Below, piece by piece: positions 1 to 55,938 of a stretch of DNA of 55,938 nt. Under the pieces are notes generated by a model. The model saw nothing but the letters and a program-made list of their open reading frames with translations. It was not told the DNA's origin and ran no database searches. Source of the DNA: Polyangiaceae bacterium (GTDB lineage Bacteria > Myxococcota_A > Polyangia > Polyangiales > Polyangiaceae); contig JBNKBE010000031.1 in assembly GCA_050287085.1 (NCBI GenBank), positions 1 to 55,938 on the forward strand. Reading direction: 5' to 3'. A program made the translations under genes and the position numbers. How positions within the stretch are numbered: position 1 is the stretch's first letter; the number at the start of each line of letters is the position of its first letter.

Positions 1-959
1 CGGGCCCGCGGCAACACGGTGCTGATGTGATGTTTCGTCGCGGCCGATCCCGCACAGGCCACGGTGGTGACCCAACGCTCGAGTCCACGAAGACACTCGA
101 CGCCTCTGGACGTCGCAACCACCACCAGATTGCGCCCCGCAGGCGGGAGCAGCACCTGCTCGGGTTCGCGTTGCAACGCAACCCACCCCCCTCCCGCGTC
201 AAAGGTGCGGTCGGCTACGCAGTGGGCTACCTCCGCAAACCAGCGAAGCGCCGCAGGGTCTTGCGCCCGTCCGCGCGGAACACGCTCACAACTGGCCGCC
301 AAGGCACCCGCCAACTCCCGGGCTACGACCTCGCCCTCTGCGGGTGGAGCCACCAGAACAACTCGCGGACTCAAGCACCCGTTCTGCTCAAAGAGCACCA
401 CGTCGCGAACGATACCGTCGAGACAATCAGCATCATAAGCCTCCAGGTACACAACTCCGAAGCCATGGCCGTGTGGCCAGTAGTGGACGCCCGCCGGCAG
501 CTGGCGGGCGATCTTCTCCAGCGTTCCGTCGCTGCCATAAGCGTGAACTTGTTCACCTGGAGCAGGCGTTATCGCCTCGACGAAAGAAAACATCGTAGGG
601 ACCAGCTGGTGTAGCGCCCGCGCCAGAGTTCCTCCCCGACGCGAAACGCGAATCCGCACGTCGCTGCTGGCAGCGAGTCCTAGGGCAATGGCACGCAATT
701 CGGCCACGAAGACATTGCCTGAGAGCACCACCCAAACCCGCGACGAAGGGGTCACGCTAGCGACGAACTGCTGCACCTGAGATGGCTCTGCGTAGGCTTC
801 CAAGCTGCCCGACAGAGCGAGCTCCACACCGGCTTCTGACAGCTCACCCTGTGCCACTAGCTCGCGGCGCAGTGTGCGGCCGAGCTCCCCCGCAGGATGA
901 CTCAGCCCTTGCGCAGCCGCTAGCAGTCGCTGGACTCGCTCGATCGCGGCCGACTTCAT
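1..959 (-). CDS. LuxC-like acyl-CoA/acyl-protein reductase (3'-truncated by window edge)
   Basis: Not in the ORF track because it has no stop in the window. Manual translation from ATG 959, which overlaps the LuxE-like stop as ATGA: MKSAAIERVQRLL...VWVVLSGNVFVAELRAIALGL...VHAYGSDGTLEKI...WPHGHGFG...RDVVLFEQNGCLSPRVV. GN, AYGSD, HGxxxG and QxGCLSP (catalytic Cys, codon 375-377) match the LuxC/ALDH-like reductase pattern. Confidence 0.8.
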   Translation of the reverse strand, partial: MKSAAIERVQRLLAAAQGLSHPAGELGRTLRRELVAQGELSEAGVELALSGSLEAYAEPSQVQQFVASVTPSSRVWVVLSGNVFVAELRAIALGLAASSDVRIRVSRRGGTLARALHQLVPTMFSFVEAITPAPGEQVHAYGSDGTLEKIARQLPAGVHYWPHGHGFGVVYLEAYDADCLDGIVRDVVLFEQNGCLSPRVVLVAPPAEGEVVARELAGALAASCERVPRGRAQDPAALRWFAEVAHCVADRTFDAGGGWVALQREPEQVLLPPAGRNLVVVATSRGVECLRGLERWVTTVACAGSAATKHHISTVLPRA

Positions 960-2074
960 GCGCGCCCCGCCGCGAAAAGTGCTTCGGTGCTCAACGAGCA
1001 GCCGCGAAGCGGCGCACTCGGCGCCCGTCCCAACAGCTTGAGCCCTCCGGCGGTCTGAACGATGCGGTCCTGGGTCAAGACGCGAACCGCGGAGTCGACG
1101 TTGGCCAAGTCGACGAAGGAGGCGAGCCCGGGGGTCCCTGGCGCCACCGGCTGAAGCGACACGGGATCAACTGCGACTACCCGAAGCCACGGCGGTGCTC
1201 GATAGAGGAGGTCCGAGTCGTCGCCGGGAAGCTGATAGAGCTGACTGCTGAGCTCTGTCATGCCGTACTCGAAGCAGATCTCCGGCTCCCCCAAAGCTAT
1301 TCGAAGCGCGGCCCGTAGCTGCTCCACATCGAGCTCTCGAGTCCTGCCCTTATAGCCTCCCGTTGGCATCACCACGCTCCCGGGAGGGAGTCGAAGCGTC
1401 GTACCAGCAAGCGCGTCGAGCAGGTAAACGGCGGCAAATGCGGTCGTCAATAGCAGCACCGGTCGTCCCTCTTGCCACGCACAGCTGACCACCGACCTGA
1501 AACGAGCAAGATCGACCCCGGCCTCGCTCAAACACCAATGCTCGGGGGCTTGGGGCGCGCCGTATTCCCGCATGAACAACTGACACATGAAGGCCAAACT
1601 CGACGCTCGTGCGGGGTGAAAAGGTGGCATCAGGGCCACGACCGTCATTGCCGTGTTGTTCGTTCGGGACCGAAGAAGCCCCCTTTCCGCTCCCAGCACC
1701 GCCAGTTCTTGATAGGTCCTGGTGTCACGCAGCCAGTGTCGCCCGGTCAGCGCCTGCGTCGTACCACTAGTCTGGAAACAAACGTCGGCTAGCGCCACGT
1801 CGAAGCAGAACTGCCGCCCGTAGCGAAACACGTCCACGGGCACCGCAGGAATATCCCCAAGCTCGCGCAGAGCACCGCCATGCGCTGCCACCAGCCGGGC
1901 AAAGCCCGGAATGCATTCTCGTTGGAAGCGGGCGATATCCAGCGCCAGGCACTCAGCCTCCGGCTCAAAGGGCGCTCCAAGCGATGGCATGGACGCGCTG
2001 ACCCGATGTGCGAACGACCGGACGCGCTGATGCAATTGCCGCGAGCGTGCCAGCCGCTCATCGATTTCCGGCAT
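956..2074 (-). CDS. LuxE-like acyl-protein synthetase
   Basis: Motifs FQTSGTT, TGGYKGR, EYGMTELSSQLY, DLANVDS, LGRA..RGCS. Start moved to ATG 2074 (MPEIDERL), which has a GGAGG RBS upstream. Confidence 0.85.
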   Translation of the reverse strand: MPEIDERLARSRQLHQRVRSFAHRVSASMPSLGAPFEPEAECLALDIARFQRECIPGFARLVAAHGGALRELGDIPAVPVDVFRYGRQFCFDVALADVCFQTSGTTQALTGRHWLRDTRTYQELAVLGAERGLLRSRTNNTAMTVVALMPPFHPARASSLAFMCQLFMREYGAPQAPEHWCLSEAGVDLARFRSVVSCAWQEGRPVLLLTTAFAAVYLLDALAGTTLRLPPGSVVMPTGGYKGRTRELDVEQLRAALRIALGEPEICFEYGMTELSSQLYQLPGDDSDLLYRAPPWLRVVAVDPVSLQPVAPGTPGLASFVDLANVDSAVRVLTQDRIVQTAGGLKLLGRAPSAPLRGCSLSTEALFAAGRA

Positions 2075-2090
2075 AGCCACCACCTCCAAC

Positions 2091-3398
2091 TCAATCCGCC
2101 ACTGGGCTTGCCTGAAGAACGGCAGGCGCGACCTCAGCCACCACGTCGCAAAACGCGTCGAGTAGTGCACGCTCAACGATGAGCGGAGGGGTAAGAACCA
2201 ACACGTCGCGCCCGCCCCCGCCGGTCGAAGTGATGAACCCGCGCTCCAGGAGCGCCCCCATAGCCCGACTGGCGGCGCCGGGGCGTGCCCCAAAGTCGAT
2301 CGCCAGCATGAGTCCATGGCCGCGAACCTCAACCCCAAGAGGCGTGAGCACCTCCACCAGACGTCGCTTCCAATACGTCCCGATTTCACGGCTTCGGTCG
2401 ATGAGCTCGAGTTCTTCCAACGCGCGCAAGGTGGCAATAGCGGTGGCGCAAGCCAACGGGGCACCCGCAAACGTGGACGTGTGGACCACCTCTCGTTCCT
2501 GACTCCACGCAGCCATGACCTCTGCCCGCGCCATGGCGGCGCTGACGGGCAAACCTCCCCCGAGGCCTTTGCCAAAGGTAACGATGTCCGGCGCCGCGCC
2601 ACACGCGAGGGCGTAGGAAAACTCACCCGACCTCCCAAGCCCGGTCCAGATCTCGTCAGCGATGACCAGGGCGCCGGCTTCGCGAGCCAGCTCCATGGCT
2701 CGAACCAACACCTCGCGGGCGATCGGACGGACCCCGCCACGACCCAGGACCGGCTCGATCAGCAGTGCGCCCACGTCCCCCCTTGCCAATGCCTGACCCA
2801 AGACGTCCAGTTCCACCTCCGACGAAAGGAAAGGAACCCAACGCACATGAGGATTGAGATGTGATGCAAAGGGCGTCCGGTAGCTCCCTCGCAGACCGCA
2901 GGCAGCAAGAGGACCATACGACAGACCATGGTATGCCCCCTCGACCGCGATCACGGCAGGCTTGCCGGTATACAACAGCGCCGTCTTCAGCGCTGCGGTC
3001 ACGGCGTCAGCGCCACTTTGCCCGAGGATCCCCTGGTGCGGCGCCGCGGGGAAACGCGCCGTGAGCTGCTCCAACAACGCGATACGCGCATCGGATGCGA
3101 ATAGGTCGCCCATCGACTGCAGCAAGCGCTCGCTCTGTACCGCCAGGCTTCTGACAACGACGGGATGACTATGTCCAAGCAACAACGACCCGAAGCCGGC
3201 GGCCAGATCGACAAAGCGATTGCCATCGACATCCCACACGTTGCAGCCGCTGGCCCGTGCGAACACGATGCTAGGTACTCCTCGACTACCCGCGCTCACT
3301 CGGGGTCCCATCGGCGCACTACACCGTCGCGCCTTGCTGAGCCAGGTACGCGAATTGTCACCCGGTAGGCGACTGACAACATGCGGCAGCTGTTGCAT
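2091..3398 (-). CDS. Class III PLP-dependent aminotransferase (ArgD/GabT-like)
   Basis: DVDGNRFVDLAAGFGSLLLGH, AYHG, IADEIWTGLGRSG, PDIVTFGKGLGGG (PLP Lys), STFAG. Start taken as ATG 3398. Confidence 0.9.
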   Translation of the reverse strand: MQQLPHVVSRLPGDNSRTWLSKARRCSAPMGPRVSAGSRGVPSIVFARASGCNVWDVDGNRFVDLAAGFGSLLLGHSHPVVVRSLAVQSERLLQSMGDLFASDARIALLEQLTARFPAAPHQGILGQSGADAVTAALKTALLYTGKPAVIAVEGAYHGLSYGPLAACGLRGSYRTPFASHLNPHVRWVPFLSSEVELDVLGQALARGDVGALLIEPVLGRGGVRPIAREVLVRAMELAREAGALVIADEIWTGLGRSGEFSYALACGAAPDIVTFGKGLGGGLPVSAAMARAEVMAAWSQEREVVHTSTFAGAPLACATAIATLRALEELELIDRSREIGTYWKRRLVEVLTPLGVEVRGHGLMLAIDFGARPGAASRAMGALLERGFITSTGGGGRDVLVLTPPLIVERALLDAFCDVVAEVAPAVLQASPVAD

Positions 3399-3788
3399 TG
3401 CACTTCGCTTGCCACAAAGGGCAACGCCCGCCAAGCCCGTTGCACGGCGCTCATCATAGGACTGGCAGCGGGCCCGACCCCCACCTTGATGGACAGTCGG
3501 TCCGGCACTTACCCGACCGGGTTGAGCCAAGTCCCAAATCCCGGTCCCGACTAAACCGTTGCCTTCGCTGCCCGCACGCAGTCATCCCCAAAGCGGTACT
3601 GCAACCGGCCCCCCGAAACCGAACCCCTCCCACCGGCCGAACCCAAAGCGCGGCGAGCGAGCAAGCGCCCTCCCCGCTCCTCCGCTCAAAGCTTGGGCCG
3701 ACCCAATGCGATGCATTTTTGCCAAGGTTCCAATGAAACCGCCTGGGGCAAAACGGGCGCCGGCAAGCTCAAGTCTGCCAACGAAAGC

Positions 3789-4682
3789 TCAGCACACGCG
3801 ATTTCGTCCGCCGCGCTTCGCCTCATACAGACGGTCGTCAGCGCGCTGGATGAGCTCGACAGCGCCGTCGTCCGGCTGAAGCACCGCGCAGCCCATCGAG
3901 ATCGTCACGGGAATGCGCTCACCTTGGAACACGAACTCATGCTCCTCAACACGCTGTCGCACGCTCTCTGCCAGAGCCTGAGAGCCCGAAAGCGTGGTCT
4001 CGGGGAGAACTATCGTGAACTCTTCGCCGCCGTAGCGTGCGAAGATCTCGTCGCGCCGGATGCGGGTTTTCACCGTGTCGGCGAGCTCTCGCAGAACGTA
4101 GTCGCCCGCCAGATGACCAAAGTGGTCATTGATACGCTTGAAAAAGTCGATATCAAACATCAACGCTGCCAGCGGTCTTTCGTGACGGCGAGCTCGCGTG
4201 ATCTCCCGGTCTAGCTCGTCAAATAGGAAGCGCTTGTTGTTTATCTGCGTCAGACCATCGACAATGGTCATGCGATAGATTTCTTCGTAGTACTTGGCTT
4301 CCGCGTCGGCGCCCGACAAGTACTTGAGAATTGTTGGGCCGATCTTGATCCGGTCGCCGTTGCGCAACTCGACGGGTTCGTGGATCTGCTCTTCGTTGAT
4401 GTAGGTGCCGTTGGTGGAATGCGCGTCGACCACAACCCATGCACTGGAGCGACGCTCGAAATAGGCGTGACTGCGAGACACCGAGTCACCTTCGAGCACG
4501 ATATGGCTATCGGCCCCACGCCCCACACACACCCGCGGTTGATCCAGAATGAATCGCTTTCCGAGCAGGTTGTCTTCCTTGGAATAGATCACCACCAGGC
4601 AGTCGTTCTCCGAAGACGGCTCGGGCGGCGCGGGCTGGTTAACGGTGGTAACCCGCGTCTTTTCGTCGTCGAAGTCGTTCAC
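3789..4682 (-). CDS. FHA-domain diguanylate cyclase (FHA-GGDEF)
   Basis: FHA motifs VGR, SVSRSHA, STNGT. GGDEF motifs DGLTQINN, DIDFFKRINDHFGHLAGD, RYGGEEF, LYEAKRGGRN. Confidence 0.92.
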   Translation of the reverse strand: MNDFDDEKTRVTTVNQPAPPEPSSENDCLVVIYSKEDNLLGKRFILDQPRVCVGRGADSHIVLEGDSVSRSHAYFERRSSAWVVVDAHSTNGTYINEEQIHEPVELRNGDRIKIGPTILKYLSGADAEAKYYEEIYRMTIVDGLTQINNKRFLFDELDREITRARRHERPLAALMFDIDFFKRINDHFGHLAGDYVLRELADTVKTRIRRDEIFARYGGEEFTIVLPETTLSGSQALAESVRQRVEEHEFVFQGERIPVTISMGCAVLQPDDGAVELIQRADDRLYEAKRGGRNRVC

Positions 4683-4707
4683 GCTGGGCTCCGGCTTCGC
4701 GCCCCGA

Positions 4708-4755
4708 CCACATCAGACGCAGCCACGTCAGACGCGGCCACGTCAGACGCAGCCA
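4708..4755. repeat. 15-bp tandem repeat, about 3 copies (ccacRtcagacgcRg)
   Basis: ccacatcagacgcag-ccacgtcagacgcgg-ccacgtcagacgcag-cca, just upstream of the FHA-GGDEF start. Confidence 0.85.
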
Positions 4756-5194
4756 TCCGACTCACGAAGGCGGCGTGCGACGGGCTGGCCCAGGGATTCA
4801 ATACTTGCGAAGATGGATTCATCGAGAGTGCCGCTGAGCTGGGCAGACTGACTCCGGCTTCCCTCGGCCAATCCCTCCTAACCCTTCGTAAGCGCACAAA
4901 AGCGTAGACCTCGCCTGCGGAGGCCGTCAAGGCGACAAAGGGCAGCGCCCTGCTTCGAGCGTCTCACTTCTCCTTTTTGAAGCAGTGGCGACCGCAGGGT
5001 AATCCCGGACGATGGGCCCGCCACCTTCGTGCCCACATGCACACACTCGCCGTGTGCGCGCGTCAACCACGCGCGCCACCTACGAGCACTCGAGGACGAC
5101 GCGACCCTAACTCCACGTGGCCTCCGCCATGGGCCAGCCGCCAGACTCCGCTCGAGGGTCGTCGTCCGCTCCGACTCGTCGCCCTCGACCGAAG

Positions 5195-7105
5195 TCATTC
5201 GAGCGGAACGTCAATACCGCTGATGCGCATCAACCGAAGGGCATTGCCGCTCTGGACCGGCCCAGGATGAAGTCGGTAGTCAAAGGTCATCGCGTCGCCG
5301 ACGACCGTCTCGCGCAAATGCACCTGTCTTACGCGAGGGGTAAGTTCAGCGGACAATTCGCAAAGGCCACTGTCGTGAGTCGACACCGCCCCCAACGCCC
5401 CCGCTCGGACCAGTTGGGCCAATACCCATCGTGCCCCGATCTGGCGCTCTCGCGAATTGGTTCCGTGGAGAATCTCATCCAAGAGGAAAAAGACCGGCAC
5501 ATCACCTTGGAGTGAGTCCAGCACCGCCTTCAACTTCTGCACCTCGGCATAGAAGTGGCTAACGCCGGCTTCGAGCGAATCGCTGATGCGCATACTGGAC
5601 CTGAGCGCAACGGGCGACATTCGCAGGCTCGTGGCGCACACCGGGCCACCCGCCAAAGCGAGCGCGATATTCGTCCCCATCGCGCGCAGCAACGTGCTCT
5701 TGCCAGACATATTCGACCCAGTGACGAGCAGCGCCGTGACCTGACCGCCAAGCGACACGTCGTTGCTGACGCGGTGCTCAGCCGCGATCAAAGGATGCCC
5801 TAGACCGACAGCCTCGAAGGCGGCCGGTTCCGAAACCAGCTCGGGCCAACAATACTCCGGATTGTCGTCGGCGAGCCCGGCCAATGATGACAATGCCTCG
5901 AGCTCCCCCAATGCGTGAAACCATCCTCGCAACTGTTTGCCAGCACGTCGCTGCCAGGCTTCGAGCCGAAGAATGCAGTGCACATCCCACAGCAACAACG
6001 CGTTGATGAAAGGATAGACCATGCCGTTGTGGCGAAGATCGAAGTATCCGACGATGCGCTCGAAGTCGCGCATCACCCGACTGGGAGGGGCGCCCTCTAT
6101 GCTGCAGAGCGCCCGCTTGAGCTCCGCCAGCCGCGTTGCTTCAACGGGCAGCTGCTCCACCAAATGAAGCATGGGGCCGAAGCGTAGAAAGGCTCCGCGA
6201 GAGCCAGAGACCGCTGCGAACACGGCCCCCACATGCGGGCGGGCCGTGAGCAACACGATCGCCGATAGAACAACCGGCAGCAGCCAGACTACCGGATGCA
6301 GCTGAAGCACCCACGCCGACACGGCAGCGACGCACGTCAGACTGGGGAGTAGCCACGCAGCGAGCACCAGTGGTCGGTTGGTCATGAACTGCACATCCGA
6401 CTCCGCCCAAGCGAGCAGCCCATCGAGGTCCGGAGCTTTGCTGGTGCTGCGTTTCGGCCGAACGGCCACGGCCCTCTCTCCGCCGGGCAGCGGCGGCACG
6501 TCCGTCCAGGCCAGCGCCTCGAGCTCTTGGCGGAATTGTAGCTTCGGGGCAAGCTCGCGCGCCGCAACCTGCCGCTCAGTCGCGACCGGCAGGTCAGCGC
6601 GGTTCATCAGAAATGACGCCAGACGAGCCCGACCGAAGCTGGTGCGCGCCATGCTGACGCGCTGAAACAGCGAGCCCCCACCGAATAGATCGAGATCGCC
6701 GGCGTAGGGATGCACCGGATTGCTGAAGGTTGCCCCGTCGTCGCTCAGCTTCTTCCACTCGCCGCGGGCACGATAGAGCGCCTCGCGATTGACGGCGACC
6801 CAGCGAAGAGCCAGATCTTCATCCCGAATGACGCGAGCGTGGCGCCAAACGAAGTAGGCAAAGAAACAAGCGGCAAGCGCTCCCGCAGTCCCCACCCACA
6901 GTCCACCCGAGCCGAAAATGGCCCAGACCCCGGCGATCGCAGCAATCCCGAAGCTTGCGCCGCGCAGATTCGAGACCCGCGCTGAGCGCGCCGCAAGCTC
7001 TTCGGCGTTGCGGGTGAACTCACGCAGGCGCTCGCGATAGAACTTCGCTCGTGGTGAATCCGATGTTTCCGCTGCAACCTGAGAAGGTGATGTGTCCCCT
7101 CCCAT
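5195..7105 (-). CDS. Membrane-anchored MutS-like ATPase (MutS domain V)
   Basis: N-terminal hydrophobic helices, DLDLFGGGSLFQ, GHPLI, TGSNMSGKSTLLR (Walker A), SHFYAE, LLDEILHGTNS, VSTHD, SGNALRLM. No mismatch-recognition domain is evident. Confidence 0.88.
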   Translation of the reverse strand: MGGDTSPSQVAAETSDSPRAKFYRERLREFTRNAEELAARSARVSNLRGASFGIAAIAGVWAIFGSGGLWVGTAGALAACFFAYFVWRHARVIRDEDLALRWVAVNREALYRARGEWKKLSDDGATFSNPVHPYAGDLDLFGGGSLFQRVSMARTSFGRARLASFLMNRADLPVATERQVAARELAPKLQFRQELEALAWTDVPPLPGGERAVAVRPKRSTSKAPDLDGLLAWAESDVQFMTNRPLVLAAWLLPSLTCVAAVSAWVLQLHPVVWLLPVVLSAIVLLTARPHVGAVFAAVSGSRGAFLRFGPMLHLVEQLPVEATRLAELKRALCSIEGAPPSRVMRDFERIVGYFDLRHNGMVYPFINALLLWDVHCILRLEAWQRRAGKQLRGWFHALGELEALSSLAGLADDNPEYCWPELVSEPAAFEAVGLGHPLIAAEHRVSNDVSLGGQVTALLVTGSNMSGKSTLLRAMGTNIALALAGGPVCATSLRMSPVALRSSMRISDSLEAGVSHFYAEVQKLKAVLDSLQGDVPVFFLLDEILHGTNSRERQIGARWVLAQLVRAGALGAVSTHDSGLCELSAELTPRVRQVHLRETVVGDAMTFDYRLHPGPVQSGNALRLMRISGIDVPLE

Positions 7106-7713
7106 TAGCGCTTCTGCTTCAGTTCAATAGGCATCTCCGCGCCCACGATGGGGGCGGCGGGGTAGCCCACATATCTGCGGTCCACAACGTCGGCGATGCA
7201 CGTGGCGGCTGCCTTGGAAACGCCTTCATGGGACTTGACCGCAACGCCCTCCGCGCGACCTCGCTCCCGAACCAGAAAACGAACAACCACCTTGGCCTCG
7301 GTCGCGCTCAACCCGCCGTGCTTCTCGGCGCAGGCGACGTAGCGATCGGCCGCCGCCGCCAACTTGCGTTCGGCCAATGGCAGCTCTCCCGTATCCGCTT
7401 TGACCGGGCCAACACCCTTGAAAGCCACCGGCAGCGCGGCCATGTCCTTCGCCGGCTCACCTCCGCTCGGAACAGGCGCTGCACCGTCGCCGGCTACTCC
7501 GTTGAGCAATAGGCTTGCCTCGCGCGGCGCCAGACACCGAATGAGCATGCCGTGGCCATCCGCAATACGTCCCCACGGACACACCGGGTCAAAGGGATAA
7601 CGCTCGCCCGGTTCCGTAGCGGGTTTTTCCCCCGCCAGCGCCTGGGCCATCACGACAAGTCCGACGAGGATGAAAACGCCTGCCCACAAGCTAAACCTAT
7701 CTCGCGATCGCAT
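7105..7713 (-). CDS. Exported protein with C-terminal AgmX/PglI (TonB-C-like) domain
   Basis: Signal/TM segment, Cys pair (PVCPWGR..IRCL), Pro/Ala linker, then YVACAEK..VVVRFLVRERGRAEGV..AATCIADVV..MPIEL, resembling myxobacterial TonB-C-like domains. Stop overlaps the MutS-like start (TAATG). Confidence 0.55.
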   Translation of the reverse strand: MRSRDRFSLWAGVFILVGLVVMAQALAGEKPATEPGERYPFDPVCPWGRIADGHGMLIRCLAPREASLLLNGVAGDGAAPVPSGGEPAKDMAALPVAFKGVGPVKADTGELPLAERKLAAAADRYVACAEKHGGLSATEAKVVVRFLVRERGRAEGVAVKSHEGVSKAAATCIADVVDRRYVGYPAAPIVGAEMPIELKQKR

Positions 7714-7858
7714 CGGGCCGATTCTGGCTAGGGTTGTCCAAAAAGCAAGGGGCACCCCCGCTAAAAGCTTCGCCGCAGTACGACGGTCCCGACGCGATGA
7801 CCTTACAGACCCGTGAGAGTCTGCTACACAGCGACGGCACGTGGGTAGGCAGCCAGCG

Positions 7859-9067
7859 ATGACGCATCCCTTGGAAGACACCAATCTCGTCGTGACGTTC
7901 CTGCAAAGCGTCGGCCGACCGCAGGATGCCTTCTTTTACCTCAAACTGTTCACGGAACTACCCAAGGAGAGCTTCGCGGTCGTGGTCCCGGAGCCGAGGG
8001 TACTCAAGCACATTGCGCTGACCGTGGCCGAGCCCCTGGCGTTCCTCGCCAAACTCGGGTTGCACGTCACGCTGGCCACCGGGTTTTGGGATGAACCGGA
8101 AAGCAGCGTCGACACGCCCCGAGCCATTCAGCAGGGCCTGGCCCCGCTTGGTTTGCGCGCAGCCGTGGTCGACCTGATGCATGATGATGCCGCTTCGCAG
8201 TGCACTCGGTGTGTCCGAGCAGGCATGACGGCAGTGGTGGACCTGCGCCATAGCCGCTCACAGCAGCCCGCCGCAGCGCTCGCGGAATTGACGCAACAGC
8301 TCGGAACGCGGAAGGTCGTGGTCCTGCGCTCGCGCGGGGGACTCGGACCTCACCGTTCCCAATTGCTGCGCCTCACCTCACACCACCAGTTGAACGCGAC
8401 CGCCAGCGGCATTTCGGTCGTTAGTTTGGCCACAGACTACGCGGCGCTACGCTTGCATCCTGCGTTGACGGAGGGTGAGACCCAGTTGCTCGACCGCCTC
8501 CGGGTCCTGCACCGAGACCAGCCCAAGCTCCTGACGAGCGTCACGTCTCCGCTCAATCTCTTCCAGGAGTTGTTCACGATCAAAGGAGCCGGCACGCTGG
8601 TGAAGACCGGCAGCGATATCTTGACGCTCAGCTCCTACCAAGAGGTCGACCGCCCCCGACTGCAGGCTCTGTTGGAGTCGACCTTCGATCGGGCCCTACG
8701 CCCAGCGTTCTTAGCCACCCCACCGCTGAGCCTCCACGTCGAGCGTGACTATCGCGGGGCAGCGATCGTCCACGAAGGTCTCGGTGCAAGCTACCTTACG
8801 AAATTTGCTGTAACTCGGGCAGCCCGCGGAGAAGGCATGGGACGCGACCTATGGGAGGCGCTTCATCCGGCCCATCCGGCCCTCTATTGGCGAGCGCGCG
8901 CCGACAACCCGATCTCAGCTTGGTATCGAACGCTCTGCGACGGCATGCAGCACACCGAAAAATGGATCGTGTTCTGGAGGGGGATCCCCACGGAACGATT
9001 GGCGACGATCATCGATGACGCTTGTGCTCGCGAAGAAGACTTCGAAACGGCCACTGCCTCCAGCTAG
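7859..9067 (+). CDS. N-acetylglutamate synthase/kinase-like protein (degenerate AAK domain + DUF619 NAT domain)
   Basis: N-terminal FLQSVG..FYLKLF, linker ELFTIKGAGTLV, C-terminal YLTKFAV..ARGEGMGRDLW..LYWRARADNPISAWY..CDG..WIVFWRG typical of the vertebrate-like/Xanthomonas NAGS-K NAT domain. Confidence 0.8.
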   Translation: MTHPLEDTNLVVTFLQSVGRPQDAFFYLKLFTELPKESFAVVVPEPRVLKHIALTVAEPLAFLAKLGLHVTLATGFWDEPESSVDTPRAIQQGLAPLGLRAAVVDLMHDDAASQCTRCVRAGMTAVVDLRHSRSQQPAAALAELTQQLGTRKVVVLRSRGGLGPHRSQLLRLTSHHQLNATASGISVVSLATDYAALRLHPALTEGETQLLDRLRVLHRDQPKLLTSVTSPLNLFQELFTIKGAGTLVKTGSDILTLSSYQEVDRPRLQALLESTFDRALRPAFLATPPLSLHVERDYRGAAIVHEGLGASYLTKFAVTRAARGEGMGRDLWEALHPAHPALYWRARADNPISAWYRTLCDGMQHTEKWIVFWRGIPTERLATIIDDACAREEDFETATASS

Positions 9068-9267
9068 CAGCCGCCGGCCGGACGATTTTCGCCCCGCGGG
9101 CCTCGCCCGCAGAGCTCCTGGCCGAGCCCTACGACAACACCTTTTTCCGTCTCGTTGGACAAGGGTCCGAAGGCCCGACCTCTCCGCGTCCCCGGCCCGA
9201 GTCGATCCTCAGCGACACCTCGAATGGGAGTTCGCGAATCACCAACTCTCATCTAGGCTCTCGCGCC

Positions 9268-9615
9268 ATGGCATACGGATTCGTCCTCATCGTCGGCCTA
9301 CTGGGCATCGTCGTATACCTCACCTTGATGTTCAGCGCGATCCCCGGTGCCGTGGATGAACGCCTGGGAGCTTTGGAGCCCCTCCCCGAGAACCTGGGAC
9401 AATGGACGAATGACGACAGTTCAGACGACGCGAAGGCAGCTGCACGCGACGGACTGACACGCGAAGTACGCCATCTGCACCAGCCACGCTCCGGGCTCTT
9501 CGGTCGCGAGTACATCACACGTCAGGTCCGCTATCGCGATGCGACGGGACGCATCACGCGAGTCGATCCGGAAGAGAAGCACCCGCGACGGCGCATCAAA
9601 ACAGAAGCCAGCTAG
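9268..9615 (+). CDS. Hypothetical protein with N-terminal transmembrane helix
   Basis: ATG 9268, hydrophobic MAYGFVLIVGLLGIVVYLTLMF, then a natural-looking soluble region. Converges on rsmG. Confidence 0.65.
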   Translation: MAYGFVLIVGLLGIVVYLTLMFSAIPGAVDERLGALEPLPENLGQWTNDDSSDDAKAAARDGLTREVRHLHQPRSGLFGREYITRQVRYRDATGRITRVDPEEKHPRRRIKTEAS

Positions 9616-9620
9616 GCCGA

Positions 9621-10400
9621 CTATAGGGGATGATGCTTGGGCATTCCGTTCTGACGTGGATAGCGGGCGGGCGTAGCGCCGCGCTTGACCAGCAGCAGGA
9701 GGGTGGATTGCGGCGTCCGCTCGGCCCTCTCGACGTCGAGTTTCAAGAGCTCCAGCGCTCTAGACGCCGCCCGGACCTCCTCGTCGGCGCGCTCCCCCTT
9801 GACCAACAATAGACGACCGGGTCCCCTGGGTCCTCCGGGCGCTCTGGCAAAGGGTGCGGTGAGTTCAAGCAGCGACGGCAGGGGTGCCACCGCACGAGCG
9901 GTCACCCAGTCAAAACGCTCCCGGAGCGCCCCGCCGCGAGCCGATGTCAACGCCTCGGCCCGTCCGCTCACTGCTTGGACGTGGGTGAGCTTCAGCTCTC
10001 TGGCGACGTGAGTCACGAAAGCGATCTTCTTCTGCGTAGCGTCGACCAACGTGAAGTGATGCTGGGGCAGCACAATGGCTAGCGGCAACCCCGGGAAACC
10101 CGCCCCGCAGCCCACATCGACCACTGCCGCCCCTGGTTCTACCTGTGAGAAGTGCGGGGCCAGCATCAGAGCGTCGAACACCAACTTCTCCCATACCTGC
10201 TCCGGCTCCCGGAGCGCGGTCAGATTCAGGCGCGCACTACTGGCCAGCAAAAGCCGAACGAAGGCGCTCAGCTGCTCCCAGGTTTCATCGCCTATAGCGA
10301 TGCCGGAACTCTCGAGCGCAGCGCGCGCGGCGCCTTCTGGAGCCGCGAGCGGCGCACATTCGTCGAGAGATGGCAAGGGCAGCGGAACGCGGCGAGTCAT
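9621..10400 (-). CDS. rsmG: 16S rRNA m7G527 methyltransferase
   Basis: NLTA, VVDVGCGAGFPGLPLAI, DATQKKIAF, GRAE, FDWVTARAVA, TPARYPR..GMPKHHPL. Confidence 0.93.
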   Translation of the reverse strand: MTRRVPLPLPSLDECAPLAAPEGAARAALESSGIAIGDETWEQLSAFVRLLLASSARLNLTALREPEQVWEKLVFDALMLAPHFSQVEPGAAVVDVGCGAGFPGLPLAIVLPQHHFTLVDATQKKIAFVTHVARELKLTHVQAVSGRAEALTSARGGALRERFDWVTARAVAPLPSLLELTAPFARAPGGPRGPGRLLLVKGERADEEVRAASRALELLKLDVERAERTPQSTLLLLVKRGATPARYPRQNGMPKHHPL

Positions 10401-10461
10401 GGGGCGCAACGCTACTCCGCGCACGGAGAAATGCCTATCCCCGGCGCACGTCTGTGCTGCG

Positions 10462-12930
10462 TCAGCGGCCCAAAGCCTCGGCGCGGTTGATCACGCGGGG
10501 GGTCAGAAAGATCACGAGCTCACTGCGTAGATCGCTGGCCGTACGACGCTGGAATAGTAGGCCAAGCAGTGGGATGTCGCCGAAAAACGGCATCTGGTCG
10601 ACATCGTGCCCCGAGTTGCGAGTGAATATGCCGCCGATAACGGCCGTATGGCCATCAGCTACCAGCAGGTTCGTCTCCGCCTCGCGCTTCAGAATCGTGG
10701 GATCACCCCGCGCTGAGGTTTGGTTGAAGTCAGGCTCATCGCGATTGATCTTCACCGCCATGCTGACGCTGCCATCGGCCGTTACGTGGGGCCGCACCAA
10801 CAATTGTAGCTTGGCTTCCTGGAAGGTCGTCTGAACCCCCTGAGCCGTCACCTGGCTGAAGGGGATCAGCGTACCTTGACTGATCTTTGCCTGGCTGTTG
10901 TCCAAAGTGAGCACCCGAGGACTGGAGAGCACCCGCAACATGCCGTTGGACTCCGCCGCGGAAAGGCGCAGAGCCAGATTGAAATTGCTGTCCACCGATC
11001 CCATGGTGAGACCGATGGCACCACCTTGCCCGGTACCAACCGCCGCAGGTAAGTTAACAGCGAAGTTGGGATTCTGCACCACGGTCTGGAGCGGAGAGAG
11101 ACCCGCTGTCGGCGTATCGCCGTCGCTAGCACCGCCGGCGAGCCCGATGGAGTTCGGGAAAACGAGCCCCGTGGGATTGCCGGTCGCAGGCGTGAAGCTG
11201 GCATCTCCGCCCCACTGAATACCTACGTCGCGAAGGTAGCGGCTCGTGGCCTCAACGATTCTTGCCTCGATGAGCACCTGGGGCGTCTGCGTGTCGAGCG
11301 CACGCGTAAGCTCCTCGACTTGATCGAGATTGCCGGCGACGTCACGCACGATCATGACGTTCGTGCGGCTGTCGACGGCAATGGTGCCGCGACCAGACAG
11401 CAACTCGCGAGCCCGCGCCTGAACGTCGGAGGCCTGGGCGTAGCTCACGGGAATGAGTCGGGTCTCGAGCGAAGCCAACTTGAGCTCTTGCTGCGCGCGC
11501 GCGATGGCCAGCTCTCGCTCTCGCTCGAGCACGTCGAGCGGAGCTACCCGGATGATGTTGCCATGAGCCTGCATACCCAGATCTTTGGATTGCAGCACCA
11601 CGTCGAGCGCTTGATCCCACGGGACGTTGTTCAGCCGAACTGTGACATTGCCCGACACGTCGTCGGACGTGACGATATTCCGCTGTCCGATATCCGCCAG
11701 GAGACGAAGCACATTGTGGATGTCTGCGTCTTTGACGTCCAACGTTGCGCGCCGACCTGAGTAGCGCCCTTTGCTGACCACGCCGGTGGCGGCCGCCGCT
11801 TGGTCTGCAGGAGTGACCACCAAAGCCGAACGACTATCAGCCTCCACCTCCAGGGCAGAGGTGAGCAATGGCCGCGCGCTCTGCACCGGCTCTTCAAAGA
11901 TCGTGCGCACGCGTCGAGCCGTGCGACCGTCATCAGCGATACCAGAAAGCGACGACGGAACATGCCCCTCGAAGAACCGTACGATGAGCTCGCTGCCCTG
12001 CACCCTGAGGTCGAGCTGCACGGTCGGACCGTGCTCGATATCGACCTGAGTCCCTCCTGGTACGCGGTATGACGTGATGCGCTGCACGCCCGATTCGAAC
12101 GCATTGACGTCGAGTACGCGCTGTCGTTCCTCCGCAAGTATCGAGCCTGCGAGCACCAAACGCGTCTTTTCCGCAGAAAGCTTGCGCACCTGCGCGACTG
12201 GGCGCCCATCGGCCTTGACGATCAATCGGTGCTCGTCTCCCAAGCGCTCGAAAGCAACGTCGCTGATGCGATATGCCCCCACCGTATCACGGGGGGCTGG
12301 AACGCCCACCATCCGCTCGGGGATTGACGGCGTACTCTCGGCAGCCGCAGCAAGTGCGGCATCAGGTGCCGCGGCAGCATGGGGCCTCTCCGCACCGGCT
12401 GTCGTTGCCGTCCGCGGCGCAGCCCTCACGACAAGCTGGTTTCCCGAAACGTTGATACTATGCCGAACATCACCCGTGAAGGAAACGATGATGCGAGTGA
12501 GCGGCGCCCCGCTCGAGACGAAGGTCTGCAGCACTGCCCCACCGAAGAGACCGTCACCGCCGTCGAGCGTAGCGGGCGCGCCGACCACGCGCGTCTGGGG
12601 TACATCGATGATCAGTCGCCGCCCCCCAGACTCCGCATGAGCCGTGAAGCTGGGCGAACGGTCGAAGTCGACGACCAACTGCTGCTGCTCGCCCGAGGAC
12701 TGAAAGGCCGCGCCGATCGCTTTGCGAGCGCTTCCTGCGCTGTCTGCGACTTCCGCAGCCGCGACTTCAGCAGCCCAAACTCGCGAACTCATGCCCGAAA
12801 GGCACGTGATAGCCAGGGCGCTAGCCGACCATAACAAGAGCGTAGAGCCCAGAACCGCGCGCCGCGCCGCTCCCGCTGACTTATGCTCATCTCCCAGGCG
12901 ATTTTCTTGACGGTGCAGAGCGAGTTTCAT
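10462..12930 (-). CDS. pilQ: Type IV pilus secretin with N-terminal AMIN domains
   Basis: YSGRRATLDVKDADIHNVLR, VTVRLNNVPWDQALD, QVLIEARIVEA, LSSPRVLTLDN, PFFGDIPLLGLLF, ELVIFLTPR. Last gene of pilMNOP. Start codon uncertain. Confidence 0.95.
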   Translation of the reverse strand: MKLALHRQENRLGDEHKSAGAARRAVLGSTLLLWSASALAITCLSGMSSRVWAAEVAAAEVADSAGSARKAIGAAFQSSGEQQQLVVDFDRSPSFTAHAESGGRRLIIDVPQTRVVGAPATLDGGDGLFGGAVLQTFVSSGAPLTRIIVSFTGDVRHSINVSGNQLVVRAAPRTATTAGAERPHAAAAPDAALAAAAESTPSIPERMVGVPAPRDTVGAYRISDVAFERLGDEHRLIVKADGRPVAQVRKLSAEKTRLVLAGSILAEERQRVLDVNAFESGVQRITSYRVPGGTQVDIEHGPTVQLDLRVQGSELIVRFFEGHVPSSLSGIADDGRTARRVRTIFEEPVQSARPLLTSALEVEADSRSALVVTPADQAAAATGVVSKGRYSGRRATLDVKDADIHNVLRLLADIGQRNIVTSDDVSGNVTVRLNNVPWDQALDVVLQSKDLGMQAHGNIIRVAPLDVLERERELAIARAQQELKLASLETRLIPVSYAQASDVQARARELLSGRGTIAVDSRTNVMIVRDVAGNLDQVEELTRALDTQTPQVLIEARIVEATSRYLRDVGIQWGGDASFTPATGNPTGLVFPNSIGLAGGASDGDTPTAGLSPLQTVVQNPNFAVNLPAAVGTGQGGAIGLTMGSVDSNFNLALRLSAAESNGMLRVLSSPRVLTLDNSQAKISQGTLIPFSQVTAQGVQTTFQEAKLQLLVRPHVTADGSVSMAVKINRDEPDFNQTSARGDPTILKREAETNLLVADGHTAVIGGIFTRNSGHDVDQMPFFGDIPLLGLLFQRRTASDLRSELVIFLTPRVINRAEALGR

Positions 12931-13044
12931 GGCATTGAAGCGGTGGATCATCGAGAGACTACTGGCCCCATGCCGCTGGGGCCAAATAATCCCCACTAAC
13001 GCAGTGGCCTGAGACGAGCCAGCGGGACACCCGCCTCAACCCGT

Positions 13045-13668
13045 TCAGCGATTCTCTTGGTCGTGCAGTGATAAGACACGAGTGGCCATGGGCACGTCCG
13101 GATTCGAAGGGTCCTCGCGAACGAATACGACGTCGCTGTCGCGAATGCGATCCACCTGCCAATGCACGTGGTAGGTGGTCTCCGCACCCACGCCTTGGAC
13201 TCGCTCGGAGCGTCCGACAAGCTGCGAGCGCTTGACCACATGACCCTTGCCCGTCGGGTCGACCAGCATGGCCCGAGCCGGCTGAATCTTGGTGACTACC
13301 GCCACCAACTTGAGCTCATCGAGCGAATATTCCTCGAGTAGGACCTGGCGTTTGGTGCGCACCTCTGCCCGCGCATCCTCAGCAAAAAGGTCCCCATAAG
13401 AACGAAACGGATCGCGACTGCTCTCAGACTCAGAAAAATCCGATTCCTGAAACTCGATCCGAGGTGGCGGTTCCTCGTCGACAGCGCTGGCGCTCGGCGC
13501 CGTCGCATTGGCTCGGCGGGAGTTTGGGCTGGGCGGAGCCGACGCCGCGCTCTCAGCAGAGCTTTGCATCTGGGTAGAGCTCGTTGGCCAAGACGGTTTC
13601 GGGTCTTCGCCACAGGCCATCACGGTCGGCATCAGGCCCAAGGCCACAGCCCAAAATACGCGGCTCAT
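13045..13668 (-). CDS. pilP: Type IV pilus lipoprotein PilP
   Basis: Lipobox VMAC, RDPFRSY, LEEYSLDELKLVAV, AMLVDPTGKGHVV; lies between pilO and pilQ. Confidence 0.88.
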   Translation of the reverse strand: MSRVFWAVALGLMPTVMACGEDPKPSWPTSSTQMQSSAESAASAPPSPNSRRANATAPSASAVDEEPPPRIEFQESDFSESESSRDPFRSYGDLFAEDARAEVRTKRQVLLEEYSLDELKLVAVVTKIQPARAMLVDPTGKGHVVKRSQLVGRSERVQGVGAETTYHVHWQVDRIRDSDVVFVREDPSNPDVPMATRVLSLHDQENR

Positions 13669-14282
13669 CGACCCCTCCGGCGACTCGTATTGTCCTCCTG
13701 CTCCTGCGTGGCCTCCACAGTGGCATGGAACGCCGTGGCCAGCACGATGGCCGTCAGCGGAGCCTCGGAATCGTTCGCCTTCGGGGCGGAGATGGCGATG
13801 TCTTCCATGTTGATGATGCGTTCAAGCTGCCCAACATTGTAGAAGAACTTCGCCAGCTGGTGAAAGCGCCCTCGCAGCTCGAGCTTCATCGGGACGCGTG
13901 AATAGAACTCTTCGGGGATCTCCTCCTGAGGCGTCCAAGCGACCAGTTCAATGCCAACCAGGTTCGCGACGTTCTGCACAGAACTCAAGAACGCCGGGTA
14001 CTCCGTCGTCTCAGGCAGGATCTTGACGAGCTCGCGTCGCGCCTGCTCTCGGGCACTGAGCTCATCCAGATCGTTCTGGTAGGCCAAGACGTCAGCATTC
14101 GCCTTGTCGAGATCTTGGCGTAGGGTCGCATGACGAGCTTGTTCTGCATTGATCTGCGACTGCAGCTCGCTGTGAAAGACCACGTAATACGCGAGCAAGG
14201 GCACGACCAACATCACGCCCCCCAAAGCGAACTTTCCAGCACGCCCTAGTCGAGCAATCGCACTCTTTTTTGCAGCAGCCAT
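13665..14282 (-). CDS. pilO: Type IV pilus alignment protein PilO
   Basis: TM helix plus coiled coil, ILPETTE, FYSRVPMKLELRGRFHQLAKFF..LERIIN. Confidence 0.92.
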   Translation of the reverse strand: MAAAKKSAIARLGRAGKFALGGVMLVVPLLAYYVVFHSELQSQINAEQARHATLRQDLDKANADVLAYQNDLDELSAREQARRELVKILPETTEYPAFLSSVQNVANLVGIELVAWTPQEEIPEEFYSRVPMKLELRGRFHQLAKFFYNVGQLERIINMEDIAISAPKANDSEAPLTAIVLATAFHATVEATQEQEDNTSRRRGR

Positions 14283-14932
14283 CAGTAGCGCACCCGGGTT
14301 TGAAGTTGAAAGTCAACCCACTGCTGCCCGCTGCTACCGTGCTCCGCCGCCGAACGTTTACCCGGAAGGAGCCTCACGTCGCTGAAGTAGCTAGACAGGT
14401 TCATACGGCGAGCAAGCTCACTGACGTCTTCGCCATCACGCGCGAGCCCTGACAACGTCACCAGCCTTTCCTTCTCGATGAAGGAGACAAGCCAAACCTG
14501 ACGGCTATCCCAACTCGGGTTGTACATGGCCAGGGGATTGTTGCGCTGCACGTCTGCCAGCTTCTCTACTGAAACGGTAGGACCGCGGCCACGCGTCATG
14601 ATGCGCGCCACCTCCAGCAGCATCGCAGTTGGCCCCGTTCGGGCGCTTTGCAGCTTGTTGATCGCCTCTTCGCGCGCTCGAAGCACAGCTAGCTTCTTCT
14701 TCACTTCCTCGTGATTGGCCACCTTCGCTTGGGCTGACTTGATGTCTGCCTCAATACTGCGACTCGTTTGCTGCGCATCAGCCAACTCGTTCTGCTTAAC
14801 CGAGTACCAAACCCCCAACGCGACGATCTCCACGGCGAGCAGGCCAAGCACAACCCAGAGCCAAGCATCGCTCCCCTCCGCACGCCCGCGACCATGCGCA
14901 CGCTTGTGAGGCAGCAGGTTGATCCGAATCAC
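14282..14932 (-). CDS. pilN: Type IV pilus alignment protein PilN
   Basis: Hallmark MIRINLLP N-terminus, TM helix, coiled coil, VWL..LSG..SSYFSDV. Confidence 0.95.
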   Translation of the reverse strand: MIRINLLPHKRAHGRGRAEGSDAWLWVVLGLLAVEIVALGVWYSVKQNELADAQQTSRSIEADIKSAQAKVANHEEVKKKLAVLRAREEAINKLQSARTGPTAMLLEVARIMTRGRGPTVSVEKLADVQRNNPLAMYNPSWDSRQVWLVSFIEKERLVTLSGLARDGEDVSELARRMNLSSYFSDVRLLPGKRSAAEHGSSGQQWVDFQLQTRVRY

Positions 14933-15975
14933 GAGCGAACCTCCCGCGTTCTGCGCAGGGCGAGTCCTAGCGCCACGGCCAGCTGATTGCTTCGACGATG
15001 AAGCAATTCGGGACTCACACGGGACTCGACCACGAGATGGTCCGACGGACTCCAGCCCTCAACCGGGATGCGAGCGCGACGCTCGATAGCCGGACCCAAC
15101 GAGGCTAGCGAAGCCGTGCCTCCGCTGAGAAAGATGCGCCCGATTTCGCCGTCACCCGAGGTGGCGAGAAAGAAGTCGAGACTGCGCTGGATCTCAGCGG
15201 CGATAGAGTCCATCACCTGCTCGGCTATCGACAGCACGTTGTCCGGGACGGGGCCGGCGTAGCCGCACTTGAGCTTCTCAGCCTCGTCGAAGCTGACCCC
15301 CAGTTGACGCTCGAGCTCGCGGGTGATGGCATCGCCCCCGCTGGCAATTTCGCGGGTAAAAGCGGAAACGCCGCCCTGCACAACGTTCAGCGAAGACAGC
15401 CCTGCCCCCACGTTGATGAGCGCTACGGTTTGCCCCTCGGGAAATCCGCGCGCGCTCTCAAAGAGGTTTTGGATCGTGAACGCATCGATATCGACGATCA
15501 GCGGCTTGAGGCGAGCGTCTTTCGCCAGCTGAGCGTAGGCCGCGATCTGCTCCTTCTTCGCCGCAACCAGGAGCAGATCCATCTGCCCCTCGTCCTCGCG
15601 TCGCCGAAGCACCTGATAGTCGACCTGAACGTCCTTGATGTCGAAGGGAATATGCTGCTCGGCTTCCCAGTCGATTTGCTCGCCAAGCTCATCGTCGGTC
15701 ATCAACGGAACGCTGATCTTGCGGATGATGACGGTCTGTCCCGATACGCTGAGCGCCACTTCGCGAGAACGAATCCGGGCGTCCTGGAACACACGCCGGA
15801 GCGTCTCCACAACTGCGCCCGCGTCCATGACCTGCCCGTCGACGATTGCGCGATAGGGCAACTTCTCGTAGCCCATCCGCTGCAAACTCAATCCGCGGCG
15901 GGTCTCTCTTATTTGGCAGACCTTGATCGAGCTTGAGCCAATGTCGACCCCGACCAGGTTTCTTCCTTCGCCCAT
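14929..15975 (-). CDS. pilM: Type IV pilus actin-like protein PilM
   Basis: VGVDIGSSSIKV, EAEQHIPFDI, LLVAAKKE, INVGAG, EIQRSLDFF, LSGGTA, AVALGLALR. Confidence 0.96.
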   Translation of the reverse strand: MGEGRNLVGVDIGSSSIKVCQIRETRRGLSLQRMGYEKLPYRAIVDGQVMDAGAVVETLRRVFQDARIRSREVALSVSGQTVIIRKISVPLMTDDELGEQIDWEAEQHIPFDIKDVQVDYQVLRRREDEGQMDLLLVAAKKEQIAAYAQLAKDARLKPLIVDIDAFTIQNLFESARGFPEGQTVALINVGAGLSSLNVVQGGVSAFTREIASGGDAITRELERQLGVSFDEAEKLKCGYAGPVPDNVLSIAEQVMDSIAAEIQRSLDFFLATSGDGEIGRIFLSGGTASLASLGPAIERRARIPVEGWSPSDHLVVESRVSPELLHRRSNQLAVALGLALRRTREVRS

Positions 15976-16581
15976 CGAACAGAACCTCGCTGACGTAACC
16001 GCCGTTAGAGCAGTCTCTCACTCGCGCCGCTCCCCCGCCAAGAAACGTGCGAAAGGACAGGGGGTGCCCGGACCGACAGACCTTCGGGAGACCTGCCAAC
16101 AACGCGCCGACAAGGCTCCTCGGCGCCGTAGGCGTGGTAGGTCGGTGGACCGGAGAGCGGGTCCAGCTGCTTTCGTCCTGTTGGCAACGGCCCTGGCCCC
16201 TTGAGTCAGGCCCCCCCCGAGGCGCGGGCACCCGACAGCGCCTCACACCCACGTATATGGTCCCATACAGACCGAATACACGAGCTAATCCGCCGGCTTG
16301 TGGCATCCGACTGGGTTTCGCAAGACCCAGGGGTCACCCATGCCCCAGCCGCACCCGGGGCGAGACTATTCGTGTCTATTCTTATCGAATCAGCACTCGC
16401 CCAGGGGCTTCTGCCCTGAAAGAGACGCGTTGTAGTGCTCTTGTGCTGGGCGCCACCGGATCGCGCTGGGCTTGAGGCCATGGGTCGAAAGGGACCCGTT
16501 TCACTACCGGCAAGCGTAGCGGACCTGCAACCTAACCCAGGGAGAAACAATTACACGAGTATAATCGATACGTTACACATG

Positions 16582-16597
16582 TGGCACAATGCCTGCT
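16582..16597 (+). promoter_or_regulatory. sigma54 -24/-12 promoter for the FliA-like sigma gene
   Basis: TGGCACAATGCCTGCT with exact GG-N10-GC spacing. Predicted start near 16608, followed by GGAGG (16611) and ATG 16621. Confidence 0.7.
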
Positions 16598-16620
16598 CTG
16601 GGGTCGAGCCGGAGGTATTC

Positions 16621-17445
16621 ATGACCGTCGCCAAGACCGCGCAAAGCAAACGCCGCAATTCCGAAAAGGCCGCCACCCCAACCAAGAGGCGGGCCGCCCG
16701 CAGCGCTCAAAGTGGGGGTAAAGCACGCGCACTTCACGGAGGGGCCTTGCTGGACGTGGACACGGCTTCCGCCACCGACAGCGACGGCGACAGTCCGCCC
16801 GAGAGCGGCGTGCGTGCGGTGAAGACCGACGCCGCGCCGCTGAGCGTTGCTGCCAGCCAAGCGCTGATCGACAAATACACCCATCTTGTGCGTCAGATCG
16901 CCGGGGGATTTCAGCGCAAGTTGCCGCGCAACGTATTGCGCGACGACCTGATCGCGGCGGGCATGAGCGGGCTCTGGGACGCCGTCCGGCGCCACGGTCA
17001 CGACACAACGGGCAACTTCGACTGGTATGTTCGAGTCCGTATTCGCGGTGCCATCCTAGACGAGTTGCGGGCCCAAGACTGGCTGCCCCGCCGGGCGCGG
17101 GCAGCCGCGACCGAAGCCGCCCAGTCGGCGGGCACCGCGCTCCGCGCAGCTCCTGTGGTGCTGCGCTTCGACGAGGTCAGCGAAACGGAACAGGCTCGTT
17201 GTTTGGCCGCAGGCGACAGCAGCAACACCGAGCTCGCCGTGGAGGCCAATTTCGTACGAGCGCAACTTGCGACGGCGATGAAGCAGCTGCCGGAACGAGA
17301 GCGACGCATCGTCATGATGCACTACTTTCGCGGCGTGAAGTTCAAGGACCTCGGAGAGATGATGGGGGTCAGCGAGCCACGCATCTCCCAGCTGCATTCT
17401 CGCGCGATGGGCCGCTTGCGCAACTTGCTCGCCGAAGCAGCCTAG
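16621..17445 (+). CDS. FliA/WhiG-family sigma factor (regions 2 and 4; region 3 reduced)
   Basis: LIDKYTHLVRQIA, DDLIAAGMSGLWDA, RIRGAILDELRAQDWLPR, LPERERRIVMMHY..LGEMMGVSEPRISQLHSRA. Confidence 0.9.
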   Translation: MTVAKTAQSKRRNSEKAATPTKRRAARSAQSGGKARALHGGALLDVDTASATDSDGDSPPESGVRAVKTDAAPLSVAASQALIDKYTHLVRQIAGGFQRKLPRNVLRDDLIAAGMSGLWDAVRRHGHDTTGNFDWYVRVRIRGAILDELRAQDWLPRRARAAATEAAQSAGTALRAAPVVLRFDEVSETEQARCLAAGDSSNTELAVEANFVRAQLATAMKQLPERERRIVMMHYFRGVKFKDLGEMMGVSEPRISQLHSRAMGRLRNLLAEAA

Positions 17446-17477
17446 AACTGCGTTGTTACTGCGCTGCGTTGTTGCTG

Positions 17478-19955
17478 TTACTGCGCTCTGTCGCTACTCG
17501 GCGCCCAAGCAAATGTGCGAGGTCGCAGAGACGAAGCCATGAACACGAGTCGCGTCGCAGTCGGCACGTGCGCGGCAAACTCCCCGGACGCTCCAGCGCG
17601 CCACACAGCCGCTGGGTGTTTCGCCCCCCGGTCCAACTCCAAAACGTCGGCGCACTGTTCGTCCAGCAGTGTCAAAGCTAGGACGTCGGAACTGTCGTGG
17701 ATGGCGGTAGCCACAAACACGCTGCCGTCCGGCCCTACACATATCGCGCCACGCAAGCGACGGGCCCCGGTCTCGTGCGCGCGGGCCGCGATGCTGCCTT
17801 GTTCAACCAACGCGGGCAACTGCACCACCGTGACCGCCTCCGCCAAGGGCGGGAGCTGCCCCGCTGGTGCGAATGAGACCTGACCGTCCTCAATCACCAG
17901 CGAAGGCGTATCGCTGCGCAGCGGAAGACTCGCGTCTTCAGCAAAGGCCAATCCCAAACGCTGCTTGTAAGTCGTCGTCCCAAGCCCAGCAGACAGCAAC
18001 GGACGCGCTCCCGCGGGGAGGTCCCGAATGGGTGCGGCGCGGCCGGCAATCAGCGGCTCGTCTAGACCTGCAACCAAGGCCGCTCGCAGACGCCCCGGGG
18101 CCAAGCGGAGCAATGAAACCTTCAGCTCCCCGTGGCGCTTCTCCCGGAACCGAATCGCCGCTGGCTCCTCGGGCTCGGGCTGCTGCCCCGGACTTGCACG
18201 CCAGGACAAGGCCCCCTCTTGGCCGTCCGGCGCCCCCGCTGTGGCAACATAGAAGAAATCCTTCTCAGACCAATACAGGTGCCGCTCTGGGGGCATGGTC
18301 AACCCTGCAACCGCCGGCAGAGAGCGGGTTTCTTCGTGCATCTCGGGCACCACGCGATGAAAGAAAAAACCCGCATGCCCTGGATTCATATCGAGGTGAA
18401 TCGCGTAGTCACACCCCGCTCGACGCATGCCGCGCGCGAGATCGGCCCCTGTAAGGTGACGGCCGATGCCGTAGAGGATCTGACCCTCGACGGTACGACA
18501 TAAGGCGGAGCGGAGCGTCGCCATGGTGCTCCCCACTAAATGCTCGCCCCACGCCTTTCGCTCCGTTGGATTGGCGGTCCCACCTGCGATGAGCGGCTCC
18601 AGATTCTGACGAAAGGAGGCGACCTCCGGTGGGACCACAGGCAACGACTGCGGCCAAGTCCCGAAACCCACGCGGCCATCGCGAAGCGTGAGCACGGTGG
18701 CGGCCCCGGCCACAGCAGGGACCAGGAGGCGTCCGTTCACCATCATGCCGTAGTCTCCGTGCAGACTCTTGAACCCCCCGTTGAAGGTAGCCACGACTCG
18801 CCGCTGCACCGCCGGATCCCGAGGCAACGCCCCAGAGCCAGGGGGGCCCGTTTTTGGACGCGGTTCGGACGCCCCGCCTTCCATTCCGAGGGTGAGAAAA
18901 CGCATGTCCATGGCGATCAAGTCCAGCGCCGCGTAGGGCCGCTTCGGATCGACACGCAACGAGGTCTGCCGAAAGCGCTCTCTTGGAAAGCCGTCCCAAC
19001 CCACCGAGGGCGTCCGCCACTCCCCCTCGCCCTTCAGCGCCGGAGATACGAGCGGCGTCACGCGGGGCGGCGGCCACGAGAGACGTTCGGAAGACCTCGC
19101 GTCGGAAACCTCGCCCGGAGTGGGCGTCGCCGGCTGCGCCGACCGCGTGGTCTGTTCGCGCACCGCTTCGGCCATGCCAAAGACTCTGCGCTCGAGCCAG
19201 GTGACCGCGCCCGGTCCCACGAAAGCGCGAAGCAGCTCAACCGCCGCTTGGAGCGCAGACGAGCTCCGCAGCGATTGAGGAGAATACTCAACCCCCGCAG
19301 CGACGCCCCCTTCTTGCAAAGCGGCAAAGGACACGCTGGACTTGACTCCCCCTTCATCCGCCAGCCCTACCCCGCCGGATTCGACTCGAAGCTCAGTCCG
19401 ATGCCCCTTCTGGGCGCGGAAGTGCACTCGCCCAACCTGCTCCAGCGTGGGAACACGCAGCCAATCCCACAGCCATCCCAGATCCGTTGGCCCGGGAAAG
19501 AATGCGGCGTCGACGCCAGGTTTGATCAGGGTAGCCCCCTGCGGCTCATCCGCCACGTAGGTCTGAAACGCGGCAAAGCGACCGTCATAACTCAGCTCGC
19601 GTTCGTCACCGAGCGGCGTTTCGGTGATTCGCCCGAGCGCAGCGACCCCCAGCGCCGCGCCTTCCGCCGTCACCCGTACGCGAGCACGGAACACGTCGCG
19701 GGCATCGGTTCCGGCCGGGCGACACAAGAACAGGACACCTCGGCCCCACTGCCAATCGAGTAGCCACCCCAAAGACGGCTCCCAGGCCAACGATTGGGGA
19801 CGCTCACAGGAACTGGCCGCTGCCAGCTGCGCGGCCATTGCATCCGGCTCGCTCGCCACCGGTGCTGCCCCGAGCCGAAGCCCGAGAGCGGCCACCGCAG
19901 CTAGACTGAGGACTCGCCATCGCAGGGCGCGAAGGGACTGCCGCCTCTGCGTCAC
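17478..19955 (-). CDS. Exported protein with two phosphodiester-glycosidase-like (NAGPA/DUF2233-like) modules
   Basis: Signal/TM. First module ATFNGGF, RQNLEPLI, TLRSALC, AIHLDMN. Second module RRLRGAICV..LELDRG. Family assignment is by motif resemblance only. Confidence 0.55.
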   Translation of the reverse strand: MTQRRQSLRALRWRVLSLAAVAALGLRLGAAPVASEPDAMAAQLAAASSCERPQSLAWEPSLGWLLDWQWGRGVLFLCRPAGTDARDVFRARVRVTAEGAALGVAALGRITETPLGDERELSYDGRFAAFQTYVADEPQGATLIKPGVDAAFFPGPTDLGWLWDWLRVPTLEQVGRVHFRAQKGHRTELRVESGGVGLADEGGVKSSVSFAALQEGGVAAGVEYSPQSLRSSSALQAAVELLRAFVGPGAVTWLERRVFGMAEAVREQTTRSAQPATPTPGEVSDARSSERLSWPPPRVTPLVSPALKGEGEWRTPSVGWDGFPRERFRQTSLRVDPKRPYAALDLIAMDMRFLTLGMEGGASEPRPKTGPPGSGALPRDPAVQRRVVATFNGGFKSLHGDYGMMVNGRLLVPAVAGAATVLTLRDGRVGFGTWPQSLPVVPPEVASFRQNLEPLIAGGTANPTERKAWGEHLVGSTMATLRSALCRTVEGQILYGIGRHLTGADLARGMRRAGCDYAIHLDMNPGHAGFFFHRVVPEMHEETRSLPAVAGLTMPPERHLYWSEKDFFYVATAGAPDGQEGALSWRASPGQQPEPEEPAAIRFREKRHGELKVSLLRLAPGRLRAALVAGLDEPLIAGRAAPIRDLPAGARPLLSAGLGTTTYKQRLGLAFAEDASLPLRSDTPSLVIEDGQVSFAPAGQLPPLAEAVTVVQLPALVEQGSIAARAHETGARRLRGAICVGPDGSVFVATAIHDSSDVLALTLLDEQCADVLELDRGAKHPAAVWRAGASGEFAAHVPTATRLVFMASSLRPRTFAWAPSSDRAQ

Positions 19956-20168
19956 CCTCGCCGGCCCTCGACGCCCAATCCAGCGCCTGTCGTCGCGGCG
20001 CCCATGCGCCCCTCTGTATCAAAGTGCACCGCCATTGCTGCGCCCCGCTGCGTAGCGGAGCGGGGCCCGAAGAGACAAGTCCTCCTGGGCCCGCATCAGC
20101 GCACCCGCACCAATTCGGGGAAAGCCGGCTTGTGAGTCTCCGAACGTTCTTGTATGCGCTGTCTGCGC

Positions 20169-20981
20169 GTGAGCTCGAGTAACCTGCAATCTCGCCTCCT
20201 GACCGCGGGGCTGGCGATCCCGGTCTTGCTCGGGCTGATCTTCGTGGCCCCTGCCTGGGCTTGGTTCGTATGTGTGCTTTTCGCGAGCCTCATGGCCGCT
20301 GATGAGCTGCTTCGGATGACCCACGGCCCACAAGCGCTCAGACGCGCGCCGGTGCTGGCGGCCACCGTGGCTCTTCAACTGGTCTTGTATCTCTGGGGGC
20401 AAGATCCTCGGGTCGTCACCAGCGCGCTGCTGGCGCTTCCGGTGCTGGGCCTCGCGCTGCCATTGCTGTCACCAAACCCTGTCCCGACCGCAGCACTGCG
20501 GAGCGCCGCGGCAGTGCTTGCCCCCCTTTATTCCAGCCTGCTGCTGTGCCTTGCGTTGATGCGCAGAGACTTCGAGCACACCGGCTCGGGGTACGTGCTG
20601 CTGACCCTGACCATCGCGTGGATGGCGGATACGGGCGGGTACTTCGCCGGTCGCGCCTTCGGAAAACGGCCGCTTTATGCGGCCGTCAGCCCTAAGAAGA
20701 CGCGCGAGGGCGCGGTGGGTGGAGTGCTGGCGTCCATGGCGGCCGGACTGGTGGCGCACTTCTGGTACCTCCCTGAACTCCCGCTGATCCCGGCCTTGGC
20801 CCTATCGCTTGGCGGAAGCCTGCTCAGCCAGCTCGGGGACCTGGGGGAGTCTCTCATAAAGCGCGCCGCAGACGTTAAGGACTCCGGAGCCCTGCTGCCC
20901 GGGCACGGCGGCATCCTCGACCGGATCGACGGTCTGCTTTTCGCCGCCCCGCTCGTATATCTCTACCTTCTCTGGCAGTGA
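20169..20981 (+). CDS. cdsA: Phosphatidate cytidylyltransferase
   Basis: Polytopic membrane protein; WMADTGGYFAGRAFGK, VSPKKTREG, QLGDLGESLIKR..VKDSG.LLPGHGGILDRIDG. Confidence 0.95.
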   Translation: MSSSNLQSRLLTAGLAIPVLLGLIFVAPAWAWFVCVLFASLMAADELLRMTHGPQALRRAPVLAATVALQLVLYLWGQDPRVVTSALLALPVLGLALPLLSPNPVPTAALRSAAAVLAPLYSSLLLCLALMRRDFEHTGSGYVLLTLTIAWMADTGGYFAGRAFGKRPLYAAVSPKKTREGAVGGVLASMAAGLVAHFWYLPELPLIPALALSLGGSLLSQLGDLGESLIKRAADVKDSGALLPGHGGILDRIDGLLFAAPLVYLYLLWQ

Positions 20982-21105
20982 TCCACCTTGGTCCTCCAGC
21001 CGCTCAAGCGATGCGAGCACGGAAGCGTGCCCCTTGCGGAGTGGAGGCTCGCATCGCTATAGGCCGTACCTTCGCCGGTGCAACCCGGTGACCAAGGAGG
21101 CCGCG

Positions 21106-21360
21106 GTGGATCAGCTAGTCGAATACCTACTCTCAAATCTTCAGTTGGATTTCTCTGGCGACGTAACCGCGGAGCGTCTGCGCGAGTTCCTTCGAGAAGA
21201 CGACGGGGTTGAAGCCCGGGCGCTGCTATCGCGCATTCTCGATGACTCAAGCGCGGATGATCTGCTCATAACGCTCGCTGATTGCTTGAAAGACTACATC
21301 ACCGAGGGCGTCAGCAGCGTCAAAGTACGCGAACAGCTACGTCTCTACATGGAGAGCTGA
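21106..21360 (+). CDS. Small acidic helical hypothetical protein (84 aa)
   Basis: AAGGAGG RBS before GTG 21106; MDQLVEYLLSNLQLDFSGDVTAERLREFL...; natural-looking composition. Confidence 0.7.
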   Translation: MDQLVEYLLSNLQLDFSGDVTAERLREFLREDDGVEARALLSRILDDSSADDLLITLADCLKDYITEGVSSVKVREQLRLYMES

Positions 21361-21607
21361 GGCGAGACCGCAGCACCCCTGGTGCTGCCCGCCCGACGCG
21401 CAGGTGGCTCGAAGCTCAGCAAGGGCCGCTAGCTCCAGGGTCCTTGGGGTGGGCCCGCAAGGCCCTTGGCGCGGGAAATGAGCGCGGCATGCGCTCTCCG
21501 GCCAATGGGAGCGTGAGGCTGCAGTGGGGCGACAACTTCGTTGTCGCTCGCTCGCCTAGACTGCGCCGGCGTTTGGGGCAACGGGGTTGTAGTGATACGC
21601 TGGCTTC

Positions 21608-24600
21608 GTGGGAGCGGTTAGCAACAACGATCTGGAACCGACAACAGAGTTGTCAGCGTTGGATTGCCTGGAGCCGCTGGGCGCGGGCGCCTCGGGCCAA
21701 GTGGTGGCCGGCGTGCTCGACGGCGTTGCGGTTGCCTGCAAGCTGGCCCGCCCCAGCGACGCAGAAGCCCCGAGCGACGGCTATCGGCGGCTTTGCGAGG
21801 AGGCCTTTCACCTGGCGCTGCTGCCCTCGCGGGCTGCCCCCCAGCTGGTGGGCCTGGTGCGCGTCACGTGCCCCAAGATCCAGGCGCTACTTGAGCTCGA
21901 GGGGCCCGCCGCCGGCCTCGTGATGACTCATGCTCCCGGCCGCCCTCTCTCGACTTGGCTGCGCGACCTCGAGGAGCGGGCGCGCGCTCCCCTCGCGCTC
22001 GCACTGGCGCGGGACGTGGGCGCCGCGCTGAGCGCACTACACGAGTTGGGACTGGCTCATGGCGACGTGAAGCCCGCCAACATCGTGGTAGCGCCCGACG
22101 CCGCCGGATACCGCTGCACCCTAGTCGACTACTCCCTATGCGACGATGGACAGGTGCGTGTACCCCGCGGCGGTACCCCTCGCTACCTGCCGGAGAGCGA
22201 CGACCTCGGAGACGGTAGAAGTCGCGATCTGCTGGCGCTGGGTTTGTTGCTGTTGGAGACGAGCGTGCCGGGTGCCAGCACCCACCCCAAACCAGCTTCG
22301 CTTGTCCGCGCACTGGAAGACAATACGCCGCTCGCCGCGTCCATCAAACGCTTGCTCGGACCGGCATCCCTGCGCCCCAGTGCGCTTCAGCTGTGGTCAG
22401 CCGCGGCCCCCGAAGAGGACGCCGAACGCCGCCGCATGCGCGTTCGACAGAGCTATCTGAGGCAGCGCCGGTCGGAGCTGCAACAGCACCTGCGAGCGCG
22501 CACGGCACCGGAGCCGGCGCTGGCGGGTACAGAGGCGGATTGGCTCGCTCCCGTGGCCACGCTGCTCAAGAGCGCCCGAGCTCACCACACCCCCGGGAGC
22601 CGCGCCGCGCTTCAATCGCTGAGCGAAGGCGCCCAGCGAGATTGGCTGATGCGGCTGCTCGGTCCCGGCGCCGGAGACCCCCTGCCGAGGCGCAGTGCTG
22701 AAGCGCTGGCTGCCCGTTTGCTCGAACTGGCCGACCTCAAACCGCTGGCAGCCGTCACAAGCGCAGATCTGGAAGCCGAGAGCCCGAGCGCCACCCGCCG
22801 CGTATGGAGCGCTTGGCAGCTCGCCCTCGAGTTGGGACATGATGCCGTCGATCCGTGGGCGCTCACGTGTGCGGAGATGGAACACGCGCGCGGAGCCCTC
22901 CCGGAAGCACTTATCCTCACCTGCGCAAGCGCCCTTCGCCGCCAGAACGAACTGGGACGAGCCTGGACCCTACTCGAAAGGGAGCGCAGCGCCGCTGCAG
23001 CGCTTCAGCGAGCGATGATCTTGCTTCGCGCCCGTCGTTTCGAGCAGGCAAAGGCCCTGCTCGAAACGATGGCTCAAGAGCCTCACCCGAAAGATCTAGA
23101 AGAGCAGCTCAGCCTGCGGGCGGCGCTGCTCGCCCGCACCCACCTCGCCCTCGGTGACGCTGCGCTGGCCGCCGCGGCGTTGAGTACCGCTGAACTTGGA
23201 GCCGCCAGTTGTGAAAGCAACGCGATGGTGGCCCTAGCCCAAGGTGATCTGGCCGCCGCGGAAGAACACGTCCGAAAGGGGTTATCTTTGCCCCACGACG
23301 CGGAGCAACACGGCCGTCTTCAGGCACTGTTGGCACACATCGCTCAGCGCTGCGGACAGGGCCTGCAAGCTCTCGAACACTTCACGGCCGCAACGGCAGC
23401 GGCCGCCCGCGCCCGCGCCGTAGTCGAAGAGGCCACCTACCTCGGAGGGGTTGCATCTGCGGCCATTTTCCTGGGAGACATCAAGCGCGCCCTGTCTGCT
23501 GCTGAACGCTCGCTTGTGCTGCTCGAGTATCTCGAGCGCAGCGCGGAAGGCGCGCGGGCCGCCTTGACCTTGGCCGTCGCATGGCAGTGTGTTGGCGCCC
23601 AGGTTGAAGCAGCACGCGCGGCTCAGCGCTCACTGCAACTCGCTCAGCTGGGCGGAGACGACCGTTGCCAAGCCTACGCTCGTTGGGTGTTGGCGGACGT
23701 GGACGAAAAGTCCGCCAGCACCCACCTTGAAGCCGCGCGCGCGTTGCTCACCCCCGCAGGCGCAGCCGATCGCCTGCGGATCGCGGCGCGGTCCCTGCGC
23801 GCCGGTCATGGCCGGGCCCCCGCCGAACTCGCCGCGGTCGACGCGACCGCAGCGCAGACACAAGACGTGGACGCCGCCCTGGAGTGGTGGACGGCGCGGG
23901 CCCGCACTGCGTCCGAAGAGGACTTGAGAGCGGTGGTCTCGGCCGTGCAGCGCTTGAGTCACGCGCCGACCAACCCTGACACCCTCGGCCAAGCCGCTTT
24001 GGCGGCGGCTCGATGCGCACTGCGCCTCGGAGATGAAGCCGCCGACGCCGAACTGCGCGAACTGGCGCGAAGATGCGCTCAGACCCTGCTCGCCCACTGC
24101 CCCGCTCAGCGCACGGCAACGCTTCGCAGCCGGCCTTGGATACAGGATTCCCTGATCCCACGAGAGGAACAACTCTCGCGGGTGCAGCTGGAGGAATTGC
24201 AGCAGCTGGCGGTTACGCTCAGCGAACGCGGCGCGCTTCGCCCGCTGCTGGTCCGCATCGTGGACGCGATGGTTCGTTGGACTGGCGCCGAACGCGGTCT
24301 CCTATTGCTCAGGGCGCCGGACGGTGCGCTGAAGATCCGCGCGGCTCGTAACCTCGGCCGGAGAGATCTGTCGGAGCACCAACGCCAACTCAGCACCACG
24401 CTGTCGCAACGCGCGCTCCGGGAGCGTTCTTGTGTGGTCGCCACCGATGCAGCAGGGGAACTCACCGATCTGTCGGAGAGCGTACACGCGCTCGCCTTGC
24501 GCAGCGTGCTTGCGGTGCCCCTCATCGCGCAAGGCGAAGCCATTGGCGTCGTCTACCTCGACGACCGCATCAGAACCGCGGCCTTTGGTGAGCGTGAGCT

Positions 24601-25741
24601 CGCATGGGTCAAGCTAGTGAGCACACTGGCCGCCGTTGCCCTACTGGACGCGCGTGAACAGCTGAAACTGCGGCGCCAAGCGTTGAAGACGGCACGCGCC
24701 GAGCGCCGTCTTGCCGCATTGGTCGGAGAGCAGCAGAAGCGCCTTGAGGCCGCCGAACAGGAACTCGCCGCGCGGCGCTCTGAGACGCGTTACCGCTACG
24801 CCGGGATCATCGGCCAGAGCGAAGCGATGATGCGCGTGCTGAGACTCGTCGACCGTGTTGCGCCGTCGGAACTACCGGTCCTGGTACTCGGCGAGTCCGG
24901 CACCGGCAAAGAGCTGATCGCGCGGGCTATTCATGAACACAGCCCGCGCGCCGATCTCGCCTTTGTCGCCGAAAACTGTTCCGCCATTCCCGAGCCTCTT
25001 CTGGAGTCGACCCTCTTCGGCCATACGCGCGGCGCCTTCACCGGGGCGACGCGCGATCGGCCCGGGCTTTTTGAACTCGCCGACCGCGGCACACTCTTTC
25101 TCGACGAAGTGGGAGAGATGAGCCTGGCCATGCAGAGCAAACTCCTGCGAGTCCTGGAAACTGGCGAGCTTCGGCGAGTCGGGGGCGAACAGAGCATCCG
25201 CGTCGACGTGCGGGTGATCGGCGCAACCCATCGCGACCTCGCGGCCGCGGTGAAACGCGGTGGCTTCCGCGAAGACCTATTCTACCGCCTCAATGTGGTG
25301 AGCGTCCGGCTCCCGCCTTTGAGAGAGCGAACGTCGGACATAACGCTGCTCGTCGAACACTTCATTCAACGCTACGCCAAACAAGTTCCGCCTCCCGAAC
25401 TGGCTCCGGGTACCTTGTCCGCGCTGGAGCGAGCCGCATGGCCTGGTAACGTACGCCAGCTCGAGAACGCCATCCGCCGGGCGCTGATCCTGTGCGACGA
25501 CCAGCTGCAGCCCCAGCACTTCATGGAACGAGAAGGTCACCTGCGCCCTGAAGGCGACACGCTGCGCGACGCGGTAGACGCCTTGGAACGCGACCTCATT
25601 ACGCGCGCCTTGCGCGAAGCCGCCTTCAACCAAACGCGCGCAGCCGAGCGACTCGGTGTCTCGCGTTTTGGGCTCCAGAAGATGATGCGGCGCCTCGATA
25701 TCGCTCCGGAAAGGCCCGGCCGCTCGCAGCTCGAGCCCTAA
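21608..25741 (+). CDS. Ser/Thr kinase-TPR-GAF-sigma54 enhancer-binding protein fusion
   Basis: Kinase: GAGASGQV, ACK, HGDVKPANI, DYS, GTPRY. Ala/Leu-rich TPR-like middle. GAF: GAERGLLLL, SVLAVPL..GVVYLD. AAA+: GESGTGKE, GAFTGA, LFLDEVGEM, FREDLFYRL, WPGNVRQLEN. Fis-type HTH: NQTRAAERLGVSR. Confidence 0.92.
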   Translation: MGAVSNNDLEPTTELSALDCLEPLGAGASGQVVAGVLDGVAVACKLARPSDAEAPSDGYRRLCEEAFHLALLPSRAAPQLVGLVRVTCPKIQALLELEGPAAGLVMTHAPGRPLSTWLRDLEERARAPLALALARDVGAALSALHELGLAHGDVKPANIVVAPDAAGYRCTLVDYSLCDDGQVRVPRGGTPRYLPESDDLGDGRSRDLLALGLLLLETSVPGASTHPKPASLVRALEDNTPLAASIKRLLGPASLRPSALQLWSAAAPEEDAERRRMRVRQSYLRQRRSELQQHLRARTAPEPALAGTEADWLAPVATLLKSARAHHTPGSRAALQSLSEGAQRDWLMRLLGPGAGDPLPRRSAEALAARLLELADLKPLAAVTSADLEAESPSATRRVWSAWQLALELGHDAVDPWALTCAEMEHARGALPEALILTCASALRRQNELGRAWTLLERERSAAAALQRAMILLRARRFEQAKALLETMAQEPHPKDLEEQLSLRAALLARTHLALGDAALAAAALSTAELGAASCESNAMVALAQGDLAAAEEHVRKGLSLPHDAEQHGRLQALLAHIAQRCGQGLQALEHFTAATAAAARARAVVEEATYLGGVASAAIFLGDIKRALSAAERSLVLLEYLERSAEGARAALTLAVAWQCVGAQVEAARAAQRSLQLAQLGGDDRCQAYARWVLADVDEKSASTHLEAARALLTPAGAADRLRIAARSLRAGHGRAPAELAAVDATAAQTQDVDAALEWWTARARTASEEDLRAVVSAVQRLSHAPTNPDTLGQAALAAARCALRLGDEAADAELRELARRCAQTLLAHCPAQRTATLRSRPWIQDSLIPREEQLSRVQLEELQQLAVTLSERGALRPLLVRIVDAMVRWTGAERGLLLLRAPDGALKIRAARNLGRRDLSEHQRQLSTTLSQRALRERSCVVATDAAGELTDLSESVHALALRSVLAVPLIAQGEAIGVVYLDDRIRTAAFGERELAWVKLVSTLAAVALLDAREQLKLRRQALKTARAERRLAALVGEQQKRLEAAEQELAARRSETRYRYAGIIGQSEAMMRVLRLVDRVAPSELPVLVLGESGTGKELIARAIHEHSPRADLAFVAENCSAIPEPLLESTLFGHTRGAFTGATRDRPGLFELADRGTLFLDEVGEMSLAMQSKLLRVLETGELRRVGGEQSIRVDVRVIGATHRDLAAAVKRGGFREDLFYRLNVVSVRLPPLRERTSDITLLVEHFIQRYAKQVPPPELAPGTLSALERAAWPGNVRQLENAIRRALILCDDQLQPQHFMEREGHLRPEGDTLRDAVDALERDLITRALREAAFNQTRAAERLGVSRFGLQKMMRRLDIAPERPGRSQLEP

Positions 25742-25883
25742 AAGGGCCCGCGGATGGGAAAGGCATGGGGCGGCCTGAGCCCTGACTTGGCAAAGCCCGG
25801 TGGGGGCGTTCCGGACCGACTATCAAGCAAGGTTGCTCTCACCAGGTCCCCTACACTAGACAAATGACGCCGCAGAGACTTTG

Positions 25884-26738
25884 ATGCGCGTTCACGTGCC
25901 CGCCCTCGAACTCACTACCGCCGGGGCCCGTCCCTTCCTGAAGTGGGCCGGCGGAAAAAGTCGTCTCGTTCCCGCGATAGGCCGGCACCTCCCGAGTCGC
26001 ATCAAGACCTACTACGAGCCGTTCCTGGGCAGCGGTGCTGTCTTCTTCGCACTGGCCAATGAGGGTCGTTTCGAGCGGGCCGCCCTCAGCGATCAGAACC
26101 GCGAGCTCGTGGACGTGTACCGCGCCCTGAAGAAGGACGTCGAGGGCGTCATTTCGCTATTGGCGACCTATCGCTACGACGAAGGCCTCTACTACGAGTT
26201 GAGAGCCGTAGATCCGGCGTCGCTGTCGCTGACCGAACGAGCCGCGCGCACCGTCTTCCTAAACAAGACAGGCTACAACGGCCTCTACCGCGTCAACCGT
26301 TCCGGCCAATTCAACGTTCCTTTTGGACGGCATAAGAAGCCCAATATCTGCGACGAGGCGCGCCTGCGGGCGGCATCGCGCGTGCTGAAGCGAGTCAAGC
26401 TCGGCGTCGCGGACTTTGAGGTGGCGTGCGCCAACGCGGAGCCGGGTGACGCTGTCTATTTCGATCCCCCGTACGTGCCGGTGTCCAAGACGTCCAACTT
26501 CACCGCCTACTCGGCCTACGATTTCGGCGAACAAGCCCACGCCCGGTTGGCTGAATGCTTCGGCTCTTTGGCGCGACGCAAAGTGCGTGCGGTGTTGTCC
26601 AACTCCGACACTCCGCTGACCCGCCAGCTCTACTCCGGCTGGCAGACCGAAAAGCTCTCGGTGCGCCGCTCCATCAATTCGGTCGCAGACAAGCGCGGAG
26701 GGGTTTCGGAGTTGCTGGTTCACAACGAACGCAAGTAG
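25884..26738 (+). CDS. dam: Dam-family (D12 class) DNA adenine methyltransferase, orphan
   Basis: FLKWAGGKS, YYEPFLGSGAVF, FLNKTGYNGLYRVN..FNVPFG, YFDPPY, SNSD. Confidence 0.9.
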   Translation: MRVHVPALELTTAGARPFLKWAGGKSRLVPAIGRHLPSRIKTYYEPFLGSGAVFFALANEGRFERAALSDQNRELVDVYRALKKDVEGVISLLATYRYDEGLYYELRAVDPASLSLTERAARTVFLNKTGYNGLYRVNRSGQFNVPFGRHKKPNICDEARLRAASRVLKRVKLGVADFEVACANAEPGDAVYFDPPYVPVSKTSNFTAYSAYDFGEQAHARLAECFGSLARRKVRAVLSNSDTPLTRQLYSGWQTEKLSVRRSINSVADKRGGVSELLVHNERK

Positions 26739-26759
26739 GCGCCCCTGGTCACTGGCGCC

Positions 26760-26809
26760 GCCGGTTGCAAGAACGCCGGCTGCAACAACACACCGGCTGC
26801 AAGAACGCC
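26760..26809. repeat. About 15-bp imperfect tandem repeat, 3 copies (RccggYtgcaaSaac)
   Basis: gccggttgcaagaac gccggctgcaacaac ac accggctgcaagaac gcc, directly downstream of dam. Confidence 0.75.
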
Positions 26810-27088
26810 TGTGGCCGCATGCGCAGCCAGAACGCTGGCGTCCAGCTGTCCCCCCCAGCGGAAGCGCCCTGATTGTCGGCCACGGTGCGTGCTCGAGCGA
26901 GAAGCGCACACATGTGAGGCTTTCCGGTGCGGATATCGGCCTCGAGGGTTCAGAGCAATAGACGCCCTGTGCCGGAGCGGGCATACCCCCTGATGTTTTT
27001 AGGTTGGTTTCTAAGGACTATACCAGAAGGACCGTATTGAATTCCGAGCACCCCTACCCGGTGCTCTTCTCTGGGGGTTCCGCAGACA

Positions 27089-28933
27089 GTGGCGACAGGC
27101 AAGAAACAAAACCTCGAATGGCGGATCTTGAAATGGCCGCTCGTGGTTGCGGCGGGAGGTGTCCCTCTCGTCGCCCTCGCTGGCCTCTTGGGTCTACCCC
27201 ACTGGCTCTACCTGGTGCTCGCCGCGCTGACGCAGCTTGCAGGATTGTGGGTCACACGCCGCAGGCTCCGAAAGGAGACCATCGAGTGGACGCAGCAGGC
27301 TCAGTCAGCGCTCGTGATGCGCAGCCTGGGGGATCTGGTCGCGACCGTCCCCAGCGCCTCCAACCACGAATTCGACATGCTGGCGGTTCGCTGGAATGAG
27401 TTACTAGACACGCTTGCCGAGCAAGCCGGTCGCTACGAGCGCACGATCGAGTACATCTCTGACGGAATTGCGACCCTGAACACCAACATGATGTTTCGCA
27501 CCGTTAATCCGGCAGGCGCGCGCTTGCTCGGGTGCCGGGACGCGGGCGAGCTGGTCGGAGAAAACTTCCGCTCCTTCATGATGCTTCCCGAAACGCTCGA
27601 GGACATCTTCGACGCCGAACACGGTTGTGATTTTCAGTGCCGCACGCGCGACGGCAGGGAAGTGCTCATGCGGGCGGAAGCCACTTGGCACCACGAGGGG
27701 GAAGACACCATTGGTATGGTGGTCTTTCGAAACATCACCGCCCAGCGCGAACTAGAGGACACTCTCGAACGGGCGCGGGACGCGGCGCTCCAGAACGCCA
27801 AGCTCAAGGCGGAGTTCCTGGCCAACATGAGCCACGAGATCCGAACCCCCATGAACGGCCTGCTCGGTATGGTCGAGCTACTGAAGGATACCGGGCTCGA
27901 CGCGGAGCAAGAAGAACTGGCCCGAACCATGGCTAGCTCGGCCGAATCGCTGCTTCGAATCATCAATGATATTCTCGATTTCTCGAAAATCGAATCCGGT
28001 AAGCTCACGATCGAAAAGACGGCCTTCAACCTCGAGCAGCTTACGGAAGAAATGCTCACGTTGGTGAAGCTGAAGGCGAGCGAAAAGAGCATCGCTCTGA
28101 CCGTGGACATCCAGGAAGATGTACCTCATACGGTGCAAGGCGATCCGACGCGAGTCCGGCAAGTTCTTTTGAATTTGGTGGGCAATTCCGTCAAGTTCAC
28201 GGAAAAGGGCGGCGTATCACTCTCCATTTCCCGCGCCACCGAGTTCAAGCGGGAGGCGCTCAAGTTCGAGGTCAAAGATACCGGCATCGGGATGACTCCC
28301 GATCAGTGCAAGAACGTGTTCACCCAATTCGTTCAGGCAGACACCTCAACGACACGCAGGTTCGGCGGCACCGGACTAGGGCTCAGCATCAGCAAACAGC
28401 TTGTGGAACTGATGGACGGTCAGATCGACGTCGCAAGCGAAGCCGGCGTCGGCTCAACCTTCACGGTGTACATTCCTCTCCCTGAGGCTCGGGCCAGCGA
28501 CGCGGAAGAAACAGAACCCCAAGACGACGATAGCGCGCCCGTTGCTTTCGACGTGCTGCTGGTGGACGACAATAGTGTTAACCAGACAGTGGCTCGTCGC
28601 TTCCTGGAGAAACTGGGGTGTACCGTTACCGTCGCCGCCAACGGTCAGCAGGCCCTCGAGCAGGTGCAGGCGAAGTGCTACGACATCGTCTTCATGGACT
28701 GCCAGATGCCCGTAATGGACGGCTTTGATGCCACGCGCGCGATCCGCTTGCTCGACGGCTCGTGTCGCGACGTACGGATTGTCGCCATGACGGCAAACGC
28801 GATGAAAGGCGATCGCGAACGTTGTATCGAAGCCGGCATGGACGACTATCTGACAAAACCGATACGCGTGCCGCTCCTCAAGAAGGCGCTGGCCCGTGGA
28901 ACGGCGCGCCACGTCGAGCCGCAAACCGCCTGA
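27089..28933 (+). CDS. Hybrid sensor histidine kinase (2 TM-PAS-HisKA-HATPase-REC)
   Basis: [48 protein letters not shown], receiver LVDDN..FMDCQMP..AMTAN..KP. Confidence 0.95.
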
Positions 28934-29018
28934 CGCAAGCTGGCCCGTGGAAGCGCGCGCTAGCTCGCGCCGCAAACCGCCTGGCCCGTGGAAGCGCGCG
29001 CTGGCTCGCGCCGCAAAA
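28889..29018. repeat. 41-bp repeat, 3 copies, duplicating the 3' end of the histidine kinase gene
   Basis: Copies start at 28889 (in CDS), 28940 and 28981: ctggcccgtggaa..gcgcgc...tcgMgccgcaaa. Copies 2 and 3 are nearly identical. Confidence 0.85.
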
Positions 29019-29173
29019 CCACGAGCTCACAAGCTCACGAGCTGCACCGCGTCGAGTGGCTCCCGCCCCGGGTATCGCCCGTGGTTGCCCCCGACTCCGC
29101 GAGGCGTTCTTGAGCGAGCTCCGGAGCGCAAGTCACAAGCCGAAACACGCTGACCGCAGGCCGCGACTGTCGA

Positions 29174-29305
29174 GACGTCGTGCGCGCGGCGACCAGGTCG
29201 GAAGCCGTGACTATGCTCCGAGAAGCCCGGCTCGAACATCGCTTGCAGGACCTGCAATAGAGCCTGCTGGATGAAGCGCTCGAGCACGGTTGGACTACCA
29301 AGCAG
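29174..29305 (-). pseudogene. Group II intron reverse transcriptase/maturase fragment (RT motif 2/2a)
   Basis: LLGSPTVLERFIQQALLQVLQAMFEPGFSEHSHGFRPGRRAHDV matches the LtrA-type consensus LGIPTVxDRxIQQAxxQVL..FEPxFSxxSYGFRPGRSAHDA. Similarity stops on both sides. Confidence 0.88.
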
Positions 29306-29495
29306 AGCCTGGCAGTCTCCTGCCGGCGTGCCCCGCTCGGCAACGCGTCGGCTCCAGCTCTTGCCTCGGCCCGCATTTCGCGCTCCTCGCCTTCTTCCCG
29401 CGGTGGATTGGCCTTCCGCCTGCGCTTCCTGCCATCAGGATAACCTCCTCTCGGTGGGACTTGCACCCGCAGATAGCCGCCCATGAGGGGTGCAC
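29174..29495 (-). mobile_element. Degenerate group II intron remnant (class C-like 5' end + RT fragment)
   Basis: Minus strand begins GTGCACCCCTCATGGGCGGCTATCTGCGGGTGCAAGTCCC right after a terminator hairpin. This resembles class C intron 5' ends (GUGYGCCC..CAUGGG..GGGUG.AAGUCCC, recalled from memory). An RT fragment follows about 190 nt later. No domain V/VI or YADD seen. Confidence 0.75.
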
Positions 29496-29532
29496 AAAGC
29501 AAAACGGGCCACCCTTTGGGGTGACCCGTCTT
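29496..29532 (-). terminator. Rho-independent terminator of pilA
   Basis: Minus strand: aagacgggtcaccc-caaa-gggtggcccgtttt-gcttt, a long stem followed by a U-rich tail about 40 nt after the pilA stop. Confidence 0.85.
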
Positions 29533-29569
29533 CTGCCCCGAGCCATGCGGGGCGGAAGCCAGCTTTGGC

Positions 29570-30154
29570 TTATTCCGAAGGCAACGTCTCCGTGATGGCC
29601 GGATCGACGGCCAACACAAGAGCCGTACCGGAGGCTCGTACGGTCCCACCGAGCACGAAGGTCGAGGTTACGCCGTCACCGTCCAAGTCACCCTGGGCCA
29701 GCGCTTGAAAGGTCTCGCCGTTGGCGGCCGTCGTCCCCGCCATGTTGGAGGTAAAGTTATACGCGAAGTATTGGGCCTGCTCCATGCTGAAGTTCAAACA
29801 CGTCCAGCTGGCATCGTTCCAGTTCGCCGGAGACGATTGGTACTTCTGGGCCGCCGGAGGGGCTGCGGGCACGGAAGCCGGCGCCGCGGGACACAGGACC
29901 CGGCCGCTGCCCACGCTGGAACCCAATGCCAAGGAAGCCCCAGCCATCTTTTCGCCGTTGAAGGCGGAAACCTGACCCTTCGCCATGGCGCCCAAGGCGC
30001 CACGCGCCTCGGCTGATTTGGCGTTAGATACGTAGCGGCTGACGCCGTAGACCGCCAGGGCCGCCAGCACGCCGATGATGGCCACCACAATCATCAATTC
30101 GACGAGGGTGAATCCGCGGCGGCTCTTCTGGGACAGGGTCTTGATCAGTTTCAT
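29570..30154 (-). CDS. pilA: Type IVa major pilin
   Basis: Class III signal RRG|FTLVELMIVVAIIGVLAALAV, two Cys, C-terminal AQGDLDGDG typical of myxobacterial pilins; has its own sigma54 promoter and terminator. Confidence 0.9.
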   Translation of the reverse strand: MKLIKTLSQKSRRGFTLVELMIVVAIIGVLAALAVYGVSRYVSNAKSAEARGALGAMAKGQVSAFNGEKMAGASLALGSSVGSGRVLCPAAPASVPAAPPAAQKYQSSPANWNDASWTCLNFSMEQAQYFAYNFTSNMAGTTAANGETFQALAQGDLDGDGVTSTFVLGGTVRASGTALVLAVDPAITETLPSE

Positions 30155-30256
30155 GGAAAGGTTCCTTGTTGGATAGGTGAATTCGGACTGAGAGGGACTG
30201 CCATCCGCAGCCGCCCTTGCAGCCCGCGAAGCGTCTTGGTTCGTTGCTCAGTACCT

Positions 30257-30272
30257 AGCAGCGCGCGTGCCA
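30257..30272 (-). promoter_or_regulatory. sigma54 -24/-12 promoter of pilA
   Basis: Minus strand TGGCACGCGCGCTGCT with GG-N10-GC, about 100 nt upstream of the pilA ATG. Consistent with sigma54/PilR control of pilA in Myxococcus and Pseudomonas. Confidence 0.8.
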
Positions 30273-30454
30273 CCCCAAACAAAGCTCCCAAAAGGGAACA
30301 CGAGGCGTGGTTTGCCCCGTGCGCGAAGCGTCAGCAGCCCAAACGCCCCTGAGCGTTCCCACGCAGGTGCCCAAATTCGTCACTGCAAGCACGAAAACAG
30401 GACGACATTTGTCCGTCTCCTTCACCCCGAAATAGGCGTAATTGCGCACATTCG

Positions 30455-30565
30455 CTCGCCCGCGAGCACAGCGGAGCCCAATCAGGACTCGCCCGCGAGT
30501 ACAGGGAGCCCGCTCAGGGCTCGCCCGCGAGTACAGGGAGCCCGCTCAGGGCTCGCCCGCGAGCA
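30455..30565. repeat. 32-bp palindromic tandem repeat, about 3.4 copies, spanning the stop of the HEAT-repeat gene
   Basis: Unit ctcgcccgcgagtacagggagcccgctcaggg at 30488 and 30520 (identical), a degenerate copy at 30455 and a partial copy at 30552. Contains inverted repeats ctcgc/gcgag and gagccc/gggctc. Confidence 0.88.
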
Positions 30566-31862
30566 ACATCCCGCAGGCGGCAGGTACCCGCACGGCTGCG
30601 GACGGATCTGCCAGCGCGGAGGCGGCCAACGCCACTTTGCCCAGGTGCCAAGCCTGGAGCGCCGCGTCCAAGCGCTCGTGGGGCACGTCGGACTCGAGCG
30701 CTTTGGCCAGCGCCGCCGCAACCGAGGCATCGTGCAGCTCCACCAAGTAGCGACGAGCCGTCGCCGCCGTCGTGCCGCCAGTCTCCAACAAGCGATGCAA
30801 GGCAGCGAGGCCTTCGGTGCGGTGTGCTGGGTAGGCCGCCAAGCGGCCCCACAGGGCGACCTCAACGGCCGGACTCAATGGGGACGACGCTGGTGGAGTC
30901 TGCAAACCAGCCCCCAATAGTGTCGCCAGCGCCTGCCGCACGGTCTCGGAATGAGGCAACAATGCAGCCGCCAGTCGTTGCTCGTCGGCGCTGCCAGAAG
31001 TGAGCGCCGCGAGCAGCCGCGCTTCTGCCTCAGCGCGCAGCGGAGCGCCCGGGGGCTCGTGCAAGAGCAGCGCGCGCGCGGCAACAAGCTGAACTAGGCC
31101 GCGCTGCTGCCCGAGCACCCGCACCAGAGCCGCATGTCCCCCGGCACGCAAGGTCTTCGGACGGGCCCACGCGCTGACAATGGCCTGTTTCAGGCCCTCA
31201 TCTGCAAACTCCCACAGCTCCCACAGAGCAGCGCTCACCTGAGCGCCCCCGATAGCCCCAAGGGTTTGGACCGCAATACTGCGCACAAGAGAGTCCGGAT
31301 CGTGACGCGCCACGTCCAGAAGCCCGTCGTAGTCCGAGCGGCTCGGCTCCGCATGGGCGGCCAACACCGCCCCCCGGCGTACTCGAAGGTCCGGAGCCAA
31401 GAAATAGGCGCGGCGCGCCATGCCCCGCTTGGGCCCCAGCGCCGCACGCGCCGCAACCGCTTGCCACGCCGGCCGGTCATCGCGGGCGTACCCCTCGAAG
31501 AGGACGTCGGCTTGGGCGATATCCGCCTCCAGCAACGCTTGCGCCGCCGCCGCCGCCACATTGTCGTCCCCCCGCCTCGCTCGCTGCTTGAAGGCCCAAG
31601 GCGTTTTCCGCGCGCAAGCGCGAGCCTCCCGAACGCGATCGACACCGCTGTCCCCCTGGGCCGTGAGAATCTCACGCTCCAGCATCGCGCTAGCCACCTC
31701 CCGAACGTCGTCGGCTTCGAGTTCCGCTTCCGTCGCTGCGTCGAGCTTTTCACTCAACTGCTCCAGACTGCCTTCCCGCGCCACCCGCGCCAAGCTGCTC
31801 GCTCCACACCCATACAGCAGCAGACCGAGAGCCAGTCCAGCGCCCACTCGAATTCGGATCAT
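30546..31862 (-). CDS. HEAT-repeat lipoprotein
   Basis: Lipobox LLLYGC; repeated D..VR..A..ALG units (DLRVRRGAV, DPDSLVRSIAVQTLG, LADPSAAVRVPAA). Confidence 0.75.
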   Translation of the reverse strand: MIRIRVGAGLALGLLLYGCGASSLARVAREGSLEQLSEKLDAATEAELEADDVREVASAMLEREILTAQGDSGVDRVREARACARKTPWAFKQRARRGDDNVAAAAAQALLEADIAQADVLFEGYARDDRPAWQAVAARAALGPKRGMARRAYFLAPDLRVRRGAVLAAHAEPSRSDYDGLLDVARHDPDSLVRSIAVQTLGAIGGAQVSAALWELWEFADEGLKQAIVSAWARPKTLRAGGHAALVRVLGQQRGLVQLVAARALLLHEPPGAPLRAEAEARLLAALTSGSADEQRLAAALLPHSETVRQALATLLGAGLQTPPASSPLSPAVEVALWGRLAAYPAHRTEGLAALHRLLETGGTTAATARRYLVELHDASVAAALAKALESDVPHERLDAALQAWHLGKVALAASALADPSAAVRVPAACGMLLAGEP

Positions 31863-31979
31863 GCCACCGCCCCATAACACAACCCGACCCTCAGAAGCGA
31901 AGTCGGTGTGCTTCAGGTTTGGGAATACGCGCGCGGCCGTCCCAGCTGCGCCAAGGCGCGCGAGCGCCGGCGCCGCCCC

Positions 31980-33725
<1,746 letters not shown>

Positions 33726-34341
33726 CTACGACAGCGGTGGGGCAAACTCAAATCCATCCTGGGCTCGGCCGGCGGGCGAACTCGCTGCACGAGACAAAGC
33801 TTTGTCATGGGCCTTGCCCATGTTGCCTCGTGCACCCGACGTGTTCACATCTGGTGCTCCGTCCCGGCTTCACGAATCTATTGCGCAAACCGGCGCCATT
33901 GTGCCGCGACGCCGCCCAATGGCCCTGCTGACCGTGCCAACGCTCCGGTCGTTCGCAGCGGGTCGCCTTGTCCACACGTCCGCGGTGCTCCACGAAGACG
34001 GCCACTGCGTCCACGCTCTGATCGCTACCGAAAGGACCGCTTCCGCGGAGCACGCCAAAGGTGCCTTCCCATCCGGGCTTGAGCGTTGGAAGCCTCATGA
34101 TGGGAGGTTGGTCTATCACGCGTGGAGCTTCCGTGCACAGCTCAAATCGCCCTGCACGCAATTACCTTGGAAGCGGTTGAAGCTCACTGCAATGCACTCA
34201 GAACGAGCCCCAAGATCGACGGACCCCGTCGCGGGCTTTGCGCATCCCCGATGGGCTGTCCGCGGCAGCCACCGCAGCGGGCGTCAACACACGGCACGAC
34301 CCGCTCTTTGCCACGGCAAAGCCCCGTATTGGCCGCGAACG

Positions 34342-35097
34342 CTAGAATCCGCCGTGCAGCATCAGCCCGGCTCCACCTGGAAGCGAGATCACAGAGGCGG
34401 CTAGCTCGGAGGGTGCTGGCTCCGAGTCTTCGGTTTCCATCAGCACGCCCTCGAGCGCGATTCCAATGCCACCGATCTGCAGCAACGCGCCGAGGGTAGC
34501 GAACACCGAGCGCGCGACCACTGGCACAGCGTCACAGCCGGACTCATGGGCGCCACATCCGGCGTTGGCCAGGTAGATCCAACCGCCAACTACGGGTAAA
34601 CGCAGCGACTTGGCGCGAGGGCTATCCGGCCACAACGCCCCCGTGCCGTAGTCCAAGCCGTAGCCGGCAAGCGTCATCAAGAGCCCGGTGCTCAGCACTC
34701 CGATCCGAGCGGCGGGGGGTGGATATGGCCCGGCCGCTGGCGCAAGCGTGGAACTTGTAGCAGCTCCCGGCCCCGAGTTCCGAGCTCGACTCGCCCCCGC
34801 CGGTCGGGGAGGCGCCACGACGGCCACCGGCGGTGGGATCTCGGCGGAAGCGCTCGCCGGCGCTGGCTGCGAAGCGCTCGCCGGCGCTGGCTGCGATGCG
34901 CTCGCTGGTACCGACTCGGCGGGCGGCTGCGCATCGGGCGTGGAACTCTGCGCGCAGGCCTCACGCAGCGGCAGAAGGAAAGCGCTCGCCAACGCGACCG
35001 ACACAAGCCCTCGAACGGCGGCACGCCCGGCTCTTCCCGCTGCGGCATTCAGACTCGCCGCATCGCGCGGCGACAAAAGCTGTTGATGAAGGCACAT
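34342..35097 (-). CDS. Hypothetical exported/membrane protein with Pro/Ala-rich linker and C-terminal beta-strand (GLMLHGGF)
   Basis: Signal-like segment, PASASQPA repeats, hydrophobic segments, LPVVGGW, terminal Phe. Start uncertain. Confidence 0.6.
   Translation of the reverse strand: MCLHQQLLSPRDAASLNAAAGRAGRAAVRGLVSVALASAFLLPLREACAQSSTPDAQPPAESVPASASQPAPASASQPAPASASAEIPPPVAVVAPPRPAGASRARNSGPGAATSSTLAPAAGPYPPPAARIGVLSTGLLMTLAGYGLDYGTGALWPDSPRAKSLRLPVVGGWIYLANAGCGAHESGCDAVPVVARSVFATLGALLQIGGIGIALEGVLMETEDSEPAPSELAASVISLPGGAGLMLHGGF
34847..34908. repeat. 24-bp coding tandem repeat, about 2.5 copies (PASASQPA)
   Basis: gaagcgctcgccggcgctggctgc twice plus a partial degenerate copy. Confidence 0.8.
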
Positions 35098-35228
35098 GGT
35101 CCGTGGAACGCCGAAGCGCCCTGCTTCTGCCTCGCTTCCGCCACAAAAGCAACCTTGGCAACCGCCCAACGAAGAGACAGAGTCCCTGGCCGAAGTGAGG
35201 GCCGCCCCCGTCTGCCGCGCAGCGCGCT

Positions 35229-35960
35229 TCAGGGGGCGGAAGAAGGCGCAAGTCCGCAGGCGCGGGCCACGGCGTCGCGGTAGCTCTGCCACGCGTCAAG
35301 CACCTGATTCATGCACGACAGCACGCCCCCGCGCTGAACCTCCGGCACATGGTCGAGAACGACACGCCAGGCGGCCTGCCGGTGTGAGCCCTCCACCTGC
35401 CTATGCGCCTTCGTGAGCGCGAGGTGTTCAAGCGGCAGGCCGTAGTGCACGACGAGCGGGTGTTGCTCCAAGGGCGGGCTGGGACGCACCGGCGCCGCGG
35501 CGTCGAGCTCTCCGCGCTCGTACTGGGTGCCCTCAATAAACAAGGTGGTGACGGCCGCAGCAACGCCCCAAGGTCGCTTCTGCACGAACTCGTCGATCAA
35601 CCTGCGGTAGCGCTCAGCGGCCGGTAGCAGCTCTACGTCGCCAAAGCGCGTGAGGTCCATGCCGAGGCCCCGCGGGTATTCGAGAAAGAGCTCCGGATGA
35701 GGCCGCCCCGCGACCAGTCCTCCAGTTTCTTCTTCATACAGATTCTCGGCCAGCTCACGCCGCGCCACGGCATCGGGACAACGTACGTAGGCCCAGCCGA
35801 TAAGAACGGGAAAGTCGCGGACGTAGACTTCGTACTCTTGCTCGAAGTGAATGTGGAGCTTGTCGGCAGGTACCAGTCCCTGCTGAAAAGAAGGCCAAGC
35901 CCAATGCGTCTTGCGCTCCATCACGCCCAGCAGGCCTTCCAGGAATTCACTGCGATCCAT
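35229..35960 (-). CDS. Heme-oxygenase-like diiron redox enzyme (PqqC/TenA/CADD superfamily)
   Basis: HWAW, YVRDFP, ENLYEEETG..PHPELF, IEG, AHRQVEGSH. The E..H / E / H..E..H pattern fits HDO metal ligands. Confidence 0.75.
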   Translation of the reverse strand: MDRSEFLEGLLGVMERKTHWAWPSFQQGLVPADKLHIHFEQEYEVYVRDFPVLIGWAYVRCPDAVARRELAENLYEEETGGLVAGRPHPELFLEYPRGLGMDLTRFGDVELLPAAERYRRLIDEFVQKRPWGVAAAVTTLFIEGTQYERGELDAAAPVRPSPPLEQHPLVVHYGLPLEHLALTKAHRQVEGSHRQAAWRVVLDHVPEVQRGGVLSCMNQVLDAWQSYRDAVARACGLAPSSAP

Positions 35961-36128
35961 GCTGCGGACGAGCGTATCGCCGATGGTCCGAGCCGTCGAT
36001 AGTGCGGTCGCAGGAAAGTCGACTCCAAAAAAGGCATCGCGGCGAACGCGGCGGCTGCGATAGGCTGGCGCGCTATGGGTCGAATCGGCGCACTACCCCC
36101 GAACACGGCGGCGCGTGGACAGCAAGAA

Positions 36129-37559
36129 GTGCCTCACGGACGGCCGACGCGACGGGCAGCGCTTGCGTGGGCGGCAGGCACGCTGCTCGTCCCGACCTCT
36201 GCGACCGCAGACGCGCAGGCCACGCCCCGCGTGGTCGCCGCCCTCAATGAGCTCAAAGCTTGGGTGGAGGCCCGAAAAGGAGAGCTCGGAGCCCTGATTG
36301 TCGACTTGGCGCGGGGCCAGGCGTTAGCGCAGTCCGGAGCCGAGCGCCCCCTGAACCCGGCCTCGAATATGAAGCTCATCACGGCAGCAGCGGCGCTCGA
36401 CGTGCTGGGACCGGAGCGGACGTTTCACACCGGACTGTATGGCCAGCGCCGCGGGGACGCCGTTGCGGTCCTGGCGCTGCGCGGTGGCGGCGATCCTTCG
36501 CTGGGAGAGGAAGACCTGTGGCGACTGGCAAACGTAGTGGCCGAATCCCGCGTGCGCGAGGTCGGCGAGCTGCTGGTGGATCAGAACGCCTTCGATGCTC
36601 AGTTCGTTCCCCCCGCTTTCGAGCAACAGCCTGACGAGTGGGCCGCCTTTCGCGCGCCCATCAGCGCCCTTGCGCTCGAGCGCAATACCCTCACCTGCAA
36701 CGTTCAGCCGACGCGTGCAGGTCAGCCCGCCATCGTTTGGATACAGCCGGCTGGGGCGATCGAAAGCGCGGGCAGCGTCGCGACCGCGCCACGCGGCAAA
36801 GGCCAGGCTATTCAATGGTCCCTGTCGTCCGGTAGCCAGGGACTTCTGTCGACCGTGGGAGGGCACATCTCAGAGGGCCTCGGGCGGATGCGTTTCAGTC
36901 GCCGTCTGGACGACCCGCGACTCGTGCCCGGGCATGTGCTCGCCCATCAGCTGCGCCGCGCGGGGCTGAAGGTCGGCCCGGTGAAGCTAGGACGCGCCGA
37001 GGCGTTGCCTCGTTTGACGTACCACGCCTCAGCACCGCTGTCCCAGCTGCTTCTGCCCTTGGGCAAGCGCAGCGACAACTTCACCGCCGAGATGCTGCTC
37101 AAGGCGCTAGCCCTGGAAGAACGCGTTGACGGGGCTAGCAGCGCTGACGGCATCGCAGTCCTCGAGAAGTGGCTCGCCCCCATCGCGCCCAAGCGGCCAG
37201 GCGAACGCTTCATGAACGGTTCCGGTCTGTTTGACGCCAACCGCGTGACGGCCACCACGTTGGTCCGCGTTCTGCAACACGCCCACCACTCACCGGTCGC
37301 CAGCGAGTTTCGAGCGCAGCTGTCGATCGGTGGGGTCGACGGGACTCTCACCTCGCGCTTTCGTGAACATGGCGCAGCGCGCCGAGTGCGCGCCAAGACG
37401 GGGACCCTCGAGCGGGCCATCGCACTCAGCGGTTTTGCCACGGGAAAGGCCGGTGGCGCTTCGGCCTTTGCGCTGCTCGTCACCGGGATCGCGGGGCGGC
37501 ATGCAGCCATTCGAGAGCGGATCGACCGGGTGGTGGAAACGCTGCTAGCTGAGACCTAG
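36129..37559 (+). CDS. dacB: D-Ala-D-Ala carboxypeptidase/endopeptidase (PBP4, peptidase S13)
   Basis: PASNMK (SxxK), GGGDPSL, SDN, NGSGL, GVDGTL, AKTGTL; possible twin-Arg signal PTRRAAL. Start 36075 or 36129. Confidence 0.9.
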   Translation: MPHGRPTRRAALAWAAGTLLVPTSATADAQATPRVVAALNELKAWVEARKGELGALIVDLARGQALAQSGAERPLNPASNMKLITAAAALDVLGPERTFHTGLYGQRRGDAVAVLALRGGGDPSLGEEDLWRLANVVAESRVREVGELLVDQNAFDAQFVPPAFEQQPDEWAAFRAPISALALERNTLTCNVQPTRAGQPAIVWIQPAGAIESAGSVATAPRGKGQAIQWSLSSGSQGLLSTVGGHISEGLGRMRFSRRLDDPRLVPGHVLAHQLRRAGLKVGPVKLGRAEALPRLTYHASAPLSQLLLPLGKRSDNFTAEMLLKALALEERVDGASSADGIAVLEKWLAPIAPKRPGERFMNGSGLFDANRVTATTLVRVLQHAHHSPVASEFRAQLSIGGVDGTLTSRFREHGAARRVRAKTGTLERAIALSGFATGKAGGASAFALLVTGIAGRHAAIRERIDRVVETLLAET

Positions 37560-37819
37560 TCGCCCTCCACTGCGCCAGAGACGAGGCAGCACAACGGCCC
37601 TTCGATTTCGCAATTGCCGCTTGCGAGGCCGCGCGCACGGCGACTACACCCGACCTTGAGCCTCAGATTGGCCGGTGGCAAGACTGCACGCGGGAGCTCT
37701 TGTGGGCGGCCGGCGATCCCAGGGACGGCGGCAGTCGCCCGCAGGTGGCGCTGAGGGTCCGCGGTCGACGAGTCAGGCGACCCAAGTGACGACTACAACA
37801 AGAGAACGGTGACGAGAAC

Positions 37820-39310
37820 ATGACCCACGATAGCAAGACGGAACTCTACCTAGGCCTGGACGTCGGAACGCAGAGCACCAAAGGCCTGATTCTCGAAGTT
37901 GTCGACGGCGCTACCCCCCGTATCGTAGCGCGCTCCGCCCACGCCTACGGGCTGCTCGACAGCGAGGAATCGGGGGCGGCTGAGCAGCATCCCGATACCT
38001 GGCGGGAGGCCGTTCAGGAGGTGATCAGCGAGCTCGGGACGGAGGTCGATCTCCAGCTGGTGGCCGGTGTCGGCGTCTCCGGTCAGCAACACGGCTCCGT
38101 CTTCCTCGATGGCGATGGCGAGGTGATTCGCCCCGCCAAGCTCTGGTGCGATACGACCACCGCCGCCGAAGCCGAGGAGCTCTCGCAACAGAATGCCTTT
38201 CCGATCCCGGCGGGCTTCACGCTCCCCAAGCTGCTCTGGCTCCAGCGCCACGAAAACGAGAACTACGAGCGGCTTAGAACGCTGCTCTTGCCCCACGACT
38301 ACTTGAACTTTCTGCTCACCGGCAAGCGTTTCATGGAAGCCGGGGACGCCTCCGGCACAGGGATCCTCGACCCCAAGACCCGGGGTTGGAACGAGTCACT
38401 GATGAGCGCTTTGGGGGAACGCACGCGAGGCTTTTTTCCTGACCTGGTGGCCCCGGATAGCGCCTTTGCCATCAGCGCGGCCGGCGCCGGACTCTTCGGC
38501 TTGCCGGAGGGTGCAATCGTTAGCCCCGGCGGCGGTGACAACATGATGAGCGCGATCGGTGCAGGCGCTACTGCAGCAGGCAAGACGGTCCTGAGCCTAG
38601 GTACTTCGGGAACCGTTTTTGCCTATAGCGCACAACCCATCATCGACAACACCGGAGCGATCGCACCTTTCTGCGATTCCACAGGTGCCTGGCTACCCCT
38701 TCTGTGCACCATGAATGTGACGGGCGTGACCGAAGCCGTGCGCGCCAGCTATGGAAACCCCAGCCTGGAAGCACTGACGAAGCTCGCAGAGGTCATTGCA
38801 CCCGGCTCGGAAGGTCTCATGTTGCTCCCTTACCTCCAAGGCGAACGGGTCCCCAACCTGCCCGACGCAACCGGTGCCCTACTCGGCATCCGGCCCTCCA
38901 CGCTGACCCCGGGGCACGTCTTCCGAGCCGCCATTGAAGGCACGACGATGGGTCTCGTCGCCGGCGTCGAGCGCATGAAAGAGCTCGGATTAGAGGTCTC
39001 GGAGATCTCCGTAGTTGGAGGTGGCTCGAAGAACCCGCTCTGGCGCCAGATCATTGCCGACGCGATGGGCACCCCCGTACGACAGGTGTTGGAGCCCGAA
39101 TCGGCGGCCCTAGGCGGGGCCCTACAAGCGCTCTGGGTGAAGCGCCGCAAGACGGAACCCGAGCTGACCATCGACGAAATCGCGGCCCCAGTGGTCGAGT
39201 TTGCGCCGACTGTGCACACGCCCAACAGCGAGGCTCACGCTGTATACCGCGAACAGCTGGCTCGCCATCGCACGCTGACCGAACAATTGTTCGCTCGCAC
39301 TGCGCCGTAA
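37820..39310 (+). CDS. xylB: Xylulokinase (FGGY family)
   Basis: LGLDVGTQSTK, SGQQHG, PAKLWCD, GDASGTG, GGGDNMM, SLGTSGT, PLLCTMN, GERVPNLP, GGGSKN. Confidence 0.88.
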   Translation: MTHDSKTELYLGLDVGTQSTKGLILEVVDGATPRIVARSAHAYGLLDSEESGAAEQHPDTWREAVQEVISELGTEVDLQLVAGVGVSGQQHGSVFLDGDGEVIRPAKLWCDTTTAAEAEELSQQNAFPIPAGFTLPKLLWLQRHENENYERLRTLLLPHDYLNFLLTGKRFMEAGDASGTGILDPKTRGWNESLMSALGERTRGFFPDLVAPDSAFAISAAGAGLFGLPEGAIVSPGGGDNMMSAIGAGATAAGKTVLSLGTSGTVFAYSAQPIIDNTGAIAPFCDSTGAWLPLLCTMNVTGVTEAVRASYGNPSLEALTKLAEVIAPGSEGLMLLPYLQGERVPNLPDATGALLGIRPSTLTPGHVFRAAIEGTTMGLVAGVERMKELGLEVSEISVVGGGSKNPLWRQIIADAMGTPVRQVLEPESAALGGALQALWVKRRKTEPELTIDEIAAPVVEFAPTVHTPNSEAHAVYREQLARHRTLTEQLFARTAP

Positions 39311-39390
39311 GCGACCGACCCCGCGTTCTGGCGGCGGCAGGCGTTGCCTGTCGCCGTAGCGATGCCCCAGATTTGTTCTAGAGTAACCCC

Positions 39391-40467
39391 ATGCTTAGCA
39401 AGTCCCAGTTCCTACTCGTTCTCCCGGCCCTGGCGGGGTGCGCCCAAGGCACGGCCGAGCGGGGCGAGCCCCCGGTCAACAACAACAATGGCGACGTCGG
39501 CAATACCGTCATCACCATGCTTCCCCCGTTGCCCGACGAGGCGCCCGCCGGCTCGCCTGTCGCCAAGTGGGGCCAGCTGCGAGTGGAGGGGACGAATCTG
39601 GTGTCGGAGACGGGCAGCCCCGTTCAGCTTCGCGGTCCCTCCACGATGTGGCTGAACTGGGAAACAAAGTATTCGCGAAGCTTCGACACCCTCGAGTACC
39701 TCAAGAACGACTGGCACGCGTCGGTGGTGCGAGCGGCCATGGGAATCGAGCCGAGCGGCGCCTATCTTGAAAGCCCGGTAACGGCCAAAGCAGCGGTGCG
39801 TCTCGTCATCGACAACGCAATTCGACTTGGGCTCTACGTCATCGTCGACTGGCACGCCCATCACGCCGAAGAGCACACTGCACAAGCCATTGAGTTCTTT
39901 CAGGAAATCGCCGCTGAATACGGCGAGCGTCCCAATATTCTGTACGAGGTATTTAACGAACCGGACGGCGACCGCGAGCATCCCGTGGATTGGCCAACGA
40001 TCAAGGCCTACCACGAACAGCTCGTGCCGGCGATCCGGGCGGAGGATCCGGACAACGTCATCATCCTTGGAACCACCGCCTGGTCTCAAGGCGTAGACGA
40101 CGCGGCCAACGACCCCGTGTCCGGTTCGCAGTTGATGTATACCCTGCACTTCTACTCCTGCAGCCACACGGCGTGGCTGCGGGACAACGCGGACAGCGCT
40201 TTGGAGCTCGGTCTGCCCATCTTCGTCACCGAGTGGGGTGCCTCCCATTCCGATGGCGGCACCCCCGAGAATCCAGACTTATGCCTGGAAGAGGCGGGGC
40301 TGTGGGTGGATTGGATGAAAGAGCACCAGATCAGCTGGACCGCCTGGAAACTCGACGACTGCGAAGACGTTACGTGTTACTTCCAACCGGGCACCGCCGC
40401 GACCGGCACGTACACGGATGACCAACTCAACGGGCACGCCTCCTTCGTTCGCGACAGCATGCGCTAA
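39391..40467 (+). CDS. Glycoside hydrolase family 5 endoglucanase, lipoprotein
   Basis: Lipobox LAGC; VRAAM, YVIVDWH, YEVFNEP (acid/base), YTLHFY, IFVTEWG (nucleophile), SWTAW. GH5_2-like, no CBM. Confidence 0.92.
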   Translation: MLSKSQFLLVLPALAGCAQGTAERGEPPVNNNNGDVGNTVITMLPPLPDEAPAGSPVAKWGQLRVEGTNLVSETGSPVQLRGPSTMWLNWETKYSRSFDTLEYLKNDWHASVVRAAMGIEPSGAYLESPVTAKAAVRLVIDNAIRLGLYVIVDWHAHHAEEHTAQAIEFFQEIAAEYGERPNILYEVFNEPDGDREHPVDWPTIKAYHEQLVPAIRAEDPDNVIILGTTAWSQGVDDAANDPVSGSQLMYTLHFYSCSHTAWLRDNADSALELGLPIFVTEWGASHSDGGTPENPDLCLEEAGLWVDWMKEHQISWTAWKLDDCEDVTCYFQPGTAATGTYTDDQLNGHASFVRDSMR

Positions 40468-40584
40468 CATCGAGTCCGTCGGGGCGGACTCCAGTGGTCA
40501 CGTCCGCCCCAGACTCGCGGCTCCTTCCTCCGAAAGAAATGGGGGACGGCGCTCCCCATACCGCCAGTTGGGCGCGGCTCGGCT

Positions 40585-41463
40585 GTGACGCGACGCAGAG
40601 CGTTGATGCTCGCGGTCGCGGCTGCGCTGTGGTCTGGCTTCTTTGTCATCCCCTATCAGCTTGCTGGCAGAGCGATGGCGCCCGAAGCCGTAGCATTGGT
40701 CATGCTGGGGTGTGCGGCCGTCCTCAACAGCGTGCTCCTCGGCGCACAACGCACCCGCCACAAGAGCAGCCTTCGGCGCCCCTTGTGGACCCCGCTCGTC
40801 CTTGCGCTGCTAGCCGCTCTCGGTAACTATTTCTCCGCACAAGCCCTCGCTGCGTTGGCCCCTGCAACGGTGAGTGCCGTCTTCCGGTCGGAGGTCGTCT
40901 GGGTTGCGGTGTTGGGCGCGTTGGTGCTGAGGGAACGCCCCAGCCTCGCGACTGTGCTCGGCGGCTCGCTCGCGATCGCGGGCCTGTGGCTGATGAAGCC
41001 GCTAGGAGCTTCGCTCCCCAACGCCAGCGCCGGATGGCTTCATGCGGTGGGCGCGTCTCTATGCTTTGCGAGCATGCAACTGGTCATACGCTCGGTGGCC
41101 GTGGGAAGCGATCTGTTCTGGATCAACAGCGTGCGGCTTTGGCTGAGCGTGTTGGTGTTGGCCGCGATCCCCGGCGCGATTCGTTCGGCCCTGGCAGCGC
41201 CTCCACTGGCGTGGGGACTGTGCCTCGCCGCGGCTGCAGCAGGGCCCGTCGTCAGCCGCCTGCTCGCAATGTACGCCCTGAGAATCCTTCACGCCAACGA
41301 GGTGAGCCTCATCGCGCTGCTCGCTCCCCCATTCACGCTGCTGCTCGGCTGGCTCTGGTTTGGCGATCTTCCCGATGTACGGGCCTTGCTGGGCGGGGGC
41401 CTCATTCTCATGGGCGTCGCACTGCCCCTCGCGCAGCAGCTGCCCTGGCGACGCGCGCCCTAG
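40585..41463 (+). CDS. DMT/EamA family transporter
   Basis: About 10 hydrophobic helices in two repeats; LW, LVLRERPS, LWFGDLP..LGGGLIL.GV. Confidence 0.85.
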   Translation: MTRRRALMLAVAAALWSGFFVIPYQLAGRAMAPEAVALVMLGCAAVLNSVLLGAQRTRHKSSLRRPLWTPLVLALLAALGNYFSAQALAALAPATVSAVFRSEVVWVAVLGALVLRERPSLATVLGGSLAIAGLWLMKPLGASLPNASAGWLHAVGASLCFASMQLVIRSVAVGSDLFWINSVRLWLSVLVLAAIPGAIRSALAAPPLAWGLCLAAAAAGPVVSRLLAMYALRILHANEVSLIALLAPPFTLLLGWLWFGDLPDVRALLGGGLILMGVALPLAQQLPWRRAP

Positions 41464-41573
41464 TTCGGACACCTCACCCGGGCTCCGGCCGATGCGACAG
41501 CGGGCTTGACCTTCGCTCCCCCCTTTGCCAGTGCCCATTGTCCGCACCTCGGGTCCCGGCTACGGTGCTGCGC

Positions 41574-42596
41574 ATGCAGATCACCAGGACCGAGGTGCCG
41601 ATCAATGGAAAGAACGCCGGATTCTTCACGCTGGAGACCGCATCCGGCTGCCGTGTGCAGCTGTGTGAACGAGGCGCGTCAGTTCACTCGTTGGTGATAC
41701 CGGATCGGGACGGTAAGCCGGTTGATGTCGTCCTCGGTTTCGCCAACCCAAGCGACGGTTTGCTCCCGACCAGCATGTTCCTGGGCGCTACCGCTGGGCG
41801 CGTCGCCAACCGCATCTGGCACGGAGAGACCGACGTGGCCGGTCAGGCTCTGTCGCTCGCCATCAACGATGCCCCCCACCACCTGCACGGGGGTCCTACG
41901 GGGTTTGACAAGCAGTTCTGGAGCGGTAGTGAGCTGCCCGATGGCGTGCTCTTCAAGCTCGTCAGCCCGGCGGGTCACGAGGGCTATCCGGGTACGCTCT
42001 CCGCTTCCGTGCGCTACCGCCTGAGCGAAGACGAACATCTCATCGTCGAGATGGAGGCCGAAACGGATGCGGCAACGCTCGTCAATTTCGTACACCATTC
42101 CTATTGGAATCTGAGTGGACACGACAGCGGCACGATCCTGGACCACGAGCTAGAGATCTACGCAGATCAGTACACGAGCTTCGAGCCTGCCACAGGCGGT
42201 CGCCTGCATGACGTTGCCGGAACGCCGTACGACCTGCGCAAGCGCGTTCGTCTCGGTGGTCCAATCGAGCGTCTGGGCGAAGGTTTCGACGACAACTTCG
42301 TGGTCCGCGGCCAACCGAGCGAACTTCGCCCCGTTTGCCATCTCCGCTCTGCCAAGACCGGCATCAACATGCAGATATCGGCAAACCAGCCCGGTGTGCA
42401 GCTGTACACAGGTCGATATCTCGATGGCACTATCCACGGCAAAGGGGGCATTCGATACCCTAAGTTCGGGGGGCTGTGTTTGGAGACACAAGCTTTCCCT
42501 TACGCCTGCAACGTGCCAGCGTGGCGCGGGCAAGTCGAGCTCAACCCGGGACAACGCTACGTGCATAGAATGGACCACGCGTTTTCTCGTCAATAA
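41574..42596 (+). CDS. galM: Aldose 1-epimerase (mutarotase)
   Basis: DVVLGF, GRVANRI, HLHGG..GFD, EGYPG, HSYWNL, FDDNF, QLYTG, CLETQ. ATG at 41574. Confidence 0.93.
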   Translation: MQITRTEVPINGKNAGFFTLETASGCRVQLCERGASVHSLVIPDRDGKPVDVVLGFANPSDGLLPTSMFLGATAGRVANRIWHGETDVAGQALSLAINDAPHHLHGGPTGFDKQFWSGSELPDGVLFKLVSPAGHEGYPGTLSASVRYRLSEDEHLIVEMEAETDAATLVNFVHHSYWNLSGHDSGTILDHELEIYADQYTSFEPATGGRLHDVAGTPYDLRKRVRLGGPIERLGEGFDDNFVVRGQPSELRPVCHLRSAKTGINMQISANQPGVQLYTGRYLDGTIHGKGGIRYPKFGGLCLETQAFPYACNVPAWRGQVELNPGQRYVHRMDHAFSRQ

Positions 42597-42678
42597 CGTC
42601 TGTCGCGTTGACCGGTGCGACCCCAGCGACGTTCACTGCGCGCGCCGAGCAACCAATCGCTTGTTGCGATCGCGTCTA

Positions 42679-45069
42679 TTAGCCTGGACGCCGCGCGACC
42701 AGGACGGTCATGTCGTCTTGTTGCAGGGCGGACCAGGCAAGCGATGCGCTGACCAGTGCCTGACAGAGCGCTTCGGGTCCAGCGGACGCACTCTCCTCAA
42801 CAATACGAGCAACGCGTTCTTCGCCAAAGACCTCTCCGTGAGCGTTGCGCTCTTCGGCGATTCCATCGGTCAACAGAACGAGCGTGTCCCCCGGATTCAG
42901 GAAAAACTCGACGTCATGAGTCACGTCGCTCACGTCTTCCAATATCCCGAGCCACATCCCGTCAAGCGCAACGGACTCGATGGCCTTCGCTCCAGCGCGT
43001 GCGACTAGCAGGTCCTCGTGGGCCCCCGCCGCCAGCGCAACACCACTATCCCGATAGTGAACTAGCGCGAACGTCACGTGTTCGTTTTCCCCGAGCCGCT
43101 CGCGAATGTTGGGACGCAATACTTCGTTGACCTTGGCAACGATGGCCGACGGTCGCGCGTCGGGCATCGAGCGCACAACTGCGCTCACCGCTGACTGGAG
43201 CATCAACATGATCAATCCAGCCATCAGCCCGTGTCCCGTGACGTCACCTATCGCCAGCCAGCATCCACCAGCCACGGGAAATACATCAAAGTAGTCACCA
43301 CCCACGCGATCTGCAGCGCGCATGCACCCGAACACCTCCAACCCAAGCCCGTCGAAGTGCCTGGGGGCCAGTGCGGACTGAATGCGACGCGCTACCGCCA
43401 TCTCGCTATTGAGGCCTTCCGCATGCAAACGCTGTCGCAGCGCCGTCTGCCCAACAACCTGGGAATGGAGCCGAGCAAGCTTGACGCCAGCGCTGAGCTG
43501 CGCGCGCAACGTCTCGACCACGTACGACTCGACGCAGCCTCCTACCGCCAGTAGTCCGAGCACGTCGGCTTCGTAAGTCAGCGGCATGAGCACCACCGAA
43601 TGAGGCATCTCTCGCCCGAGAAACTTGTCCGGCAGCAGCGACTCCAGAGGATAGGTAGTATGCTGCAAATCCCCCACGCCCTCGCGAAGCATCAACCAAG
43701 AACACAACTGCTCAGACTCCACCAGAGTAGCAAACAGCGCGTCGCGCACTCCCATCAGTCCCAGCACATCGAGCAAACCCTGTGCAATGACCCCAAGCTC
43801 GAGAGATGCCGACAATCCCTGGCTGATATGGCGCAAACCGCCTGCCCGTTCCGCCAGCTGCAACCCTTCTCGCCCCGCGCCGCGCCGGGCCGCTGCCGCA
43901 ACAAGAGAGCGTCCCCGCTCAATGTCGAGCATGCCCTCGTCGTCGACCCGAGCCTCGACAGCGCGTCGCGTCAAGACGTTGAGCACCGCCTCGAGCTCCC
44001 CAATTTCTGCTGTCCCAAAACACTGATCGACGGCGCGGTCAACCGCTAGCAGAAAGGGCTCATGCGCCCTTTCGAGCGGCGCCTGGGTCCACCCACGCAG
44101 ACTCGAAGTCCAGGCCGCCGTTGAGCCGAGCTCAGCCAACGCCCCATCGAGGAGAAGCGGAACGCTTGCATCGCCGGACGCGGCTCCACTTGCAGGTCGA
44201 AGGTCCAGCTCCCCGCAGCCACACGACTCGCGCACCACAAGTCGCGGCGACAAGACAACCGCACGGGTCTCGACGATCCCCTCGACTTGGGTAGCAATGA
44301 GCTCGACGGCACGCGTCGCCATTTGCTCGATCGGCTGAGCGACACTCGACAATGCGTGACGCGCGTAGCGGGCGACCGCACTGTCATCAAATCCCACAAC
44401 GGGCGTGGAACTCGGAACGTCGCGCCCATGGGCTCCAAGCGCCTCCATCGCGCCGAGTGCCATGTAGTCATTGGCGGCAATGACCGCATCGAAGCGCACG
44501 CCGCGCGCCATCAGTTCATCTACGGCGGTTACCCCGCTTTCTCGCGAGAACGCGCCGTAGCAGATCCGCTCCGGGTCCAGGTTGAGACCAGCCTGAGCCA
44601 GCGCGCTCCTGTAGCCTTCAAGCCGCTCGATGGACTCCGGATTGTTCGCCGGGCCACTGATGTATGCAATTTGCCTGCAACCATGGACCTCAATCAGATG
44701 TTGCGTTGCAGCCCTCATTCCTTCGGCGTTGTCCAATAGGATTGAAGGCACGCCCTCGATGACTACTCCAATGCTGCAGACAGGAAGGGGCCGAAGCTTG
44801 TCGACGAGAGTCAGTACAGCGTCGGCGCCGGAGTGGTTCGCCATCGCTGCCGACAGCAGAATCACCCCTTCTACAGCTTCGGATGTCAGCCACTCGTAGG
44901 CCGCATTCATGGCGCGAGAATGCGGATGTTGCTCTTCTAGCTGTCGGCCGACGACGGCCAGCAAATCGAAGCCAGCCTGGCGAGCTGCCCCCTCCACGGC
45001 GGCACGAAAAGCCAGCTGATAAGCTTCCTCCAAAGCGTTTACGACGAACGCGATCCGCTTTCGCCTCAT
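42679..45069 (-). CDS. LacI-type sugar-binding domain fused to a SpoIIE/PP2C phosphatase
   Basis: N-terminal LacI-like effector domain without HTH (HLIEVHGCRQIAYISGP, ERLEGY, AANDYMALG, VVGFDD, LVVRESCGC). C-terminal ARRIQ, VGGDYFD, IGDVTGHG, TDGIAE, QDDMT. Confidence 0.9.
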   Translation of the reverse strand: MRRKRIAFVVNALEEAYQLAFRAAVEGAARQAGFDLLAVVGRQLEEQHPHSRAMNAAYEWLTSEAVEGVILLSAAMANHSGADAVLTLVDKLRPLPVCSIGVVIEGVPSILLDNAEGMRAATQHLIEVHGCRQIAYISGPANNPESIERLEGYRSALAQAGLNLDPERICYGAFSRESGVTAVDELMARGVRFDAVIAANDYMALGAMEALGAHGRDVPSSTPVVGFDDSAVARYARHALSSVAQPIEQMATRAVELIATQVEGIVETRAVVLSPRLVVRESCGCGELDLRPASGAASGDASVPLLLDGALAELGSTAAWTSSLRGWTQAPLERAHEPFLLAVDRAVDQCFGTAEIGELEAVLNVLTRRAVEARVDDEGMLDIERGRSLVAAAARRGAGREGLQLAERAGGLRHISQGLSASLELGVIAQGLLDVLGLMGVRDALFATLVESEQLCSWLMLREGVGDLQHTTYPLESLLPDKFLGREMPHSVVLMPLTYEADVLGLLAVGGCVESYVVETLRAQLSAGVKLARLHSQVVGQTALRQRLHAEGLNSEMAVARRIQSALAPRHFDGLGLEVFGCMRAADRVGGDYFDVFPVAGGCWLAIGDVTGHGLMAGLIMLMLQSAVSAVVRSMPDARPSAIVAKVNEVLRPNIRERLGENEHVTFALVHYRDSGVALAAGAHEDLLVARAGAKAIESVALDGMWLGILEDVSDVTHDVEFFLNPGDTLVLLTDGIAEERNAHGEVFGEERVARIVEESASAGPEALCQALVSASLAWSALQQDDMTVLVARRPG

Positions 45070-45385
45070 ACGACACCCGGCATCACTGTCTTTCGCGCTT
45101 GCTTGGTCAGTACGAACACAAACGGCTTCAACTTTATACCACCTAGTCCCAAACTCACAGTCTCCACACGCAAGGTACTACAATAGGCGTACCGAGTGTC
45201 ATTCCGGGGATGGATGACGTTAGCGTGGCTTTGCTCTAATCAAGATGTGCCGTATCCAGCATGTGGACTGAGTTTGACGTTCGACGTGAACGAGACCACA
45301 ACACCGCATACAGAACCCCCGACCCAAGCCAAAACGTGCCCCCTTTTCTCAACGTTGAGCCAAGCGGAAGCAACGACTAAGCCCA

Positions 45386-45925
45386 GTGAATTCAAGTATA
45401 TCAAAGTCATCTTGGAAGTCTGGCGCAGTGGTTGCGCAAACCTGCGTGGACCTGGCGCTGCCCGCGCCCCCACACTTTCTTCAAAGCGTAACGGACTGGC
45501 TCGGCTCGTTCTGGTCGCTGGTTCTGGATCGAGACGATGCCATGGCCAGACTGAAGATCGCTGGTTATGAGCTGATTGAAAACGCCATCAAGTACCGGAA
45601 CGGGGGCACGATTCGGGTGCGGACGGAAATACGTCGTTGGGACAATGGCTGGCGCCTGCGGCTAACCACTGAGAACTCGGCTTCGGATACGCAGCTGGAC
45701 TACGTCCGCGGCCTCCTCACAGATCTCCGCTCCGCCCCCAATCCGATGGCCCTCTACGATCGAATGGTGCTGGAAACTGCACCGCGACGGGGCGTTTCCG
45801 GCCTCGGACTAGCGAGGATTCGCGCGGAGAGTGAACTTGCGCTAGACTTCCGTATCGTCGGTCAGACGCTCGAGGTTGTAGTGGAGGCAACTATTGATCT
45901 AGACGGAGGGCTCGTTCCATGCTGA
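45386..45925 (+). CDS. SiaB-like/anti-sigma-type HATPase protein kinase
   Basis: N-box YELIENAIKY, TEN, G-box SGLGLARI. Overlaps the next gene. Start uncertain. Confidence 0.7.
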   Translation: MNSSISKSSWKSGAVVAQTCVDLALPAPPHFLQSVTDWLGSFWSLVLDRDDAMARLKIAGYELIENAIKYRNGGTIRVRTEIRRWDNGWRLRLTTENSASDTQLDYVRGLLTDLRSAPNPMALYDRMVLETAPRRGVSGLGLARIRAESELALDFRIVGQTLEVVVEATIDLDGGLVPC

Positions 45926-46317
45926 ACGTTCCTGTCCTTCGTGAACCCGGGTTCGCATTGGAGCCGCTTGGGGAAGCCGCTGGCTTCAGATTTACAGGCA
46001 ACGGGGACACCGAAGCCGTAGCTCCCTTGGACCGATTCCTCAAATTGGTCCACGAGGATATGCGAGCACAAGCTTGCCACGAGGTCACAGTCGACGTCTG
46101 TGAGCTCTACTTCATGAATTCCTCGTGCATCAAAGCGTTCGTTTCTTGGGTGTACGGCGTAAAATCCGGTCCCACTTCCTACCGAATCCGCATCCTGATG
46201 AACCCCCGCCTGCAGTGGCAGGCCCGCACCTTCAATACCCTACATCGGCTTAGCCCCACACACGTACACATCGAAAACAGCGAGTCCTATCCTCCCGTCA
46301 CGAGCGAGTCGGCCTAG
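45919..46317 (+). CDS. SiaC-like (DUF1987/STAS-like) phosphoacceptor protein
   Basis: FRFTG, VTVDVCELYFMNSSCIKAF resembles SiaC YLNTSSIKA and STAS FMDSSG phosphoacceptor motifs. Confidence 0.7.
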   Translation: MLNVPVLREPGFALEPLGEAAGFRFTGNGDTEAVAPLDRFLKLVHEDMRAQACHEVTVDVCELYFMNSSCIKAFVSWVYGVKSGPTSYRIRILMNPRLQWQARTFNTLHRLSPTHVHIENSESYPPVTSESA

Positions 46318-46490
46318 TCGATGTAAGGGCCCGCGGGGGGAAAGTCAGTCGCGGGCCCCAAGCCCTGGCGTTGGAGCTCGCGGGGCAGCCAGCGCGACTG
46401 CCTCGGATCCGTTTGTCCTGGTTGTGCCAGCTGGCACAGGTGAGTTGGCGACCGAACGCGTCAGGTTCCGCGAGTGCGTCCCACGATGGT

Positions 46491-46506
46491 TGGCATGAAC
46501 TCTGCT
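46491..46506 (+). promoter_or_regulatory. Possible sigma54 promoter for the DUF2330 gene
   Basis: TGGCATGAACTCTGCT with GG-N10-GC. The predicted start is only about 2 nt before the ATG, which implies a near-leaderless mRNA. Confidence 0.4.
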
Positions 46507-46518
46507 TAGGAAGACGCC

Positions 46519-48327
46519 ATGAAGCGACTCCTTCGGCTCACCGGATCTCTGCTTGCCCTGGGCGCGTTGACCGCGGCCTCCAAACCCGCCTTCGCGTGCG
46601 GCGGGCTGTTTTGCTCCGCCGCCAACCCCGTCGAGCAGTCCGCCGAGCGCATTGTCTTCGTTCGCAACGGAGACAACACGCTGACCAGCATCATTGAGAT
46701 TCAATACGAGGGCCCATCGGAACGCTTCGCGTGGCTCTTGCCGATCCCGGGCAGGCCCGAGGTCGCGGTATCCACGGTGGAAGCTTTGAACGCCATCGAC
46801 CAGGCAACGGCTCCGCAGTTTCAGTTGGAGTACGTGTACGGCGATGAATGCCAACTCTTCTACGCCGCTGACGCTGGCGGGTTGGAGGCCCCCACAGCTG
46901 GGCCCCCGGAAAGCGATGGAGCTCCAGGTATCGACATCCTGGACTCCGGCACAGCGGGCCCTTACGACTACGTAACAATCCGACCCCAAGAGGGGCTAGA
47001 GGACCCGGCGCAGGAAGCGATCCAATGGCTGACGGACAACGACTACGACGTAGGCGCCACCGGCCCCGACGTGCTTCGCCCCTACCTCGCTGAAGGCCTC
47101 AGCCTGATTGCATTCAAGTTGACGAAAGGGCAAGACGTCGGCGCTATCCGCCCGGTACAGCTTACCTACACGTCGAAGACTCCCAGCATTCCAATCCGCC
47201 CCACTGCGGTAGCCGCCAAGGAGGACATGCGGATCCGCGTGTTTCTTCTCGATGAGGCGCGGGCTGTGCCCAACAACTACTTCGGCGTCGAAATCAACGA
47301 AGCACGCATCAACTGGTTCGATTGGACGAGCAACTACGACGCCGTCATCACCGAAGCGGCCAACGAAGCCAATGGCAACGCCTTCGTGACGGAGTTCGCT
47401 GGCAGTAGCGAGCTGCTCAAAGGCCAACTATGGCGCGACGACCTGGCGGAAGCGTGGGATCGGCTCCAGGCCTTCGATGGCACCGCCGCGGAAACGATGT
47501 TCGAAGCACGCTTTCCCTTCCGCAGCTACCAGGGGTTTCGTCGGGCCGTTGAGAAGTCGACCACGCTGCCAACGGGCGTCACCATGGACGAATTCGCCGC
47601 CGATCCCATTGGCATCGAGCAAAAATACGGGACCGACATCGCCGATCGGGATACCTTTCTGGCCGAACTAGAAGCGGAGATCGTTGAACCGCTGCAGAGC
47701 ATGCAGAGCCTGGTCGATGCTCACCCCTACCTCAGCCGGCTCTACACCACCATGTCGGCCGATGAAATGGAGCTGGATCCAAGCTTTGTCGTTAACGGGG
47801 ATCTGACGGATGTGTCGAACATTCACCGGGCGAAAGCGGAGTTCCTGTGTACCAAAGACACCCCGGATCCGTTTTCGGCGCCCTGGCTCGTCACGCTACA
47901 AGACGGTACGGAACTGCGCGGCGTGGGCCGTGGTGCTTGGCTGGAGGACGCAGATACGATGCCAGCGGCCACTTCCATCGTGCAGTTCTCCGGGAGCGGT
48001 CCCGGCAAGGTACTCGACGATCGAAGCGATGAAATCGCAGACCAGATCGACACGATGATGGAGCCCCCGCCTCGTGAAGACAGCGGCAAAGGTGGCAGCA
48101 CTAGTGACGGTCAGGCAGGTGGTGGCAACTCGAAAGACGACTCGCCATCTCCGCAAGACGATGCCGGGGTTCCCACTACGTCGAAAGGGGAACCAGCGCG
48201 CGCCAAGTCCGATGATGGGTGCAGCGTCGGCGCGCTGGGCAACTCTCCCACCTCACCAGCCGGCCTCGCCCTGCTTGGGCTCGCCTTGGGCCTTGTACGA
48301 CGCCAGCGGCGTCCCGAACGGAACTGA
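46519..48327 (+). CDS. DUF2330-like surface protein with MYXO-CTERM sorting signal
   Basis: Signal ..PAFACGGLFC, VEQSAERIVF, FAWLLPIP, IPIRPTAVAA, FVTEFAG, YLSRLYTTMS; Gly/Asp/Ser linker, then DGCSVG..LALLGLALGLVRRQRR. Confidence 0.82.
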   Translation: MKRLLRLTGSLLALGALTAASKPAFACGGLFCSAANPVEQSAERIVFVRNGDNTLTSIIEIQYEGPSERFAWLLPIPGRPEVAVSTVEALNAIDQATAPQFQLEYVYGDECQLFYAADAGGLEAPTAGPPESDGAPGIDILDSGTAGPYDYVTIRPQEGLEDPAQEAIQWLTDNDYDVGATGPDVLRPYLAEGLSLIAFKLTKGQDVGAIRPVQLTYTSKTPSIPIRPTAVAAKEDMRIRVFLLDEARAVPNNYFGVEINEARINWFDWTSNYDAVITEAANEANGNAFVTEFAGSSELLKGQLWRDDLAEAWDRLQAFDGTAAETMFEARFPFRSYQGFRRAVEKSTTLPTGVTMDEFAADPIGIEQKYGTDIADRDTFLAELEAEIVEPLQSMQSLVDAHPYLSRLYTTMSADEMELDPSFVVNGDLTDVSNIHRAKAEFLCTKDTPDPFSAPWLVTLQDGTELRGVGRGAWLEDADTMPAATSIVQFSGSGPGKVLDDRSDEIADQIDTMMEPPPREDSGKGGSTSDGQAGGGNSKDDSPSPQDDAGVPTTSKGEPARAKSDDGCSVGALGNSPTSPAGLALLGLALGLVRRQRRPERN

Positions 48328-48382
48328 AGGCGCGAGCGCGACCACAATCGCGCTCGTTCTTGCGACCCGGCGTGGTGCGAAG

Positions 48383-49399
48383 CTAGATGCGTTCCTGCCA
48401 CCGAAATGCATCGCGGAGGGCGTCGCCCAAGCCGCGTGTCGCACGCCAGCGCAACGCCTCTGTCACCTTCGAGACGTCCGCGTAGGTCTGCTCGACGTCC
48501 CCTGGTCGGCGCGGCCCGACTCGGTAGTTGAGCTTGCGCCCAGTGACCTCCTCGAAGGTGCGCACCGCCTCCAGAACAGAGTGTCCTTTCCCGGTACCCA
48601 CGTTGAAGATCTCGTTCAAAGGGCCAGGTTTTGCGCCATCAAGCCACTCGAGCGCACGGACGTGCGCCTCGGCTAGATCCATGACGTGGATGTAGTCCCG
48701 AACACAAGTGCCGTCCGGCGTATCGTAGTCATCACCGAAGATCGTCAACTGATCTCGTTGCCCCACCGCGGTTTGGGTGATGAAGGGAACGAGGTTCGCC
48801 GGGGCACCGATGGGGAGTTCACCAATCAAGGCCGACTCGTGGGCGCCAACAGGATTGAAGTAGCGCAGCGTCACGGCCCGAAGCTCCGCCCCCGCCCTGA
48901 CCTGGTCGACAATGATGTCTTCACAGAATTGCTTGCTTCGACCGTAGGGCGACTCAGCGGGCTTGCGCGGAGAGGTCTCGGTCACCGGGAGCTGATCCGG
49001 CTGGCCATAAACGGTGCACGAAGACGAAAAAACGAAGCGCTCGACCCCCGCCTCGGACATCGCACCCAGCACGCTCACCAGCGAGCCGACGTTGTTGTCG
49101 TAGTACATCAAGGGCTTCTTCACAGACTCACCGACGGCTTTGAAGGCCGCGAAGTGAATGACGCCATATACGTCGCGCTCTCGGCGCAGCACGTCGACAA
49201 ACGCGCCCTGATCCCGACAGTCCACCGTATACACTTTGGGAGCGCTGCCGAGGATTTGACCGATACGCTCGGGTACTCCGCGCTCTGAACGGCTGAAGTC
49301 GTCTACGATGATCGGCTCAAAGTGGTTTTGCCCAAGCAGCACTGCGGTGTGTGAACCAATGTACCCCGCGCCGCCTGTAACGATGACTTTCCTCTTCAT
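48383..49399 (-). CDS. galE: UDP-glucose 4-epimerase
   Basis: VTGGAGYIGSH, HFAAFKAVGESV, FSSSCTVYG, PYGRSK, LRYFNPVGAH, DGTCVRDYIHV. Confidence 0.97.
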   Translation of the reverse strand: MKRKVIVTGGAGYIGSHTAVLLGQNHFEPIIVDDFSRSERGVPERIGQILGSAPKVYTVDCRDQGAFVDVLRRERDVYGVIHFAAFKAVGESVKKPLMYYDNNVGSLVSVLGAMSEAGVERFVFSSSCTVYGQPDQLPVTETSPRKPAESPYGRSKQFCEDIIVDQVRAGAELRAVTLRYFNPVGAHESALIGELPIGAPANLVPFITQTAVGQRDQLTIFGDDYDTPDGTCVRDYIHVMDLAEAHVRALEWLDGAKPGPLNEIFNVGTGKGHSVLEAVRTFEEVTGRKLNYRVGPRRPGDVEQTYADVSKVTEALRWRATRGLGDALRDAFRWQERI

Positions 49400-49488
49400 G
49401 GCCTATCCTTTTTGCAGCTTCATGATCTGGGGACAAGGTCCCAACACCAGCCAATAGCAAATGCTGTCATGCTCCACGCCGAGCCTTC

Positions 49489-50925
49489 TCACAACGAGAA
49501 GTCGAAGAATCGCCGGGCATTCTGAAAGCAGACCCGCTTGACGAGCCAGCCGAGTAGGTCCCGATCGTTGGGGACGAGCCCGTTCTTGACGTCATTGCCC
49601 AGCACGTTGCAAAGCACGCGGCGAAAATACTCGTGCCTCGAGAATGAGAGAAATGTGTAGGCGCCCGCAGCGACCCCCACGAAGCGCGAGAGCAACCCTA
49701 GATTGGATAGAGAGCCGAGCTGACGCTCAATAGGGTCCTTTCCGTGCAATAGCCAGCGCGCGCCACCGTACTGAACTTTGGCGGGCAAGCTACCATCCTG
49801 AAAGCTACCAGCCAGCGCGGCCAACGGCTCGGCATCGTGTGGGCTTGCGTTGTGGAGCAACGTCTTGGCAAGGCCATCGGACTTATCCAATTTGGATAAG
49901 AATCGAGATAGGGCGCGCAACTGGGGAGCGTCTGCAATTACATCAAAACTCGGATCCGCGCCGCCAGCTCCCTCCAGCACGCCATGCCTTCGCATCACTC
50001 CCAAGTGGAACTGCTGAACCCAGCCCCTGTGGGCATCCAGTTTGGCCATTTCCAGGAGTATTGCCGACTGCAGCACACCCGCATCCGCCTGGCTCAGCGC
50101 CTTTCCAGCACGAATCGCTGCAAAAGCCCGTCGCACGTGCGACGGTTTGGGGTCCTCGAACACCATGCGTTCCAGACAGCTGGAACTCAGTCGACATCCC
50201 GCCGCGTGAAACGACTCATGGCGCGCAGCCAAGGCAGAAACTAGCGACTCGAACGAGCCAACCTCAGTCTTCGAAGCCGCGGCCAGCCGATCGAGATATG
50301 CATTGTACTCGGCGGGTTTGGTCACCGCTAGCGCGCCGTCCAAACTGAAGGTCGGAAGCATGCGCAGTTGATGGGCAGGAGGTTCATCATCGGAAGCTAC
50401 CGCGGTCGACGCCTGATAGCGCTCGTGATGGGATAACGCATCCGCGGGGTCGTCGGTCGTGCACACAAGGCGGACGTTGAACTGCTCGAGGAGCCCTCGC
50501 GCAGAGAAAGCCGGCTCACCCAGGCGAACATTGCACCGTTCAAAAACCTCCTCAGCGCTTTCGCTGCTGAGAAGGCAATCGGTGATCCGAAAGGGAAACG
50601 CCAGTTCTAAATGCGTCCAATGATAGAGTGCGTGGCGAAGCAGGTAGGGAACGGTCTGGGCCCATGCGTAGAACTGCTCGAGCTCGGTGGCATCGCCGCT
50701 TCGAAACGACTCCGCGATGCCGTTGGCGCGCATGACGCGCCACTTCTGAGGATCAGGCTGCACCCAAAGCTCGGTGATCGATCCAAAGCGATGGTCATCC
50801 GCAATTAGCGATGGCGGAAGATGGCTTGTGTATTCGACGACAGGCTGCCGCTTGGCAAAGTTGTGAAACAGGTCGCAAGCAACGTCGGTTTCAAGCAGAA
50901 AATCGTCGTGGACAAAGCTTAGCAT
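49489..50925 (-). CDS. uxaC: Uronate isomerase homolog with substituted metal ligands
   Basis: DFLL, KWRVMRANG, LYHWTHLEL, CTTDDP, QQFHLG, FQDG, LLSRFVG, RHEYFRRVLCN. The canonical DYHCHL reads EYTSHL and GMLTDSRS reads GVAAGAYT. Confidence 0.85.
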   Translation of the reverse strand: MLSFVHDDFLLETDVACDLFHNFAKRQPVVEYTSHLPPSLIADDHRFGSITELWVQPDPQKWRVMRANGIAESFRSGDATELEQFYAWAQTVPYLLRHALYHWTHLELAFPFRITDCLLSSESAEEVFERCNVRLGEPAFSARGLLEQFNVRLVCTTDDPADALSHHERYQASTAVASDDEPPAHQLRMLPTFSLDGALAVTKPAEYNAYLDRLAAASKTEVGSFESLVSALAARHESFHAAGCRLSSSCLERMVFEDPKPSHVRRAFAAIRAGKALSQADAGVLQSAILLEMAKLDAHRGWVQQFHLGVMRRHGVLEGAGGADPSFDVIADAPQLRALSRFLSKLDKSDGLAKTLLHNASPHDAEPLAALAGSFQDGSLPAKVQYGGARWLLHGKDPIERQLGSLSNLGLLSRFVGVAAGAYTFLSFSRHEYFRRVLCNVLGNDVKNGLVPNDRDLLGWLVKRVCFQNARRFFDFSL

Positions 50926-51197
50926 AGAACACCAACACCGACTCACAGAGCTCCCGCGGGCAGCCCGACCCGGAAATTCGCGGCCAACGCGAGGCCCCAC
51001 CTATCGTTGGCCGCGTACACCCTGGCGCCGAATCGGGGGCTGCGCTAGAGAAAGCCTCTCGCAGCGTTGGGCGCCTGGCCCGCTTCCCCCACTCCGGTTT
51101 GCCAATACCTGTGTCGGGCAGCCGTATCACGAGCTCTTTGGCCGAGCGTCCAATCATTGGACGCCACCTCACTCCGACAATAGGCTGCCCGTCACCC

Positions 51198-53459
51198 ATG
51201 CGCCTCGCCCTCGTTCTTGCTGCATCCTATGAGCGGAATCCCGCGCGGACAGGCGCTATTGAGCTTCCGCAGCGAGGTACAGAGGTCACTGCGTTGCTGC
51301 GTTCACCAAAGGCAGACTTCAGCGTAGTTCAACTGATCATTGATGAGCATCTGGGCGAACGACTGCGGCGCGCCCTAGCGGGCAAGCACGTCACTGAGCT
51401 CCTAATTTATTGCGCAGGCGTCGTCAGCCTGGCGAGCGACGGAACCCCGCTGCTGATGCTCGACGCCCCCGAAGCGGAGCAGATCTCGTGGCCCGAGCTT
51501 GGCTCGCTCTGCCGCGCGGAAAACCTGCTGCTGATGCTCGATCTACTCGTGGAAACGCCCTCCGAAAACGCGTCCAGCAGCAGCACGCCCCAGCACTTTC
51601 TGCGAGAACTCGGTGCTCGTCTGAGCGCTGCGCATCCCAACACCAGCCTTATCGCAAAAGCTTCTCCATGGCCCCAGACAGAAGCGCCCGCGAAGTGGTT
51701 CACCCACACCTTGCTGAACGCGATTCACCGCCTGGACCGAGCTCGCGATCGTCGAACACGTGTAAGCGCCGCCTGGCTGGCAGCCGCCGTAGCTGCAGAA
51801 TGCGACGCGTCGTCGCTCACCCTACGAGTAGCGCCCAGCGATTTTCGCATTCTGCCGGCGCCGCAGGAACTGGCCGTCTCCCCGGCTGTCGGCAAGCGGA
51901 TGGCGCCCGGTCTCAGCTCCCCGCCCGTCCCGCACGCCGCGGCCTCCAGCACTCAGTTCCGAGCGGCCATCACGGCGCCCCCCCGCCTCGACGCCGTCCG
52001 AGAACCCCTGACGTCCACGGCGGCCCGCATCGATACCGCTCTGGCAACGGCGCCGGGCAAGGCGCCGGGCAAGGCGCCGCAGGCAACTCCTCCGACGGGC
52101 GATCCCTCTCTCCCCCAATCCGCAGCGCCCCAAGCGCCGGCTCAGTCGGTACCCGAAGCTTTGCTGCACCAGGAGGCCGCCCTCGTAGAAGCGACGACTG
52201 CGGGGACTCTGGAGCCTCCCCCCGCGATGACCGACGACGAGCTCCGAGCCAAGCGTCAAGAGGAACTGAATCAGTTGTGCGCGAGCCGTCATGACTCGTC
52301 GCCTCTCGGGACGGCTGTAAATGAGTGGCTTGAACGTTGGCTCGCCCGCGGCTTTGCCCCCCGCAACCTACACACACAGGCAGCCCAACAACTACTGCAA
52401 GCAGGTCATCGCCAACAAGCCGTAGAGCAGATCCGGGCTGCGCTTGCCACCACGGCCTTCGCCCCGGCAGACTTGCGTGATGCAATCCAGTTGTTCACAG
52501 CTGCCGGCGATCTCGATGCAGCGCAAATGGCCAAATCGTCCCTCGCCCTGCTGGGAGAATCGACGTCCCCGGAGCAATATACCCTCGAAACCGGACCCAC
52601 ACGCGCCCCCACCGCGACCGTGCATCCTCTGACTCCATCAGATTGGAGCGCGCTCACGGCTTCCGCACCACCTCTGCTCGATCTCTTGGTCCAAACCCTC
52701 GGAGCTCATGCAATCGCCGCGCACTTCACCTGGCTCAAGCGGCTCGGCGTACGCTCTGAGCTCTTTGAGAGCAGCGCATTGGATCCCACGGACGGAAGAA
52801 CGCCGATCGCGCGTAGCCTCGTTGGGGCATGCCGCTTGCTGGGTGTCGAAATCCCTCGCTTGCTCGTCGACGACGCCTTGAACGAGGCGTTCTACGTCGC
52901 GCCGCGTCCCGTTGGGAAGATTGCAGCAGTGCGCCGCGCACTAGGCAAGGGCATGAGTCCTACGGAGCTCTCCTTTCTGTGGGGACGCGAGGTGGTGCTG
53001 CTAGACGAGCGATGGATTGCGGCATCGGTATTCACCGGAGAAGAGCAGCTGCTGTCGTTCGCTCGCGCATCACTGTCAGCGCTGGGACACGGCACAGGGC
53101 TCGAACTCAACGAGCACGAGACGTTTCTCTTCAAGCGCTGCAAGCGAGTGCTCAGCCGCACGCGTCTTCGCGAGTTGGAGGCCAGGGCAAGCTCACTGGG
53201 AGCCGGCCCCGATTCGAACGCCCTTCGAGCTCAGGTTGTCGAGTGGCGCAAGCAGCTTGCTCTCACCCGGACTCGCTTCGGCCTAATGGCGTGTGGCTGT
53301 CCGCATCATGCCGCCCGGGTTCTTCGCCGCTACCCCGTGGCGGGAGCCAGCAGCGGGGCGCAGTGGCGGGAGCTGCTAGCATTCGCCAACTCCGGTGAAT
53401 TCGCCCGTTTGAGGCGCGCCACCGCGACCAGTCAGCAGCCGCAGGCGCGAAGTTCGTGA
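51198..53459 (+). CDS. Inactive caspase-like domain + Pro/Ala linker + TPR + myxobacterial helical C-terminal domain
   Basis: RLALVLAASY, LLIYCAGVV, LLLMLDLL and WFTHTLLNAI follow the peptidase C14 layout without His/Cys. C-terminal ELSFLWGRE..RFGLMACG..ELLAFANS..FARLR resembles the ends of large myxobacterial TPR proteins. Confidence 0.55.
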   Translation: MRLALVLAASYERNPARTGAIELPQRGTEVTALLRSPKADFSVVQLIIDEHLGERLRRALAGKHVTELLIYCAGVVSLASDGTPLLMLDAPEAEQISWPELGSLCRAENLLLMLDLLVETPSENASSSSTPQHFLRELGARLSAAHPNTSLIAKASPWPQTEAPAKWFTHTLLNAIHRLDRARDRRTRVSAAWLAAAVAAECDASSLTLRVAPSDFRILPAPQELAVSPAVGKRMAPGLSSPPVPHAAASSTQFRAAITAPPRLDAVREPLTSTAARIDTALATAPGKAPGKAPQATPPTGDPSLPQSAAPQAPAQSVPEALLHQEAALVEATTAGTLEPPPAMTDDELRAKRQEELNQLCASRHDSSPLGTAVNEWLERWLARGFAPRNLHTQAAQQLLQAGHRQQAVEQIRAALATTAFAPADLRDAIQLFTAAGDLDAAQMAKSSLALLGESTSPEQYTLETGPTRAPTATVHPLTPSDWSALTASAPPLLDLLVQTLGAHAIAAHFTWLKRLGVRSELFESSALDPTDGRTPIARSLVGACRLLGVEIPRLLVDDALNEAFYVAPRPVGKIAAVRRALGKGMSPTELSFLWGREVVLLDERWIAASVFTGEEQLLSFARASLSALGHGTGLELNEHETFLFKRCKRVLSRTRLRELEARASSLGAGPDSNALRAQVVEWRKQLALTRTRFGLMACGCPHHAARVLRRYPVAGASSGAQWRELLAFANSGEFARLRRATATSQQPQARSS

Positions 53460-53577
53460 GCGCCCAGCGACGGGGCTAGACTGGCCCTAAGTTCGGCGCT
53501 CGCTCGCTTCGCCCTTGAGCCCCCCCGAGTCGCTCGTTATAGCTGGCGATCTGGCTGCGCTGTGATATCGCTCGCGA

Positions 53578-54444
53578 ATGAGCATAGATCCGACTCTCCT
53601 GCAAACGGCCCCTCTATTTGCTGATCTGGACCTGGAGCAGCTGACAACGCTGCTAGCGGCATTCCAGGAGCAGTCGATCAAGCAGGGAGAAGTCCTGTTT
53701 CAGGCCGGCGACACGCCGACCCATATGCGAGTCGTGGTGCGCGGAAGTGTCTTCATCCATGACGAGGGGGACGAGGTGATGACGATTCGCCCCGTCGAAC
53801 CACTGGGCGAGCTAAGCGCACTTACGGGAGAACGCCGCATCTATAGCGCACGCGCCGCCGAAGACTCGGTTGTGCTCACCATCAGCGCCGAAGCATTGCG
53901 CGAGTTTCTCGAGTCCAACGGCGCCATAGCCTACACCCTCCATCGCAATCTGCTCCGTCTGGCGGCCCGCAAAATCGGCCGCGACCGCCGTCGGCAGCAT
54001 GAGATGAGGGAGAACATCATCAGCACGCAAAAAGCCATGAAGCGGATGCAAGACGCACTGCTCGACAGCGAAGACAACGTCCTGCACGCAGCGCTTTTTG
54101 AACAACTCGACGCTCTCATCGAACAGAACCGAAAGGTCCACTATCTAGTCGAGCCGTCGCGACTCGTGCCCACGGAGTTGTCATTGGATGGCAAGCGACG
54201 CCATCGTGTTACCGCCCTTTCTAACGAATGGCTGTACTTCACGGAACCTCCGGCGACGCTAAAAGTGGGCTCTGATCTCGACGGGCTCCTATACCTCGAC
54301 GGCAAAGCAGTACCCGTCACGGGCAAGGTCGACTCGGTATCTCCGACAGAGGCGCGTGTATTTCTCGACGAACTCGTCGCGGAGTACGACCAATTGCTTT
54401 CCCATCACCTCGATCGCGCACGGATTCTTGACGTTGTACTTTAG
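53578..54444 (+). CDS. Cyclic-nucleotide-binding protein with coiled coil and C-terminal PilZ-like barrel
   Basis: LFADL, GEVLFQAGD, VVRGSV, LGELSALTGERRIYSARA (cNMP domain); beta-rich C-terminus VTALSNEW..VPVTGKV. Confidence 0.75.
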   Translation: MSIDPTLLQTAPLFADLDLEQLTTLLAAFQEQSIKQGEVLFQAGDTPTHMRVVVRGSVFIHDEGDEVMTIRPVEPLGELSALTGERRIYSARAAEDSVVLTISAEALREFLESNGAIAYTLHRNLLRLAARKIGRDRRRQHEMRENIISTQKAMKRMQDALLDSEDNVLHAALFEQLDALIEQNRKVHYLVEPSRLVPTELSLDGKRRHRVTALSNEWLYFTEPPATLKVGSDLDGLLYLDGKAVPVTGKVDSVSPTEARVFLDELVAEYDQLLSHHLDRARILDVVL

Positions 54445-54446
54445 CG

Positions 54447-55130
54447 ATGTGCGGGCGCTACCAACTTGCCGATGAGTTCAGCGAGCTCCGCGTGGGAGAG
54501 CGCTGGTTTCAACTGCCGAATCCGGCGGCGTCCCGAGACTTCTTTCCGTCCTGGCGAGGGGGCCACGAGGCCCCCTTCCTCCGTCGTCGTACCCAAAACG
54601 TAGACGTGTTGTTGGGCCGCTTCTGGTTCATCCCCCGAAGCTGGCACAAACCTTTGAATCAACTGCCAGCGTCCTTCAACGCACGAGCGGAAGGCATTGC
54701 TCAGAAGCCTTTCTTCCGACATTCCTTCGCGCGCAGACGCTGCCTCATTCCAGCGACGGAATGGCATGAGTATGTGGGCAGCTCTGGAAGCAAAAGCTGC
54801 CTTAGACTGCACCTCGATGGTCTGTTCACCTTTGCTGGCATATGGGACGATTGGCTTACAAGCGGCGGCGATGTCGTCACAAGTTTTGCCATCATTACCA
54901 CTGTAGCCAACGACGCGGTGGCTCCCTACCATGACCGCATGCCCCTGATCGTCCCGGAACGACTCCGCCAGGCATGGCTGTACGATGACGCTTCGGCGCC
55001 AACGCTATTGCAGACGCTCGTCGCCACGACGCCCGCTCCCAGCGTTGTCCAATTGGACCACGCACCCAGCCATGCCCAGGGCCATGCTACGCCTCCGACT
55101 CGCCAGGGCCGTCTATTTCCCGAATGCTAA
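54447..55130 (+). CDS. SOS response-associated peptidase (SRAP/YedK/HMCES family)
   Basis: N-terminal MCGRY (Cys2), FNARAE, RRCLIPATEWHE, FAGIWD, IITT, HDRMPLI. Confidence 0.93.
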   Translation: MCGRYQLADEFSELRVGERWFQLPNPAASRDFFPSWRGGHEAPFLRRRTQNVDVLLGRFWFIPRSWHKPLNQLPASFNARAEGIAQKPFFRHSFARRRCLIPATEWHEYVGSSGSKSCLRLHLDGLFTFAGIWDDWLTSGGDVVTSFAIITTVANDAVAPYHDRMPLIVPERLRQAWLYDDASAPTLLQTLVATTPAPSVVQLDHAPSHAQGHATPPTRQGRLFPEC

Positions 55131-55759
55131 CACGCCTTCTACTACGCGGCGTCCGTCTGTACCGACCGGCGCTCTGGGCCGGGGGAGTCGGTGCACTGAG
55201 TTTGTTCGTGAGCTATGTATGGGTCGAGCACCGAACGGCAGCCCGCGCATACACTCGCGTCGCGGACGTTCCTCATCTTCGCCTAGCGCTCGTACTGGGT
55301 TGCGCCCCGCGGGTTGAAGGTGGACGACGCAACCTCTACTTTCAGCGGCGCATGGAGGCGGTAGCTGAACTGTACCACGCAGGTCGTGTGGATCGCGTGC
55401 TGGTCAGTGGTGACAGTCACACACGCTACTACAACGAGCCGCTTGCCATGCGCAAAGCACTGGTCGACTTGGGTGTTCCCTCCGCGGCTATCACGTCAGA
55501 CTTCGCAGGACTTCGTACCCTCGACTCGGTGGTGCGAGCCCAGCGCGTCTTCGGCGCGGAAGAGCTCTTGATCGTATCTCAGGCTTTCCACACTCGCCGA
55601 GCCTTGTACATTGCCCGCCATATTGGGCTGGATGCGTGGGCCTACGACGCCGCTGCCGTCCGTGGTCGTCGCGCACTCAGAACAGAGCTGCGTGAGCTTT
55701 TGGCTCGTGCGCGCGTCTTGCTCGACTTGCACGTACTCGGCGCGACGCGCACAGGGTGA
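55124..55759 (+). CDS. sanA: SanA/YdcF (DUF218) family protein
   Basis: TM helix, ALVLG, NLYFQRR, LVSGD..YNEP..M, DFAGLRTLDSVVRA, SQAFHTRRALYIA, RELLAR..LD. Confidence 0.88.
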   Translation: MLTRLLLRGVRLYRPALWAGGVGALSLFVSYVWVEHRTAARAYTRVADVPHLRLALVLGCAPRVEGGRRNLYFQRRMEAVAELYHAGRVDRVLVSGDSHTRYYNEPLAMRKALVDLGVPSAAITSDFAGLRTLDSVVRAQRVFGAEELLIVSQAFHTRRALYIARHIGLDAWAYDAAAVRGRRALRTELRELLARARVLLDLHVLGATRTG

Positions 55760-55813
55760 GCCCCAGTCGCCGAGAGCCGGCCCAGCCCCTGCCCGCATGT
55801 GTGGGCTGCAAGA

Positions 55814-55938
55814 GGCTTGCCTCCCTGATACCTCTGCGGCTTGCCTCCCTGATACCTCTGCGGCTTGCCTCCCTGATACCTCTGCGGCTTGCCTCCCTGA
55901 TACCTCTGCGGCTTGCCTCCCTGATACCTCTGCGGCTT
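55814..55938. repeat. Perfect 24-bp tandem repeat, at least 5.2 copies, running off the window edge
   Basis: Unit ggcttgcctccctgatacctctgc repeated identically with no spacers. Confidence 0.95.

Follow-up and report, generated by a model that had tools for sequence, protein, structure and literature searches.

A three-gene operon at the start of the window (the whole 55,938-nt stretch of DNA analysed, which is the entire contig C31) probably encodes a conversion of 7-carboxy-7-deazaguanine (CDG) via 7-formyl-7-deazaguanine to preQ1 that bypasses the nitrile preQ0 and takes the place of QueC plus QueF. ATP-dependent activation of CDG by the LuxE-like enzyme would leave it bound as a thioester to the C-terminal Cys359 of that enzyme. 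The acyl group would then pass to Cys195 of the LuxC-like enzyme, where reduction with NAD(P)H would yield 7-formyl-7-deazaguanine. Amination of this aldehyde by the aminotransferase would give preQ1, which Tgt, QueA and QueG would convert to queuosine on tRNA. The three reaction types are proposed by analogy with LuxCE chemistry; genome distribution alone points to CDG as the substrate. The genes and the associated ribosome-binding site are the following.

3398..2091, minus strand: aminotransferase gene, 435 aa (PF00202, E 8e-80)
2083..2087, minus strand: GGAGG ribosome-binding site, within the gap between the aminotransferase and luxE-like genes
2074..956, minus strand: LuxE-like acyl-protein synthetase gene, 372 aa (PF04443)
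959..<1, minus strand: LuxC-like acyl-thioester reductase gene, 319 aa present (PF05893, E 1e-16)

Queuosine synthesis is regarded as a solved pathway, in which QueC and QueF convert CDG to preQ1 de novo. The net change brought about by QueC (CDG to preQ0) and QueF (preQ0 to preQ1) is that of an acid to an amine (scheme in PMC13740343). The triad is predicted to share their substrate, their product and their place between QueE and Tgt, and both routes would open with ATP activation of the CDG carboxyl group; AMP-CDG has been named in the making of roseomycin, too. QueC and QueF belong to unrelated families and proceed through an amide and a nitrile, whereas the triad is predicted to use a thioester and an aldehyde, so that preQ0 would not be formed. 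Such an acid-to-aldehyde-to-amine route to preQ1 independent of QueC and QueF is apparently undescribed so far: no report tying LuxE/LuxC to queuosine was found in a search of paper listings and of passages from the papers cited here. If the assignment is true, many myxobacteria and relatives now called precursor auxotrophs are prototrophs, pathway reconstructions and estimates of the community suppliers of queuine change, a large luciferase-free family of LuxE/LuxC pairs gains a function, and a carrier-free reductase plus transaminase becomes available for heteroaromatic acids. The nitrile-free route is probably the main one in about four fifths of the sampled genomes of the phylum, and LuxE/LuxC-type pairs are probably general reductases of heterocyclic acids, of which bioluminescence would be one specialisation.

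The three co-oriented, coupled genes described in the sequence-only reading were borne out by the open reading frames and the sequence, with 16 nt (2075-2090) separating the stop codon of the aminotransferase gene from the start of the luxE-like gene and an ATGA overlap of the luxE-like and luxC-like genes, and the HMM searches it had called for returned the expected families for all three products. Since the window is an entire contig, the luxC-like gene is cut by the contig end; its continuation was not found on any other contig of the genome (completeness 96.8%). What resembles a terminator at 3739-3756 is no better than expected by chance.

The LuxE-like protein scores 30.8 bits against PF04443 (cut-off 24.9) and matches LuxE of known structure (7xc6_E) with E 5e-8, or E 3e-33 when the family profile is used. 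It has an ANL fold with the motifs TSGTT and YGMTE, and its invariant Lys242, Arg350 and Cys359, the last within a C-terminal RGCS, correspond to Lys238, Arg355 and Cys364 of LuxE (PDB 7XC6; PMC9157457, excerpt). The Lys/Arg pair and C-terminal Cys of a LuxE are thus present together with the catalytic Cys of a LuxC, as in the lux fatty acid reductase. The protein differs from LuxE in falling far under the NCBIfam LuxE cut-off (28 versus 550 bits) and in having YGMTE where LuxE has FNQVE. Foldseek matches of the predicted model (pLDDT 90) were PaaK-type and aryl-acid adenylating enzymes (TM about 0.6, 13-19% identity), which confirm the modelled fold and not the substrate. An Atlas search returned LuxE-family clusters only.

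The family profile of the LuxC-like protein matches 7xc6_A with E 1e-32. Its catalytic Cys195 lies, intact as first read, in the motif QNGCLSP; relatives were chosen by this Cys motif, so that invariance of the Cys among them is by construction. A median of 162 residues follows QNGCLSP in 46 complete relatives versus 128 in the window copy, from which about 35 residues are therefore absent. Judged on the relatives, the window copy being cut, the family profile stops at residue 442 of the 477 of true LuxC and lacks the C-terminal stretch by which the long hydrophobic acyl cleft is formed there (PMC9157457, excerpt). In lux LuxC-LuxE (PDB 7XC6; PMC9157457), the C-terminal Cys of the adenylating enzyme passes the acyl group to the Cys of a reductase with ALDH fold, as predicted here for the triad. 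The triad departs from the lux system in lacking luxA, luxB and luxD, in its coupling to an aminotransferase, in frequent fusion and in its shorter LuxC relatives. The absence of luxA/B/D, first noted for the window, extends to the genome: no match to the LuxD family was found, and the sole luciferase-like protein reaches 45 bits, where the luciferase alpha cut-off is 600. Bioluminescence was rejected on these grounds. The 86 related loci gave one weak partial luciferase-like match (E 0.002).

The aminotransferase is a class III enzyme by its PF00202 score (269 bits, cut-off 30.5) and forms a distinct subfamily of these fold-type I PLP enzymes, with the motifs YHGL and EPxxGRGG. The PLP Lys277, Asp248 of the DE motif, and His306 and Thr309 of HxxT are invariant in 27 sequences. 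Its closest NCBIfam and PDB matches are ArgD and LysJ, which would suit another way of making ornithine or lysine (from glutamate or aminoadipate via a semialdehyde to the diamino acid), but every NCBIfam score is below cut-off and the signature residues of the ArgD/LysJ/GabT omega-amino acid transaminases are missing. Leu159 replaces the Arg of FHGR/FSGR conserved in ArgD and LysJ, Arg220 replaces the Glu of GEGG, and Val401 stands where an Arg precedes PPL; the three residues replaced have a role in carboxylate binding. With homologues of argB, argC, argH, dapA, dapB, dapF, proA and proB also in the window genome, such a route is extremely improbable. Gaps in the amino acid, pantothenate, haem or thiamine pathways that the triad might fill were rejected as well, homologues being present in this genome.

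The window genome has folE, two QueD-family genes and a queE-like gene upstream, and tgt, queA, queG and all four GUN tRNAs downstream, as expected of de novo queuosine synthesis, with QueE and the QueD-like proteins below NCBIfam cut-offs. No match to queC or queF was found in it. Its Tgt carries the Cys/Val pair found in those bacterial Tgt enzymes that insert preQ1 (PMC3660597, excerpt). The precursor transporter YhhQ was found by Pfam search and missed by tblastn with E. coli YhhQ, so that absences in this genome based on a single query are weak.

Across 151 genomes of the phylum, the same set being used for luxE-like and que genes, a luxE-like orthologue occurs in 120, nearly always as a single copy and even in a 1.8-Mb genome; G202 (luxE-like match E 5e-13) was scored as negative. 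QueC above cut-off was found in none of the 120 carriers versus 28 of the 31 non-carriers, and strong QueF in none versus 25. Tgt is present in all 151 genomes, QueA in 148, and QueD/PTPS in 109 of the carriers; QueE was detected in at least 85 of the 151 by a strict scan threshold that missed even QueC-positive genomes. Many weak QueF matches were dismissed because they cover profile positions 1-60 only (two that were checked are FolE). The triad thus has the distribution of a housekeeping pathway and mirrors QueC/QueF. Within one family, G190 has queC-queF and neither the luxE-like gene nor the aminotransferase subfamily, while its three family mates have the luxE-like gene and no QueC, a within-family swap of the triad and queC-queF. 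One of 61 relatives, G037, has the triad plus QueC above cut-off, in a queC-queE-queD cassette with no QueF match (completeness 70%).

The same pattern could arise if the triad made another small housekeeping amine (a polyamine or part of an unknown cofactor), with the QueC/QueF pattern due to ancestry and precursors being salvaged. The genomes are related and not independent, and the mirror pattern perhaps reflects a handful of independent events. YhhQ occurs in 54 of the 120 carriers, including the window genome, where salvage could therefore provide preQ1. Family f48 has the triad and QueE in 10/10 genomes and detectable QueD in 1/10; three QueF-like matches in its carriers (E about 1e-15) were rejected for want of the Cys of the QueF motif. 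In the window genome, speD and speE were not found with E. coli queries, and linkage to que genes is scarce. Against this stand the 66 of 120 carriers that retain Tgt without QueC, QueF or any known transporter of the YhhQ family; QueD and QueE retained with no consumer of CDG, which it leaves unexplained; and the swap in G190. Another housekeeping amine is accordingly unlikely, and preQ1 remains the favoured product.

Of the 84 genome loci fetched, 70 have all three genes side by side, in keeping with the expected conservation of the aminotransferase beside luxE/luxC; fused LuxE-LuxC proteins are common, and the aminotransferase co-occurs with the luxE-like gene even where unlinked. The triad seldom lies close to que genes, and its physical linkage to them is weak: in 86 genome loci, queD lies near the triad in one, queE in one, folE in two and folK in five, with tgt plus folK in one further locus, and 80 metagenome loci gave one queG, next to an aminotransferase of the ordinary type, and one yhhQ. 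A bypass of FolB, prompted by folK divergently adjoining the operon in some families, was rejected (FolB in 5/5 tested). Searches of phages and viral contigs turned up no triad; apart from 7 loci that carry aminotransferases of the ordinary type without luxE/luxC, they came back empty.

Catalytic residues, linkage, fusions and co-occurrence uphold the earlier proposal of a non-luminescent acid-to-aldehyde-to-amine module. Its first candidate product, a fatty amine formed from a fatty acid via the aldehyde, is disfavoured because the distribution mirrors QueC/QueF, which it leaves unexplained, and because the LuxC relatives lack the cleft-forming segment; the "another amine" also allowed is most likely preQ1. 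LuxE/LuxC do use myristate (PMC9157457, excerpt), dodecylamine formation by an acyl reductase and a transaminase is known (bioRxiv 2025.08.11.669332, excerpt), and PigE is the second-best PDB match of the aminotransferase. TamA/TamH and TabE/TabA, which make tambjamine tails, pair a thioester reductase with a class III transaminase to take an activated acid through the aldehyde to a primary amine; they work with acyl carrier proteins on C12 chains within secondary-metabolite clusters, whereas the triad is a stand-alone core operon without carrier protein. No acyl carrier, thioesterase or tailoring neighbours recur in the loci clustered, LuxD is missing, and conservation, nearly always in single copy, reaches small genomes. 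A fatty amine is therefore very improbable.

The nearest plasmid relatives outside the phylum are luxE-luxC operons (Azospirillum, Pantoea, Lactiplantibacillus, Niallia, Pseudomonas) that share the LuxE-like family at 31-34% identity and the LuxC partner, and end in a short-chain reductase (SDR; alcohol) in place of the aminotransferase. Five of six examined have a TPP riboswitch and three have NMT1 or NCS2 transporter genes; sister operons of this kind also occur within a thi operon. OarX (PMC11223231, excerpt) serves as comparison system, and oxidised pyrimidine acids are candidate salvage substrates in that source. Thiamine salvage by the triad, in which such an acid would be reduced and aminated to an aminomethyl-pyrimidine, is nevertheless very improbable, scarcely more so than a fatty amine: the triad operon has no SDR, transporter or TPP riboswitch, no Rfam match was found in the window, the window genome holds thiC, thiG and thiE, and ThiE is missing in 4/5 small-genome carriers tested, where the product would therefore be unusable. 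The TPP-linked genes form their own, separate subclade nested within the LuxE-like family; with the riboswitches and transporters of these operons, this points to small heterocyclic acids as the substrates.

The window spans all of contig C31 (JBNKBE010000031.1), from a Polyangiaceae genome of 6.2 Mb that is 96.8% complete. Three co-oriented genes at its start were identified as open reading frames with domain matches:

3398..2091, minus strand, class III aminotransferase
2074..956, minus strand, LuxE-like protein
959..<1, minus strand, LuxC-like protein, running off the contig end

The sequence-only reading had described an aminotransferase-LuxE-LuxC operon without luciferase, as a candidate pathway from an acid via an aldehyde to a fatty or other amine. 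The tight coupling is present in the sequence, as a 16-nt gap containing GGAGG between the aminotransferase and luxE-like genes and an ATGA overlap between the luxE-like and luxC-like genes; at the contig end the LuxC-like gene is short by about 35 codons. No luxA, luxB or luxD was found: LuxD has no match in the genome, and a single luciferase-like protein, encoded on another contig, belongs to the ordinary LLM class. The best luxE-like matches among named relatives are for the most part from Polyangiaceae. An FHA-GGDEF diguanylate cyclase (3789-4682, minus strand) lies directly upstream of the operon; homologues occur in 38 of 46 clustered loci, chiefly Polyangiaceae, whereas 20 loci from the order's other families lack one, and its position is probably family-level synteny.

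The luxE-like gene is present in 60 of 61 close genomes and in 121 of 151 phylum-wide genomes, counted as 120 carriers after dropping G202, in which the match (E 5e-13) has no adjoining aminotransferase and falls on a separate tree branch. With few exceptions there is one copy per genome; the single-contig genome L098, of 1.82 Mb, has the gene intact. The aminotransferase lies within 5 kb in 95 of the 120 carriers. Seventeen carriers had no aminotransferase match at threshold; a profile recovered the subfamily at 430-584 bits in 14 of these, the other 3 having fragments beside luxE, and reached 361 bits at most in 15 non-carriers. Of the 84 genome loci fetched, 70 contain all three genes; conservation of the aminotransferase beside luxE/luxC in relatives was a check which the earlier reading had named. 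Among longer LuxE-like homologues, 55 of 56 contain a LuxC domain and are LuxE-LuxC fusions. The flanking genes differ from family to family. The triad is one unit, distributed as a housekeeping pathway would be. Five metagenome contigs (L187, L194, L201, L223, L237) have the order luxE-luxC-aminotransferase, some adjoining a Cys/Met PLP enzyme or a Gfo/Idh/MocA oxidoreductase. Searches of phage and viral sequences yielded no triad. In several distant families folK is the divergently oriented neighbour immediately upstream of the aminotransferase (L101, L102, L107, L113, L138, L162, L202, L218, L243).

The triad is real and conserved, and quite probably constitutes a QueC/QueF-independent pathway to preQ1. 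QueC above the cut-off was found in 0 of 120 carriers versus 28 of 31 non-carriers, and strong QueF in 0 of 120 versus 25 of 31, a mirror pattern drawn from the same 151 related, and hence not independent, genomes. Tgt is present in all 151 genomes, QueA in 148, QueE in at least 85 (the threshold proved too strict), and QueD/PTPS in 109 carriers. The genome of C31 encodes folE, two QueD-family genes, a queE-like gene, tgt, queA, queG and four GUN tRNAs; queC and queF were not found in it. Its Tgt has Cys153/Val222, matching Cys145/Val217 of E. coli and the corresponding pair of Z. mobilis. This Cys/Val pair is taken as the mark of a preQ1-inserting bacterial Tgt, following PMC3660597. Family f46 comprises three genomes with the luxE-like gene and one, G190 (93% complete), in which queC-queF takes its place. 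Among the 61 close genomes, six of them shared with the phylum sample, QueC exceeded the cut-off once, in G037, within a queC-queE-queD cassette; no QueF match was found in that genome. The que genes are seldom near the triad. The transporter YhhQ occurs in 54 of 120 carriers, including the genome of C31, and precursor salvage is therefore possible there; the other 66 have neither YhhQ, the only transporter family searched for, nor QueC/QueF.

All 10 genomes of family f48 have both QueE and the triad; QueD was detected in 1 of them and YhhQ in 8. QueE, Tgt and QueA are kept (e.g. G204, G170, G125); QueD/PTPS was not detected in 9 of 10, possibly reflecting an unrecognised QueD replacement. QueF-like proteins of f48 (L132:6118-6774, L133:5653-6231, L134:6154-6735) have an N-terminal extension and a QueF motif without Cys, and one lies next to thiC. 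Amino acid, pantothenate, haem and polyamine steps were also considered as roles for the triad; for most of them, the usual genes have homologues in the genome.

The conversion of the CDG carboxyl to an aminomethyl group by QueC and QueF runs via an amide and then a nitrile (PMC13740343). CDG is the product of QueE; in the proposed route the LuxE-like protein would adenylate it and hold it as a Cys359 thioester; the acyl group would pass to Cys195 of the LuxC-like protein, hydride reduction would yield 7-formyl-7-deazaguanine, and transamination would give preQ1, the same product as that of QueC and QueF. AMP-CDG is named in roseomycin synthesis (bioRxiv 2026.04.15.718813) and 7-formyl-7-deazaguanine as a product of QueF variants (PMC13740343). 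Tambjamine tail synthesis (bioRxiv 2025.08.11.669332) is a precedent for the same reaction logic, and the chemistry is therefore of a known kind. No LuxE/LuxC-queuosine link was found in the open literature searched, and the use of this chemistry as a preQ1 route appears undescribed.

Judged from their sequences, the three enzymes look active. The LuxE-like TSGTT loop, Lys242, Asp336, Arg350 and C-terminal Cys359 are invariant in 28 sequences, and the structure model (pLDDT 90.1) has a PaaK-type adenylation fold. Lys242, Arg350 and Cys359 align with Lys238, Arg355 and Cys364, used by P. phosphoreum LuxE (PMC9157457). The LuxC-like profile matches true LuxC at E 1e-32, spanning the catalytic Cys, whose invariance in 26 rows chosen by the Cys motif is by construction. 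The match stops at residue 442 of 477, before the last segment of true LuxC, which closes the 40-Å acyl cleft (PMC9157457). The aminotransferase keeps the PLP lysine and forms a separate subfamily, with YHGL replacing FHGR, GRGG replacing GEGG (26 of 27 rows; GRGG in none of 13 non-carriers inspected) and the Arg before PPL absent.

The nearest plasmid relatives outside the phylum (28 records) have luxE-luxC with a short-chain reductase (SDR); a midpoint-rooted FastTree of the family places them inside it as a clade of 9, with support 0.999. Of six plasmid loci examined, five have a TPP riboswitch and three have NMT1 or NCS2 transporter genes. As indirect support for the proposed route, these relatives suggest that the LuxE-like family acts on small heterocyclic acids, the SDR giving an alcohol end and the aminotransferase an amine end. 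A thiamine role for the triad itself is made less likely by two results: 4 of 5 small-genome carriers lack ThiE, and no riboswitch was found in the window. The sister luxE-luxC-SDR operons (L141-L146, L184, L219, L227, L240), which lie behind TPP riboswitches and include NMT1 or NCS2 transporters, one of them within a thi operon, are candidates for an acid-to-alcohol route of thiamine salvage, a finding separate from the OarX genes of PMC11223231.

Elsewhere in the window, two long ORFs (17478-19955, minus strand, 825 aa; 51099-53459, plus strand, 786 aa) have no Pfam match at E 1e-6. The protein at 5195-7105 (minus strand) has hydrophobic stretches and, of the MutS domains, domain V alone. 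The gene at 7841-9067 (plus strand) encodes an N-acetylglutamate synthase NAT domain, fused acetylglutamate kinase models matching its C-terminal half only. pilM, pilN, pilO and the secretin of a type IV pilus form a single run (10462-15975, minus strand), and a protein kinase-GAF-sigma54 activator of 1377 aa is encoded at 21608-25741 (plus strand).
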